Below are positions 1 to 64,000 of a DNA stretch of 64,000 nucleotides, piece after piece. The stretch's first letter is position 1. Every line of letters begins with the position of its first letter. The stretch comes from Lytechinus pictus. Its lineage: Eukaryota. The notes under the pieces are model-generated. The model was not told where the DNA came from and did not search any database. It saw only the letters and a list, made by a program, of their open reading frames with translations. The translations under genes were made by a program, and so were the position numbers. The DNA is taken from assembly GCF_037042905.1 (NCBI RefSeq), contig NC_087246.1:12090001-12154000 (forward strand), in the 5' to 3' direction.

Positions 1-5
1 GATGG

Positions 6-139
6 ATGACTGAGGATTCGCACGACGATGTCAAGAGCGAAGCCAAAATGCAGCCGTTCCTGATTGCGATATTTGGAAAAGTGGTGGGTATATTACCTCG
101 AAATGTGACTGAGAGACTTACTGGTGGTGAGGTATGCTG
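6..139 (+). CDS. Candidate first (or alternative first) coding exon of RFC5
   Basis: Frame is open from the window start, with in-frame ATGs at 6 and 48 (caaaATG). It ends TG|gtaagc, and this phase-2 junction gives W-VEKYRP with exon 5373. The conserved NLPW is missing, so the true exon 1 may lie upstream of the window. Confidence 0.3.
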
Positions 140-1506
140 GTAAGCGACCGGTGCGAAACTGCAATAGTGCCGACTGATTTTACTCGTGTGACTAGAATAT
201 GGTATTTAAAGGCCAAATTGTGGTTTAAAAACTTATTGGGGAATTTCAATTCCCCTGCTCTTGTCTTGTACATAGACGTGGCTTGAGCCTTGGCCCTGCG
301 CCCTTTTCTTGCCTTGGTCTTTGGGAACTACTCACAGATCTACTGCAACGCTCGACATTAGTGCCTTATAGCGGTGGCCCGGGGCCACCAGAAATTCACC
401 TCGGGCAACCATTATTGAAAAATGCTAAGTTTTGGTCACGTGGCCCGAATCGGGCAACCAATAATTTTCAAAGTAGCGCAATTTTTCACCCGATTTTGCA
501 CGCATTTATCGATCTGTTCAAATTGCAAGCCAGTTCGTCATGCAACATTTTCTCTGATCTACACACAAATACACACACACATTTATTGTTTATAAATGAC
601 TTCTTAAACAACTCTTGAGAAAGTAAATACTTCAGGAAGGCATTTCATTGATTGATATGAAATGTGAATTTTTCCGAGATATAGGCAAATATTGGGAAGG
701 ACTTTTCTCACACTTTTTTCCAGATATATATTTTGCCGTTATTTGTTTTTTCTTTCATTTTTTGACAGCGGTTAAACTATTTATACCCCTTCCCATTGAA
801 TTGTCTGATTAAAGAATATGTTGCTACTAAAACAGAAATTAATAATATAAACTAAAGGATATAAATATTAGAAATGCCCCATTCCCAATAGGTAAGTGAA
901 AATTATTTGCTTGGCTTTTAATTATTTTTCAGTCAGAATAGAGTGATGCCACAGCTGTTTAAACATATTTGAAATGGCTTCTTAATTTTTTTGCCTTTCT
1001 TTTCCCCTTTTCCCCATTTTTATTTTTATTTTGTTTTATTCATTTTTCTTTTCATGTTCTTTTCTTTTTATCCTTTTCTCTAAATTTTTTCTTTTTCTTT
1101 TTTTTTCCTGTTCGTTTTTTCTTTCTTCATTTTTTTTTCTTTTGTTTTATTTCACTTCTTTCTTTTATTATTTTTGTTTTCTTTTTGTAATATATTGTTT
1201 TGAAAATTATTTTCGTTTGTTTCCCCCTTTTATCGATTGTTCTAATTTTTCAGCATATTTTTTTGTGATTTTCTTCTGCTATAATATGCTGCAAAAGAGA
1301 AAACAAAAATATACTGGATTTTGGGCCTGCATACTCTAGGTTTTAGGATTTAAAGAGGAAGAAAGGAAAAAATCATTGTTTTGTAGATCTATCTGAGTTT
1401 GTAATGCATAATTTATTTACTTTACAATTATGAGTGTGTGTCTATATGTAGATCAAAGAAAAAAGTCCACACAACCTGAGAACAATTCAATTCATTTATT
1501 CTCTTT

Positions 1507-3892
1507 CAGGGTGCTACATAACTTTTTTGAAGCACTTGCCCAGTCGGGCAAGTGAATTCCTAAATAGTTTGAAAATACTTGCCAGAAAATATATTTCACT
1601 TGCCCGTAAAAAATCTTTCAAAATGTTTTACTGCTTCATTACTGCTTCATACACCATTGCTTTTTTCCTCTCATTTAAACATGAACTGGCCTGCGTACCT
1701 TGTATTTGTAATATTTGGGGTTTTTCCAAAATGATTTTATCTTGCCTGCCATGACTGAAATTAGTGTCAATATGCCATTTTATTAATTTCCTCTATCCTA
1801 TTTTTTCATGTACTTTTGTATATGACCAAGGCACAAAATAAAAAAGGGAATCACTGAAAATAACTAAAGGAAGAAAGAAAGAAGGAAAGAAGAAAGAAAG
1901 AGAGAAATAAAATGACAAAGAAGAAAAAAAAAGGAAAGGAAGGGAGGGTGAACAAATGGGTGAAAGAAAGAATGAAGGAGAGAGAAAAAAGGAAAGAAAG
2001 GAGAATGAAGAAGAAAGAAGGAAAAATGAAGTAAAGAAAATGAAAGAAAAAATGAAAAGAAAGAATAAAATGAGGATGAAAGAAATATTAAAATGAAAAT
2101 GGAAGAAAGAATAAAGGAAAGGAAAAATCCTTTATCCTTTTATATATAGAAAAAAACAAGAAAGGAAAGGAAGATTAATTAATGTGTCAAAAAAGGGGAC
2201 AAAAAAGAAAGTTAAGAAAAAAAGGAGGATGAAAGAATGAAGAAAAGATAAAGGTTTCCTTCATTCTTTGGAAGAAAGAATTAAGAGAAACAGGAAGGGA
2301 AGAAGGAAATAGCATTGAAGGAAAGAAATAAGGAGGGAAAAGAAAGAAGGAAAGAAGAAAATAAAGAATGAAAGAAAATATGAAAGAGAGGAAGGAAAGA
2401 ATCGGAAGAGAGAAAGGGGGATAAAGAAAGAAAATACTGGAAGAAAATTTAGAAGGAAAGAGAGAAGTGAACAAAAATAAAAAGGAGAGAAAGGGAGAAG
2501 GAAGCAAAGAAAAAATCAAGGAAAAAAGGATGAAGGAAATAAAAAAGAAGGAAAAAAGGAGAATAAGAAAAAGAAGGAAAGAAAGAAAAAGCAATGAGGG
2601 GCATAAGAACACAATTTATGAAGAAAATAAATGAACACAGACTTAAAGAAAGGAAGGAAAGCTAGGAAATTATAGGAAATAAAGAGAAACGGAATAAAAA
2701 AAGGAGGTCAGGAAGGATAGAAGAAAGGATGAAGAAAGAAGAAATGGAAAGAAAAAAAATCAGAGAAAAATCAGGAAGGAAATAATAAGGGAAAAGAAAA
2801 GGAAAAAAGAATGAAGCGAAGAGAAAATGGAAGAAACAAAAGAATGGAAGGAGGAAGGGAGCAAAGAATATTTTAAGGAAAGAAAGAAGAAAGGAAATAA
2901 AGAAAAAAAAATTAAGAAAAGGAAAGAAAGAAAAATGAACAGAGAGAGAGAAAGGATCAGCAAAAAAAGCTAGGAAAGAGTGAAAATGAAGAAAGATGGA
3001 ACAAAAAACACCAGCAGGAAGGATTGAAGAAAGGATAGAAAAGAAAAAGGACAGAAAGAAAGAAAGGAAGGAAGTAAAAAGAAAGAAAGAGAGGAAGAAA
3101 GTTCAAAGATAAAAAAAAAAAATCCAATCATCTATTTAACACATATCTTACTGATATTTGTTTTTTTTTCAATATATCTTAAAAATTGTTAGAAAATTAA
3201 ATGTTTTAGAACAAATAATATTTCAAAGCAAAAAATTAAGACAATGTCCAGGCCTGCAACGTCAAACTAAAAAATTAGATGAATCATCAAGGCATCACGC
3301 ACACGCAGCTACAAGTTTGCACTAATCACAAGACTTAAAACGAAAGCTGAAACAACTAGTTATGAAAACTCGATTACAAGTCCGATCACATCACCAAATC
3401 AGTACTCTGAAAATCCATATAGATCTAATTATTTAAAAAATCCTGCCGATTTGTGATTATTTTGGTGGAAAAACTATTTTGCAAGTGAGATTGTTCACTC
3501 TGATTGATCGGGAATGTACAGGACCGGAGTGCAGGTGTGCACGGCCTGCCTGCATGCCTGCCACACACAGGAGGAAGGCCCGGCCACGTGCACAAGCTAG
3601 TACATGTTTCTATGCTGACTTTGTGTGTGTGTGTCTTTGTGTGTAGATCTAAGAAAATAGCGCAAATCGGCTTGCAATATGAATTGAGGGAAGTTGTTAA
3701 CTTTGTGTTTTCTCTCTCTCTTCTGTCTTTTTTCTTGTGAAATATGTGAAAACTTTGTAAAATTTCATTTCACAGTGAGAATTTTGCTTGCCCGATTAGG
3801 GCAAGCAGTTTTTGTTTTTACTTCAAAACACTTGCCCGACTCTAACTTTTACTTGCCCCGGGCAATCGGGCAAGCGCTTATGTCACACCCTG
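1507..3892. mobile_element. Nested non-autonomous TIR element (CAGGGTG termini) with purine-rich interior
   Basis: TIRs cagggtgctacataa / ttatgtcacaccctg; flanking duplication ctcttt; repeated cttgccc..gggcaag subterminal palindromes; same family as 48460-48856. Confidence 0.8.
1850..3120. repeat. A/G-rich low-complexity tract
   Basis: About 1.3 kb of nearly pure purine (GAAA/GGAA variants); source of the spurious F/L/S ORFs. Confidence 0.9.
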
Positions 3893-4601
3893 CTCTTTCA
3901 ATCATTTCATATTTACAGTGATAGAACAATTTATATTTTACCACAAATCAATTTGTAAAGTATAAAAATAGCAAAGTTTACATACAAGATGTACAAAGTG
4001 AAAGTAACTTAGTGGTAGTGGCTGCAGAATTAATATTTCACAAGTTTGTTTTATTAATTTTTAATGTTTTTCTTTATATTTTTCAGGCCACCAAACTTTA
4101 ATATCAGGCCACCAAAAAAATATATGAAGGTTTTAGTGGCCCGAACGGGCCACCACCAAAAAAAGTTGATGTGGAGCCTTGTCTACTGACCAAGTTACTT
4201 AGACCTCACTCTAACTCTACAGTCAGTCAAGACAGGGCCAGGGCTGACATTGCCAAACTAACACTTAAAAGTAATGGTGCTCGGCCCGGTAGACCTAGCC
4301 AGGGGTGAGAGGAGGAGGCTCCTGGAGATTAATTCATTAACTACGTAGGTTAATCTCCACAGAGCCAGGGTTGCAGTACACGCACCATCATTTTTCCCAC
4401 GATTAAAGCTCCTCAAAATCACAACTTTTCTTTAGGGTCTTAATTGAGCCCAAACTTATATGTAAATGGGCTATAATATCCTTTTAACCCTTATGGCCAA
4501 CATTTTTATAGTTTAACACAAAATGACATATTAAATTTATAAAAAAATTGTAAGGAGATGAGCATTTACTATTGTCGCCATCTTGTCTTTGTTATTGTAG
4601 C

Positions 4602-4835
4602 CTAGCTTCCGGACGCGTCTTGAGGGCGGCAACATCATGAGCGGTGCTAGATAAAAAATGTGTTCATTCGCGGATAAAATATGAATCTCACCTCGATGCT
4701 AAATCCCGTTTCAACCGGTCGTCTAGTGCGCGAGATATTTAGCATTGAGGTGAGATTCATGATATTTATCGGCAAATGCAAATTTTTTATCTAGCACCGC
4801 TCATGTTGCCGACCTCAAGACATGTTTATGGCTAG
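4602..4835. mobile_element. Palindromic MITE
   Basis: ~90-100 bp inverted arms (gtcttgagg..catgagcggtgctagataaaaaat..atgaatctcacctc..atgctaaat and its reverse complement) around a short spacer. Confidence 0.75.
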
Positions 4836-5372
4836 AGTCTGGAAAATGTGTAATTAGCAAGTCCCCAATGGGTTGCAATAACTTGCTTAGTGTTAGAGCA
4901 GTGGAATACCTGTAGGTTTAATCATAAGTGAAATGATAATCAACAAAATGTTTTTGTTAAAAAAAAATTTGGGCTAGTCTGCTGCTACTCAGCAACAATT
5001 ATTTAATGAGACAATACTACATGTTCTAAATCCACACCCAACATTTGAATCTGCCCAAATTTTACTTTTATAACTATGTCAACATCCCTTGAACACACTT
5101 GACCTTCATCTGTGCTGTTGTGAAACCGATGTTTGTATAGTTCAAAGTTTATGTGAACTTACTTGCTAAATTCACTACTACTACTAGCCAAAATTTTGGT
5201 CAGTCAAGCATTAATTGCCATTGTCAAAATATTTTGTGTCCTCTCTAGCCTATTTTGCTTTCCTTCAAATTTTCAGAACTTGAACATTTGATGTTTAGGA
5301 GTATGTCAGCCTTCCGCAAAGGGTGGTTAATAGATTAATAGAATAATTGTTCTCTTTCATTTTGGTTTACAG

Positions 5373-5437
5373 GGTTGAGAAATATCGACCCAATTCACTA
5401 GATGACCTCATCTCACATACAGAAATCATCAACACCA
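5373..5437 (+). CDS. RFC5: RFC5 exon ([21 protein letters not shown])
   Basis: tttacag acceptor, gtaagt donor, RFC VEKYRP motif. Confidence 0.95.
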
Positions 5438-8400
5438 GTAAGTAGAAGGGTAACTTACCACTTGGTCAAATTCGTTTATATCTAATGCCTGTTTAGTCAG
5501 ATAATCTTATCCCAGATGATGATAATGATGGTGCTGCTACTACTACTGCTGCTGCTGATGGTGGTAATGTTGTTAATGCTGCTGCCTGTTGATGATGATA
5601 ATGGTGATGATGATCTTCTTGATGATGATGGTGATATTGGTGATGATGATGTCTGTGATTGTGGTGATGGAGATGCACTGGTGTTATTGTTGATGATGAT
5701 AATGGTGATGATAATGATGATGTTGATAATAGTGATGGTGATTTTGATCATAATGGTGGTGTTGATGATCATAATGGTGATGGTAGTGGTGGTGATTATC
5801 ATCATGATGGTGACAATGAATGATGACGATGGTGGTGATGGCGATGATGTTGATGGTGGTGATGTTAATTCTGAAGATAATTGTGATACTTATGTTGATC
5901 ATGATGATTTTTATGATATTGATACATGTAGTTGATCTTGTAAAGGCAGTCATATCATACTTTACTATATTGATATCTTTTAAAACATCTGATTGCAGTT
6001 CAGAAATTCATAAAGGAAGATCGCCTACCCCATCTGCTCTTCTATGGACCACCAGGTACAGGGAAAACATCCACCATCTTGGCGGTTGCTAAGCAACTAT
6101 ACTCTCCCAAGGAATTCAACTCAATGGTCCTGGAGGTTGGTATTATGCTCAGGATTGTTAGAAGATGTTCTGTCTCTTTGGACTAATATTATTGAAATAA
6201 GTGATGAATCTTGTAAGTCAAACTACATTGTGCTTTCTCAATTTTTTCCCAATGATCGCAAGACTTTGTACGCACTTAAGTCTCGGAGTGAAGACGTGCA
6301 AGACACCTTTTTTAATCTGTATTGTGTTGCCACTTTAATGGCATATGGCAATTTTTCAAAGTCTTGTAGAGCAAACTACTTCCTCAGTTCCCACCCAACA
6401 CTCAAGAGACTGGCATACGCATTGGTCTCCGACTTTAGACATACAATTCACGTTTTTAATGTGTTGAATACTGAATTGCCGTGGTTACAACAAATGGCAA
6501 CAAATCAGGGAGTAATCTAGTATGGCAAACTACTTCCTCAATTTTCAGCCAATACTCATGGGCTTTATTACACACCTTGGTATTGGAGTACAATATTTGA
6601 GTGTGGCAGAAACTGTTGCTTCAGGAATGACTCGTGGTGTTAAATATATTTTGTCTCTTTCATCAGGCTGCTAAGTTAGGTAAGGGATATTAGTCACTTT
6701 CAGTGATATATTATTTTCTTTGAGTTGAATTGATTTAGAATGACCATGGATCCTAGGATCCATGGAATGACCAACATCTCTTGTTCTTCTCTTAGCTCAA
6801 TGCATCGGATGATAGAGGTATTGGTATTGTCAGAGGTAGTATCTTGAACTTTGCTAGCACCAGGACCATCTTCAAATCGGGTTTCAAGCTTGTCATCCTA
6901 GATGAAGCTGATGCAATGACCAACGATGCTCAAAACGCTCTAAGGAGAGGTAAGAATCATTCTCAGAAAAAAATGAGGATTGATCAGCTGATGAATATAT
7001 ATCAAAAGGATATATTATCTTTGTCCAAAGTATAAAGTTATCTTCTGACATAATGAGAGCCGAGAGGTATACTGTTTTCTTCTAGTGTATAATCATAGAT
7101 ACCTTAAAGTTTAAGACAAAATTGAAGTGAATAACTATGTAAAAGAGTGACAAATACTCAAGTTTTGCTGTAAGCCATATCTGACAGTACCCTGTGGGCA
7201 GAGCATGTGCTTAGGCCAAAGCAGTGGGCTTTGATAAATGGGAGAGCTGTGCCTCCCAGAACAATTGTTAATTCTTGTATGGTTGTACGCTATTGAGAAA
7301 TGAATTTTCTATCACAAGTATATTTATATATGCATGATTGTTTAGTAATTTATTATGCTTAGGCTCACAATAATATATTCCCCATGAAAAGAGAAGAACA
7401 ATCATTTCAATTTTCAAGCTACCATGTATTATGATGTTAATGATAGTGTAGTAATATTGTTCCATTTATATAGCACAGTATCACTATCTTTCTAGGCATT
7501 TTATTTTATAGTCTAATGCACTTTCCAATTTGTGAATGATGTTTTTTTTTAAATGATTTCTTTCAATTTGAATTGTTTCCGTTCCACAGTAATTGAAAAG
7601 TTCACAGAGAACACTCGATTCTGCTTCATCTGCAACTACCTGTCCAAGATCATCCCAGCCCTACAGTCCAGGTGCACCCGCTTCCGCTTCGGTCCCCTTG
7701 ACAACCAACAAATAGTACCCAGACTGGAGTATGTTGTTAGGGAAGAAAAGTAAGACAATGACCTGTATTTACAAAAGATTACTTTGAAAAAGCATTGTCA
7801 CCTGGCATGAATAATAATAATGGGCATTTATATAGCATCATCTTTCTAGATATAATGTACTCTATTATTACCCTGGCTTATAGTACCATGCTTATTTTTG
7901 CTAATTTCTCAGCAATTCAACACATTATACCAGAATCATAAGGCATTTAATTACTTTTCTGCATGTACCCTCACCAAACAAAGTTTGAATGTGGTAGATG
8001 GTTGGCTGGTCCACAGCAAATATTGCGATCAGACTGCTTCCTCATTTTTTTTCCAATGCTCACGATTCTTAGCACACTTGGATTGAAGATGTGCAAGATA
8101 TATTTTTTGTGAATGTGTCACAATCTGTGTTACCATGATAAAACACTTTATAGCAATGAAACATGGATGGATCGATCGGAGCAAACTACTGCCTAGGTTT
8201 TTACCCATTGATCATGAGACTTGGCACATAGATTGATCTTGGAGTGAAGACATACAAAACATATTTTTTAAATGTGTCAGATGATATGTTGTTTTTGTAA
8301 TGGTAAATTACGGCAATTGTGCTGGATTCATAAGATAGACTGGATTTCTTAGGAAGTCATGAAGAGAGTATGGGATAATCTTGTGTCTTTATTGTCTTGG

Positions 8401-11400
8401 GAGAAAATTTAACTCAGAAAATGTAAACAATGTTTGTTTTATATATTATAGTCAGTAAAAACTTTTTGATTTAAGCAATTATTGGGCTTATAAAAGGTCA
8501 ACCTATGAATATTTTATAGGTTGACGTTATATTCCATCAGTTCAGTATTCTGGTATTTGCCATTACTTGATATAAGGATTAATAATTTCATATATTATTT
8601 TTCTGCAATGTCCTTTAGTGATTTCTTGAATGGTTACATAAGAATTCTATATTTCATTGTGGTTTGCAGTGTTGATATGACGGAGGATGGTAAAAAAGCT
8701 CTCATCACATTATCCAAGGGAGACATGAGACGAGTCATCAACATCTTACAGGTGTGTGATTTCATCTAACTTTTCTTGACATGATGAATTATTTCAAGTT
8801 TGATGTTCACCTGCTTTGGTGTTGATATTCTGCCAACTTGAACTTGTTCATCATCACAGCAAGCTATCCTGTGATAAATATCATTATCTCTAAGGGATAA
8901 TTTGTAAGTCATTGCTTTGATGAGTTTTGCAAAATTTCCTGCTACTTTGGAGTCAATTTTTAATTATCTTTGTATACTTATTAATTTTGACAGTTATAGT
9001 GGATTTTTGTATCATCTTTCAGCCATCCACAATTATTCATTTGATGCTGCACTTAATTTGTAGGTGATTTTTGCCAGTTGTCCATTCACCTTACCTGGGT
9101 CAGGGGTGGCAGATGTAGACAAATGTATATCAAAAGTGTTCGTGCCAAGGGAGATTTCAACTCTTTATATTCTAGCTTACCTGGGTCTGGGGCGTGAGAT
9201 TCAGAAAAAAATGCCTTTCAAATGATGTTGTTGAGGTCATTTATTGTCCACCATTTAATTAGACTTGTCCATGTGATTTTCTTTGTAGAGCACTTCAATG
9301 GCACATGAGAATGTAACAGAAGAAAACGTTTATCTGTGTACCGGTCATCCACTGAGGTCAGACATAGAGAACATTGTTAATTGGATGCTGAATGAAGACT
9401 TTACAGCAGCTTTTAACTGTATCCTTTTAATGATGAAATTGCCCAATAACAGAGCCCTGTTCCTAAAATATTACTATAATTGCAACCTTGATATCCAATG
9501 GAAACTGGTAGCAATGCTCAACAGCCAAAGAAAATCAAGGATTCTAATGAAAGTATCATTGCATGGCAGATTTACCATAAAAGTTACCTTTATGGAACAG
9601 TCCCGGTACAAATTTGTATATTTTATAGATATGAAAGTTTTCTCCAAGGATTATTTTCCTCTGCTCAAATTGAAGAAATAGCATTTCCATCCCATATCTG
9701 AACTTGGGTTTCACAGGTTTAATTTTAACTTTGGTCAAGAGCTTAAGTTTAAATATGGAAAGCTGAATGTGACACAAATCTTTAACAGTGGAGGTTCAAT
9801 TTTGCTTGAATGCTCCCAGGGAGTTGTAATAGTGCATACAATGTGTGTGGGCAAGCCAGCATCTGATGACCGGGGTAATATATCTCAAAATTTTAAATGC
9901 TTAGACGAGCCATCTCGTTGAATTATTGTATCCCCCTAACAGAGTTCGGAGGATACTATGGATTTGGCCTCGTCACGCCGCTGCCGCGTCCACCGCCGCA
10001 GAGATTTTCTTGTGAGTGCTCTATCAGCTGCATTTCTTCTCCGATCATCTTCAAATTTGGCATGAAGGTCAAGTATGGTATAGCGAAGCCGCCTATTGAT
10101 TTTGGTGTGGGCGGAGACATCGTTGCCATGGTAACAAGAGTTTATGTGAAATAGCAGAGATGTCCTTGTCAGCACTCTACCAGCTGCATTTCTTCTGCGA
10201 TCATCTTCAAATGTGGCATGAAGGTCCATTATGGTTAAGCAAAGCCGCCTATTGATTTTGGTGTGGGCGGAGACATCGTTTGCCATGGTAACAAGAGTTT
10301 ATGTGGAATAGCAGAGATGTCCTTGTGAGCGCTCTACCAGCTGCATTTCTTCTCCAATCATCTTCAAATGTAGCATGAAGGTCCATTATGGTAAAGCAAA
10401 GCCGCCTATCGATTTTTGGTGTGGGCGGAGACAACGTTGCCATGGTAACCAGTTGTTGTGGAAATAGCAGAGATGTCCTTGTGAGCGCTCTACCAGCTGC
10501 ATTACTTCTCCGATCATCTTCAAATGTGGCATGAAGGTCCATTATGGTAAAGCTAAGCCGCCTAGTGATGTTGATGTGGGTGGAGACATCGTTGCCATGG
10601 TAATGAGTATTTGTGGAAATAGCAGTTTTGAGCGCTCTACCAGCTGCATTTCTTCTCTGATCATCTTCAAATGTGGCATGAAGGCAGTCCATTATGGTAA
10701 AGCAAAGCCGCGTATTGATTTTGGTGTGGGCTGAGACTTTGTTGCCTTGGTAACAAGAGTTTTTGAGGAAATAGCAGAGATGTCCTTGTGAGTGCTCTAC
10801 CAGCTGCATTTCTTCTCCGATCATCTTCAAATGTGGCATGAAGGTCCATTAAGCAAAGCCGCCTATTTATTTTGGTGTGGGCGTAGACATCATTGCCATG
10901 GTAACAAGAGTTTTTGTGGAAATAGAGATTTCCTTGTGAGTGCTCTACTGGCTGTTTTTTTTTCTCCAATTATCTTCAAATTTGTCATGAAGGTCCATTA
11001 TGGTAAAGCAAAGCCGCCTAATGGTTTTGGAGTGGGTGCAGTGGCGTAAAAGGCGGGGGGGGCAGGGGGGGCAAGTTGCCCCCCCTGGCGGATTTCACCA
11101 GGAAAATAAAAGAAAAACAGGAAAAATAAAAAAAGGAGGGAGAAAGAAAAGGTAAGGAGGAAAGGGAAAGAGAAAAGTGAAAAGAAAACGAAGAAAAAAC
11201 TTTTTTAAATGGGAAAGGAAGGAAAGCGGGAAAATGTACGAAAGGAGAACATTTGAGAAAGAACAAATCATTGAGAAATAGGCCTATGTAATGCAATAGC
11301 ATGGTGGGAAATAAATTTAAAGATGGCAAAATGGCAAACAATAGCGGGAAACGAAGGTAGAATGTAATTATTCAAAAGCTAAATTGGAAAACAAAGAAAA

Positions 11401-14400
11401 GGGACAAGAAAAAAAAAACAATAACACGACCGGGCTGCTGATGATTGAAATTAAAGAGCGGGAAGAAAGATGGACTGCATACAACATTGTGCTATAAGCT
11501 TGCTAAATTTTATGCAAATAAGCTACTGGGGCTTTGCCCCAGACCCCATGCAGTCGGGGGCTCTTCATCTATAACCTTCAAATGGCTCTATAATGCCCCC
11601 GTTCAATCACTGGAATACAGGAGGAGGGGGGGGGGGGTCGTGGTTCCACACCCAAGAGGAAATAAAAAAAATTATAGGAGACAATGTATAATGAAAAGAA
11701 TGGAAACAATGAAATGTGTTATTTGCTGAATATAATGGAAAAATCTATCACATAATTAGAATTTAATTTCAGTAGGCAATTTTTTTCCAGCTCGCTTTGC
11801 ACGCTGGCGACTTTTTACAAAATTTTTCCACATTGCTATGTTTTGCCCCCTCAAAATATTTGGTTCATTATGCAACTGGGTTTAATAAATGTGTTGTGTA
11901 AAAGCTATATTCTGTATATGCCGGCGATTTGATTAAAATTGCGGAAATCTGCGAGGTTTAAATGGCTTTGATATCAAGAAGTTCCGGGAACCCGCCCCGG
12001 ACCCCAAACGCGTATGGAAGGGTTGGGCCATGGCCCCAAAAAGTTCTACAGACAAGAACAACAAAAAAAGGAGGAAAGAAAAGCAAAGGAAAATTGAAGG
12101 ATATGATTTTAATTACTGAAAATAATGTCAAACAATAGCTCAAAGTTAGATTCTCATGAAAAGTTGATATTTTTTCTCGCTCGCTTCGCTCGCTCGGGAC
12201 GTATATATAAAGCAGCTTTTTAGCACATGTGCTATACTGCGCCCCTCGTTGTTTTTTTGTTTTGTTTTTTACTCTTCACGCTACTGCCGCAAAGAATCCT
12301 GTTCACAGTGGCGTGCAGACCACCGTGACAAAAAAGGAATCTAAAGAGAGAAGAATGAAATATATTATTCTCTGGATATCATGTCAAAATCTATCACAAA
12401 ATCTGATTTTTGTATCAAAAAGGTGAAAAATTTTGCTCGCTCGCAACTTTTTTTAAAGATATATTCTAGCCTTCTCAAAATAGTTGCCTCATTACACCAT
12501 TACGCCTGTTCATACCATGATATGACCGGGAAATTTTTGGCTCTTGCCCCCCCTGGCCACCGACCCCTGTTATGCCGCTGAGTGGGTGGAGACATGGTTG
12601 CCATGGTAACCATATTTTTGTGGAGAATTTGGTAAAACCTGTAACTTCTGCTTTTTTTCCAGTTTGTCATAACAGTTGGCACACAGAAGCAATATTAGAA
12701 GGTGAAGCGAAGATGCCTATCATTTTTGGTGGGGGGTCTTAGAGTTAGGTTTACAAAATACATCCAGATTAATCTATATTTGTATTCCCCAACAGGTGAT
12801 ACTGGACAATACTTTAGGTTCTGCAGAGTCACGCTGCTGCGTCATATTATTGTCATCAAATTTGGTACCAACAGGCAAAATGTGGGCAGGGTCATTGTTG
12901 CCATGATAACTGTATTTATTTGTCAAATTTCTGTGTGAGCTCTATATATAGCAATGACGGATGACCTGATGGGTTAGGGGGATACATGTGCTCGGCCGCG
13001 CGACCCGCCGAGCATTTCTAGATGATTATGGACTAATCATGGATTACAATAATTATTATTATTATTATTATTATTAAACATCTATTTTGTAAGTGTTTAT
13101 CCTTGATGATACCTTGGTCCAGATATCAACCAGGTGAAGACAATCAAAGGTCTTGCTCTTCAAGACATCCTAATAGAAGTACATACATATGTACACAGAA
13201 GTGAGTACAGTACTTATTGCATGGGGGGGGGGGGCAGCTGAATCAGTCCAGTGATACATTATCTGTATGGATAAGAAAAAATTGTTCACATACGATGATG
13301 CTAAAAGGGAAGATGTATGGTGTCTTTGTAGATAGTGATAGAGAAATATTCACTTGTCACTCATAGATGCAAACTAAATGATTATGATGTTTTGATCATT
13401 GCCCAGTTTGCTACTTAGTGTGAGAACTGATTATTTCTTTACCACGCAGCATGATACTAATGATGATGATAATGAAATGTTTTATGTAGCATATATCATA
13501 AAAATGAATTAAAGCCCTATGCGTTCAGAAAAAAAGTGGAATAGAATGATAGGGCAGTGCCACATAGGGAGAAGAATACTCTGAAATAAAACATACAAAT
13601 TTATTAGAATGAAAGAGTTGTGTCTTCAAGAGATTCTTAAAATACACCACTGTATCAGCCTGTCTAAGAATATTGGGGAGCTTATTCCACAGATCTATGG
13701 CAGCTTCTTTGAAATGATCATGTACCACAGAAATGCATGCACAATGAATGGAAAGCTATATTGTATCATTGATCTACCTCTTCCGTTTCATTGATATTTT
13801 GTTTAATTTATTAATAAATATATTCTAAATGCGTCTCCAAAATAGCTGAAATGTTTGGACCAAACATTTGTTTGTAGTTCCATACATGTTCATCTTTGTG
13901 CATAAAGTGATTCACAGAAAAATACAGACCTATTGTAATAATTTTGGTGGTTTTGTGATTCCAAAATCTTACACATGCACTAATTCATTGATAATCAAAA
14001 TTATCCAGTCGGTAAAGACTGTTTCTTTCTCTTTCCTCATCAACAGGACCCTGTAACATAAAAGATACAATCAATTACACAAATACTTGTAACTAAGTCT
14101 TTTGCATACCATGTGCAAAACAGTTACAATCAATCTCAGCATATCTGTTTATTTTATACCTCCTAGTCCTTGTATTTTTTTAAAGTGATATTTACTTATC
14201 TTTAACAATCAACATAGTTAGTTTCTTACATACTGGTGCCAGATTCTGACATTGTGCTGCATGTATTTATTCAAAATTATTTTTTGATGTACTCATACAA
14301 GGGCTTGTGAATGGTACATGAATGTATATTTAACACAGTTGTATTTTGTTCATGTTCCAGTTGAATTTCCACAGAAGGTCCGGATATACCTCTTGGACAA

Positions 14401-14868
14401 GATGTCTGATATTGAGTAAGTTCCAAAAGTCATTCAAATTAATCTGAACTGAATGTGGAAGCCATCGGTGCCAATTTCATTTTTTATTTTAAGAGATACA
14501 TTTACTGTCCCATTGTTTAAAAGAAAAATAATAAGTCCCTGTTATGGTAGATATTAAAATTACTGCCCACACAGATTCATATGTTTTGAACAACTTAATA
14601 ACACAAAAGATAATGACTTCTTATGATCTGATAATCATATATAGATTGCAGTATATGTTGTATTACTACCTTAAACTTGTTCATACTAGAGAGATATGTA
14701 TTCCTCGTACATTTATCGCTTTATGTATTCAGATTGGAATATTATTTACTTGTCTTTTTCATTGTTTGTAGGTATCGACTAGCAGCAGGAACCAGCGAAA
14801 AACTGCAGCTCGGATCTCTGGTAGCAGCCTTCCAAAATGCACGAGACATGGTAGCAGCAGAGGCATGA
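5373..14868 (+). CDS. RFC5: Replication factor C subunit 5 (clamp loader AAA+ ATPase); 9 secure coding exons, first exon uncertain
   Basis: Exons 5373-5437, 5999-6135, 6796-6949, 7590-7749, 8670-8751, 9289-9418, 13123-13200, 14361-14415 and 14772-14868 splice in frame through GT-AG introns. The product has (W)VEKYRP, Walker [19 protein letters not shown], Walker B VILDEAD, the SRC motif (LQSRC), GDMRR and the C-terminus [23 protein letters not shown], matching RFC5 as I recall it. Confidence 0.96.
5515..5925. repeat. Degenerate (GAT/GGT)n trinucleotide microsatellite in an RFC5 intron
   Basis: Direct inspection; lies between exons 5437 and 5999. Confidence 0.92.
5999..6135 (+). CDS. RFC5: RFC5 exon with Walker A ([16 protein letters not shown])
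   Basis: ttgcag acceptor, gttggt donor, phases consistent with neighbours. Confidence 0.95.
6796..6949 (+). CDS. RFC5: RFC5 exon with LNASDDRG and Walker B (ILDEAD)
   Basis: ctcttag acceptor, gtaaga donor. Confidence 0.95.
7590..7749 (+). CDS. RFC5: RFC5 exon with sensor-1 and SRC arginine finger
   Basis: ccacag acceptor, gtaaga donor; [21 protein letters not shown]. Confidence 0.95.
8670..8751 (+). CDS. RFC5: RFC5 exon with sensor-2 ([11 protein letters not shown])
   Basis: ttgcag acceptor, gtgtgt donor. Confidence 0.95.
9289..9418 (+). CDS. RFC5: RFC5 exon ([21 protein letters not shown]...FTAAFN)
   Basis: ttgtag acceptor, followed by the U12-type donor gtatcctt. Confidence 0.93.
10007..11038 (+). 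repeat. Tandem array, ~156-bp unit, about 7 copies
   Basis: Anchor cagctgcatt recurs at 10025, 10181, 10338, 10494, 10641 and 10801. The array resumes at 12581 after an insertion. Confidence 0.92.
11039..12580. mobile_element. hAT-like non-autonomous element inserted into the tandem array
   Basis: TIRs cagtggcgtaaaagg / cctgttatgccgctg; perfect 8-bp TSD agtgggtg at 11031-11038 and 12581-12588. Confidence 0.85.
13123..13200 (+). CDS. RFC5: RFC5 exon ([25 protein letters not shown])
   Basis: KGLALxDIL motif, gtgagt donor. Confidence 0.93.
13450..13728 (-). mobile_element. 3' fragment of an L2/CR1-group LINE
   Basis: Remnant ORF2 C-terminus [34 protein letters not shown], followed by a 3' UTR and a (CAT/TAT)n-like tail. 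Confidence 0.7.
14361..14415 (+). CDS. RFC5: RFC5 exon ([18 protein letters not shown])
   Basis: ttccag acceptor, gtaagt donor. Confidence 0.93.
14772..14868 (+). CDS. RFC5: RFC5 last coding exon ([17 protein letters not shown]...AEA*)
   Basis: ttgtag acceptor, TGA stop. AATAAA at 14874-14879 and again near 17630. Confidence 0.95.
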
Positions 14869-15434
14869 AACTGAATAAAATGGAATTGATTGCAGGGGGG
14901 GGGGGGCACAAATTTTATTATGATTGGGATGTGCCTCACAAAACCTCAGAATCGGGTCTAAGAACTGACAACAAGGTGTAAAATACAGGGTCTTGGGACC
15001 TATGATCTATTGGGCAGATTTATATGTGATTATCTAGTGAACCCTCTTGGCCTATGTATATTCATTAGCTGCAGACAATACCTTGCCCTTGCTTACCCAG
15101 ACATCAAAGCTTCACATCCTCGTACCACCTTACACATAAGAGGAATTGAGTGCCTTTGAAGGGGAATTCCACCTTGGTAAGAAAATTGTGTGAAAAAAGA
15201 AAATATGAAAGAAAGAATAAACTTTAAAAGATATTGGCAAGGAGTAAGGAAGTTATAGCTGTTTGAATAAAGAGATCACTAACACTACATTAATCTCAGA
15301 TTGAAAATTTGGTAAATTCTGTGGGGGACAACTCCCTTTTATTGTATACTTATACTATTTGTCTGGATTTTGTTATTTTCTCCTAAGTACTTATATCCCT
15401 TGGGTTAGTAATCAAATCTAATATAGATGATATA

Positions 15435-16253
15435 CAGTGCGTCCCAGAAAAAACGAAACCGAGATTTAGCGATGATTTATCATAACTTAATCATAAATAA
15501 AATAAACAAATGACCTACCAATGTAAAGCTTAGAATCTCCTCTTTCATCTGATATTACTTAGATAATTCCTCATACACGCATGAGTGAGCAAAAACAATT
15601 TGAAGAAAGGATACCAAAAACTCATTTGGTGGGGGGTATCTGAATTTCAAAGAGAAAATCACATGACTGAAAAGTTCAATATCTGCTCTTTTATTTGATA
15701 CCTTAATCACAGAAAATGGTCAAGAAGTAAAAAAGTTATGATCCCTCGAAACAATGCTTGTATTTCCATAATTTCATTAAATAAACGTGTTTTCACTGGC
15801 TTCCCACAGAAGCTATCGCACGGTAACAAAAGACTTAATGCATGGCTGATCGTCAACAAAACGGAATGTCGAGAGAGTTTGAACGCTAACCTGTAAAACC
15901 TCTTCATTTTATGAAATTATTGAAATTCAAGCCTTATTTCAAATAACCAGAACTTTGTTATTTCTTGACCATTTTCTGTAATTGAGGTATCAAATTAAAG
16001 AGCAGATATTGAACTTTTTAATCATGTGGTTTTCTTTTTAAAACCCAGATACGGCCCGCCAAATGAGTTTTTGGTATCCTTTCTTCAAATTGTTTTTGCT
16101 CACTCATGCGTGAATGAGGAATTATTTAAGTAATACCAGATGAAAGAGGAGATTCTAAGCTTTAAAATGGTAGGTCATTTGTCTATTGTATTTGTGATTA
16201 AGTTATGATAAATCATCGATAAATCTCGGTTTCGCTTTTTGTGGGACGCACTG
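15435..16253. mobile_element. Tc1/mariner-like foldback MITE with ~300-bp TIRs
   Basis: TA|cagtgcgtccca...tgggacgcactg|TA; arms ~15435-15737 and ~15951-16253 are near reverse complements. Confidence 0.9.
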
Positions 16254-16369
16254 TATTGTCATATGATCTCATTAAAGAAAGAAATATTTGGAACAAATGG
16301 AGGAGACCTTTCATCACAATGAAATGACTATGCCTGCACTTTGGAAGCCCACAGAACTGCCAACAACTT

Positions 16370-16931
16370 ACAAGTCAACCCATCAAAAGTGGATTTGAAT
16401 AAAGAGAGATAAAAATCAGACAAGCATAAAGCTTGACATTTCTTCAAAATTGGAAGTAAAATCAGAAAGTTAGGACATCTTAAAGTTTTGCTTTTTTCAC
16501 ATAACAGTTATATACACAACACGGTTTACAATGTAGATGAGAGTTGATGATGTCACACACTATTGTATTTTATTATATGGAACAAGTTATTTCCATTTTT
16601 GTAGATTTGACAATGAAGAAACATCTTCATTGAACCACAATAGGTTGCAACAATGGCTGTCCAGCATATTCTTGGAGGTATCAAACCTTGTTTCTAATTA
16701 TAATGAGGAAAAACTTCAGATATTACATATTCCTATAATAGATATTTTTTTAAAATGTGAGTGGGTGATGTCATCGGTTCCCCATTTGCATACCAACAAA
16801 GATGTGTTTTGTGAAAATTAAGCAAAATTTTAGAATGTCATAACTTCCATATTTCCATGTGCATTTGAATGAAATTTTAGCGGCATGGTAATTAGATATT
16901 TTTTTTCTTTTTATCCAAATTCACATTTTGT
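16370..16931. mobile_element. Degenerate MITE (probably TTAA/Kolobok-like)
   Basis: Imperfect inverted ends caagtcaacccatcaaaagtggatttgaataaa / tttatccaaattcacattttgttggggtgcacttg; a related remnant lies at ~34200-34320. Confidence 0.55.
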
Positions 16932-18364
16932 TGGGGTGCACTTGCCCTTGAAAAATTAATTTTTTATTGTTTGATTTAATTTATTTTTCTGCTTTACGTT
17001 TCCCGCATTTTCATACTACTTTCAATTTTGGTTTGATAATCCTTTAAATTGTATTGGAAGTACGTTTATGTCATGATTCACTTGCTTGATTTCTATTCTG
17101 GAAAAAAATCAATTCCTCTGACTTGGAAGAATCCAGTTCTTGTTGTAGCTGGACTCTACTTTTATTTGTATTATATATATTTCTTTGAAAAATATGATAC
17201 AACCTAGATTTCAGCAGTACATGAAAAAATCAGAGAAATACATAAAGTATACATTTAATTTTTTTTTTTTTTTTTTTTTTTTTAAGTAAATGATGAGCAT
17301 GAGATAATACATTATTTTCTTAAAGGAAACTAGTCCTTTAAATTGATTTTGTTTGTGTCCTTGAAATTTTGATGTTTCTGGAAGGATTTCTAAACTTTAA
17401 ATTGAAAAAAAAGAAGCAGATATTAAATAAAACATTGTCACAACTTGCTTTGTAATTATTGCAAGAACATAATACAAGTTTAATAAGAAAATATATTGTG
17501 TTATCACTGTTAAGTAATATGAAGAAACAAACCAAAACAAATGAGAAAACTAATATCTATAGGCCAGACTCTGCTACAGGTTCAAAGGTCATGTGGTGAT
17601 TGCATTGTATATTGTGTACATAGCACTTCAATAAAGAAATTTTGTATGTAAACAAAGTTGATACATGTTTTTTCTGATGTCAGTATTTTGTGTCTTTGTG
17701 ATTCTTGTTTGGACACGTTCTGATGCTAAAGCGCACTAGAGTCTTAAAGTTAGTTTTCATTCAAAGACCATTATTCATTTTTTTTTTTTCAGTAAACCTT
17801 CAGATTTAGAGTTAAAAAACTTAACCCATTACTTATAAAACTCTTTCATTAAATCTTTAAATGTGCACAATTATGAATATTCATATATTATTACCATTTA
17901 TTGCAGTAGTCTAATTTGGTTGGTAATTGTTTTCATGACAAAGATATAAATGTCTGTGGTTACAGACTAGTCATAGATTACTTGTGAGTGAAAGAGGTTG
18001 TGAAGTGGATGTAATTTCCTGTAAGTCGTTTGATTCAAGCTATCCTTTGTTTCGCATCTTCAACTTTGCCTTTAACAACCCAACGGTTATTTCTCCTTTT
18101 TTCTATCCTTTTATTTTGAAAACAGAAAACTAGGTATAATTACGAGTTGTGGACCATCAAACTTGCGTTTCATTGCACAGATTGTCTTGAAAGCATATAG
18201 TGAACTTGGTCAAATTTATCATTACACTATGATTAAATAGGAATATTGTTACATCAGGGGTTGATTGCCAGTACTACTGATTGCATGAAAGATCTTTACA
18301 AGGATTGTCTTATTATGGTGCGCTGAATGAGGTGCAATTTTTAAAACAATTATAAATAAACGGG

Positions 18365-18955
18365 GTGGGTCCATAAGGCTGATTTTTCTCATAGCCTATT
18401 TGTATTCAAAATATTTATTGATAAATTTCAAGTTCAACCGTAGTCGTTTCCAGGTTCATAATTAATTGTAATATGGATTAAACCTGTGCTAAGCCAAGGG
18501 CTAAAATATGTTCAGCATCATTAAAATGACATGAAGCAAGTCATATAGAGTGATGCAACCAAGCATCCTCAGGATGCTACATTGGGCAAATGTAAGCAAT
18601 TGAAAGCATTTAATGATAAGCTCAAACCACTTAAATGGTAAGGGGGAGGGTTCTTCCCCCAGGAATTACATAGTACACCACGAACTGATGAATTCTAGTT
18701 TTTATAGTATAAATCCAGACATGGATTTAAATCATTTGATATTTTAAAACAAATCCAAGGATTTACATGATCTAATTTGAGTGGTCTGATCTCGATTTAT
18801 GACTTAAAACCATTAAGTTTGAACTAAGTCTTTAAAAAGCATACCCACAAATTCAACATACTAATGCCTATGGTATTAATCTTACATCGATGTATAAAAA
18901 CAACTGAAAAAAGAAAATATGATAAGAGAAAAAAATCAGCCTTGTTTGAAGACCT
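18365..18955. mobile_element. Old MITE remnant
   Basis: Inverted ends aaggctgatttttctc / gagaaaaaaatcagcctt. Confidence 0.4.
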
Positions 18956-19058
18956 TTCATAAACTAATGAAAATTGAGCTCACTTTTAAATCAATGTTCA
19001 TATACATCATTTATAATTAACGACTTTTTTCACTTTAACAGATGCAGGAAATTTATTA

Positions 19059-19871
19059 AACAAGTGGAACGCCTCTGGCAGTCTCGCCTGCATTACGCAA
19101 TTTAATATAGCAGCAGTGCTAACTTTGAAAACTACTATAAAATAATCATTCACAAAAACATCATTCATATAATGACATAATACCACGTTCATTGACCATA
19201 AATGACATTTGAACAGAGACTGTCAACTACACCCATGTCCACATTTCATTCACTCTATCCATAAACTTTCAAAGTTATGATGGCACTTCAACAATCACCC
19301 CAACATGGCCTAAGTTTATTGACCTTAACTGACCTTTGACTTGGTTTTGTGACCTGAAACTCACAGGGGGTGTATAGTGATACTTGATTACTCTTATATC
19401 CCAAGTTTTATGAACTAGATCCATAAACTTTCAGTTATGATGGTAATTCAACAAATACCCCCAACACGGCCAAAGTTCATTGACCTTTAATGACCTTTGA
19501 CCATGGTCATGTGACCTGAAACTCGCACAGGATATTCAGTGGTACTTGATTAACCTAATGTCCAAGTTTCATGAACTAGATCCATAAATTTTCAAAGTTA
19601 TGATAGTAATTCAACAAATACCCTCAACTTGACCAAAGTTCATTGACCCTAAATGACCTTAGACCTTGGTCATGTGACCTGAAACTCAGGCAGGATGTTT
19701 AGTAATACTTGATTAACCTTATGTCCAAGTTTCATGAACTAGGTCCATATACTTTCTAAGTTATTATGTCATTTCAAAAACTTAACCTTAGGTTAAGATT
19801 TGATGTTGACGCCGCCGCCGCCGTAAAAGCGGCGCCTATAGTCTTGCTCTGCTATGCAGGCGAGACAAAAA
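19059..19871 (-). mobile_element. HINE/DINE-1-like element, second family, with ~162-bp internal repeats
   Basis: Subterminal IR gtctcgcctgcat / atgcaggcgagac; (GCC)n; gtgacctgaaactc recurs at 19349, 19511 and 19674; T-rich insertion site. Confidence 0.8.
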
Positions 19872-22177
19872 CCGCATCATAATAAATCGGCAAAACACGA
19901 TAACTCTGTCCTTGCAAAGATTCTTTCATGCAATCACCTCTTGATCTCTTCATACTGATTTCTTTATTTTAAATTATTTTCTTACCATTTGCATGTTTCT
20001 ATGTCTGCCCCATTCCCTCTCATTTCCTATCTTTTCTATCACTCTTCAATACTATGTTAACATCCAAGTACCGCGCCCTCTTAAAATTCTTGCGTCCAGC
20101 AACATAAAAATTAAGAATATCGATAAACAAATATAATTTTCATATCTTTGCAGTTTATTTCCAAATTCCCTCATTCACAAAGAGTACAATAACCTCTGTT
20201 GGAGCAAACATGTGTGAAAAGGACATCATAATTGTAACAAGTTTACATGTAGTCTCATTCACACACTTCATTATGGATGCAACATTTTCTTGTTCAAGCT
20301 GCAAAATACGTAATTACTATATATTTTTTACTTTTTAAGTGGGGGTGATAGCAAGAGAGCTATTGTAAAGCTAAAATCAATTCTAAAATTCAACTTTTTT
20401 TTATAAAGGATGCACAATTAACTTAAGTCATCAATTTCAATAGGTTCTAGAATTCTTATATGGCAAAGTATTCTCTTGTAAAATGTACATGTAGGTAGAA
20501 CATTAATAGTGGATAAATAGATGAAAGAATATAAAAAACAGCAAAACTAAAAATGTATAAAACTTAAAACAAAATATTAATGTAATTCAACCCTTGCATT
20601 GATAGAACTAGTCTGTATCACACTCAATTGGAGTGAACCTTTCTATGCAAAAATGGATGGAATCCACTGAATGATAAAAGAGGAATTTTGGAAGATTTTG
20701 TATCAAACATATGTTGTTTGAAAGACTGCAATTTTAACAGGAAGAGGGGAAAAATAAATTTGTACTGATAAATAAATTAAAACAAAATGTAGAAACACAT
20801 ACACTGGTAAAATTTAAAGTCAGATAAATTGCATAGATCAAATAAGACAGATGAAAATGGTAAATGTGTCTAAACTACAATCATCCCTGCTTGCTACATG
20901 TAAATTAATTATAGAAAACGATTAAGTGTAGAAAATAGTAATTTGGATTAAGAGTTCTTTTTCTTTAATGCTAGAAGTGAAATTCCACTTGCTGCTATCA
21001 AAATATGATTTTGGTAAAAGCAATGATTATGCATGGGAACACAGCTTACTGAAATTTCATGAATATTCGTTCATAAGATGAAATAATCCAAGGGCTGACT
21101 GCACAATCAAGTCCTTTCATACCTAATTGTTGATTTTTTTTTGTGCGTGTGAATATCACGAACGTCACTGGATCAACTTACCAGAACAATAGGGGTAGAC
21201 AAGGGTGTGTCAACAATATGGTTGAATGGGCATGTTTACACATGTCTGTGTTTCAACATACTTGCGACATTTATTTTCACCAGGCATAACAGATCATACA
21301 GCAAGTTACAGCAAGTTACTTGCTGGGATATCTGTTATGCCTGGTTAAAATAAAAGTAGCAACAGCATGTGAATATTACACACACACACACATAATAGTG
21401 AAATAAATAAATCTTCAAGGAGAGTTGAAAGAAACATGAAATCAATTGCAATTTTTTTTTCAATCCAAAATCAATTAGTAGCATGTTTGCAATTGATACC
21501 TAGGCTCTGTAACAAAACTTGAAGACAAGTTATTCAATTAACATCCCAATCCCACAATGTCTTCTTGATATATGCCCTCTGTGAAATATGTAGAGTTGTT
21601 GACCAGCCATGAGAAATCTACTCAAAGTTAACAGTGGCACAGTCAAATTTCTACCACACATAATATGTACAGGTATGAATTAACAAGACAAATTACTAGT
21701 TGAACATACAAATGAAGACATACTTTTTCTTTTGAGGTAAAATGATCAAGATGTGTAAGAAGACAGTACGGATTTTAAATTCCTGAAAGTGTAAAATATG
21801 ATTAGAATTTCGGAATGCTTAATATTTCTTCCAGAAAACATTTAATAGTGGAATAAGGATTCAATGATCTTGCATTATTCATAAATTCATATAGAAAATT
21901 TTGAGTGAAATTGTGTAAATATTGTGAATAAAATTACAGTGTAATATCCATAGGATACATATACAGGAATATTACAATTAAAATAATTAGTCTACATGTA
22001 CATGTATCGACATAAATTTAGGGAAAATAAATGAGTTTCTAATAGTCATGCTATTCCTTAAAAATCTCTGCCAGAGAAGTAGCCATAGTATATAGTAAAA
22101 ACATTTGAAATGATGTCCTTTTTCATATATACAGTGAATCGTATTTTCTGAGTTGAATTATATCATGTTGATGTAAT

Positions 22178-22477
22178 GGCCTGTATTCTAAAAGCCAGTT
22201 CAATATAGACCATGGTATAAATCTGTGCTAAAAGTATGGGTAGCCTAAAATCTGAAAATCTTGTTTACATTGAATGACCCTTATCTTTACTTTTTAATTT
22301 CTTCATGCTTTAATGGTGATGAAAACTATATTAGTTATTATTCCAAGACAGTTTTGAACAATTTCAGAGTCTAAGCAGCTTATTAACTAAAAATGTACTG
22401 TTAGAAACATGTTTCACATTTGGCTATGAAAGTTCCAAACCACAACTTTAAATTAAGCCAGAATTCACAATCAGACC
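22178..22477. mobile_element. Degenerate PIF/Harbinger-like MITE
   Basis: Imperfect inverted ends ggcctgtattctaaaa / gaattcacaatcagacc. Confidence 0.4.
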
Positions 22478-22653
22478 ATTGTGTTTCTAGTTAGCCTCCT
22501 TACCCTTAAATTAAGAATCCCCAAAATGTATGCAAAATGAATGAGCTAAGGGAGAGAGGATCATTTATGCATAAAATTGATTACACCTTTGAATTATCAC
22601 GAATCTTGTAATTGATGTCTAACAGTACAGGTTTTGTAATAAAAGAAAATTAG

Positions 22654-22950
22654 AAATCCCTAAATTGGCAACAAATCAGGAAATGAAATCACTGCTTGGG
22701 CTTTTCAAAAAGAAAATATTTGATTTTTAAATCCCTAAATTGGCAATGAATTGGGAAACAAATTCACTGCTTGGGATTTTTAAATAGAAAATATTTGATT
22801 TTGAAATCCCTAATTTGGCAACAAATCAGGAAATGAAAGAATTGCTTGGGATTTTCAAAAAGAAAATGATATTTGACTTTGAAATCCCTAAATTGGCAAT
22901 GTTGGGAAATAAATTACTTCTTGGAATTAAAATCTTCAAATAAGAAAATT
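22654..22950. repeat. Minisatellite, ~75-bp unit x ~4, alternating variants
   Basis: aaatccctaa(a/t)ttggcaa at 22654, 22729, 22804 and 22882. Confidence 0.85.
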
Positions 22951-24478
22951 CAGAAATGATAGCAGTAGCTTATGGATTCTATAAAGAAAACACGAATTGA
23001 AATGGTAAAAATTAAAATTGGTAAAAAAAAAAAAAAATCAAGAAATTCTCAATTGCTTTTTAAATTGAATATAAAATAAAGAATATGGATCTGACAGGAT
23101 ATTTCATCTCCATATGGTAAGACACTGTGTATGAAAGTTACATTATCCGACGAGTAAAATACAATATTTGATATCCTAAAAAAAAATGCATCATTCATAG
23201 TACCTAAGGGTTAAAAATATATACATCAAATTTCACACACTGTCTTACTTATGTCAAGGATTCCCTTTTAACAGCAAAGAAGTTACCTACATGTACCTTG
23301 ATCAATGATATGAATTAAACATGTATATTGCATGACTCCACTAACTCATCCTATATGAATACTTCATAAGTTCATGAATGGGATAATAAAAGTGAAGACA
23401 TTTGTTGGGAGCAATTCCTAGACACAGTAAAATTTCATAAAATTTGCACCAATTATATATTAAAATAAGAAAGGAAGTATTTTCCCTTTAAAGGATTAGG
23501 ATGCCATCCCCTAATGAAATTGAATTTTGCTGACAATACTAATATATGAGTTCAGGAAATAAAAATTCACAGATGTATCAACAGATACAATACTCTGCTC
23601 TATGTATTAATTTCAACATTTCATTTCTCCAGCGTATTTTACAAGTCTCATGACCGCCTCATAATTACTTGCAAATTGCAATTGATTTGAATCAATCTTC
23701 ACTTAGGATTGAATTCAATTACTGGCAAGTCTTCATGAAACAGAGCCCTGAAAATCATTTATATGTATAAATCACAATCTCAATTCAAGTGTGCGTCCAC
23801 TGTATTAAGGCATTACAAATTTCTGATAGAAATAAGAGTAGATTCCCTGAATTTTCCTTCAAAAGAATCAATATATCCAAGCATGGACCTATTTCGTAAT
23901 AGGTCCATGATCCAAGTGAGTAAAAACCTCATAAAATATGTATTTCACTTTGGACTTTCTACAAATATTATTTACAAGAAAAAATAATTTTTTTATTATG
24001 CTACACTGTACAAAAATCATACAAGTTAATTTCAATGTACATGACATAGTAGCATGTATGGAATGCTCATGAGTACGTTGTATCACTTGTATGTGTTAAT
24101 GAAATCAATGACACTATACATCACCACATACTTGGATTTCATATATGTACACCACACACGCCTGAGAGGTTAAAATATGACAAAAAATATATATGTACAA
24201 ATATTCTAAAAAGATCAGCGTAGAGGTAGACTTTATGTCTATTCAAACAATTTTCACCTGCATACTTCACTGATCTATCTATATGTAACTACAATCTTTC
24301 CCCTTTAGAGAATTGTCAATTAACTATCAATTTTGAGGCACATAAAGTTTGAGGTTTTCAGTTCCTAGATGAAAGGAATGTAATATTGTATTTTTTTGTA
24401 AATTGCTTTCCTCTTATCATTGCTGATAATTCCATACAAAACAATGTCACATTTGCTTATAGATTTTAATCCAACTTA

Positions 24479-24641
24479 TACCTCGGTCACATTTGCTCTA
24501 CGGTGGCCGTACGGCGAGTCAAAAACAGCAATTTTATTCATATTTATTCAAACCGTCTATATGTAGCTGGTATAAAAAAATGTTGAAACGGCTGTTTTCG
24601 ACTCGCCGTATGGCCGCCATAGAGCAAATGTGACCAAGGTA
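24479..24641. mobile_element. PIF/Harbinger-like palindromic MITE in the PPM1D 3' UTR
   Basis: TTA|tacctcggtcacatttgctcta...tagagcaaatgtgaccaaggta|TTA; ~55-bp arms. Confidence 0.85.
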
Positions 24642-24682
24642 TTAATTACTGTCAATCTCCATAACTTTTAAGAAGAGCAACT

Positions 24683-25693
24683 TCATCTCATTTTCACTGC
24701 TTTCTGTGCACCAGGCATTTCATTATACATTTGTGCAAATTTTCCCTTCATTGATGCTCTCCTTGCCCTTGTCATATGCATGTTCATAATCTTTGACCTT
24801 TTGGTAGCTGACCTGGTCAACCTTGACCCCATGACAACATTATCATCTAGACTCAGCCTTCTCCTTGGGGATCTCCTTGATGAGGTTTTCTTTGGTGGAG
24901 CAGAGCGGGCATTACGACCAGGAGTGGGTGGATTGCACTCGTACAGCACCTCAATGGGTCCATTCTTTGTCATAAATGTTCTCTTGGCCTTGACTTTGGT
25001 TGGGGTGTCCTCAAAGCTCCTCTTCATTGCCTCCACATCGTAAGCATACTCCACTTCGATGGGTCCACTCTTTGTCATGATAGTTTTCTTTGGGTTGTTA
25101 TTCGGAGGACACCGCTGCTTTGATGTTTTGACCTCCGCGTCAGGGTCATACGCATACTCTACCCTGATACCGCACTTCTTAGTATGTATCACCTTGTAGA
25201 TTTTGTCACCTGAGCCCGTTCGATCCCCAACATTCAACTTTTTAATGCCATTCTCCTTTTTTATGCCATTCTCGGACTTCTGCTTCTTCGACTTGGGCAA
25301 TTCCAGGCCATCCGTGTAGCGCCGTTTATACTGAGGTGCAGGGATGCTTCCGTATTGCCTTCGCTCCTTGTTGGACATACAGTAGAGACGATTATAGTTC
25401 TCCATGGAGGTAAGCTTGGTGCAAGCATGACGACGGATTAACGCTGGCCTGTCGAAGTTGTCCCCGTTTTCATCCACCTCTTTGTTGTCCTCTCCTTCGA
25501 TTTTGAGTCCAATGTTCTGCCACTCCTTGACAGAATCTAGATCGATTTGGTCACCCTCATCATCGATGACCTCGGGGTACTCAAAGAAGACAGAGATGAC
25601 CGAGATATTATCTGCTCTCAAGAGATGGTAGTTCCACAGATCCATAGCTCGATTCACCAGCTGATGTGAAACTGTTTCTGTTGAAATCGCTCC
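24683..25693 (-). CDS. PPM1D: PPM1D exon 4 (end of catalytic domain plus long basic tail)
   Basis: ttacag acceptor; LVNRAM...RADNISVI, then an open frame to TGA. Confidence 0.92.
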   Translation of the reverse strand, partial: GAISTETVSHQLVNRAMDLWNYHLLRADNISVISVFFEYPEVIDDEGDQIDLDSVKEWQNIGLKIEGEDNKEVDENGDNFDRPALIRRHACTKLTSMENYNRLYCMSNKERRQYGSIPAPQYKRRYTDGLELPKSKKQKSENGIKKENGIKKLNVGDRTGSGDKIYKVIHTKKCGIRVEYAYDPDAEVKTSKQRCPPNNNPKKTIMTKSGPIEVEYAYDVEAMKRSFEDTPTKVKAKRTFMTKNGPIEVLYECNPPTPGRNARSAPPKKTSSRRSPRRRLSLDDNVVMGSRLTRSATKRSKIMNMHMTRARRASMKGKFAQMYNEMPGAQKAVKMR

Positions 25694-28600
25694 CTGTAAT
25701 ACAAAGATAGAAAAGAAAATTAATGTCTCAGCCATTGCCAGATCTGATATATAATGCACACCTAACAGTAATTCAAAAAATGTTGAAAAGCTTTCATTAT
25801 CTCATCAGGTCATCACTCCCATATGCATTCATGAAGCCTGTTTAATGAGTATTAATTTATTGGATCTTTGTGACTTTTGACCTTCTAACTAAGCCTGAGT
25901 CATATCGTTTATTTTGAAAACCGGTGTTCGACAGCTATAATTCGATCGAACATCGATGCATCATTTTTTTTGCTCCGGCCGTCGCGTCAATGCGCTATGC
26001 ACGCACTGACAGTACGGTATGCGCTGGCCGGCCGGGTGAGCGTTGCACAAGCAGATGACAGAGCAAAGTTCGTTTGCATTTTCCATGATCACAAAACAGA
26101 AAAAAGGCCGGGGACCAATGCAGAATTCTTACCAAAATATCTTCAACAATGATATTTGCAGATATAAGTTTAAAATGAAACAATATTAAAGACATGAATC
26201 ACGCAGAGTCAATCCAAATGATTTTCGGTCAACTAGCATACGCAGTCCAGACTCGCACACACCAGCCCCGTACTCCCCTGAAACGACAGGCGTGCTTGCC
26301 AGCGCCAGCAAACAAGTGCGACCAGCAGAGAGTGCTGTTACTTGCCTGAGATTGTGTAGTTGGCAGGGTAGTTGGATCCAAAATGAGCTCCAAATAAATT
26401 GATGGGAATAAATACGTAATTTTCTCTGGATGGTCATTTGAATTGGTATTCAATGCTGATATAACGATTGTGAGGAAAGATTGTGGAATATGAGTTATGA
26501 CGATCGAGATTTAATCCTGATATATGATAATCCATTTTTTATTTTAGACACAAGAGCATGCGATCAAAATAAATACAAATGTTTTGGATCGAGCTCTAAA
26601 TTTATATAAATTGTTATTGGATGTTAAATAATTACGATTTAATAAGATTTTATGGCCATACTAAAAATATTGACGATGTCAGCAAAGTATGTTATGTTCA
26701 TATGGAAGAATTAATAGTATTATTACCCCGGTATACTGACATTATTTTTATTTATTCCATCTCTGGACGTCTCCTCCGAGCTCCGAGAAAAGAAGCAAAA
26801 TGCGCATGCGCGTTCGATGACGTATTTTCCATTCATGAAATCAGAGCCCAAAGTTGGGCACAAACTAGCTTCAAATTGATGGGAAAAAAATATCAAACGC
26901 AATTTTCTCTGTTTTGTCATGTAAAATATTATTATATGGTGATATTACGATCTTGAAAAGAGTTTCTGCATGTTGACAATGTTCGAGAATCAATCCTGAC
27001 GTGATAATAATTTTTTTAGATAAGTGCACTCACTCAAGTCGATCGTCATGTGATGTCCGCCATTGAAAATTGAAACTAAATACAAACGTTTCAAATCAAG
27101 CTCTACATTTGTATTAATGATTATCATATGCAAATTATCGTTAGATAAATAAATCATGTTCTATGGTCATTATATTAATATTGTTCATGAAAGCAAGATT
27201 TATTTACGTTGATCGCGTCAATTTTCCGGCCATTTTCTGGTTTGATTAAAGCACAGCACTGCGCATGCACGATCGATGGTGACTTCCATTCATGAATTCA
27301 TCGAGCATAAATTATCTCGGCACGAGCAGACGAGTAAGACTCGAACTATGATCGAAATAGACTTCAAATTAATGGTGAATATAGGCATCATAAATACACA
27401 ATCGGTTTCATTTTGGGGGCAATATAAATCAAGTAAGTAGTAGTCAAGTTGGACATTACTGTTTATTTTGATGATTGATTGTGTGAACCAAACGAATCGG
27501 CCGGCCAACGTATTTTTTTTTTCTTCGATGCACCGATTTTGCAAATCTGCACCGGCGTTCGATGAAATTGATCGAACACAGATGAAAATCGATTCAACTC
27601 AGGCTTACTTCTAACTCTCAAATCTGATCAGAATTGAAGTTGATTCATCAAATAGTTCTTCAGTTATTACTTATTACAAGAATGAGATTTTGACATCCCC
27701 CCCCCAAAAAAAAAATAATTAGATCATTGCCACTCATGTACACTGACCAGTACATGGACCAAATTTGAAGTTCTAGACTCAGCCATTCTTCAAATTCAAA
27801 ACAAAATAAAATTCTTCATCTATTACAGGTATTAGACAAAACTTATTTTTTAAATCTGACTAGGAAGCAGTATAGCAAACACCTCATCACTTTTCTAACC
27901 AAAATCACTAATATCTAGGTTCCTGTAAAGGAGTCTTATATTTTTCTGTATTTGCTGTTGCATTAGGTACTCAACATGCAAGTTACAGCACAATCAACTG
28001 CTCAGCAATCATTTGCTTCTGCTTTAGGGAACAAGGTGGACATTAAATGGAGACTACTGTTCATGGGGAGACATCAACGCTCTCAACAAGAAAATGAGGT
28101 AATGCAACAGAACATACCAATCCCCTTCCCAAATTTAATTTCACTGAGTATGTTTGAATATGAATGCCAATACCTTTTGACAAATATATAAATAAAAAGA
28201 ATATGGAGCCTGTTATTCTCGGTAAGAATTTATTCGCATGAATTATGCTGATGTTATGTTATCTGAATCTGATAGCATGGCAGACTCACGCCTCAACGAA
28301 TCCTAATTACCGGTATATAGCACTAAGTTTCACTGACTTGAGCAAATCCAGAAATGATTTTACAAAACTCATATTTACCTGCTTAGCGCGAATCATGTCA
28401 TATTTCTCCACAATCTGTACCGAAGCTTCGCTTGTGACCATGTTCCAGAGACCATCACTGCCTAAGATTAGAAACCGTTCTGAATGTGGATCAATAACCC
28501 TGTGAGATATGTCAGGCTCTGGAGATACAATGTACTGGCCGTTTTTGAAGTTATAGCTCCATAGATCGCCTGAAGTAAGATAAAGGTAGATTTGAAATGG

Positions 28601-31600
28601 ATTTGAGATTATTAGTGAAAGCTTGATTTTAACACCTCAATAAATTCATGTCATCTAATGAATAAAACAAATGAATACATGTATAAATTATGAGCGTATG
28701 AATAATAACAAATTAAAATATAAGAAAACAAAAGCATGAATTATGACTGCCTGCAGTCACATAAATGCTTCCGCCATTGCCAGACCTTGAATATATTACA
28801 CACTTGAATAACCTTAAGGACGTTCCACAGTTATGTTTGTGCGCATTATGATCTGCGCATAGTTTACACTCTGCGCGCTGACGTCACAATGGATGAACAG
28901 GTGATTAATTAGCTGCGGGTATGAGCTGATTTTTCTCATCTTCTGCACTTTAACTGCAGATCCGATGTGTTATTTCATGAAGCTATAAAGTGGAATTATT
29001 CCATGGACCATTAAAAAAAAACATTCTCTACAATTTCAAAATACTTTACTCTGCAGTGCTGCCAAGAATCACGAATATTACCCCGAGTTTGAATAAATGG
29101 TAGAGTGGTTTTGAGTTTTTCTTCACATAGATACAAAGCATTCGGCGCATTTTTGGTGTTTTAAAATGCACATTTGCTCTAATAAAAATGCTAATAGTTT
29201 AAAAACAAGCACATGAACCCCTATTTTTTAATGTTTGTACCGCTTAGGTATACCTTCCTCTACAACTCTGCAAATTTTGGTGAAAATGACATGGATTTTG
29301 AATAAAGTGCAGCATTTATTGTACGTTTGTAGTTAGAAACTGAAATTTCACATTTTTTAGATTGGGATTTTGTTATCTATTACGCAATTTTTAAGAAATG
29401 GCAGTGCTGTTAAACTTAAAATTGCAAACAAATAGCACTATAAATAGATTCTCCATTCTAACAATACAATTATTAACTCTCTTGCAAAATTTGATGACTT
29501 TTTCATGTATTTTGACTGAGTAATAGAGGTTTAAACTCATTGTAGTAATCTTGGGTGGTCTAAAAATGCCAAATTCTTTTGAATGCGCAATTTTTAAGAA
29601 CATCAATTTGGGTGAACTTTGAAGCTCTATAGCAAAAAATCAAGCACATGGACCTATGTTAATTTTTGCATATTTCGAATATTAAGGTTTTAAAGTATCG
29701 ATGTGCAAAGTTTGGTGAAAATGACATGGATTTCACTTTAACTGTGGAATGTCCTTAAAGGGAAGTTCCCCATATAGAAAAGTAAAAATAACAGAAAAAA
29801 TAATACAAAATATTGATGAAGGTTTGAGGAAAATCCATCACAAAAATAAGAAAGTTATTAGAAAGTTAAATTTTTTATTTGTGATGTCATAAACAAGCAG
29901 CTGCCCCATATGTTATGCAATATAAAATGCATAAATTCATTATGGTTCATGACCAACAATCATTTTCTTTCAGGAGTGAGTGTGAAATAATTTGTTAAAT
30001 TAAAATACTGATTCAAGTACAATAAAAACTTGAAATTTTTTGATAAAATTACATTTCATTGATTTTGTTTTAATACAAGAAATGCAGTAAAGCTACATGA
30101 AAATAAATAAATAAGATTCTAATAACTTTTCACATTTTTGATGGATACATGTATTCCTCAAACCTTAACCAATATTTTAATTGTTTTTGTCTGTTTCTAC
30201 AATAAACTTTTTGTCAGGAGGGGAGGGGGGGGGGGACCTTCCCTTTAATCATAATTTACCCACTGGATCTGAAACTATTGACAACAATCCATGACCTCTA
30301 TGATCATTGACCTCATTAACCCCAAATCTACATGTAGATCATTAACAACTTGGATAGGTATCAGTCTATCAGGTAAGAACATATTTTTGAAAATACATGG
30401 TTGTATGTCCTTGATAGGAATATTACAAAACCTTATTTGCCCTCATCTTTAAATTCATAACAATGCAGGCTACAGATAAAATTGTGAAAGATTTTAAACT
30501 GATGTCACTTTTTTTATTTCTAACATTACCTTTGTGGTGCACAACTTCAACAAAAATATTCATTTTTTCTTCTTCAAATCTTCAGGATGAGTGATCATCC
30601 AGCTCAAATTTCCATAGTTATAATTTAATTCAATTAGTAGCTCTTACTTGGCTTTACAAACAAAAAGAAATCTATGAAATGATACAGATGAGGGTACAGT
30701 ACACTGTACGTTGCATTTTAGCACATTGATATCCCTGAAACTGTAAACCACAAAGAAAAATCTATCTAATCATCTGTGATTGCTGTTGAATAATGAAGTA
30801 ATTACCTAAAGATCTGGCTACTGCTAGGAATGGTATATCTGTCAGTTCTGTATTTCTTGTGATAGGCCCAGTATGGTCTAGGCTGGGCCTGGACCAAACC
30901 ACTCTCTGCACACCAGCCTTGTCTTGCACCCGACCTCCAGCACTCTCTATGCGTTCTATCTCTTCTGCATCGCTGGGCTTATGATCGACGGTCAGCATCT
31001 CTGCGACTATTCTCTCATTGGGTGGGATGTGTTTGCTGTTGCAGCTAATACTCCCCATTTTGCTCTTTCCAAGCACTATTCTGGAATCTCCTACATGGGC
31101 TGTATACATGTCAGTCCCACATATAATCACCATGCTACACGTTGTGCCTGCTGTACTGGGATATCCGGAAAGAGTTTTTGGCCAGGATGCTGGAGAATAA
31201 AGCAGAAAGAGAGGTAGCTTGATTAATTAAGATGTGAATTTACAAAGTTTGAAATTTCAGGAAGTGATTTACCTCTACTTTAATGATAGTCAGAGTGCTC
31301 ACTTGCAGTGGATATTGTTGGTGCAAGTAAAAAAAAAACATTTCCATGGTACAGATGCTGGGTGAAAGCGTAAGAAAATCAAGGGTGATTGAAATTATGG
31401 AAGCGCATCCCACTGTCACTGTCATGTACATGTACCACTTATATAAAATAGCAAATAGTAAAACACTAACTTCTATTGGACTTGATGACCTTGGTTTTTT
31501 GTGGCTTGCCAAATTCTTGAGGCAAATGTTGACAGTTTTGGGACTTAAATTATTTCGCTTGTGAAATGTTTTGGAGTTGACCTATTCTTGCTTTTCTACG

Positions 31601-34600
31601 CAACAGTTTTTTTACTTAAAGGAGAATGAAACCCTTGAAACCAGCTGAATCCATATCAAAGAGAAAAATCAAAGAAACATATTGTTGAAAGTTTGAGGAA
31701 GATTGAATGAATAATAAGAAAGTTATGAGCATTTGAATATTGAGATCACTAATGCCATGTAGATCCTCCCATTGGCAATGCGACCAAGATCTGTGATGTC
31801 ACACACGTACAACTCCCTCATTACTTTAGTACTTATTTCACTTATATTCTCACTTTTACAGAGTCTATCACAAGGTGAGGTGTTCTCTTTATGAGAGGAC
31901 AAGTACAGAGGTTTCACAACATTATATCATTGATGAATCGTTTGTCATATGATTAGAATGAGCAAAAAGAAATGTTTTGGGGTATATTTTCAGTGTCCAA
32001 AAGGGGAGAGTTGTTCATCTGTGACATCATAGATCTTGGTCGCATCGCCAATGGGAGGATCTCCATAGCATTAGTGATCACGACATTCAAATGCTCATAA
32101 CTCTTCTATTGCTAGTCCTATTTTACTCAAACTTTTGTTGATCTTATTCTTTGATTTTTCTGCTTTCACAAAAGCTAACTTGCTCCAAGAGTTTCATTCT
32201 CCTTTAAATATTTTTTCGCTTGTTAAATGTTTTGGAGTTGACCTTTTTAGCTTTTCTAGGTGAATGTTGACTCATTTTCTTCATCAAAAGTGATAAAGAA
32301 AAGCTAGATTTGTTTCAGTATCAATGCCTAAAAAGAGCACTTCAAATATTCTGGCCAAACAATATTGGCATGGAGGAGCTCAATAATCTCACTCAACTTA
32401 AGATGAGTCAGGAAGTCAAAAGACGTTGGAATTGGATAGGTCATGTCCTCAGAAAGCAAGATGACCATTGACCAGCATTGTTACACTGCTCTAACATGGA
32501 ATCCAGGAGGAAAACGTAAAAGGGGTAGACCAAAATCAACATGGAGGAGAACTGCAGAGGAGAGAAATACCTATGGATGGAAGAGTTGGAATGAGGCCAG
32601 GGGTTGTGCTAGAGACCGCCAACAATGGAAAGAAAGCGTGGAGGCCTCATGTGCCACAGGGAACGAATGAGGATAGTAATAGTAGTTGACTCATTTCATC
32701 TCCATGGATGATGGTTGACCATGTTTTATTGGTCAATGAGAACCAAATTGTTAAAAATGGAATGTAAATTCCCTACAAACAAGTTGAACTTGATCTACAG
32801 TATGCAATATGGCCTTGGGGGCAATTATTAATCATGAAGGGGGACTTGTCTGTGTACTTAAAAATTGAACTTCAGATTAAACATAAAATTTCTTTTAAAT
32901 TCCACAAAATAATCAGTTGGTATTCTTATCAGTATCAATGTGCTGAAAATCTCATAAAATTTTGAATATAATTTCTTTAGAAAAACCTAGACCAGTCATT
33001 TTTGGATTGAAGTATTGAACCCAATAAATGGTGCCCCATGACATGTCTGGCACCCAGTCACTTTACACAAGATTCAGGGATTTTGATGATAAAGGCTACA
33101 TTTTGAATTTGAGGCCGTTTATAGGAAATGCCTGAAATCAAATACTTTTCCATCATTTTGAGTCAGATTTTTAAATGAATATTGAAGGTGGAAAGTTTAT
33201 GGTTGTTGCAGGTCTTCTTTTATTAGAATCACAGTTTACGTACATGCACAGACAAGGGACACTGCCCAGACTTGGGTCTTGGTCAAGTTGGGGCACCTGA
33301 AGAGTCACAGAAGTGGGTATTTTTAACATTTATCTCATTTATTGTTTATGTTGGCAGCTGGGCACTGGTCACCCACCCCTCATAGAAAAAGTGGGAGAAA
33401 AATTCCAACTGCATTAGCCATTACCATGATTTGCACTGTAGCATTTGATGGTTACATCGTCACCTCAGCGCCCGATTACCAACACCAAGCCATTGCTTGG
33501 TCCTTGGTCGACTAATAAAGCCAGATACTGTGTAACAGTTCAACTAACAGACTAATGTCAAAGACTTTTGCATTTGGGCCTTTTTCGAATTAACATTAAT
33601 CATTAAAGGAGAATGAAACTCTTGGAGCAAGTTAGCTTTTGTGAAAGCAGAAAAATCAAAGAATAAGATCAACAAAACTTTGAGTAAAATAGGACTAGCA
33701 ATAAAAGAGTTATGAGCATTTGAATGTCGAGATCACTAATGCTATGGAGATCCTCCCATTGGCAATGCGACCAAGATCTGTGATGTCACACACGTACAAC
33801 TCTCCCATTCGGACACTGAAAATATACCCCAAAACATCTCTTTTTGCTCATTCTAATCATATGACAAACGATTCATCAATGATATAATGTTGTGAAACCT
33901 CTGTACTTGTCATCTCATAAAGAAAACACCTAACCTTGTGATAGACTCTATAAAAGTGAGAATATAAGTGAAATAAGTACTAAAGTAATGAGGGAGTTGT
34001 ACGTGTGTGATATCACAGATCTTGGTCGCATTGCCGATGGGAGGATCTACATGGCACTAGTGATCTCAATATTCAAATGCTCATAACTTTCTTATTATTC
34101 ATTCAATCTTCCTCAAACTTTCAACAATATGTTTCTTTGATTTTTCTCTTTAATATGGATTCAGCTAGTTTCAAGGGTTTCATTCTCCTTTAACTTCCCT
34201 GGTTTCGATAAAAAGAGAAAAACAAACAAGCATAACACTGAAAATTTTATCAAAATGATCAGATGTAAAATAAGTTAGGTGTATGACATTTTTAACTTCG
34301 GATGCTTAATTTCCCAAAAGTCATGTGCATGGTGGTGAGTCCAAACTTCATGTGTGTCCATACTCCGTGAATGGTCATTATCTCAAAAACTATTCAATAT
34401 CTTTAAAATCTTGACATCAACATGAAGTGACCTAAAATTACTGTCTAGGGTAAAGTTTCTTTAGAATAGTTTCAGTATATTCATGAAAATCTTGAAAAAA
34501 GATAAGCAAATTTGTCACCGTTAGCATCCGTTCTGAAAAAAAATCTGAACTTCTCAACTTAAGCATCACAACAATATCATAATTTAACGAGCAGATATAA

Positions 34601-35894
34601 AGAATTTGAGTAAAAAATGTACAGCTGACTGCTGTAGATCTCTGCCACCTATCGTAGGAAGAAGACGGTAGGATGGGGGTCGGGTGTCAGGACACTTTAT
34701 ATTTTTGAAGCCTTCTTTTTTGTCTATGGATTAGATCTAGATCGAGATCTACACTAACAAATTATGAATTCAATCGTAATCATCTTTTATTTGGTTTGCC
34801 TAAAATTTTGTACTAAGTCAAAAGATTGATGAAACTTCACTTGTAAATTTTTCCAAATGACTTAAAATTGATTGTCCGGACACGCAACTGGGTAGATCTA
34901 ACTTTATAGATCTACTGACCAATTATACTAGAAATTGGCCAATAGAATTTTGTCGTCCCTCTCGATATAAATATATCATTTTTTGAGCTTGAGTTTTTGT
35001 TTAAATCCGCAAAATTAGACTATATCTAGGCCTAACGTTAGACTTTTCAAGAACAGCTTTCCAATTCCAGCACACCGCACATTCATCAATCAGAATAGAA
35101 TTTTGACATCGCAATATCGGCAAAACCCCTAGCTCCTTTAAGCCTAATAGTAATAAATTAGTAATAGGCCCTACTAATACATCACATTTTTTGTCAATAA
35201 TTCTATAGTTTACGGAAATTACGCATAGATCTACCTTCTTGCCATCAATTTAGTAGCCATTAATATTAGAATTTGTTTTGGATAAAGTGTGAATATTTTT
35301 TTAATGAATTTTTAAGGCTTTAGTTTAAAGTTTAAGTTTAGCCTCATGAATATTTCTTAGATGTCCGCGAAGTTTGGACACCCCATCACATGATGTTATT
35401 TTTCAGCAATGTCATGATCTCATTCTAACTGTAACTTTGTAAGCTTGTTTAGTTGTTTGAATGACTTTACTTAGTTTGAGCATTTATTCAAATCAACATT
35501 TTTCTGGGGTGGACTTAATGTTGTTTTCTAAGATCCACGATAACTTACGTCTCTCCTTCCACATTCCCTCTTGAGTAACACGAAATGCCTCCTTAATCGC
35601 GTACATAACCTTTCCCGGTTCGCGGGAAAAGAACCCATCTTGTTCCTTGATATTTTTCCACAGATGATCACGGGCATACACTGAGGCCTCTTTCCCTCCA
35701 TGTCCATCGAACACAGCGAAGCATGCATAGTCGGCGTCTTGTTCTCTGTCAAAAACAATACAAATCATGTCTTCCATGTATTTTCTTCCTCCCTGTGTTG
35801 AGTCGCTAGATACCCTTAATCCTATTACACGTTTTCTTTTTGGATTTTTCTTCATAGGACTGGAAACAGTCCGATATTGTTCCACACTTTCCAT
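24683..35894 (-). CDS. PPM1D: Protein phosphatase 1D / Wip1 (PP2C family), 4 coding exons, 643 aa
   Basis: Exons 35894-35549, 31189-30806, 28569-28379 and 25693-24683 total 1932 nt in frame. PP2C motifs present: GGRKYMED, FAVFDGHGG, STAGTT, AHVGDS, DHKP, LAVARSLGD, ILGSDGLW, RADNISV. PPM1D-type segments WPKTxxGxPST and RVVWxRP...IPFLAVAR are also present. Confidence 0.94.
25890..27607. mobile_element. Young hAT-like non-autonomous element (1.7 kb) in PPM1D intron 3
   Basis: TIR taagcctgagt / actcaggctta; perfect 8-bp TSD cttctaac at 25882-25889 and 27608-27615; subterminal TCGA(T) motifs; CpG-rich compared with flanks. Confidence 0.85.
28379..28569 (-). CDS. PPM1D: PPM1D exon 3
   Basis: cttcag acceptor, gtaaat donor; DLWSYNF...VSPEPD...ILGSDGLWNM. 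Confidence 0.94.
28818..29754. mobile_element. Kolobok-like non-autonomous element (TTAA TSD)
   Basis: TTAA|ggacgttccacagtta...taactgtggaatgtcc|TTAA. Confidence 0.85.
29759..30244. mobile_element. Kolobok-like MITE (TTAA TSD), abutting the previous element
   Basis: TTAA|agggaagttcccc...ggggaccttccct|TTAA with imperfect long inverted arms. Confidence 0.7.
30806..31189 (-). CDS. PPM1D: PPM1D exon 2
   Basis: tctccag acceptor, gtaatt donor; HVGDS, DHKP and the B-loop/flap region. Confidence 0.94.
31620..32203 (+). mobile_element. Kolobok-like MITE, copy A
   Basis: TTAA|aggagaatgaaac...gtttcattctcct|TTAA; ~180-bp imperfect arms. Confidence 0.88.
32278..32684 (+). mobile_element. 5'-truncated RTE-clade LINE
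   Basis: Frameshifted KLDLFQYQCLKR..IFWP..RWNWIGHVLR..ALTWNPGGKRKRGRPKSTWRRT..ARDRQQWK; short (TAG)-like tail; 12-bp TSD gttgactcattt at 32266-32277 and 32685-32696. Confidence 0.88.
33607..34189 (-). mobile_element. Kolobok-like MITE, copy B (inverted near-identical copy of A)
   Basis: TTAA flanks; reverse complement of 31620-32203 over its full length. Confidence 0.88.
35549..35894 (-). CDS. PPM1D: PPM1D exon 1
   Basis: Start aaacATGg, motifs RKYMED and DGHGG, donor gtaagt. Confidence 0.92.
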
Positions 35895-35968
35895 GTTTTC
35901 GGTCTTCCCGGCGCGCCGTTTCCTATCGAAAATGTTCTTTGTAACGCGCCAATATTCACACACATCGG

Positions 35969-36077
35969 CTATATAAGCTTCGCTGTGGTTGAATCATGCG
36001 CTAACTTGTTCTTGTCCCATGCTCCGATTCGTTGATTTCATTCAATGAATGCTGCTGAAGCCAAGACGGAAGTGACG
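35969..36077 (-). promoter_or_regulatory. PPM1D core/proximal promoter
   Basis: TATA-like CTTATATAG ~75 bp upstream of the ATG; p53-RE-like tandem half sites at 35992-36011; ETS/CRE composite CGGAAGTGACG at 36067-36077; locally CpG-rich. Confidence 0.5.
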
Positions 36078-36744
36078 AATGAATACATTGATCAAAGGTT
36101 ATCGATATCCGAACGTAAACAAAGACGGCTGATCAAAACATGTTTTCAAGATTCAAGATTCTTGAAAGATTCTTTTATTGGTCAATGTACGCATACAAAG
36201 AAATTTGGTTTCCAATGGCTTATCAATAAAGATGAAAAGTACAATACATCGTAACAATATTGAAATAATTCACATGAACGATCAATATACATGTAAATTA
36301 TTAATAACTGTCTGCAATCACTGTATTACCCCTAAACTCCTAAATGCATGTGGATAATGATGAGGCATAGGTATGATGCCATAATTATCATCCCCTAATC
36401 CTATTACGGTATATGTGGAACATGTTCATCATTATATCAGTCACTGTAAAAGTAGAATTTATGCATAATATAACACTTGTACAAGACAATGATGGTGAAA
36501 GTAGGTCAGAGAGAGAAGGTGAGGAAAACAGGGGAAGAGAAATAAGATGAAGAAGAAAAGATCAAAGAGAGAAGAAATAGAGGAGGAATAAGAAGAAAGA
36601 AGATGATTTGCTGATACTATAATAGTTTTTCATTCCCTTTTACTATATATTCTAAGTTACAGCGTCATGAATGAGTATTGTGGGTAAGGACGATACCACA
36701 AAACATATAGGACCTATTTTCTCCTTTTCTCCCTCTTCTTCTTC

Positions 36745-38135
36745 TTCAAGTTTAAAGTTTGGTTTATTTCTCCTCAAGAGATCTGATAAAATACATAATA
36801 CATAAAGCAGACAATGAATAGCAATGTATATCAAATAATTTATAGAAAATGAGGAGGGAAATGGCAAAAAAGGAAGATACCTGGTGATAGACCAACCCAT
36901 TACCAAAAAAAAAAAAACTTAAACATAACCTTTTCACGGTTAATGCAGGTAACGCCCCCCCCCAAAAAAAAAAAACAGACCTACACCAAAAACTAATTAG
37001 GATGGGTTGGAGAGATCGAGAGCCAGAAGGAAATCTATGAATTTGATATTAAAAATTAATGTTTTGTATTTTCTTCTAAAAACAGATACCGAAGGGCTTA
37101 ATTGAATATGAGAACGGATTGAATTTCAAATCCTTGATAAAATATGCTGTTTTTGAAAAGAAGTATTACACTGTTGAATATAAATGTTTCGAGCAATTCT
37201 TGAGGAAGTACAGATATGTTTGATTTAAAATAATTTTTGAGAGAATTTGGCAAGAGATTTTGTTCAAAAGAAAACATAAAAAGTGCAATATTCAATTTGT
37301 TCAAATCCATTATATTTCAAAGATTTATACAATGGTCCAGAATGACAAAGATGAGGAGTGAGTAATTATTCTCAATGCTTTTTTGTAGTAGAAATATTCT
37401 GTTAATATGACTTTGAAAGGCATTACCCCAGGGCCCAGGCTTTATTAAATTGCAGTAGTTTAAATAAGGCAGTGAGTTATATAATAAAAGAAGAATCTTC
37501 TTTGTTAAAATGTATATATGACATCAATTATTTTGGCAACTTTGTTGCAGATGACACCAGCATGTCCATGTTAACCTATATTATCAATATTAACACCTAT
37601 AAAGGTAGTAAATGTTACTTCATTAACTGGCATCTCATTTATATAAACCTCGACTTTGAATAATGATCTATTTTTATTTGTGAAAACCATAACATTTGAC
37701 AAAGTTAATTTATTGACACTTAGCCAGTTTGATACATATTTCAGTTCATTATTATACAAATTTTTGTAAAGTTTCAACAATATGGGACATGGACAAGCTG
37801 GTGTCATCTGCATACAAAAAGAATAAAGGGGAATAGAAATATTACTCAAATCATTTACATAAATTATAAACAAGAGCTGGCCTAAGATCGACCCTTATAA
37901 GGCACTCCACATATTAAAGCTTGCATCGAGGAAGAGCAATAATTGAAAGAAACATATTGATTACCATTCTGAAAATAACTGGAAATGAATTGAGTGCAAC
38001 CCACATTCCATAATAAGCTAATTTACGTAACAATACATCATGATCAAGTGAATCAAACGCTTGGCTTAAATCAATAAAAAGACCAATCAACGTTTTCTGA
38101 TTATCCAAGGCACATGTGACTCTGTATACGAATTC
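36745..38135 (-). mobile_element. Decayed CR1/L2-group LINE (reverse transcriptase fragment plus 3' end)
   Basis: Broken RT motifs IGLFIDLSQAFDSLDHDVLLRKLAYYG, LFIIYVNDL, YADD and WLSVNKLTL; 3' AATAAA and aaactt-type tail. Confidence 0.82.
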
Positions 38136-38568
38136 TGCTAAGAATTAAAATAACCTCATAAGCCCTATACCTAAATAGTGCGAGCGCGAAGCGCGAGATA
38201 ATTTTGTTGGAAATTTCATGTATTTCGTAATGAAAATTGAACATTCTGGGTAATGTTTGTAATCCTGAACAAGATACGTTTGTAATGTTTAATATAATTA
38301 TATTCTAGCCTGATATACATATTCAACAATCAGATAATGCGAGCGCGAAGTGCGAGCTGAAATTTATGTTTGTCGTTCTGACCTAAAAAATTGATTACTA
38401 AGCACTCTTTTGTAATCATGAACATGATAGGTATATAACTAAACGATTGATGCGAGCGCGAAGTGCTATTATAGCGGAAGACTTTTAGACCCTAAAACGG
38501 GACGGTCTATTCATGCGCTTTGTAAATCATGAAAACTGGGCATTTGGGTATAATTATATCTTCCTACA

Positions 38569-38780
38569 CAGTGGCGTACCTAGGATTTTCCACAGGGGGG
38601 GCAAAACCGTCCGCCCAAAAATTTGACAAGCAAAAAAAAAAAAAAAAAAAAAAAAAAGGTCTTCGATCACAAATAAAGGATTTCATTCCAGGAAAAAATT
38701 GACAAGCAAAAAAAAAAAAAAAAAAAAAAAAAGGTCTTCGATCACAAATAAAGGATTTCGTTCCATAAAAAAAATTGACA

Positions 38781-38832
<52 letters not shown>

Positions 38833-38963
38833 TCTTAAAGCTCGTCAGGGGGGGCAAAAAAGGTTTTTCAAGCCCGTCAGGGGGGGCAAATATACGTTTT
38901 TGCATGGGTTGTGACTCGTCAGGGGGGGCAGAGTGCCCCCCCCCCCCCGTAGGTACGCTAGTG
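38569..38963. mobile_element. hAT-like MITE with three internal poly-A-containing repeats
   Basis: TIRs cagtggcgtaccta / taggtacgctagtg; perfect 8-bp TSD ttcctaca at 38561-38568 and 38964-38971. Confidence 0.88.
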
Positions 38964-39104
38964 TTCCTACATACATTATGCGAGCGTGAAGCGCGAGCTG
39001 AAAATATTTGATATTCCCGTCTGAAAAAGGGTCAATTTCAAGCACTGTTTTATTAGTGAGATAAATTATGATCTTCTTATTTCCCCCTTTCAGGTCTGAA
39101 TATC

Positions 39105-39623
39105 AAACAAGGTTAGTGGAGTGGCTCTGGCAGTCTCACCTGCATTACGCGATTCAATATAGCAGCAGTGCATTGCTGACTTTGAAAACTACTATAAAAT
39201 AATTATTCACAAAAAACACCGTTCATAATGATACAATACTACATTCATTGACCTTAAATGACATTTAACTTTGATCATGTGACCTAAGGCTTGTCAGTGA
39301 TACTTGATTACCCCTATGTCCACAATTCATAAACTCTATCCATAAACTTTGAAAGTTATGACAGCAATTTAATTACCTCCAACATGGCCAAAGTTCATTG
39401 ACCCTAAATGACCTTTGGCCTTGGTCATGTGACTTGAAACTTAGGCAGGATGTTCATTAATACTTGATTAATCTAATGTGCAAGTTTCATGAACTAGGTC
39501 CATAATTCTAAGTTATGCTGTTATTTCAAAAACTTAACCTTCGGTTAAGATTTGATGTTGACGCCGCCGCCGTTGGAAAAGCGGCGCCTATAGGCCCACT
39601 CTGCTATGCAGGTGAGAACAAAA
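39105..39623 (-). mobile_element. HINE/DINE-1-like element, second family (short copy)
   Basis: Same ends and internal unit as 19059-19871, with fewer repeats. Confidence 0.8.
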
Positions 39624-40729
39624 TTCAGCCCTCGCGCTTGGCGCTCGCATTTTTTTTTGGTTTCTTCATCATTTTCCTACATATCAAATTTTGCTTAAAA
39701 TGTTCCCCTTTTTGGTCAATAATAATGTGAAAACAATTGCTACTTGGCTTCGCGTTAATGTTTTTTTAATGAGATACGTGGCATGATTACAAAAATTGCT
39801 TGAAATCCGGCTTGAAAGGGCCGTTTTCAGGTCGAATATCAGTTGGCGTTTCGTACTTGCATTATTTGATTATTGTGATACGTTTGCTCTCGTTATAAGT
39901 TACTACAATAGCCCTTAAAAATGTCTCTTATTCAGCCCAACATATAAACTTCTTGTTTTATAATTATACTCTTTTTGTACCCCCGGCTTATGCCGTGACC
40001 CACTCACTACGCAACTGCCACCCCCCCTCCATCGCCCCCTTCCAGGTGTGATGCCATGCATGTCTGCGCCAATGGGAGGGTTAGGTATGCCTATAGGGCA
40101 ACTCCATTTACTACAAAATAACATTACTGTTTATATACCCCCTGCAAAAATCAAAGTGTATACCTTTGAGAATTGAAGTATTCATGAAAACCCACATCGG
40201 GGAATTCCCAATATTTGGGGGCTCAATCTCTCCGAGAAAGAAAAGGCGACTTTTAATCGCGAACTAAGAGCTTGAAGTTTCGAGGGTTTTTTTTCTCGAA
40301 ATGTTACACGTCCTTCCCCCCCCCCCCCCCGCAAAAGAATATGCGTATAAGGCCATGGAAGCTACCAAAAATAAACTCGTAGGGCCTAGGGCTAGGCTAT
40401 AGAGTTTCAATGGTGATTCAATGCCTTACTGTTTGGAGAAATAATGAACTTCACGTGATACCACTCATATAAAATAGAAAATGCAGGATTGGAAGAATTC
40501 CTCTGTATTTGGGGGATTGTAAGAAGCGCAAGTCCGTTCCCCATCCGAAAACGTCTGTAGGCCTAGCCTATTATGCTTGGCACAGCTTTGTCCCGGAGCA
40601 TTGTCCACTCAGTTATTTTGATGTGCAGCAAATGTGTAAGAGCAGTATTTTTTTTCTTTTAAGATCCATTTTGGACTCAATGTAAGAGCATAGTGTCCAT
40701 CCACAAATTGGTGCTCTAAGAAAGTTTGA

Positions 40730-41500
40730 TCGCCGACGCCGTATGGTAATGCTTTTATTATATTTTTACCCACATGGCTATGAATTTGATTTCGCGCATT
40801 TTGTGGAAGTCATTGCTTTTGCACATGCGCATTACTGATCAACGAGCTGAGCATGCGCAGTTGTGCGCCACCATCGGGCTAGCTCTCGATATGTAAATTT
40901 CTGTCCGGCAAAGTTACTGTGTGGGCTGTATTTCTTTTCGAGGATTTCTTCTCATTGAAGCTGCTTCTTTTATTGGAATTTTCTTATTCGATAGCTGTAT
41001 ATAATATATATGCATGTGCGTGATTTAGAGAAAATTCATGCTTTCGATTCTTCAGAATCAGAGTTTCCATCAACCTTCATCACTCGACCCGAACATGTAA
41101 TTCGGTGCACCTCCACAGTGCGATAACTACGGCAGCGGCGACTTGTGGGGATGTGTTACCGTGCATTACCACACGGGGACGGAGATTTTGTTGGAAATAA
41201 GTGATTCGTTTGCATCTTGTTTCTCGAAATTCCTTTCAAGTAACTGACACGCAGACCAAATCACAAGATGGCTACGACTGTCCAGTATGACCTGGATACG
41301 TCTGGAGGCCTCATGATGGTAAGTGAAATTCAATTTTTGCCTTTGAAAAACTTGTTTGTGACTCGAATTCGATTTGACAGATGTTCTCGTTTACTTATGC
41401 ACAGCCACGCAACGCGTGCGAACAACAAAATCTGCTTGCTGTGCCATCCATTGCACACAGAACTCGTTATTTTTTCTTTCAAAATGGCGACGCAACGTAC
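40730..41500 (+). promoter_or_regulatory. CpG-rich promoter/5' region of PHF12
   Basis: Local CpG enrichment; NRF1/P3A2-like CATGCGCA motifs near 40824 and 40853; YY1-like CAAGATGGC at the ATG and AAAATGGCG at ~41481. Confidence 0.5.
41268..41318 (+). CDS. PHF12: PHF12 coding exon 1
   Basis: caagATGg start; [17 protein letters not shown]; gtaagt donor. Confidence 0.93.
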
Positions 41501-44500
41501 CACCAGGAAAGGGAGCTCATTGCTGTGTGTCTTGCACATTCTATCTTCATCACATTTAACTTGTTAATAACTGTTTCCATGTCATATTTACAGCAAATTC
41601 AGGCTTTGGTTGCTCCTCCACAAAGTGATGAGCCTCCAAGAAAGTACAGAAGAACAGAACCAAGAAGAACAGGAAGAGCAACCAATAGAGATTCCTGTGA
41701 TAGCTGCACAGAGGGAGGAGATCTTATTTGCTGTGACCGTTGCCCTGCATCTTTTCACCTCCAGTGCTGGTAAATTTTATTTCTTAAGTCAGACATAGAC
41801 AAAAAATTAAAAAGCCCCTGAGAATTTCTAAAATAGAATTAGGCCTAGATCTAATGTTACTCTAGTAGATTAGAATTAGATTCTAGACATTAATAATACT
41901 AATACTCTAGAACAACATTACTCATTAGATTAGTCTACTTGCAATTGATTTTCAACCAAATTTGTCTGAACTGAAGATTTGAAAAGTCTTTTGATTTTTT
42001 TTTTGCTCCAGTCTTGGTCAGAGTAGAATCTACAGATCAATTGAAAGTAAAAAAATTTTGCTCATTATTCTGTTGATCAGGGTGAAACTAAGGACTGGTA
42101 TTTGAATGAAATCAAATACTGATGCTACAACTATATACTTGCCTTCTGCTATATAAATTTCTATTGACATAATGACAATGTAGAATTGGATTTCAATATA
42201 ATTTAAAGGTAAGTCCATGAAATAAAACTTTAATATTTGTGGCATTCTAAATTATAATGCTCAATTCTCAATAAAAGGGAATTCTGAGCAAAAGAGATCT
42301 TGGTTATACGTTATGGCACAAGAACATGCGTTGTGTCCTCTGAAATATTTCTTTGATTTGTACATTCAACAGAACACTTGATATTTTTTCTCTATTTTGG
42401 TAATTTCTGTACTGGTTAAAATTTGGAATCTACCAGTTGAAAAAACTAAGAACATACAAGTACAATTAGAGTACACCAAATGGGTATTGATTTCAAGCTA
42501 ACATTTGAAAATCTTGATACAGGAGTGATAATGAATAGACTTCCGTTCTCAATCCCAATATGGTGTTACAGTAAAGGAAAACTACTTATGCTGAAAGTAT
42601 CATAGTACTGTACACATGTACTTTGATAAAGATAAAATACTTGAAAAAATGTTTGAATAGATGATTTATACCCATTGAAAAGAGTCATATTAATCATGCA
42701 TGGCAATGTATTTCAACCAATTTCTATTATGCTTATCTAGTGTCATGGATATTTTAATCAAATTAGTTCTATTGAATTCACTTCCTTTTTTTTTTACAGA
42801 ATCCGATTTGTAGTCAAAATAAGTGATATGTAAGAAGTGGGTGGGAAAGAGGAAATAAGTGGAAAGAAAATCTTGTCTTTTTCTTTCTTGGCCTATAATT
42901 CTCTAATCCATTCAAGTGATTCAATACAGACATGCATTGTTAACATGTATGTCACATGACGTATGGATGGCTCAGTTAACATACTTGTTTGAAATCAACC
43001 AAATTTTTCATAATCCATTCAGTCTTTATCTTTTTCAACAATTTTTTTCCAGCTAAACTTAAATTGTTCATAGACCTAGATCTGCTAATAGGACTATAAC
43101 CTCTCCCTCCCTTTCCACTCCCTCCAAAAATCTTGAAGGTGGGATAGAATTGGTATTGGCTTAAAATGACATAGAAATGTTATGCATGTTCAGTAAAAAA
43201 ATGAATAAATTGATAGAAATGCAAAAGAACATTAAATGCATGAATTACTCTTGATATGGTATCTTCATGTTTTACTTTTAATAATGATTTAAGTAGGACT
43301 GAAAATCGCACTGAAATTCACAGTTACATTTCAGATCATGCCCATAGGCTTAGGATTAGGATAGGATGTTCAATATCACATGCACATTTGCATCTAAGCA
43401 TGACCTTTAGGCCTATATTTCACACTGAAATACACCCCCAAAACTAGGATCAGCAACTTTATTACACTTGAATTCAGATGCACTGTGTGTCTTACTTTGA
43501 CTTGACAAAGTAGACTTAATAGGAGCTAATGGAGTGTCCGTATACACATCTACATGTAAGCTGCAGGTCTATAATTGGAAAGTTATGCATACACTCAAAC
43601 TAGTATATAGTGTACATGTGAGCACTAAATGTATGTTACATGTGGGCAATTCCACATACATGTATGGGCTTTGCACTTCAGACAGGTGAATGCACCACAC
43701 TTTGAATTAACAGTATTCAAACAGAACTTTTTGCTGTTCACCTATAAATGTACATGCAACTGAATATTAAATGTGTCTGATGAACTCAACAAGAAATGTT
43801 TGAATTCTGTAAATTTGAAAAGGTGAACTGAATGTCATTCCCTCAAGCTGGAATTTTTCCTTTTGCTTTTTACATACATGTACTAGTGCCATGTACAGTA
43901 TATAAATACATGTACAGTATCTTGCTGTTTAGAGCTGTATTTAAGTGAATTTTTTAATTAGTGATTTCACCTCTTTTCATAGGCTACATGTACCGGAAGC
44001 TGGAGAGTTGCTTTCCTACTGACATTAAAATGTTTGTGATGCTACATGTACATGTAAGGCTTGCAAAGTTTTGATGATAAAGCACTATGAAATCGTGCTG
44101 TTAGGGACCATTGTAAATCAAGTCTCCATCATCGCCAGATTGGCAGGGGTTTGTTTGTAAACTTCATGAATTTGTGAACTATCAGCAGTGCAGTATGTAG
44201 CAACAATAACGGTCCAACTTGTTGACGCTGTGACTGTGAAACGAAAGGACATGTACCTCAGGATCAGTTTAGTGGACTTGTCTAAGCTAGCAACTGAACT
44301 TCGTCTTTAAAAACCCATCGAGCTATTATGTTTCATGTTACATAGATCCATGTGAGCATCTACTTAAAAAGGCTACAACTTTTTGATGGGGTATGCTTAA
44401 AAGCAGGAAAACACTCTAATGACGTTGTGGTTGCTGAAGTACACATCTATGTATATTACAAAATTTGATATTTGGATATATCTGTCAAATTTGTGTGTAA

Positions 44501-47500
44501 ATATACTATGTACAGTATGACAGAAATTTTGATACCAATTGGGTTGCTGTATATTTTTTAAATATACATATATTATATTAAAGAAGGCCCCCACATTTAT
44601 GATTAACCTTCCATTCTTATGGTGACTGGTGCTAAATTGCCAAAGACTCATGGAGTCTAGATGGAGATTATTATTTTCATTTTTGAAATGCAGGATTGTC
44701 AATGATATCTGAACAAGTATAAAACTCAAATGTGAGTTGAGTCAAGCTCGTAAATCTGGCACTTTATTTTTATTTAGGCCTTCATGCAGAGGGAAGGTAA
44801 ATCGCACTAGGCTCAGTTGTGGACTCATCAGCCTAGGTACTAAAAGATAGTGCAATGTGATAATATTTACAACGCTTCATTTCTTTAATATTTCTTAAAA
44901 TTTATTTTTCCCTTTGATGTCTCCACCTGAGCTGTGAAGCTACATGTAATACTGATACATGTACATGTAGTGCATATGCATGTGAGAAATGAGCAAAGGC
45001 ATTTTGATTTTAGACACTGCTTTCGTTCAGTCTTGTCTGCCAAGTTTCAGCATTGTAGAGCTAGCCACCTGTCTGTATAGATTATACCACTGGGCCATTT
45101 CATGGCGAGTGGGTACATGATGTAGTGAAAGACATGCGGTTTGACTTTATATTAAGTTAAGAATTGTCAGGAGTCTTCAATTCAAGACCTAATGTTAAAG
45201 AAAATGTCTGTCCTAGGAGCTACATGTATATTTGGATTCTGCTTTGTATGAGTGAGATTTCCTTTGAAGTTTGTCTGTGTCATACAGATATTTTTTCTTT
45301 TGTAGCAATAATGTTTGATGTTAGTTTATGACATTGTAGGTACATGTAATGTAGATTAATATGCTTTTTAACTGAAAGATACAGACTGCTAACAATCTCC
45401 AATGTCAATTAAAATGTGCATCTATGACCATGGCCTTTGATGGCTTGTGATAGATTTGAGCATTGGGAATAACAATTTGTATTGAACCCAATTGAAATGT
45501 TTGAGGGTTATTTTGCAATTGACAAGGATTTTCTTTTATATCACCGGTATAAGGGTATAGTGAGTTACTTGTTTTCAAATGCAGAAAAGAATCATAACCT
45601 TTTTCATAAGGATCACTATGACTATCCATACACTGTGCCTACATGTACATGGAGCTCAGCATACTTCATGCATTGTAATTTTATTTTGATGTTCATTTCT
45701 TGACCTATCACTCATGGAACATTCTGCAATCCACAGGCATGCACTTATGTACACAACAGTAAATTTAGGCCTAAAGTGTACATGGATTGCTTCCCTGTGA
45801 TGAAATGTAAAGAGTGAACTCAAGTCCAATTATGTAGGGGAAATGGGTGTCAGCCTGGCTGACTAGTATTTTATCATTCCCTCCGAAAGTGGACAAACTG
45901 GGGTACATGTAGTTGGATTGATCAATGGGTAATGCTATGTATGTACGGTCAAAATTGAGCATTATTAAGAATCTTATCTCAAAATCAGTTGCTCTAGCTG
46001 CATTTACCCAAGAGTTACAGCAGGTACAGCATGAATCGTTATTAATATGCATCCATCTAAGATTGTTTTCAATTTATAATCAAACAAATTGTTTGTTAAT
46101 CGGCCCACTTTATATGTATTGCATAGGGTTTCATGAGTTCACAATTTTTTGAAATGGCCAGATCCTCCAGACAAGATAATGTTTGTTAGCTTGGTTGAAA
46201 GTTGTTGACATGAAGAAAAGAGAAGGCAAAATACATGTAATTGAGTACATGTACATACCTGTAGAAGTCTCATTTGATAAAGATAAATCCTTTGTATTTC
46301 ACCATTATGCATGTAAGTATGTAGTGTGTAATTTCTCTTTCAACAACTGAAAATAAATGACCAATGCACAGTGAAAATTTTATCAGAATTAACATGGTAC
46401 ATGTAGAAATAATACATGTATCACTTTAGCATGGTTATGGTATGAATTGTGTCTGACAAATTTTACACAGAAATTGAGCTCAGTTTGCCTGAAACTGTAC
46501 TAGCAGACACCTGCACACATGCTAGAAATGTTTGTACATGAATTATACAGGCCAAGAGACTAAACATTTACCAGGGAGGGATTCATTCTCAAACTGAGCA
46601 TCAAGTATACCGATTCATTGACAGCACTACTGTCACCACATAATGTCCTATGTGTTGAATTGACTCTGTCTTTAGAGTAGATTATCTTACTGTGAATTTG
46701 GGGTAAATCCAGGGCTCTATAGGGGGGGGGGGGGTTACAGTGTAATATTGGCACCATAAATTTTCAATATCTTTAATATATAAGGGCCCTTTTAACTTTT
46801 TTTTCTTTGGTGTTGTGTTTTTATGTTCCCCAGGTAGAAAATGTGATGGATTTTATATCCATACATTTATTTAAAGCATCCATCATTTTTAAAGTTCATT
46901 ACATCTGGCTTCTTCACTTGTATAAATATCTAGCCTTTAAGACGTACTTTTAGGCATACTCAGTAGTAATGTGCTTATACCAGTTTATGATATCATACGT
47001 AGATAAATGCAAACAAAACATGACAGTCATTAATTAAACATTAGGTCTATCATTACATGTAATTTGGTATTTGATGACTGAGCAATGCAGATAATCATAT
47101 ATGATGAGGCTTGTGAATCAATTGAAATATAGGTGAATGTTGTTGTTTCTTGTTCAATGATAGCAAATAGTATGGTGGGTACATGTACATGTAGTTTCAA
47201 AGATATTAAAGGCTCAAGTTAACGTTACAGACATGTAATTAAAAAAAAACAAAGGAGAGATCAAATATGTACATAGATGCCTTTCTATCAATCTAAAAAC
47301 TCTGAAACCAACAAAAAATCTAAAGAAATGCTTTTGATACCTTATAATAAAAGATTTTTTGTGTAATTTATATCGTACCGATAATAATAGAACACATAAG
47401 TGTATGTGATGAAATTAAGATGGTGTTTCCGGTCACTTTATGTTTCACTTTTTTTGAAGCACTAAATGATTATTTTCGGACACAATTTTTTTCTGAGCTT

Positions 47501-50500
47501 CATTGTTGTAACATATCACAGTCAGACACAGGTGAAAAGTGGGACCTTTAAATACATAAAAAATTGATGCATTCCACCTGTTCGGGGGGGGGGGGGTGAT
47601 CCAAAGGACCTGTTTTATCCTTCCCTATTTTGCTGGTAAGTACTCTTCACTATTGAAATCAACAGTAGACCTACATGTACATGTATTCCCTTATGTACAT
47701 ATATAGGCAATAAAGATTAAAATATAAAGTTTAGCCATGTTTAACAGGCATTAGCATGTATTTACAACAGTGTTATGTACAGTATATCAGCTTGAGTGAT
47801 AAAAGTGCATACTAAAATTTGAATGAGTGTCATGCAATATGTCTAGTTGTGTGCCACAACTTTGAATCTCACTGCAAGATAATACCCAGCTTACCAGCGA
47901 TGTACATCATGCTGAACAACTTGGAGGCTCGTCATCATACTGGATGTATGAATGGGTAGTCAGCAACATTTCCCTTGGAGAAGGGATGTCTATCGGTCTT
48001 AATCAACAATCTATTCCTCCTGCCAGCTCAAAATTCTTTTTATATTAGAAATGGAAAAGGATTATTTTGACTGTAGTAATTGAGGCTTTAAACCGTCAGT
48101 GACTCAGCGAACGATATAAGTTGCACTGGGAAAAGGATCTACATGTATGTGGCTTTGAGAGGAAGTTCTGCTGTTAGTAGACTGACTCCAGTCTTCTTTT
48201 GCTACTTGAAGCACCAGAGTTTTAAAGAATTGATGGGTATGTGGTTGACAGGGGAGAGGGGAGTTTTTCCCCCTTCATCTTCTTCTTCAGGGCTAGGATA
48301 GAAAGTGCAGATCCATTGATGAATTCAATGAGTTTGAGGATAATTACTTGTCTGTTTTTAATGATTTTCTTATTCAAACTTGTTATGTTTTCTCTGAGGC
48401 TACCATACTTCTGTAATTGTATTTGAATCTTTTGAATTGTTGGTTATTTTACCAGAGCCCAGGGTGCTACATAACTTTTAGAAGCACTTGCCCTGTTGGG
48501 CAAGTAAATTTTTAAATAGTTGGAGTATACTTGCCCAAAGAAATCCTTGAAAGAAAAAAGTGTTACCTCTTCAAAAGAAAGTATTGCGGTTTTATAAACC
48601 ATTGACCTTTTTTTCTCTTTTGACATGAACTGATGTACCCTGTTATTGCATTTCTTTTTCCATAGTGATTTTAATACCCGTCATGATCAAATTTAGGGTC
48701 AATAAATCGTATCGACCCTTAGTTTGGTCATTCTACTCTGAGAATTTTGCTTGCCCAATTCAGGCAAGTGGTGTTGGTCTTCACTTCAAAACACTTGCCT
48801 GACTCTTAACTTTTACTTGCCCCGGGCAATCAGGCAAGTGCTTATGTAGCACCCTGCATAGCCAAATGATTATTAATATAACAATTATTTCCCCAAAAGC
48901 AAGGAAAGGAGGAAAAATTTGAAAGTAATTAATCTGTGTTTCTGGAATGAAAAATGTAGTGTAGGGTGGCATGATTTTGTATTGCATTCAGATCAGGGGA
49001 GCGTTTCATGAAAGGACTTGTCAACGTTTTATCCGACAAGTCCCATTTTATCCGACAGTTACCATAGTAAAAGTACCTCTCAGCCAATCAACATCAGAGA
49101 AAGATGTCAGATCTGACAACTTGTCGGATGAAAATGTTATTGAAACACTCCGCAGAACTCAAAAAAATCTTGTCAGTTTTTGTCTCACCTGCATATCAGA
49201 GTAAGACTAGGTGCCGCATTCCGACGGCGGCAGCATCAATATAATTAAAAAGTATATGGACCTAGTTCATGAAACTTGGACACAAGGGTGATCAAATATT
49301 ACTGAACATCTTACCCGAGTTTCAAGTCACATGACTAAGGTCAAAGGTCATTTAGGGTCAAAGAACTTTGGCTAAGTTGGGGTATTTGCTGAATTATCAT
49401 CATAACTTTGAAAGTTTATGGATCTGATTCATAAAACTTGGACCTAAGAGTAATCAAGTATCACTAAACATCTTGTGCGAGTTTCAGGTCACATGACCAA
49501 GGTCAAAGGTCATTAAGGTCAATGAACTTTGGCCATGTTGGAGGTAATTATTAAATTGCTGTCATAACTTTCAAAGTTTATGGATATAGTTTATGAATTG
49601 TGGACATAGGGGTAATCAAGTATCACTGACAAGTCTTAGGTCACATGGTCAAGGTCAAATGTCATTTAGGGTCAATGAATGTAGTATTGTGTCAACATCA
49701 AAACTTAACCGAAGGTTAAGTTTATTGAATGACAGCATAACTTAGAAAGTATATGGACCTAGTTCATGAAACCTGGACATAAGGTTAATCAAGTATTACT
49801 AAATATCCTGTCCGAGTTTCAGGTCACATGACTAAAGTCAAAGGTCATTTAGGGTCAATAAACTAAGACCATGTTGGGGGAGTCAAAATCTATAAGGTTA
49901 AGTTTTTGAAATGTCATCATAACTTAAAAAGTATATGAACTTAGTTCATGAAACCTGGACATATGGGTAATCAAGTATTACTGAACATCCTGTGCGAGTT
50001 TCAGGTCATATGACCAGGTCAAAGGTCATTTAGGGTCAATGAACTTTGGCCAAGTTGGGGGTATTTGTTGAATTACCATCATAACTTTGAAAGTTTATGG
50101 ATCTGATTCATAGCACTTACACGTAAGAGTAATCAAGTATCATTATACATTCTGTGCAAGTTTCAGGTAAACATGACCAAGGTCAAAGGCCATTTAAGGT
50201 CAATGAACTTTGGCCATGTTGGAGGTAATTATTAAATTGCTGTCATAACTTTCAAAGTTTATGGATATAGTTTATGAATTGTGGACATAAGGGATAATCA
50301 AGTATCACTGACAAGTCTTAGGTCACATGATCAAGGTCAAATGCCATTTAGGGTCAATGATCCTAGTATTGTATCATTATATGAACTATGTTTTTTGTGA
50401 ATAATTATTTATAGTAGTTTTCAAAGTCAGCATAGCTGCTATATTGAATCGTGTAATGCAAGTGAGACTGCCAGAGTCGCTCCACTTGTCTCTGATTTGA

Positions 50501-53500
50501 AACTGCAAATCTAGTGCTTAATCATATTTTGCTGTAAAATGATTCTGCAATAAAATTATTCATTCTCTCTTTTTGTTGGTGGTCACCTTTGTCAAGTGAT
50601 GTTCCCCTTTAACACATTTATTTGCATTTGTTTATCTACTGGACAAAAACACTTTAATGGTCTGCATTTGTACCTTTATTAACAATGATGTACATGTATA
50701 CTAGTCAGTAGTTATGTACAATGTACATGTATTTTACCTTGTTTTGATGTAGATAATTTTGAAGAGTGTCCTGACTTTTCTTGATGACAATAACACAGAA
50801 AACATTGAACATGAATCATACTGTACATGCACTGTATGTACCAAACTTGCACAATGTAATGCAGCATTGGTCTATTGTGCAGTTTTGAGCTGAGTACATT
50901 TTCAGTGGATATTACAGAAGGTCATTTGGAGCTTTAGCAGGGTCAATGATATTGTTAGCCTTGTACAACCAGTCTTTCGGTCAGATTCTATTTCATATAG
51001 TCATATTTCATATATTTCATATATATTTCATGCATGTTTCATGAACATTTATCCTCAAAGTTTGCTGAATTGTTGTTTACCAGACTTTATAAAAAACATT
51101 TACATATACAGAATACAATAGGCAAAAGATGAAAGACAGACGTGGAATACTTTTTATAGACCTAAAGAAGTCCTCTTTGCTGTTATGATGTCTGTAGGGC
51201 CTATACTTTTACACGATCTCCTCTGAGGCAATCAAACTTAGTTTATTATTATTCCATTTGGGGGGAAATTGCATAAATTTTTGTTTCACATACATGTAAT
51301 CTGTTGAAGTCCTATTCAAGCGCCAGCTTTTACTTTCTCACTTGAAGCAAAGTCCCTTCACTCTCCTAAATATTTTTGTAATATGAGCATTGAGCAGCTA
51401 TATTTAATAAACTATTTCATACAGAAGTATTTGGATGTTGACAATTATATTATTAATTTACATTTATTTTCTGCTCTATGAAGTGTTGAACAGTCTTCAA
51501 AATGTATTGAATATTGCTCTTACAATGTTTGATCATTTTCTTTTCTATAAATTGAACTTAAAACTATATGATTTTGAAAAAAAAGAAGTCTTCCTCTTGA
51601 CATTAATGTAGAGAGTTTGACATAATGCATGCATTATTATGGTACTCTGAAAGCCAGTACTTCATGCAAGGCCTTGTGATCAGTTCTTGTATTATGAAGG
51701 TTTTTTTCTTTTTGCACAACAGTTTATCCTTGTACCCCATTTGTGAAAGTGAATTTTAAATGAACATAACAGGACTTGCATTGCCATTGAATTATTTATA
51801 TTTAATTTTCATATCCTGGAAAATCAGTGTTTTATTAAACCTGTGTAATTATAGATTTACTTGAAGAGGATCTTGGAAATCTGTACAAATCACATTAATG
51901 GTGAATTTGTTACATTTGCTAACTAATAGGTAAGGATTCTCTCTCCATTTCTCTTCCTACAGTAACCCTCCTATATCAGAAGAGGATCTACCCTCAGGAG
52001 AATGGTTGTGTCACAGATGCACAGTAGCACCGCAGGTAAGATTGAATATCATGGAACAAACCATTTTGCATTTATGGGGGTGTGGTATGCTGGGAGCTGA
52101 GTTGAGATAGGAAGCTTTCCTTGAAGCATCTTGTCATTTTTCAGTGACAAATTTTCTCTCACCCTATCAGATTTGAAAATGTTAAAAGCTAAATTTGTTA
52201 GTGTACATGTAAATCAGTGAAAAATTTTATGAAAAACTTGTCTTGGCATGACCATTTATCATTGCATGACATATGTGCATTCAATTATGTTAAACTCCTT
52301 TGGATGCCATGGTGAAAAGTAGAGGTTTCCTCCCAAAGGTTAAAGCTTGTGTTTCTCAGTACAGTTACAGTACACATTCTCCTATATTCCCTTTATAATC
52401 TAATAGTTACAATGGAGAAATATAGATCATTTGAATTAGGGCAGTACTATATCTCTGCTACGTTCATCCATTTCTATTTGATGGTGAACTCAACCTAGAT
52501 ACAGTAAAGGGAAATCAATTACTTTTTCTGGTCTACTATAGTAGTAATTGTAGCAAACTATGCAATGTGAATTACATGAAACAGATCCTTAGGTGGACAT
52601 ATGATTGTGATAAATTATGCATTCACTGTTGACAAAGCAAGAAATGTCAAAGATCATTCTGTCTTACTATTTTTCAATTTGGTCTCTTGTTTCACTGGAA
52701 ATTCTCTACAAATTTCTGATGAATAATGAAATAGTGTAAATATCAGGCATTCTGAGCGGCTTTCATACAGACTCATCAGAAAAGGAAGTTTTTACTCTGC
52801 TACAGGTTAACCTACTTTTAATATTAGATGTTTGAACAAACATTTCATTGTTAACCCATAATTTTTGTGGGATTTCATTTCGAGGTTTTGTATTTGTGAT
52901 GTCCTTTGTGAGCTGCTCTCTTTTTATGGCACATACATGAAATTGTTTTTTTTAATGATTTATTTTCGCAAATACATTTAGACTTGCAAGTCCAGGTAGT
53001 TGATAGCTACATGTACTCATTCCAATCATTTGAAGGACATGGAATATATAATGTTTGTATAGATTTCTGTTAGAATAGATTAACTGACATTAAAATTGTC
53101 AAGTATTTGTTACAAAGACGGTTACTCAACGAAAGTGACCATGATCCTATATGTAGTACTTGTATATGAACCTATCCCTTCAGGGTAAGGGGACAGGGAA
53201 ATATTGAGCCTTATTTGGAGACTATCCATGGGGTATTGAAACTCGTACCTTTTAGAAATTAAAGGTCAATAGAATCAAAAGAACTTGCCTCTAGAATAGG
53301 TGACCTTTTCATGAATTTTTTTTTTTTAATTTAACATATGGCTTCATTCTTTTTTTTCTCTCTCTCTCTGCACCCCTCTCTCTTTGAAATTAATTATGTA
53401 TTGTCAACTACCATAGCACAATGCAACTTTTAGGGAATAGGTGCAGAAGATTATTACACGTTTATCTATATTCTGGAGCCTCAAGATTGAACCTTTATTT

Positions 53501-56500
53501 TCAGCTCAGTCTTAACTTTAGCTCAATGTTAACTGTAACCTTAATTCTAATCTTGTTCTTACCCTACTCCTAATGCTTGCTTCTGGTACCAAGTATACTT
53601 GTCAATGTGGTGACTGCCATAATAGCTACTTAAAGGTTTTCTCAGGTACATCATTGAGTTGACTTCATTGCTTTCTTCCTTTTACCATGAAGCCATTGAA
53701 CACTGAGGTCACACTCTCTGACACTATCAAGTCTATTGAGAAGGCGCAACGCTCTGAGAGAGAGAAGAAGCAGAAGGAGGTTGCTGCTGCTGCCAAGGAG
53801 AAGGAGAGAGCTGCCTCCACCTCCCTCCGGCTGAATGATCGACTGAACGACAGACTCATGAGAGAAGGAAGGGCATGTTTGCGGCTGGCTCAGATCCAGG
53901 CCTACAAGTAAGCCTTCATTACCATAATTCACAAATGAGTTTTAGCCTACGAAACCCTCTCCTTGTTTTATCCGAGCATAGTGTGAATTGCCCATGTGCG
54001 CACATACATGAAATATCTGATTGGATCATATGCAGTGTGTGAGTATGCATACAAAACTGAAGTTGGGGTATGAACCTCCTTTGTGAATTTTGGTCAGAAG
54101 AGAATTGGATGAAAATTTGTATGTCCTAGTTTCATTTGTAAATGGTCATATCCATTAATTTCCTTATTCCTTGAAGTAAGGCATCCACAAAATCGCCCTT
54201 TTGTTGAATTTAATTATAAGATTGGGTAAAGGATAAATGAATAAGATTAAAAATTATAATTCAATATCACAAAGCCAACAGTCCTGTATGGAATTCTGTA
54301 ATGCAGGCAAGACTCCCAGAGGCGTTGCTTTTTTTAATATATTTATTTTCATTATTACATTTTTCTATTCCATAACTCTTTTTAAAAAAGATCAAATTAA
54401 CCGGTAATTATTTTCAGTCCGTAATTTGTAGTGAGAACATATTTCTTTATGTGAAAGATGGATAATTTGAGGCTGCATTGTATTTCCAGTAAATCCAGTC
54501 AACTTAATGGCAACCCCCAGTGCTCCAATCTATTTTGAATTATCATTTTGTCAAAAGGTAGAATTCATTCTCTGATATATGATTTACTCTTTCTCCAGGG
54601 AGGCACAGATAGAGGCTGGGATAATACCAAAGGAAATGCCAGAAGAGGGAGATACCAATCGGACGGAGGGAACAGAAGAAGAAAAGATGGATGTTGACAA
54701 GGCAAAGGATTTAGTGGAGGTGGCTGAAGAAAAGAAAGACAAGGAGGAAGAGGAGGTTTATGTCAGGTTTGAGAATCCTCTAAGCTACCTCATCAAAGCT
54801 GTAGCCATTCAGAATCCGAAGCAGTTCTCTCTCCCTCCAGAGATGATGCAACATGCACCCCTACCAGGTAATTTGGGATGGCCCCTCTGTCATTTCATAT
54901 TGTACAATACATTGAATGTGAGATTGTCTAAAGATTAATAAAAAACAAAACAGTATTCAAATCAAAACCTAGTTTCCTTTTTTAGAGGGAGGGGGGGGGG
55001 GAATAAAAAAAGCCCATCTATAGCTACTGATAATGTCTGAAAATTCAGGAGCCCTTTAAAAAATCCATTATTTGTCCTTATTCCTAGGCTTTACAAGTTG
55101 CAAGTTCCTGAGAGAAATACTGTAATTAATGTGCAAATTTTCTTTTGTAAAACTATATCACATACAGTGTATTCTCAGCTCTCCTTGTCATGATTTTATT
55201 TCTTTTTATGCTCAGGGACAACTAAGAAGAAGAAAAAAGAGGAACTATCCAAGAACTACAAGAAGCCTCATGAGCTAGATAATATGATGATCCCCCTACC
55301 TGCTAAAGTCTGCTTCACATGTAACAAGTAAGTTCTACTTGGTAAAAGCAGCAAAAATTGTATTGGTCTTTTTTTTAATTTACAGTGAGTGGTATAATTA
55401 TGACGGATGTGGCCTATTCTTAATTTCATGTCAATTTTAGCTTTTCATATGCCATCTGTTTAAACATCTGGATTTAAATTGATTTAATTTTGAGATCTGA
55501 ACATAAATCTTACCATAAAATCTTTCTTTTATTTAATATCCCTACCAGAGGCAATATATGCAAATGGTAACTGAAATGTCTTGCTTTACTTTTTCTTTTC
55601 TACTCTTTTTTCTATTCTCTCTCTCTTACACCCTCACTCTCTTGGCGCACACACTCTTTCTGTCTTTCTCTCTGTATCTCTTCACTACTCTGCCTGTCTC
55701 TGTCATTGTTAACTCTACACGATATTCTTAATATTTCATCTTAGACTTCCAAAGTAGTTTTGTTCTTAACAGAATCAAGTTTTGTGTGCAATGCAAAGTT
55801 GGCATTTATTCAGATAAAGACTTGCTGGTTTACTGCTTTGGGAGAGTTACATGTAAATGAAAACAAACAAATCATTTCCTGAATACCAGGTCATGGAAGT
55901 AGGGTTGTTCAAAGCAGTTCACACTCATGCAAAATTACGGTTCAGATGATGGTCATGATGAGTGTAAACATTGTATGCTTTGAAAAATAACCAATGTTGG
56001 CTCTTAGATACCTTATAACCGAAACATCATTTTGTCTCATCAATGAAGTGCTCACAAACCAACACTTAAAACTTTTTTTTTTTGGTACTTACATGTATTC
56101 TAATCTTGCTTGTGTTTTATGTAATGTGTGCTAGAGATCATGCCATGGCAGTTTACTTCTCACATGTACATTCTATGTACTTGATTCAAAATTCAAAATT
56201 AGTGTTTGTTTAAATGTACCTTGGTAATTTTGGGGAAAATGCTGATGAGCCGACCCTGGCTTGGCTTCTTTGGAAATAAATTTTCTACATGTATCATGAA
56301 AACATAAAAGAATTTATATTGTAATATTTGTGTAAGAATTCATAAACTGAGTATTTGTGTTAGTTTGAATAAAAGTAAGCTGTGGTTTGCCCAAAGCAGG
56401 AAGGATGTACATGCTTGTCTAACTTTTTCAGTGTCATGCAAGAAAGTCCCTATTACTATGTACTATCAAAATCAGTTGAGACCTTCTAATGGGAACCGTA

Positions 56501-59500
56501 CCACTTGTCAGATGAAATAACAACCTGACTACTCTATTACTGGAAAAGATTTACATGTACTTTTACTGACTTTGTTGAAGCTTGTTGTGAATATGTATGA
56601 TTAGATTGCCATTTTATGCCATCCTTGTACCAAAAAAAAAATGATTAAGGCACATGAAACCTAGCATTCCATAGAAGTATGCTCTACATTTTCACTTTAA
56701 TCTGGACCTACATCTGGATTCACTCATCAGAATACCACCTTTATTTGTTTCATTAACTCATAATCCTATTGAAATGACAACTCTGTATATTCTTTATTTA
56801 ATGATTTTGTTGTTGGATGCCTGTAAGAGTGTATGAAAACGTTTATTTCCTATGACTGTATGATATTTCTACATCAATTTCTTTCAAGATGACATTGATA
56901 CATTCATTTAGTGCAGAATTTTTCACTCAATCATTTTGTCTATTATTTATTTGTACTTCAGAACATGTCGTGTAGCACCCCTTCTCCAATGTGACTACTG
57001 CCCTCTGCTGTTCCATAGAGACTGCCTGAATCCCCCTATTACATCCTTACCTACTGGCAGGTGGATGTGCCCCAATCATCCAGAATATGCATTGGTAAGT
57101 AATAGAGATGAGATACATTGAGGGGTTCCTGGTAGGGTGTTTGTGTAGTGCTGATTTTGACACCAGTCACAGCACTGTCAATAACATGAAGCTGGTGCCT
57201 GGAAGTGACTGCATGAGGTGTTAAGCTGTGATTAGTATGATTTTTTTTGTTAACCCAAATCCACCGTGGAGCTAGGTTAGGCAAACTGATTCATAATCTT
57301 GACACCAACGTATAACGTGAAGCCCTTTCACTGAATCACAATGTGTTGGGCTATCAATAATGTGATTAGTATCATTTTGATATCCACATTCGATGTTGAA
57401 GTTAGGTTAGGCATTTTTTTAATTGCTCTCAATATCAACACTATACCAAATTTGAAATCATCCATTGTGTTGAGTGTTGATTTTTACGCTTAGCTGAGCG
57501 TTGGGAGAAACTACAATGAACAGTTTAAGTAGTTATTATAAGGTTTCAAAAAGAAGTTTGGACATGCCTTTGATGATGCTTTAATATTGTATCTATCATG
57601 CAAAAATATGTTATTCTTGTTCTTAGTGTAGTGTTAAATAAATTATATTTCTAGTATTGAATTTGATGAATATTAGTCATTCATGACGTCTCTATGGAAG
57701 AAAGCAATGATAATAATTGTTAATTTACTTATCACAACTTGCATTCACATAGATTTTTGTAGTTGCTTCACAAAACATTCCTGGTCCGTATAATCCTTGT
57801 TTTTGCTTTGAATACCATGATAATTTCGGAAATTGTGTCAATGTTATATCTGTTAAAGAATTAACGGTATGATTTTAAAAACCTATGATCTTACAGCCAG
57901 CATTCTACATGTAGATTGCAGGTGATACATACAGTGGTTCTAAAAAGTTAGTGAACCCCTCCAGAAAATAAACATATTTTAAAGTGTTCAAATTCTGCCA
58001 TCTTTTAGATATTTAATTGTGAAGTCAGGTGATGTAGTTTGTTTCTCTGGGCTCGCCGAATGTTGTAGCATTGTTGTCTACGTTCAACACTCAGCACAAA
58101 GGAATGCATTTTCTGGTGGGGTTCACTAACTTTTTAGCACCACTGTACATTATACAAAATGTTTAATACACTGCTTAACATTGTTATAATCCCTCTGTTT
58201 ATTGTTTACCCTGTCAACATTATGCAAATATAAAATTGCATGTGAAGGAAAACAAGAAATTGATAGTCTTAATGACCTTGACCTTACAGCCAGAATTCCA
58301 GAATGGCGGTCACACAGAACGAGTGAAGATCTTCAACCAATTCCAGGGCAAGGTAGACCAGCAAGCTGTCAAACTCCAGTTCATCAACAAAATCCATAGA
58401 TCTGGACCTCCATGGAAAGAGAAATGTAAATGGCGCAAGACAATCAAGGTGAGGCATCACTGCCACTCGTATTGATATTTAGATACCATCCTGGACTAGA
58501 GATCCCCAAATACATTAAATGGGAGAAGGGTGTGGCAGTCTACAGTGACATGAATTACACTTATCTTCATAATAGACATGGGCATGGCAAGCTAAATTAT
58601 ATTCAGATCATCCTCAAACTTCAATTAAGCATGGCATGACAAAGGTTAGCTAATTAAGTTTAGTTATCAGAATAGTTTTCAGACATATCGCCTTGATCTT
58701 CATCAACTAATGCTTTTTATATGAGAGATTACCTTTGGTAACAACTAAAACTCTTCCATTTCCTACCAGGTACCTGGAGCCATCAAGAATCAATATGCAC
58801 TGCCTCCTCCATTACTCCCCCTCTGCCATGAGCGCCCCCCTCCTATGATAGGCCCAGTGGATGAAGTCAAGAAACCTGGTCCTCTAACTCAGCAGGAAGA
58901 ACAAGAAGAGGTCTGTATTTGTCTTCTTTCTTTTAAAATCACTCATTTTGAAATAGTAAGTTGTTTAGTAACTTGGTAGTTTTCTTTTCTTTCAAGAGGG
59001 AATGGGTGGCCCATAACACAAAGGGTTTTGTGATGGATTGCAAATCTGAAAGAACAGTTCTTGTTCCTGCTCAGTATTTCTAACAAAACAATAAGTAAGA
59101 GCCAATAAGAATGGTTCTTTCAATCAGTCAAACCTGCATTGGCTACCACCTGTATAAAAGGACCACTTGTTTATAAAGACCATAAATTTTGTTTCCTTTA
59201 ATTTTCCTTTTAAAACATGTATTGAAGGAACCTGTGTCCAAAGAGCATGTGCTCATAAAGACCACTTTTCTTGTCTCTTTTGGCATCATTAAAAATGTTG
59301 ATCTGACTTGGACCCCATTTACACATGGGCTGGTTTCATGGAGTCGGCCTCACGCTGGCGTCATGCCGTTTTAAAAAAAAAACGAAGTGTGTTTAGTTTA
59401 CATATAGCAGAAAAGGGGGCTTGACAACCTCCCGTTTACACATGGTAAGGCGGCCAGCAGCAGGGCCACTTGAAAGAGCGCAATACCGAGGTCAATGCAA

Positions 59501-62500
59501 TAGAGTTAGATCAATGACGTAATGACTCCCGTAAGCCGACCTCAGTCCGCTTTGTATTAACACATATGAGAAGGCGGCTTCACGCCGCCTCAAAGGCGAC
59601 CTCAAACCACCTCCAGAGGTGGACCGAAATCGGGGCAGCTTCAAGATGACATCAGTCCACTTGTGTGATTACACATACATTCAAGGCAGCGTGAGACCGG
59701 CCTCATGCCACCTTCACTCGTATTTGTAAATGAGGTTTTGGATACACCCTCTTGGAGAGATTGTGTATTGTACAGAGAATACATTTGATAATGGAATGCT
59801 TCAAAAATTAATTGTCATTTCATAGTATATATTTTTTGTATTCACAGTGGTTGAAAGGTGTAGTGGCTCTGCAGACAAGTATAGCAAGACATTTAGCTCA
59901 GAAGTCACTACCTAAAGAACCTACCATTAAACCAAAAATCATCACTGCTTCTATGCTCTCGAAGCCTTCATCTGCTCCAACCATAGTCACAGCCACACCG
60001 TCCAGTCACAGCACAACACCGGTCAGTGATACATCATCAAGTGTTACATCATCCAGCATTGCATCCACTAACCAGGAAGCAAAGAGCACAACTACGGTTA
60101 CAACAACCACCACAAACTCTTGCAGCATGAAAGACACAAATGTGGTAGAGTCTTTGAGCAGAGAATTTCGGACTGCCAAAAGGGATGTTTATAAGTATGA
60201 TTTGATTGACACGCAAGAACCAAAAATTAGAACGGTTGCAGATTTAAAGGCTTTGCACAATGGACCACTCAAACCAATTAGTGCAGTTACCTCATTTATG
60301 TCAAATGGGCCATCAAGTTTGTACAAGAGCAAAACGGAACTTGTCTTAGAAGCAGCTGAACACTTGAACAACCATGTCATGGTCAAGACGAAAAACAATG
60401 GAACATCTCTCTCCTCAGAGGAAAAGACGTTACATGATTCTCCATCCACTAGCATTATGAATGGTAGTATAACAAACAATGATAGCTCGGAGTCAAAGGT
60501 CGTGACCTCCATGCAGAGAGTGACCCCTGCAGGGGTCAAGTCACCACCTGCAGTGGCCTGCTCATCAGCCAAGACCAATGCCACATCAACAGTCATGCTC
60601 AGTAGTGGAAGCGTGGTGGTACCATCGTCTGCTAAGGTTGTGTCAACAACGCAAGCAGGAAACCTCAAGTTTACCACCATCACCATGCCAACCAAGATGG
60701 CTGTTGGTGTAGGTCAAGGGTCACCAGGATTAACGGGAAGAGTAGTGACAATACCAGCTTCCTCTGGTGAGAAGTACTTTATATTTTGAATAAATCCCCC
60801 CCCCCCCCTCCACCCCAAAAATGAATAGAAATAATTAAATTATAATAAATTAATAAATAAATAACAATAATAATGATTAATTAGTAAAAATAAAGGAAGA
60901 AAGAGAAAAAGAACAATAAGATCAGCTTTGTTTTCAACAATCCTTGATACTCATCTGTTATGATGTTTTTTTATCAGCTGAATTGAATTATGGGAATTTT
61001 TTGTATATGATCTGGAAGTTGGTTTTGGATTTTACTTGTTGGTTCTGAAATTCTAAAATATAATAACAAAATGTTGATTGATTGAAATGTAGCTCTGTCT
61101 TAAGATATAATGGATCATGACATGATAATATATTATTCCATCAAGGTTCTTGTTTTCTAAATCCTTTGTTTTGTCATATAATTTGACCTTTGGCAGGTAA
61201 GTTGAGTCCTTCACCTTTGAACTCTGGTAAGATCACACCTGCAACCTTGGGTTCATCACCAGCTATTATCAATCTCAATAGCTCTCTACAATCATGTATA
61301 GATGGCAATGGAGGTATGTATCACCTTTTATTCTCTCAGTCTTATTTTTATTTGTTTTTTCACGTCATGATTTTTATTAGAAAACATTCAAGAAAGGAGA
61401 ACTAGAAATTATTTGACTATCCAAATATTTGTTGATAATTGTCATTGAAGCATTTGTATACTTCTTAAATAAACCACTCAGCTGGATGTTCTGTGGGTTA
61501 GAAATTATTTTGAGGTTCCTGTATAATTAATGTTTTGTGTTTATGTTGATAGTTTGATTTATTCTTTCATCAGAATACATGGCCATGTCACATATATAAT
61601 TATATTTACTTTTATGTTTTGGAAAAGATGCTATATAAATCATATATATTATATCAATATTTACATTCAATTTTATTTCTTGGAAGTTTGCCCTAAATTT
61701 ATAGTAACAATTTTTCATATATTTATGTGACAGGGCCTTGGTGGAGCTAGAAATAGATTATGTATAAATGATTGACTTGTCAGTAGATAGAAAAGAACAG
61801 AAAATCAAATTAACTTTGGGTCATTCAAAAGTTCATGATGAACTTAATAAGAGTATGACAAGTTTTTAATTTTGCACTTTTCCCCAATTAACAGAAGTGG
61901 AGTTGAGTAAGTTAGATGAGAGGCTGGTCCAGATTCTTGCCTGGCAGAGATTACAGCAATTATTACCTCAAAAGGTAATCCATCTTTCACACAGTTTACA
62001 ATAAGGTTTTACATATGACAACATGTTTTACAGGTTTTACTGTTGATTGGCCAAGTAATGGCTTAACCATTGTTTGTAATAGTTCTAGAGGTGTTTCACA
62101 TAGATTTAATTCATCATACTTTAATTCCCAGTATAATACAGATATGCTCTCCTGTGTTTTTTAAATAATATGTCATGTGTGCATTGACACTTCAGCAGCA
62201 TATTTTGTCATTCTTTTTTTTTCTTTTTGTGAAAAACCCTTTCGATTGTTCAGTTTTGCCAAGTAATTAAAATTCCATGCTCGAGGCATGCCATCATTGT
62301 AACCATTTGTGTATTAAATGTATATCAGTTAAATGCTGCAGTGTTGTATTTTATTACTTTTCTCAAAATATAAAAGCTATTCCAGTAAATAGTAATTTGA
62401 TGAAAATATTGTTTGCTACCTGAATAATTTGAAAGATTAATACTGGTTTAGATTAAAATTGTAGACATCTTTATGTACAAACATTTGCTAATGGTATTTG

Positions 62501-63230
62501 TATATGAAATAATGCTGGAACTTTACGGTTGTAGGTACTACCTACCCTTGTTATTGAAGATGAAATATATAAATGAAAAGCACAAGAGTTCGAAAAAGTG
62601 TTTACAAATAACATCATTAAAAAGCTATGTACAGTTATTTATAGTATGATAGTTCTAAGCAAATGCATTCAAATAAGCCTCTTTTATTGAATATCTTTGT
62701 TGGTGTTATTCATAGCATGACAAGGACCTCATGTTTAGCAATGTGATTGAATAGTTATTCTAAGAAGGTACATGTAGTATCATTGGATGTTATACTAAAG
62801 CTACAGTCCAGGTTGAAGGTACTTTATGTCAATATTCTAAGCAAAATTGAACTTTTGGTTCACTCAGCTTTGTTATTGTATCTGAATTTGATTTACCTAT
62901 CCTAGACTCAAACCTTGCAGACTACGATAGTCAACAAGAAAACTACAACGAACACTGTATCATCATCATCATCATCCTCGGCATCCACTACTGCTGCTGC
63001 CATCAATCAGGGTACCTCATCAATACACACGTTTAGTACAGGTGGTACCACCACAGTAAGCAGTGTACCATTGCACACATCCACATTACCATCACCTGGT
63101 ACTTTCCATGGTGTTTCCTCTACAGGGCTGTCCCATACGGTGCGAGCTAGGGCCATGGTGTGTCCGATGAACAGTAAAGGTCCTGGTACACCGGTTCCAA
63201 TGTGCTACAGGTCTCTGCATATAGGATCAG
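41268..63230 (+). CDS. PHF12: PHD finger protein 12 (Pf1; SIN3/HDAC-MRG15 complex subunit), 13 exons, 3' end outside window
   Basis: Exons 41268-41318, 41594-41769, 51963-52035, 53693-53907, 54599-54867, 55216-55327, 56962-57094, 58290-58448, 58770-58910, 59848-60766, 61197-61313, 61895-61974 and 62906-63230 splice in frame. Recognised segments: [16 protein letters not shown], PHD1 ([24 protein letters not shown]), [11 protein letters not shown]2 ([24 protein letters not shown]), [20 protein letters not shown] and the FHA start (MCYRSLHIG). Confidence 0.94.
41594..41769 (+). CDS. PHF12: PHF12 exon 2 (PHD1 first part)
   Basis: ttacag acceptor, gtaaat donor. Confidence 0.94.
48460..48856. mobile_element. 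Short MITE of the CAGGGTG family (relative of 1507-3892)
   Basis: TIR cagggtgctacataa / ttatgtagcaccctg; flanks cagagcc / catagcc (7 bp, one mismatch). Confidence 0.85.
48997..49152. mobile_element. PIF/Harbinger-like MITE
   Basis: CAG|gggagcgtttca...tgaaacactccg|CAG; internal tccgaca repeats. Confidence 0.7.
49177..50489 (+). mobile_element. HINE/DINE-1-like element, second family (long copy, ~7 units)
   Basis: tttttgtctcacctgcat ... atgcaagtgagactgccagag..ccacttgt; aggtcaaaggtcattta-type unit recurs about every 150-180 bp. Confidence 0.82.
51963..52035 (+). CDS. PHF12: PHF12 exon 3 (PHD1 end, [19 protein letters not shown])
   Basis: ctacag acceptor, gtaaga donor. Confidence 0.93.
53693..53907 (+). 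CDS. PHF12: PHF12 exon 4 (charged linker)
   Basis: AAG acceptor after a pyrimidine tract, gtaagc donor. It bridges phase 0 to phase 2 as the neighbours require. Sequence is poorly conserved. Confidence 0.78.
54599..54867 (+). CDS. PHF12: PHF12 exon 5 (acidic linker, SIN3/MRG15-binding region NPKQFSLP)
   Basis: ctccag acceptor, gtaatt donor. Confidence 0.92.
55216..55327 (+). CDS. PHF12: PHF12 exon 6 ([19 protein letters not shown])
   Basis: gctcag acceptor, gtaagt donor. Confidence 0.92.
56962..57094 (+). CDS. PHF12: PHF12 exon 7 (PHD2)
   Basis: cttcag acceptor, gtaagt donor. Confidence 0.94.
57932..58145. mobile_element. Tc1/mariner-like MITE
   Basis: TA|cagtggttctaaaaagttagtgaacccc...ggggttcactaactttttagcaccactg|TA. 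Confidence 0.88.
58290..58448 (+). CDS. PHF12: PHF12 exon 8
   Basis: ttacag acceptor, gtgagg donor; [22 protein letters not shown]. Confidence 0.88.
58770..58910 (+). CDS. PHF12: PHF12 exon 9
   Basis: taccag acceptor, gtctgt donor; [16 protein letters not shown]...QEEQEE. Confidence 0.88.
59311..59737. mobile_element. PIF/Harbinger-like non-autonomous element
   Basis: TTG|gaccccatttaca...tgtaaatgaggtt|TTG; internal ttacacat repeats; GC-richer than flanks. Confidence 0.7.
59848..60766 (+). CDS. PHF12: PHF12 exon 10 (WLKGVVALQ plus long S/T-rich region)
   Basis: tcacag acceptor, gtgaga donor; 919 nt open frame. Confidence 0.9.
61197..61313 (+). CDS. PHF12: PHF12 exon 11
   Basis: tggcag acceptor, gtatgt donor; ...[13 protein letters not shown]. 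Confidence 0.8.
61895..61974 (+). CDS. PHF12: PHF12 exon 12 ([25 protein letters not shown])
   Basis: taacag acceptor (NAGNAG: CAG AAG), gtaatc donor. Confidence 0.9.
62906..63230 (+). CDS. PHF12: PHF12 exon 13 (start of FHA domain)
   Basis: cctag acceptor with an in-frame alternative at 62921; gtgagc donor; VRARA...[11 protein letters not shown]. Confidence 0.86.
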
Positions 63231-64000
63231 GTGAGCCCTAGGGTTGTCTGGTGCCATGTTATGCATGATGCTGAAGAACCACTTGACCAAGGCTAACACG
63301 GAACAGTGGTTCCTTTTATTGATTACAATGCTACAAATGAAATTTCTCTAAATATCTGCAGGAGCAACAATACCTAAGATGTTTGGGAAAGGAAAAAAAT
63401 GTGGATGCCTTAGATAATGTATCCAATGGGATAGTTTTACCTTGACATGGAGTAGTGGCTTTATTTTTCAAGACAGAGGAATTGGAATCAGATAAAATAT
63501 CACACATAATAAATTACCTAGTAGTTCACACAAAAATATATTCTTCAAATTTCAGAAACACATTCTTTCAGTCATCCCAGCAAATTCTGGATTAGTTTTC
63601 TATTTCTAGTAGCGTACAAAAAGTAATTCTTCATTAGACTTTGTTAATGCTTGCAATATGCAGGAATCAAATTTTGAGATATAAATTGGCGTTTTCAAGT
63701 TTGATTTTGGTGTTTTGTTTTGTTTTTTACATCAGCCCAGAATGAGATTGGTCTTGGAACATGAAGTTTTGAGCTATTGATAATTTGATTTGGACCATTT
63801 TTGTAAACTCAGATAAGGCGTTACAACTATGGAAAGCAATCTAAAATGTACTTCCAATACCAACACCAATTTTGAAATCATCCAATGTCTACATGTTAAA
63901 TCTCAAGTGGGTACATGTGCATTCTGTTGACATATTTTTGAAACCCAATGATTGGTAGTACCATGTATGTACCTCTGTTTATCAGTACAGAGAGTAATAG

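Follow-up and report, generated by a model that had tools for sequence, protein, structure and literature searches.

What left the many short palindromes framed by TA that lie around the head-to-head starts of PPM1D and PHF12 in the sea urchin Lytechinus pictus, and why do different kinds of them lie in different parts of these genes? In the 64-kb stretch of DNA analyzed here (the window), the 8-letter strings considered were TAGGCCTA, TAGATCTA, TAGACCTA and TACATGTA, grouped as a G type with GG or GA cores and a CA type with the core of TACATGTA. A first-pass annotation had pointed to TAGGGCCTAGGGCTAGGCTA, TAGGCCTAGCCTA, TAGGCCTAGATCTA, TAGGCCTA at 43408 and 45766, and TAGACCTACATGTACATGTA at 47666-47685, all of them exact in coordinates and letters, and had taken them for a code. 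The TAGGCCTA-type strings are probably excision footprints, or scars, of TA-targeting cut-and-paste transposons, and the positional split between the two classes is best read as a bias in where scars accumulate, not as a code.

The reference points are gene starts. RNA contigs from runs X11 and X12 cover 40953-41318, and the splice joint from 41317 to 41593 has GT..AG ends. The ORF with exon 2 of PHF12 gives a PHD-finger match that is below the Pfam cut-off (E 6e-4, 20.2 bits against 24), and a PHF12_MRG_bd match lies at 54579-54935 (E 5e-13). As exon 1 of PHF12 begins at 40953, the three chained palindromes near it sit at about -573, -395 and +887, and so they do bracket the promoter as annotated, with TACATGTA first appearing downstream of the PHF12 start at 43551. 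The last-exon ORF of PPM1D matches sea urchin PPM1D-like proteins; the start positions of PPM1D and of an RFC5-like gene are approximate. All matches in protein word searches for orthologues came from distant urchins (Diadema, 55-71% identity) or from non-urchin deuterostomes, and exact look-ups of two window ORFs returned no record.

Table 1. Positions in the window of genes, palindromes, chains and elements discussed in the text
Feature	Position	Strand	Remark
TA-flanked element, CAGTGCGTCCCA termini, long inverted arms	15433..16255		Candidate source of CA-type scars
Second G-type cluster close to a promoter, PPM1D intron 1	34732..35233		CpG o/e 0.74-0.88; TAGATCTA at 34732, 34893, 34907, 35226; TAGGCCTA at 35027; TAGGCCCTA at 35165
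ORF with PPM1D exon 1, head-to-head with PHF12	35493..35963	-	ORF
TAGGNCCTA	36708..36716		Upstream of PPM1D exon 1
Chain TA-GGGCC-TA-GGGC-TA-GGC-TA, TAGGGCCTAGGGCTAGGCTA	40380..40399		About 573 bp upstream of PHF12 exon 1 5′ end; read directly
Chain TA-GGCC-TA-GCC-TA, TAGGCCTAGCCTA	40558..40570		About 395 bp upstream of PHF12 exon 1
PHF12 exon 1	40953..41317	+	RNA contigs
PHF12 exon 2, start of PHD finger	41593..41769	+	RNA contig
Mixed chain TA-GGCC-TA-GATC-TA, TAGGCCTAGATCTA	41840..41853		71 bp into PHF12 intron 2, about +887
TA-flanked mini-palindrome, 69 bp	41852..41920		Begins on final TA of the 41840 chain
Single TAGGCCTA, PHF12 intron 2	43408..43415		Local CpG o/e 0.10
TACATGTA-rich stretch, PHF12 intron 2	43551..48147		24 copies, 5.1 per kb; expectation 0.9
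Mixed chain TAGGCTACATGTA	43980..43992		G-type 7-mer adjoins CA-type 8-mer
Single TAGGCCTA within TACATGTA-rich stretch	45766..45773		
Mixed chain TA-GACC-TA-CATG-TA-CATG-TA, TAGACCTACATGTACATGTA	47666..47685		
TA-flanked 214-bp element, CAGTGGT termini	57930..58147		

Compared with order-2 Markov expectations for the 64 kb, TACATGTA is the commonest scar string (47 copies against 2.9), with TAGGCCTA present 6 times against 0.42, TAGATCTA 8 times against 0.85, the 9-letter class TAGGNCCTA 4 times against 0.39, and the four forms of TAG[AG][CT]CTA, when pooled, 19 times against 2.4. On the same model the 7-letter forms are weak: TAGCCTA 6 against 2.0, TAGGCTA 2 against 1.9, TACAGTA 12 against 5.5 and TACTGTA 3 against 5.6. 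Three of the 16 possible TA-XY-X′Y′-TA palindromes are enriched in the window, 9- to 16-fold, and are among its top over-represented 8-mers; the other 13 are at expectation in the same 64 kb. Enrichment is specific to palindromes framed by TA, the frame that a duplicated TA target would give. The GC-richer composition of the promoter does not create the excess, as regional Markov expectations there remain at 0.05-0.12 (3 copies of TAGGCCTA against 0.06 and 5 of TAGATCTA against 0.12 in the promoter zone), and decay of CpG in methylated DNA does not account for TACATGTA, which has 24 copies in its hot intron against a regional expectation of 0.9. An excess of TTCATGAA is accounted for by a dispersed repeat. 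The flanks of the G-type copies are at best 52% identical, with a 95th percentile of 54% for anchored flanks of random TA sites, and self-BLAST inside the window gave no usable paralogues of flanks, only one weak match. With identity at the random-TA level, each copy arose independently in unique DNA; the flanks of all copies are unrelated, so the copies are not parts of a single repeat, and a dispersed repeat or element terminus is ruled out as origin of the strings.

TA-targeting cut-and-paste transposons of the Tc1/mariner kind insert at TA and duplicate it. Staggered cuts at excision leave the outermost two or three letters of the element on each flank before end-joining seals the gap, and the classical Tc1/Tc3-type footprint is TA, two letters, their complement and TA; the full TACATGTA form occurs in Tc1/Tc3 excision. 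An element with 5′-CA...TG-3′ ends would accordingly leave TA-CA-TG-TA, one with 5′-GG...CC-3′ ends TA-GG-CC-TA and one with 5′-GA...TC-3′ ends TA-GA-TC-TA, the 7- and 9-letter forms being probable repair variants. Other transposons fit less well. The PIF/Harbinger superfamily duplicates TAA/TTA, and GG...CC termini from that source would yield TTAGGCCTTA or TAAGGCCTAA, not TAGGCCTA, by which reasoning it is ruled out. Palindromic additions of the hairpin type (hAT/Transib) are unlikely, as hairpins should yield palindromes from any flank and only three TA-framed cores are enriched.

For the CA type the footprint reading is well supported. Its inner letters are the outermost letters of two resident elements of the window that end in CAGTG and are flanked by TA (Table 1). 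In the flanks of TACATGTA, A is at position -3 in 28 of the 47 copies (60% against a background of 35%, p 4e-4) and position +3 is T in 24 of the 47 (51% against 36%, p 0.02), in agreement with the ATATATAT target that Tc1-like elements prefer, at its outer positions (PMC7913693); position -1 is G/C-rich rather than A, so that of the Tc1 motif only -3 and +3 are visible. For the G type the footprint reading is supported by analogy. Its strings may derive from one or two putative families that target TA and whose ends carry GG or GA; no TA-flanked element with such termini lies in the 64-kb window. In the 19 G-type flanks there is no ANNTANNT bias, with no signal at -3 and T at +3 in 53%. The mini-palindrome that starts on the final TA of the 41840 chain (inverted repeat I1, with 27-nt arms that are 78% complementary) is possibly, on weak grounds, a remnant element; as a source element it is ruled out, having no other copy in the window.

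Close counterparts are the footprints of Tc1 and Tc3 of Caenorhabditis elegans, with their 2-nt staggered cuts. There too a footprint consists of the TA duplication and the outermost transposon letters, and the earlier supposition of insertions at TA sites is borne out by this classical pattern. The usual somatic Tc1 footprint is TATGTA/TACATA (PMC12632400). In the urchin, scars are instead fixed in the germline genome at very high densities that reach 5 per kb (47 copies in 64 kb), and there are additional GG-CC and GA-TC cores with putative source elements. The canonical footprint of Sleeping Beauty, with 3-nt overhangs, is TA-cag/ctg-TA, that is TAC(A/T)GTA (PMC5224488), which TACAGTA and TACTGTA fit and to which TAGGCTA and TAGCCTA may correspond by analogy. 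In contrast to Sleeping Beauty, 7-mers here are weakly or not enriched and 8-mers prevail, a sign of 2-nt overhangs.

Scars in the window are often joined. Pairs of units that share a TA number 13 against 2.5 expected (Poisson p 2e-6). Each scar would add a new TA, and if either TA later received and lost another insertion, such a chain would result. An alternative is that the strings are chance k-mer noise compounded by microsatellite-like slippage of one 6-7 bp unit. Five of the 13 pairs are TACATGTACATGTA, and such homotypic chains resemble two-unit repeats of a hexanucleotide microsatellite (TACATG)n; three similar units are seen at 34732-34751, which reads TAGATC-TAGATC-GAGATC-TA, and at 40380-40399, whose first unit is of the TAGGNCCTA class, and 6 copies against 0.42 would fail correction over all 8-mers if no shape were specified beforehand. 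Slippage of a 6-7 bp unit could be the origin of the 34732 chain and, its units being alike, of that at 40380. It cannot account for all chains, as eight of the 13 pairs have differing cores, three of them joining a C-type unit to a G-type one; at 41840 the two cores differ and one-unit slippage is no explanation. Unlike a microsatellite, most copies are single units, solitary in unique DNA, and enrichment that is limited to TA-framed palindromes with three cores, up to 47 against 2.9, is not what chance provides. The chance and slippage alternative as a whole is largely refuted and extremely improbable.

Within the window the positional split is real: G-type strings are found about 1 kb or less from gene starts and CA-type strings in the CpG-poor gene body, chiefly over 4.7 kb of PHF12 intron 2. 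Thirteen of 21 G-type sites are no more than 1.3 kb from the PPM1D and PHF12 starts, a zone that is 8% of the window (p 0.0045, cluster-preserving shift test), and the median distance to the nearer of the two starts is 1.07 kb for the G type (circular-shift p 0.003) against 6.7 kb for the CA type. This result is based on two, perhaps three, promoters of one window. The CA type lies in CpG-poor DNA (shift p 0.012; CpG o/e is 0.10-0.35 over its densest stretch, 43551-48147), presumably methylated in the germline. The two classes differ in CpG o/e with p 0.02 under independent shifts but p 0.11 after clusters are collapsed, and the link of the G type itself to CpG content is not significant, with p 0.15 when clusters are respected and p 0.11 when they are collapsed. 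Distance to starts and CpG o/e serve here as proxies for chromatin domains. Of the positional classes that had been proposed, the difference in distance to starts stands (p 0.003-0.005), but the CpG link weakens with clusters and the classes intermix, with three of ten GG-type sites in the gene body and mixing at 43408, 43980, 45766, 47666 and 51195. At the 5′ border of PHF12 the suggested GA type comes down to one 8-mer (41846) and two 9-mers (41877 and 42024). A code recording chromatin states is neither supported nor needed, as family-specific integration bias, family age or selection account for the pattern.

Closeness to gene starts could also mean that G-type strings are palindromic protein-binding sites (TAGRYCTA), selected near promoters, and not scars at all. 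Palindromes suit dimeric DNA-binding proteins and the clustering within about 1 kb of starts is as expected of them, but the TA-framed architecture is identical to that of the CA-type scars, unit lengths vary (7, 8 and 9 letters), chains share a TA with CA-type units, copies occur in gene bodies too, and no paper was found in the searched literature that treats TAGGCCTA as an animal regulatory motif. The related species (runs X2 and X3) has the 40558 chain except for the T at 40564, inside it. Binding sites are accordingly very unlikely.

That same sharing makes the 40558 chain older than the split from that species, and age bears on a more serious alternative, by which age and selection alone produced the split and no family targets any chromatin state. 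Older G-type scars would be recognisable only in slowly evolving promoter DNA, and younger CA scars would have been purged from promoters. Excess of one-mismatch copies relative to perfect ones is 1.5 for GG, 0.8 for GA and 0.38 for CA, so that G types look older, and the promoter block 40415-41782 differs from the related species in 2.6% of letters where the intron differs in 6-9%. However, d of about 0.17 with a threefold slower rate gives a survival difference of only some 2.5-fold, on an age estimate that is very noisy, against densities that contrast tenfold or more. The intron that holds the G-type cluster at 34.7-35.2 kb, too, shows no obvious constraint. On balance age and selection by themselves are unlikely to be sufficient. 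The footprint reading would have the families differ in where they integrated or survived, with the G types' greater age as a contributing factor. A CA-type chain at 45934-45948 points to recent turnover: of the two runs of the related species, X3 reads TACATGTACTGTA, but X2 agrees with the window in reading TATGTATGTA. No clean pair of plain TA and TAGGCCTA was found in related-species contigs, in which most indels are unlisted, and paralogues inside the window gave no pair of empty and filled TA for any G-type site.

There is precedent for two TA-targeting families that leave scars in different parts of genes: ZB integrates more often than SB near active starts, enhancers and open chromatin, though the target of both is a TA inside an AT-rich palindrome (PMC7913693). 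Their bias is modest and comes from fresh integrations in human cells, whereas here the contrast is tenfold or more and comes from ancient scars on which excision, repair, drift and selection have acted as well. It is conceivable, but decidedly doubtful, that two or three germline families differed sharply in the chromatin they targeted, a GG/GA-ended one going to unmethylated promoter-proximal DNA and the CAGTG-ended Tc1-like one to methylated transcribed gene bodies; in that case the fixed scars would preserve, genome-wide and in legible form, a fossil record of germline chromatin domains.

The annotation knew of no description of the phenomenon, and none for sea urchins was found in the searched literature; the footprint mechanism is textbook, and what is novel is limited to the genome-wide density and the positional split. 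Laboratory studies of footprints usually treat single events, but here there are dozens per 64 kb, in at least two letter classes, and they can be counted, so that a genome could be mined for its cut-and-paste history, vanished elements included. Should the split hold genome-wide, it would mean that TA-targeting families can have strong and opposite chromatin preferences in a natural germline, and it would provide a proxy for ancient germline chromatin domains from sequence only. By adding indels of 5-7 bp and new TA sites beside promoters, the scars also contribute regulatory variation that has so far gone uncounted, in an animal that is very polymorphic.

The TA-framed palindromes that the first-pass annotation reported around the PHF12 promoter are all present, exact in letters and in coordinates (table), in AT-rich DNA (about 35% G+C, no N), and they exceed order-2 Markov expectations for the window. 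The GG-type 8-mer TAGGCCTA occurs 6 times (expected 0.42) and the GA-type TAGATCTA, grouped with it as G type, 8 times (0.85), while the CA-type TACATGTA occurs 47 times (2.9); the 9-mers TAGGNCCTA number 4 against 0.39, and the four forms of TAG[AG][CT]CTA pooled, 19 against 2.4. Under the same model the remaining 13 TA-XY-X'Y'-TA palindromes of the window are at expectation, and the 7-mer forms are weak. All three 8-mers rank among the window's 50 most over-represented, TACATGTA second, and the excess persists under regional models. As no similarity was found among the flanks of the copies, the copies are independent events in unique DNA rather than repeat copies.

Features of the window discussed in the text
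Feature	Position	Strand	Basis
PHF12 exon 1	40953-41317	+	RNA contigs X11, X12 (same species), no mismatches
PHF12 intron 1	between 41317 and 41593	+	GT..AG, RNA contigs X11, X12
PHF12 exon 2	41593-41769	+	RNA contigs X11, X12, no mismatches
PPM1D	exon 1 within 35493-35963, last exon within 24683-25759	-	head-to-head with PHF12
RFC5-like gene	about 5.4 to 9.7 kb	+	first recognisable exon VEKYRP at 5377
Chain TAGGGCCTAGGGCTAGGCTA	40380-40399		exact letter match
Chain TAGGCCTAGCCTA	40558-40570		exact letter match
Mixed chain TAGGCCTAGATCTA	41840-41853		exact letter match
Single TAGGCCTA	43408 and 45766		present
Mixed chain TAGACCTACATGTACATGTA	47666		present

The identity of PHF12 is based on a PHF12_MRG_bd match (E 5e-13, 54579-54935); a PHD-finger match on the ORF holding exon 2 (E 6e-4, 20.2 bits) falls below Pfam's cut-off. 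Exon 3 begins near 51963, at the loose end of an RNA contig, which gives intron 2 a length of about 10 kb. The X11 and X12 contigs also run on from exon 2 for 1.4 kb into this intron (41740-43155, no mismatches); the intron is retained there, or the transcript has an alternative 3′ end. The best protein matches to the last PPM1D exon are a transcript-derived protein (67% identity) and a Diadema antillarum PPM1D-like protein (55%), in keeping with eukaryotic, sea urchin DNA. A PPM1D intron holds a 2.6-kb structure (31617-34192) whose inverted arms, each about 570 bp, are near-perfectly identical; a transposon of the kind with long terminal inverted repeats is the probable identity. Beyond the RFC5-like gene, a minus-strand ORF of 196 aa (10249-10839) is built of units of about 45 aa, and the neighbouring ORF at 9936-10286 has the same unit; a Pfam search gave no match.

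Tc1/Tc3-type elements are cut at their 5′ ends two letters inside the element, so that two transposon letters stay beside the duplicated TA, and the complete footprint is TA, two letters, their complement and TA, which is the shape of the window's 8-mers. Shorter Tc1 forms, TATGTA/TACATA, are described (PMC12632400), and the Sleeping Beauty footprint, TA-cag/ctg-TA (PMC5224488), is the TACAGTA/TACTGTA of the first-pass annotation, whose ‘targeted TA-site insertions’ hold in the sense of transposon footprints but not as something new, the mechanism being already known. For the CA type three independent lines agree with this reading. Two inverted-repeat elements that end in CAGTG and are flanked by TA persist in the window (15433-16255 and 57930-58147). 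The flanks of TACATGTA are biased at two positions, with A at -3 in 60% vs 35% (p 4e-4) and T at +3 in 51% vs 36% (p 0.02); Tc1-like elements share a target preference for ATATATAT, of which these are the outer positions (PMC7913693). At 45934-45948 the window and one run (X2) of a related species (about 90% identity) have TATGTATGTA where another run of that species (X3) has TACATGTACTGTA; the scar chain is polymorphic in the related species, and such chains are thus still turning over.

Since every scar adds a TA, the footprint model predicts chains of units that share one. Such sharing does exceed chance: 13 pairs were counted, where independence would give 2.5 (p 2e-6), or roughly 4 by our own arithmetic with the hot intron modelled apart. 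Simple slippage of one unit is a possible origin of TACATGTACATGTA, of the string at 34732-34751 and of the chain at 40380-40399, but as the cores differ in 8 pairs, 3 of them joining a C-type to a G-type unit, it is ruled out for chains as a class. Runs of at least 8 G, or of at least 8 C, number 60 in the window against 0.6 expected, and one poly-C run (40316-40331) precedes the first chain by about 50 bp. The 182 bp at 41783-41964, where the 41840 mixed chain lies along with a tract rich in TAGA/TCTA, are replaced by 195 unalignable letters in the related species.

By analogy with the CA type, the G-type strings are probably also excision footprints: the TA frame is identical, the 7-, 8- and 9-letter series is common to both, flanks are unique and the two types form chains together. 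No GG- or GA-ended element was found within the window, and G-type flanks have no clear target bias. Per perfect copy, one-mismatch derivatives are in excess by 0.38 for CA, 0.8 for GA and 1.5 for GG, and in the comparison with the related species (12 of 150 indels listed) that species has the 40558 chain too, save one T, so the G types look older.

The positional split of the motif classes is real in this window, but only two or three promoters underlie it and it is not clean, with GG-type sites at 11279, 43408, 45766 and 51195 as well as the mixed chains. In the promoter zone (34-37 and 38-42 kb) TAGGCCTA, TAGATCTA and TACATGTA have densities of 0.43, 0.71 and 0.14 per kb, against 0.21, 0 and 5.1 in PHF12 intron 2 at 43.5-48.2 kb, 0, 0 and 0.70 in the rest of the PHF12 body, and 0, 0 and 0.43 in the PPM1D body. 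The 49-50 kb part of intron 2 is free of scars, and a dispersed repeat around aagtTTCATGAActaggtccata (19568, 19731, 39486, 49266, 49763, 49945) marks it as repeat-derived; this repeat accounts for about 6-7 of the 20 copies of the palindrome TTCATGAA (5.9 expected in the window), and so explains part of that excess. The 10-letter palindrome TATAATTATA (38293, 38549, 39959, 61595; 0.26 expected) has three of its four copies between PPM1D and PHF12.

In invertebrates promoters are usually unmethylated and gene bodies methylated, a pattern that the CpG profile would fit, observed/expected being 0.65-1.2 near the PPM1D and PHF12 starts and 0.1-0.35 in gene bodies. Local CpG observed/expected differs between CA and G types at p 1e-4 with sites taken as independent and at p 0.11 after collapsing those less than 500 bp apart; in circular-shift tests, which keep clustering intact, the class difference has p 0.02, CA type in low-CpG DNA p 0.012 and G type in high-CpG DNA p 0.15. 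By the same test, with the PPM1D start approximate, the G-type median distance of 1.07 kb to the nearer of the two starts has p 0.003, and of the 21 G-type sites 13 fall no more than 1.3 kb from a start, in DNA that makes up 8% of the window (p 0.0045). Further G-type units (3420, 3644, 4290, 4598, 5246) surround a probable third promoter at 4577-4800, not used in the first-pass annotation, where GCCATCTTG and CTTCCGG motifs and 15 CpG in 200 bp, some 750 bp before the first recognisable RFC5-like exon, place the approximate start of that gene probably near 4.6 kb. This promoter also contains a hairpin-like inverted repeat, formed by ATGAATCTCACCTCGATGCTAAAT with its complement, that may represent a small element.

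Neither scar saturation of this kind nor its positional split is described in the papers that a literature search brought up. The proposal that the classes form a ‘code’ ‘recording’ chromatin states is not supported by these results; other causes suffice for the split. Family age is one, though by our own arithmetic, with large uncertainty, it covers only about 2.5-fold of the contrast; selection is another, and so is family-specific integration bias, for which ZB against SB provides precedent (PMC7913693).

What the first reader, a model, noticed from the sequence alone, without database searches (positions are those of the whole stretch)
43551..48147. Extreme, chained over-representation of the palindrome TACATGTA in gene bodies: candidate transposon excision-scar system
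Seen: I count about 47 TACATGTA in the window by eye, about 24 of them in this 4.6 kb of PHF12 intron 2. At roughly 34% GC about 2-3 are expected in 64 kb. They sit in otherwise unique sequence, were not seen in exons and are largely absent from the young MITEs. They often chain through a shared TA (TACATGTACATGTA at 21993, 44043, 44956, 47180, 47672), and TACAGTA/TACTGTA 7-mers co-occur (e.g. 43894, 43913, 44511). Established: Tc1/mariner elements duplicate TA and leave 2-3 terminal bases on excision (TA-CA-TG-TA, TA-CAG-TA). Two elements with TA|CAG...CTG|TA ends are in this window (15435, 57932). Inference: these are accumulated insertion/excision scars from an element that repeatedly targets transcribed gene-body chromatin, each cycle adding 5-6 bp and a new TA target.
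Basis: partly seen in the sequence, partly recalled or inferred. Interest (0 to 1): 0.8.

Follow-up and report, generated by a model that had tools for sequence, protein, structure and literature searches.

The report
Transposon excision scars crowd an intron
The eight-letter palindrome TACATGTA litters this sea urchin gene because cut-and-paste transposons landed on TA sites, left again and each time left six extra letters; these scars pile up about 20 times faster in one 5' intron than in the rest of the compared sequence.

Summary
TACATGTA occurs 47 times in the window, against about 2-4 expected. 24 copies lie in 43551-48147, all with different flanks.

The window is Lytechinus pictus.
- 10 events (12 units) are clean presence or absence of CATGTA at a bare TA.
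- 4 more are the 5-bp forms CAGTA or CTGTA.
- CATGTA at a TA makes up 8 of 33 six-bp indels.
- Shared copies diverge at the neutral rate (7.9% against 7.1%), so the motif is not a conserved site and does not arise by point mutation.
- 7 of the 10 events fall in the 4.6-kb field, split between both species. The field is therefore a persistent hotspot (p=1e-5).

Two Asterias starfish species give the same result, with 4 clean events. At the PHF12 locus the motif is 6-15-fold enriched and biased to the 5' part of the gene in urchins, starfish, a brittle star and an acorn worm.

Resident TA-flanked elements end in CAGTG...CACTG. The best reading is Tc1-type excision scars that keep 2 nt from each end.

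Not shown: polarity from an outgroup, a site with element and scar as alleles, the source transposase, and the cause of the hotspot.

The scan had already reached this reading on other DNA of this genome.

The parts
43551..48147 (.). Scar field in the PHF12 intron after the PHD-finger exon: 24 TACATGTA in 4.6 kb (5.2 per kb, against 0.39 per kb in the rest of the window)
   Evidence: 7 of the 10 lineage-specific CATGTA events between L. pictus and L. variegatus fall here, 3 in L. pictus and 4 in L. variegatus, p=1.1e-5.
44043..44056 (.). Double scar TACATGTACATGTA. L. variegatus has a bare TA here (12-bp difference).
   Evidence: flanks otherwise nearly identical, the 12-bp indel is CATGTACATGTA.
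45904..45911 (.). Single scar. L. variegatus has a bare TA.
   Evidence: The S. purpuratus outgroup is ambiguous at this site.
47180..47193 (.). Double scar. L. variegatus has only one unit, so the chain differs by 6 bp.
44198..44199 (.). Bare TA in L. pictus where L. variegatus has TACATGTA (L001 13786)
44448..44449 (.). Bare TA in L. pictus where L. variegatus has TACATGTACAGTA (L001 14018), a 6-bp scar plus a 5-bp scar
47130..47131 (.). Bare TA in L. pictus where L. variegatus has TACATGTA (L001 17076)
47168..47169 (.). Bare TA in L. pictus where L. variegatus has TACATGTA (L001 17120)
51078..51079 (.). Bare TA in L. pictus where L. variegatus has TACATGTA (L001 19828). A second such site is at 51107-51108 (L001 19871). 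A CAGTA-only site is at 51114-51115 (L001 19884).
62378..62379 (.). Bare TA in L. pictus where L. variegatus has TACATGTA (L001 34751)
50819..50825 (.). 5-bp scar TACTGTA. L. variegatus lacks CTGTA (Sleeping Beauty-type footprint).
45640..45647 (.). Shared scar whose second TA received an extra CAGTA in L. variegatus (L001 15121), so a scar was re-used as a target
56090..56097 (.). TACATGTA in L. pictus against TATGTA in L. variegatus. TATGTA is the classic Tc3-type 4-bp footprint form.
   Evidence: Tc3 forms from bioRxiv 10.1101/659086
57930..58147 (.). Resident 218-bp MITE with TA|CAGTGG...CCACTG|TA ends, shared with L. variegatus. Its terminal CA and TG are the letters inside the scar.
15433..16255 (.). 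Resident 823-bp foldback element with TA|CAGTGCGTCCC...GGGACGCACTG|TA ends
24479..24641 (.). TA-flanked MITE with CC...GG ends (CCTCGG...CCAAGG). This is a second family, whose predicted 2+2 scar is TACCGGTA.
21993..22006 (.). Double scar outside the field, within a smaller cluster of 6 copies at 20244-23295

Best explanation
TACATGTA is the scar left when a TA-targeting cut-and-paste transposon of the IS630/Tc1/mariner type, with 5'-CA...TG-3' ends, jumps in and out again. Resident CAGTG...CACTG elements have such ends.

Steps:
1. The element integrates at a TA and duplicates it. Shown by TA-flanked resident elements.
2. The transposase cuts 2 nt inside each end, so CA stays on both flanks. 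This is inferred from a rule that holds for several families here, and it is the known geometry of Tc1 and Tc3.
3. Germline end joining keeps both 2-nt overhangs, giving TA-CA-TG-TA, a net gain of 6 bp. The product is shown; the repair route is inferred. Less often a 3-nt overlap gives TACAGTA or TACTGTA, a gain of 5 bp. Shown.
4. The scar then drifts and decays neutrally. Shown.
5. Each scar offers two more TA targets, so chains grow. Shown.
6. The insert-and-excise rate is about 20 times higher in the 5' intron field than in the rest of the aligned locus, in both Lytechinus species. At PHF12 the scars are biased to the 5' part of the gene in six ambulacrarian species. Shown. The cause is unknown. 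I infer either a preference for promoter-proximal transcribed chromatin or a local choice of repair pathway.
For: Unit origin at TA:
- The window is identical to L. pictus GCA_037042905.1.
- Against the L. variegatus ortholog, 39.7 kb aligns with 7.1% mismatch and 619 indels.
- 8 of 33 six-bp indels are CATGTA at a TA. One 12-bp indel is CATGTACATGTA and one 11-bp indel is CATGTACAGTA. Four events are CAGTA or CTGTA.

Specificity:
- TACATGTA is 47 of 542 TA-N4-TA words, yet it accounts for 8 of the 12 six-bp 'X+TA at TA' indels. That is about a 20-fold higher rate per copy.

Not made by point mutation:
- Each of the 24 one-off neighbours has 0-9 copies, against 47 for the motif.
- Their summed excess (72 against about 50) fits decay at about 0.06 substitutions per site.

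Neutral afterwards:
- 19 of 240 motif positions differ between the species (7.9%), against 7.1% background.

Link to the elements:
- Resident TA-flanked elements end in CAGTG...CACTG.
- The only enriched TA-N4-TA words are the palindromes CATG, GGCC, GATC and CCGG.
- TA-flanked MITEs with CA/TG, GG/CC and CC/GG ends are present in these loci.

Hotspot:
- 7 of the 10 events lie in 4.1 of 39.7 aligned kb, p=1.1e-5, split 3 to 4 between the species.

Replication:
- Asterias rubens against A. amurensis gives 4 clean TA/TACATGTA indels, and 4 of 14 six-bp indels are CATGTA.
- Enrichment at PHF12 loci is 6-15-fold in L. variegatus, S. purpuratus, two Asterias species, Amphiura and Ptychodera.
- Holothuria and Antedon show no TACATGTA enrichment but do show TAGGCCTA enrichment.
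- 5' bias: 77 copies in 72 kb against 16 in 105.5 kb.

Footprint chemistry:
- 2-nt cuts for Tc1 and Tc3 and 3-nt cuts for Sleeping Beauty are described in bioRxiv 10.1101/659086 and PMC7827188.
Against: - No outgroup polarises the indels. S. purpuratus aligns at only one event site, and there it is ambiguous, carrying a CATG-containing stretch.
- No orthologous site was caught with a full element in one species and a scar in the other.
- The dominant 6-bp form is not the footprint reported as commonest for Tc3 (TACATA, TATGTA) or for Sleeping Beauty (TACAGTA, TACTGTA).
- The 2+2 rule rests on agreement between only three MITE families and three palindromes.
- The source transposase is not in the window.
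- The flank preference is weak. G/C at -1 is fairly consistent, but A at -3 is seen only in L. pictus and Ptychodera.
- The link with low CpG (methylated gene body) holds in this window (rho -0.67) but not in the other loci.
Confidence: 0.85

Rival explanations
1. The 6-bp unit is inserted at TA by some other process that is not transposon excision, for example an unknown TA-specific nuclease with templated fill-in.
For: No element was caught allelic to a scar. The 6-bp form is not the canonical Tc3 or Sleeping Beauty footprint.
Against: - The inserted letters match the ends of resident TA-flanked elements.
- The canonical 5-bp Sleeping Beauty-type forms occur at the same sites and in the same chains.
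- Other lineages carry other TA-xy-y'x'-TA palindromes, as expected from different transposon families.
- No such alternative process is known.
Confidence: 0.06
2. The scars come from an old burst that ended before the two Lytechinus species split. On this view the TA/TACATGTA differences are precise deletions between the two TAs, not new insertions.
For: Polarity is not shown. The ratio of one-off to perfect copies (about 0.5) would also fit a single cohort about 0.06 substitutions per site old. S. purpuratus has a CATG-containing stretch at the 45904 site.
Against: - Other TA-N4-TA words show about 20-fold fewer such 6-bp indels per copy.
- An 8-bp palindrome has no known reason to be deleted precisely.
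- The excess persists in lineages separated by far more than the motif's half-life, and the Asterias pair shows the same indels. Creation must therefore recur.
Confidence: 0.05
3. TACATGTA is a functional palindromic site kept by selection, such as a binding site for a dimeric protein or an RNA signal in introns.
For: It is a palindrome, it clusters in the same intron of the same gene in distant species, and it has a weak symmetric flank signal.
Against: - Motif positions diverge as fast as the background (7.9% against 7.1%).
- Copies come and go as whole units at bare TA sites.
- Copies are not orthologous between distant species.
- The excess is concentrated in the exact 8-mer, with no family of tolerated variants.
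Confidence: 0.02
4. The motif arises by point mutation or mutational bias (for example CpG decay of TACGTGTA or TACACGTA), or by slippage of a TACATG hexamer.
For: Slippage could add or remove units in existing chains, as at 47180. 8 sites differ between the species by a single substitution.
Against: - The precursor words are rarer than the product: TACGTGTA 0, TACACGTA 1, and every neighbour 9 or fewer against 47.
- New copies appear at a bare TA, where there is no CATG to slip on.
- The substitution differences match the number expected from neutral decay.
Confidence: 0.02

Closest known systems
Tc1/Tc3 excision footprints (Caenorhabditis elegans)
   Same: TA target duplication; CA...TG element ends; cuts staggered by 2 nt that leave terminal nucleotides at the donor site (bioRxiv 10.1101/659086).
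   Different: The commonest Tc3 footprints reported are TACATA and TATGTA (+4 bp). Here +6 bp TACATGTA dominates: 10 events, against one or two TATGTA cases. That means both overhangs are kept rather than overlapped. I found no report of these scars building up into the commonest words of a genome region.
Sleeping Beauty canonical footprints TACAGTA and TACTGTA
   Same: TA|CAG...CTG|TA ends and repair by non-homologous end joining. The same 5-bp forms occur here as clean indels at TA, 4 events.
   Different: They are the minority form here. Sleeping Beauty integrates close to randomly across the genome (PMC7827188), whereas these scars show a roughly 20-fold local hotspot. The Sleeping Beauty target consensus ANNTANNT (PMC8934666) is matched only partly.
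Minos (Tc1 family) 6-bp footprint
   Same: A footprint of four nucleotides between two TAs, in frame. Minos is active in L. pictus (PMC11361634, title and abstract only).
   Different: The Minos footprint is recalled from memory (Arca et al. 1997) and could not be verified in the library. It is described as four nucleotides from one end. Here the four letters fit two from each end, because 4-nt forms such as TACAGTTA or TAGGTGTA are not enriched.
Footprints of plant hAT and Mutator elements
   Same: Short scars left by excision that persist as indels and can add codons.
   Different: Those scars are variable and derive from the 8-9-bp target duplication. They are not one fixed word at a fixed dinucleotide.

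Membership tests
Tc1/mariner-type excision footprint | The scar is bounded by a duplicated TA, and the empty site is a single TA | tested here: met
   10 Lytechinus and 4 Asterias events show TACATGTA (or a chain) against a bare TA with matching flanks.
Tc1/mariner-type excision footprint | The inner letters equal the terminal nucleotides of elements resident in the genome | tested here: met
   TA|CAGTG...CACTG|TA elements lie at 15433-16255 and 57930-58147. GG..CC and CC..GG MITEs match the enriched TAGGCCTA and TACCGGTA.
Tc1/mariner-type excision footprint | The scar arises as one event, not by substitutions | tested here: met
   Indel spectrum and scarcity of neighbour words.
Tc1/mariner-type excision footprint | A full element is seen at the same site in another allele or species (excision caught in the act) | tested here: not met
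   None of the large indels in about 75 kb of pairwise alignment is a TA|CA..TG|TA element opposite a scar. The sample is small, so this is weak evidence against.
Tc1/mariner-type excision footprint | The scar form equals the canonical footprint of a characterised family (Tc3: TACATA, TATGTA; Sleeping Beauty: TACAGTA, TACTGTA) | tested here: inconclusive
   The Sleeping Beauty-type 5-bp forms are present (4 events) and TATGTA is seen once or twice. The main form, TACATGTA, is not the reported canonical one.
Tc1/mariner-type excision footprint | An active transposase of the family exists in the genome | not tested
   No transposase ORF lies in the window. An earlier scan note reports a young Tc1 family with an intact transposase elsewhere in this genome (s1-306781). 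I did not check it.
Conserved cis-regulatory or protein-binding palindrome | Lower divergence than the surrounding neutral sequence at orthologous sites | tested here: not met
   7.9% at motif positions against 7.1% background. Copies are gained and lost as units.
Hexanucleotide microsatellite (TACATG)n | Arrays of several units that change by whole-unit slippage from an existing array | tested here: not met
   37 of 42 sites are single units, the longest array in the window has two units, and new units appear at a bare TA.

The most novel reading that the evidence does not exclude
The scar fields may be a fossil map of where a Tc1-type transposon could enter and leave germline chromatin. On this reading the element, or the repair of its excision sites, is directed to the promoter-proximal part of transcribed genes. 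That preference would be conserved from acorn worms to sea urchins and has not been described for Tc1/mariner elements, which are regarded as near-random. Scar density would then read out ancestral germline chromatin state from sequence alone.
Probability: 0.3. Interest if true: 0.8.

Novelty: new variant of a known kind. Interest (0 to 1): 0.62.

Why it matters
The mechanism, transposon excision footprints, is textbook. Three things appear to be undescribed in the literature I could search.
1. The scars accumulate to the point that one scar word is the third commonest 8-mer in this window and in the L. variegatus locus, and the commonest in the part of the L. pictus locus held as L002. It supplies about a quarter of all 6-bp indels between sister species.
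2. The dominant scar keeps two letters from each element end, which differs from the canonical Tc3 and Sleeping Beauty outcomes. This says something about end joining in the echinoderm germline.
3. The scars form in sharply bounded fields that stay hot in two species after they split, and they sit in the 5' part of the same gene in six ambulacrarian species.

If this holds genome-wide, scars give a countable and datable record of cut-and-paste traffic. Resident copies alone miss that traffic: this window has 47 scars against 2 resident elements. Scars would also be a source of in-frame 2-codon insertions.

L. pictus is a laboratory model with transposon transgenesis, so the predictions can be tested directly.

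Tried and rejected
- Population test by reads. The only runs served turned out to be L. variegatus: 30 of 39 alternative alleles equal the L. variegatus reference. Their contigs were fragmented and the difference lists were truncated. This only confirmed that the L. variegatus assembly state is real.
- S. purpuratus as an outgroup. A few intron blocks align at 63-73% identity, but only one event site (45904) is covered and it is ambiguous. No polarity was obtained.
- Search for an element opposite a scar among large indels. None was found. The large indels are piggyBac-like (TTAA), hAT-like (8-bp duplication), SINE-like or other MITEs.
- A model of 4-nt self-complementary CATG overhangs, in the manner of Minos. 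It is disfavoured because the resident ends are CAGT, GGTG and CCTY, and the corresponding 4-nt words are not enriched, while the 2+2 palindromes are.
- Sleeping Beauty-like ANNTANNT target context. A at -3 is significant in L. pictus (p=0.002 to 0.004) and Ptychodera only. G/C at -1 is more consistent. I treat this as weak.
- Link to CpG depletion, a proxy for gene-body methylation. It is strong in this window (rho -0.67, p=3e-5) but not significant in the L. variegatus and two Asterias loci tested.
- Literature searches for the motif with 'footprint', 'transposon' or 'urchin' found nothing relevant. The Minos 6-bp footprint could not be verified.
- The extra 12.7 kb of L. pictus beyond the window (L002) holds only 2 copies, both shared with L. 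variegatus.


Full report
**Observation**

- Dinucleotide shuffles give 1.7 (largest 6). Order-2 to order-4 Markov models give 2.9 to 7.2.
- It is the third commonest 8-mer, after poly-A and poly-T.
- The 8-mer is the unit. Of 77 ACATGT, 57 are preceded by T, 56 are followed by A, and 47 have both.
- All 47 flanks differ.
- No copy lies in a recognisable coding exon, and none lies in the roughly 10.5 kb of DNA present only in this species.

**Identity of the sequence**

A protein search with a PHF12 exon led to Lytechinus proteins. The window is 100% identical over 20 kb to L. pictus assembly GCA_037042905.1 (locus L002). The orthologous PPM1D-PHF12 locus of L. variegatus (L001) aligns collinearly at 76-94% identity.

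The public runs offered for this stretch are L. variegatus too: 30 of 39 alternative alleles match its reference.

**The decisive test: sister-species alignment**

Over 39.7 kb of aligned sequence there is 7.1% mismatch and 619 indels. Every copy in either species fell into one of three classes.

1. Shared by both species: 17 sites.
2. Differing by point substitutions: 8 sites by one, 4 by two, 1 by three.
3. Clean presence or absence of the unit at a bare TA with matching flanks:
   - In L. pictus: 44043-44056 (two units against TA), 45904, and the second unit at 47186.
   - In L. variegatus, opposite bare TAs at window 44198, 44448 (CATGTA plus CAGTA), 47130, 47168, 51078, 51107 and 62378.

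That makes 10 events and 12 units.
- Among 33 six-bp indels, 8 are exactly CATGTA at a TA.
- There are also clean 5-bp CAGTA or CTGTA indels at TA (window 50819; L. variegatus opposite 45646 and 51114; and within the 11-bp event).
- TACATGTA is only 47 of 542 TA-N4-TA words, yet it supplies 8 of the 12 six-bp indels of the form 'X+TA at TA'. That is about 20-fold more per copy.

**What this excludes**

Origin by point mutation is excluded.
- Every one-off neighbour has 0-9 copies, against 47 for the motif.
- The CpG-containing candidate precursors have 0 and 1 copies.
- The summed excess of neighbours (72 against about 50) is what decay of unit-born copies at about 0.06 substitutions per site would give.

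Selective maintenance is excluded.
- 19 of 240 motif positions differ between the species (7.9%), against 7.1% around them.
- The split of 17 shared, 8 one-off and 5 multiply changed sites is close to the neutral expectation.

Slippage cannot start a unit at a bare TA.

**Link to transposons**

- The inner letters CA and TG are the terminal dinucleotides of the resident TA-flanked elements: CAGTGG...CCACTG at 57930-58147 and CAGTGCG...CGCACTG at 15433-16255.
- Among all TA-N4-TA words, only palindromes are enriched. TACATGTA reaches 47 copies in L. pictus and 39 in L. variegatus. TAGGCCTA reaches 6 and 5 copies against an expected 0.3-0.4. TAGATCTA has 8 copies in L. pictus, and TACCGGTA has 4 in L. 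variegatus.
- TA-flanked MITEs with GG..CC ends (L001 16102-16577, absent from L. pictus) and CC..GG ends (24479-24641; L001 6475-6634) are present.
- Words expected from a 4-nt overhang of those ends are not enriched.

So the rule is two letters from each end.
- That fits the 2-nt staggered cut described for Tc1 and Tc3, with both overhangs retained at joining.
- The minority 5-bp forms are the canonical Sleeping Beauty-type outcome of a 3-nt overlap.
- The main form differs from the reported commonest Tc3 scars, TACATA and TATGTA. TATGTA was seen here once opposite a TACATGTA (56090) and once as a 4-bp indel.

**Polarity**

No outgroup resolves it. S. purpuratus aligns at one event site only, and ambiguously. 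I infer insertion for four reasons.
1. The standing 12-16-fold excess needs a source.
2. Precise deletion would have to be about 20-fold more frequent than for other TA-N4-TA words.
3. Chains grow by units.
4. The excess is present in lineages separated by far more than the motif's half-life, so creation must recur.

**Hotspot**

Seven of the ten events lie in the field, which is 4.1 of the 39.7 aligned kb (p=1.1e-5). Three are in L. pictus and four in L. variegatus.

The field is therefore not a single old burst or an effect of DNA age. It is a place where insertion followed by excision has kept happening about 20 times faster in both lineages.

With about 5 events per kb per substitution per site across the 27.7 kb aligned within the window, and a decay rate of 8, the equilibrium density is about 0.6 per kb. 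The observed density is 0.7 to 1.2 per kb.

**Replication and breadth**

- Asterias rubens against A. amurensis (35.7 kb aligned, 4.8% mismatch) gives 4 clean TA/TACATGTA indels. 4 of 14 six-bp indels are CATGTA. There is also a triple chain.
- Counts at orthologous PHF12 loci:

| Species | Observed | Expected |
|---|---|---|
| L. variegatus | 39 | 2.7 |
| S. purpuratus | 22 | 2.1 |
| A. rubens | 15 | 1.5 |
| A. amurensis | 18 | 1.4 |
| Amphiura filiformis | 15 | 1.95 |
| Ptychodera flava | 12 | 1.9 |
| Holothuria leucospilota | 3 | 2.1 |
| Antedon mediterranea | 3 | 1.65 |
| Pecten maximus | 8 | 2.7 |

- Holothuria and Antedon instead show TAGGCCTA, at 5 and 8 copies against about 0.3-0.4 expected.
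- Different palindromes in different lineages are what transposon families with different ends would give.
- In all six enriched loci the copies sit in the first 12 kb of the gene: 77 in 72 kb, against 16 in the remaining 105.5 kb of gene body, a 7-fold difference.
- In A. rubens the cluster lies in the same intron as here, after the PHD-finger exon.

**Limits**

- No site was caught with an element opposite a scar.
- The transposase was not identified.
- The chromatin explanation is untested.
- The flank context is weak. G/C next to the TA is fairly consistent, while A at -3 is not.
- The link to CpG depletion holds only in this window.
- All cross-species statements rest on one locus per species.

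**Earlier notes of this scan**

Many windows of this genome carry the same observation. Three follow-ups reached the excision-scar reading on other DNA. I treated these as leads.

The new results here are:
- the sister-species indel test at this locus;
- the parallel accumulation in both species;
- the neutral decay;
- the 2+2 rule across several families;
- the survey across ambulacrarian species.

**Verdict**

This is a new variant of a known kind: a known mechanism with an unreported scar form, scale and hotspot behaviour.

Noticed in passing
window 34732-35233 and 40558-41853; L001 4979-5175: TAGGCCTA and TAGATCTA cluster at the two promoters (PPM1D and PHF12) rather than in the intron field, and they differ between the species. 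At 35226, L. pictus has TAGATCTA where L. variegatus has TAGGCCTA, with another TAGGCCTA 3 bp upstream of it. The differences are less clean than for TACATGTA. They may be scars of GG..CC and GA..TC families with a different target preference.
   Followed up: partly
L001 16102-16577 (opposite window ~46613): A 476-bp TA-flanked MITE with GGTGGTTTCAGACC...GGTTTGAAACCACC ends is present in L. variegatus and absent from L. pictus. This is a recent insertion of the family whose predicted 2+2 scar is TAGGCCTA.
   Followed up: partly
L001 27462-31142 (opposite window 58625-58628): A 3.7-kb insertion in L. variegatus only, with TTAA|CCCTAAAT...TTTAGGG|TTAA ends. It looks like a piggyBac-type element.
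   Followed up: no
window 25890-27607: A 1.7-kb insertion in L. pictus only, flanked by an 8-bp duplication (CTTCTAAC) and with TAAGCCTGAG...CTCAGGCTTA ends. It looks hAT-like. It sits just upstream of the last PPM1D exon.
   Followed up: no
window 31616-34193: A 2.6-kb near-perfect palindrome (390-nt arms, 97% complementary) with TTAA-flanked AGGAGAATGAAAC ends. It is absent from L. variegatus at this site, and related copies occur elsewhere in both loci.
   Followed up: no
window 47172-47663: This stretch reaches word depths of up to 3x10^5 in L. variegatus read contigs, against about 50 nearby. It is a very abundant short repeat with a G-run, sitting inside the scar field.
   Followed up: no
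L006 (Holothuria leucospilota) and L008 (Antedon mediterranea): These two echinoderm PHF12 loci lack the TACATGTA excess but have 5 and 8 TAGGCCTA, against about 0.3-0.4 expected.
   Followed up: partly
L010 (Pecten maximus): The scallop PHF12 locus carries a tandem satellite whose 8-mers occur about 74 times each. TACATGTA is only weakly enriched there (8 against 2.7) with no 5' bias.
   Followed up: no
window 46075-46152: L. variegatus reads from one sample show two alleles here (depth 43.9 of 79.3), so that species is heterozygous in this intron.
   Followed up: no
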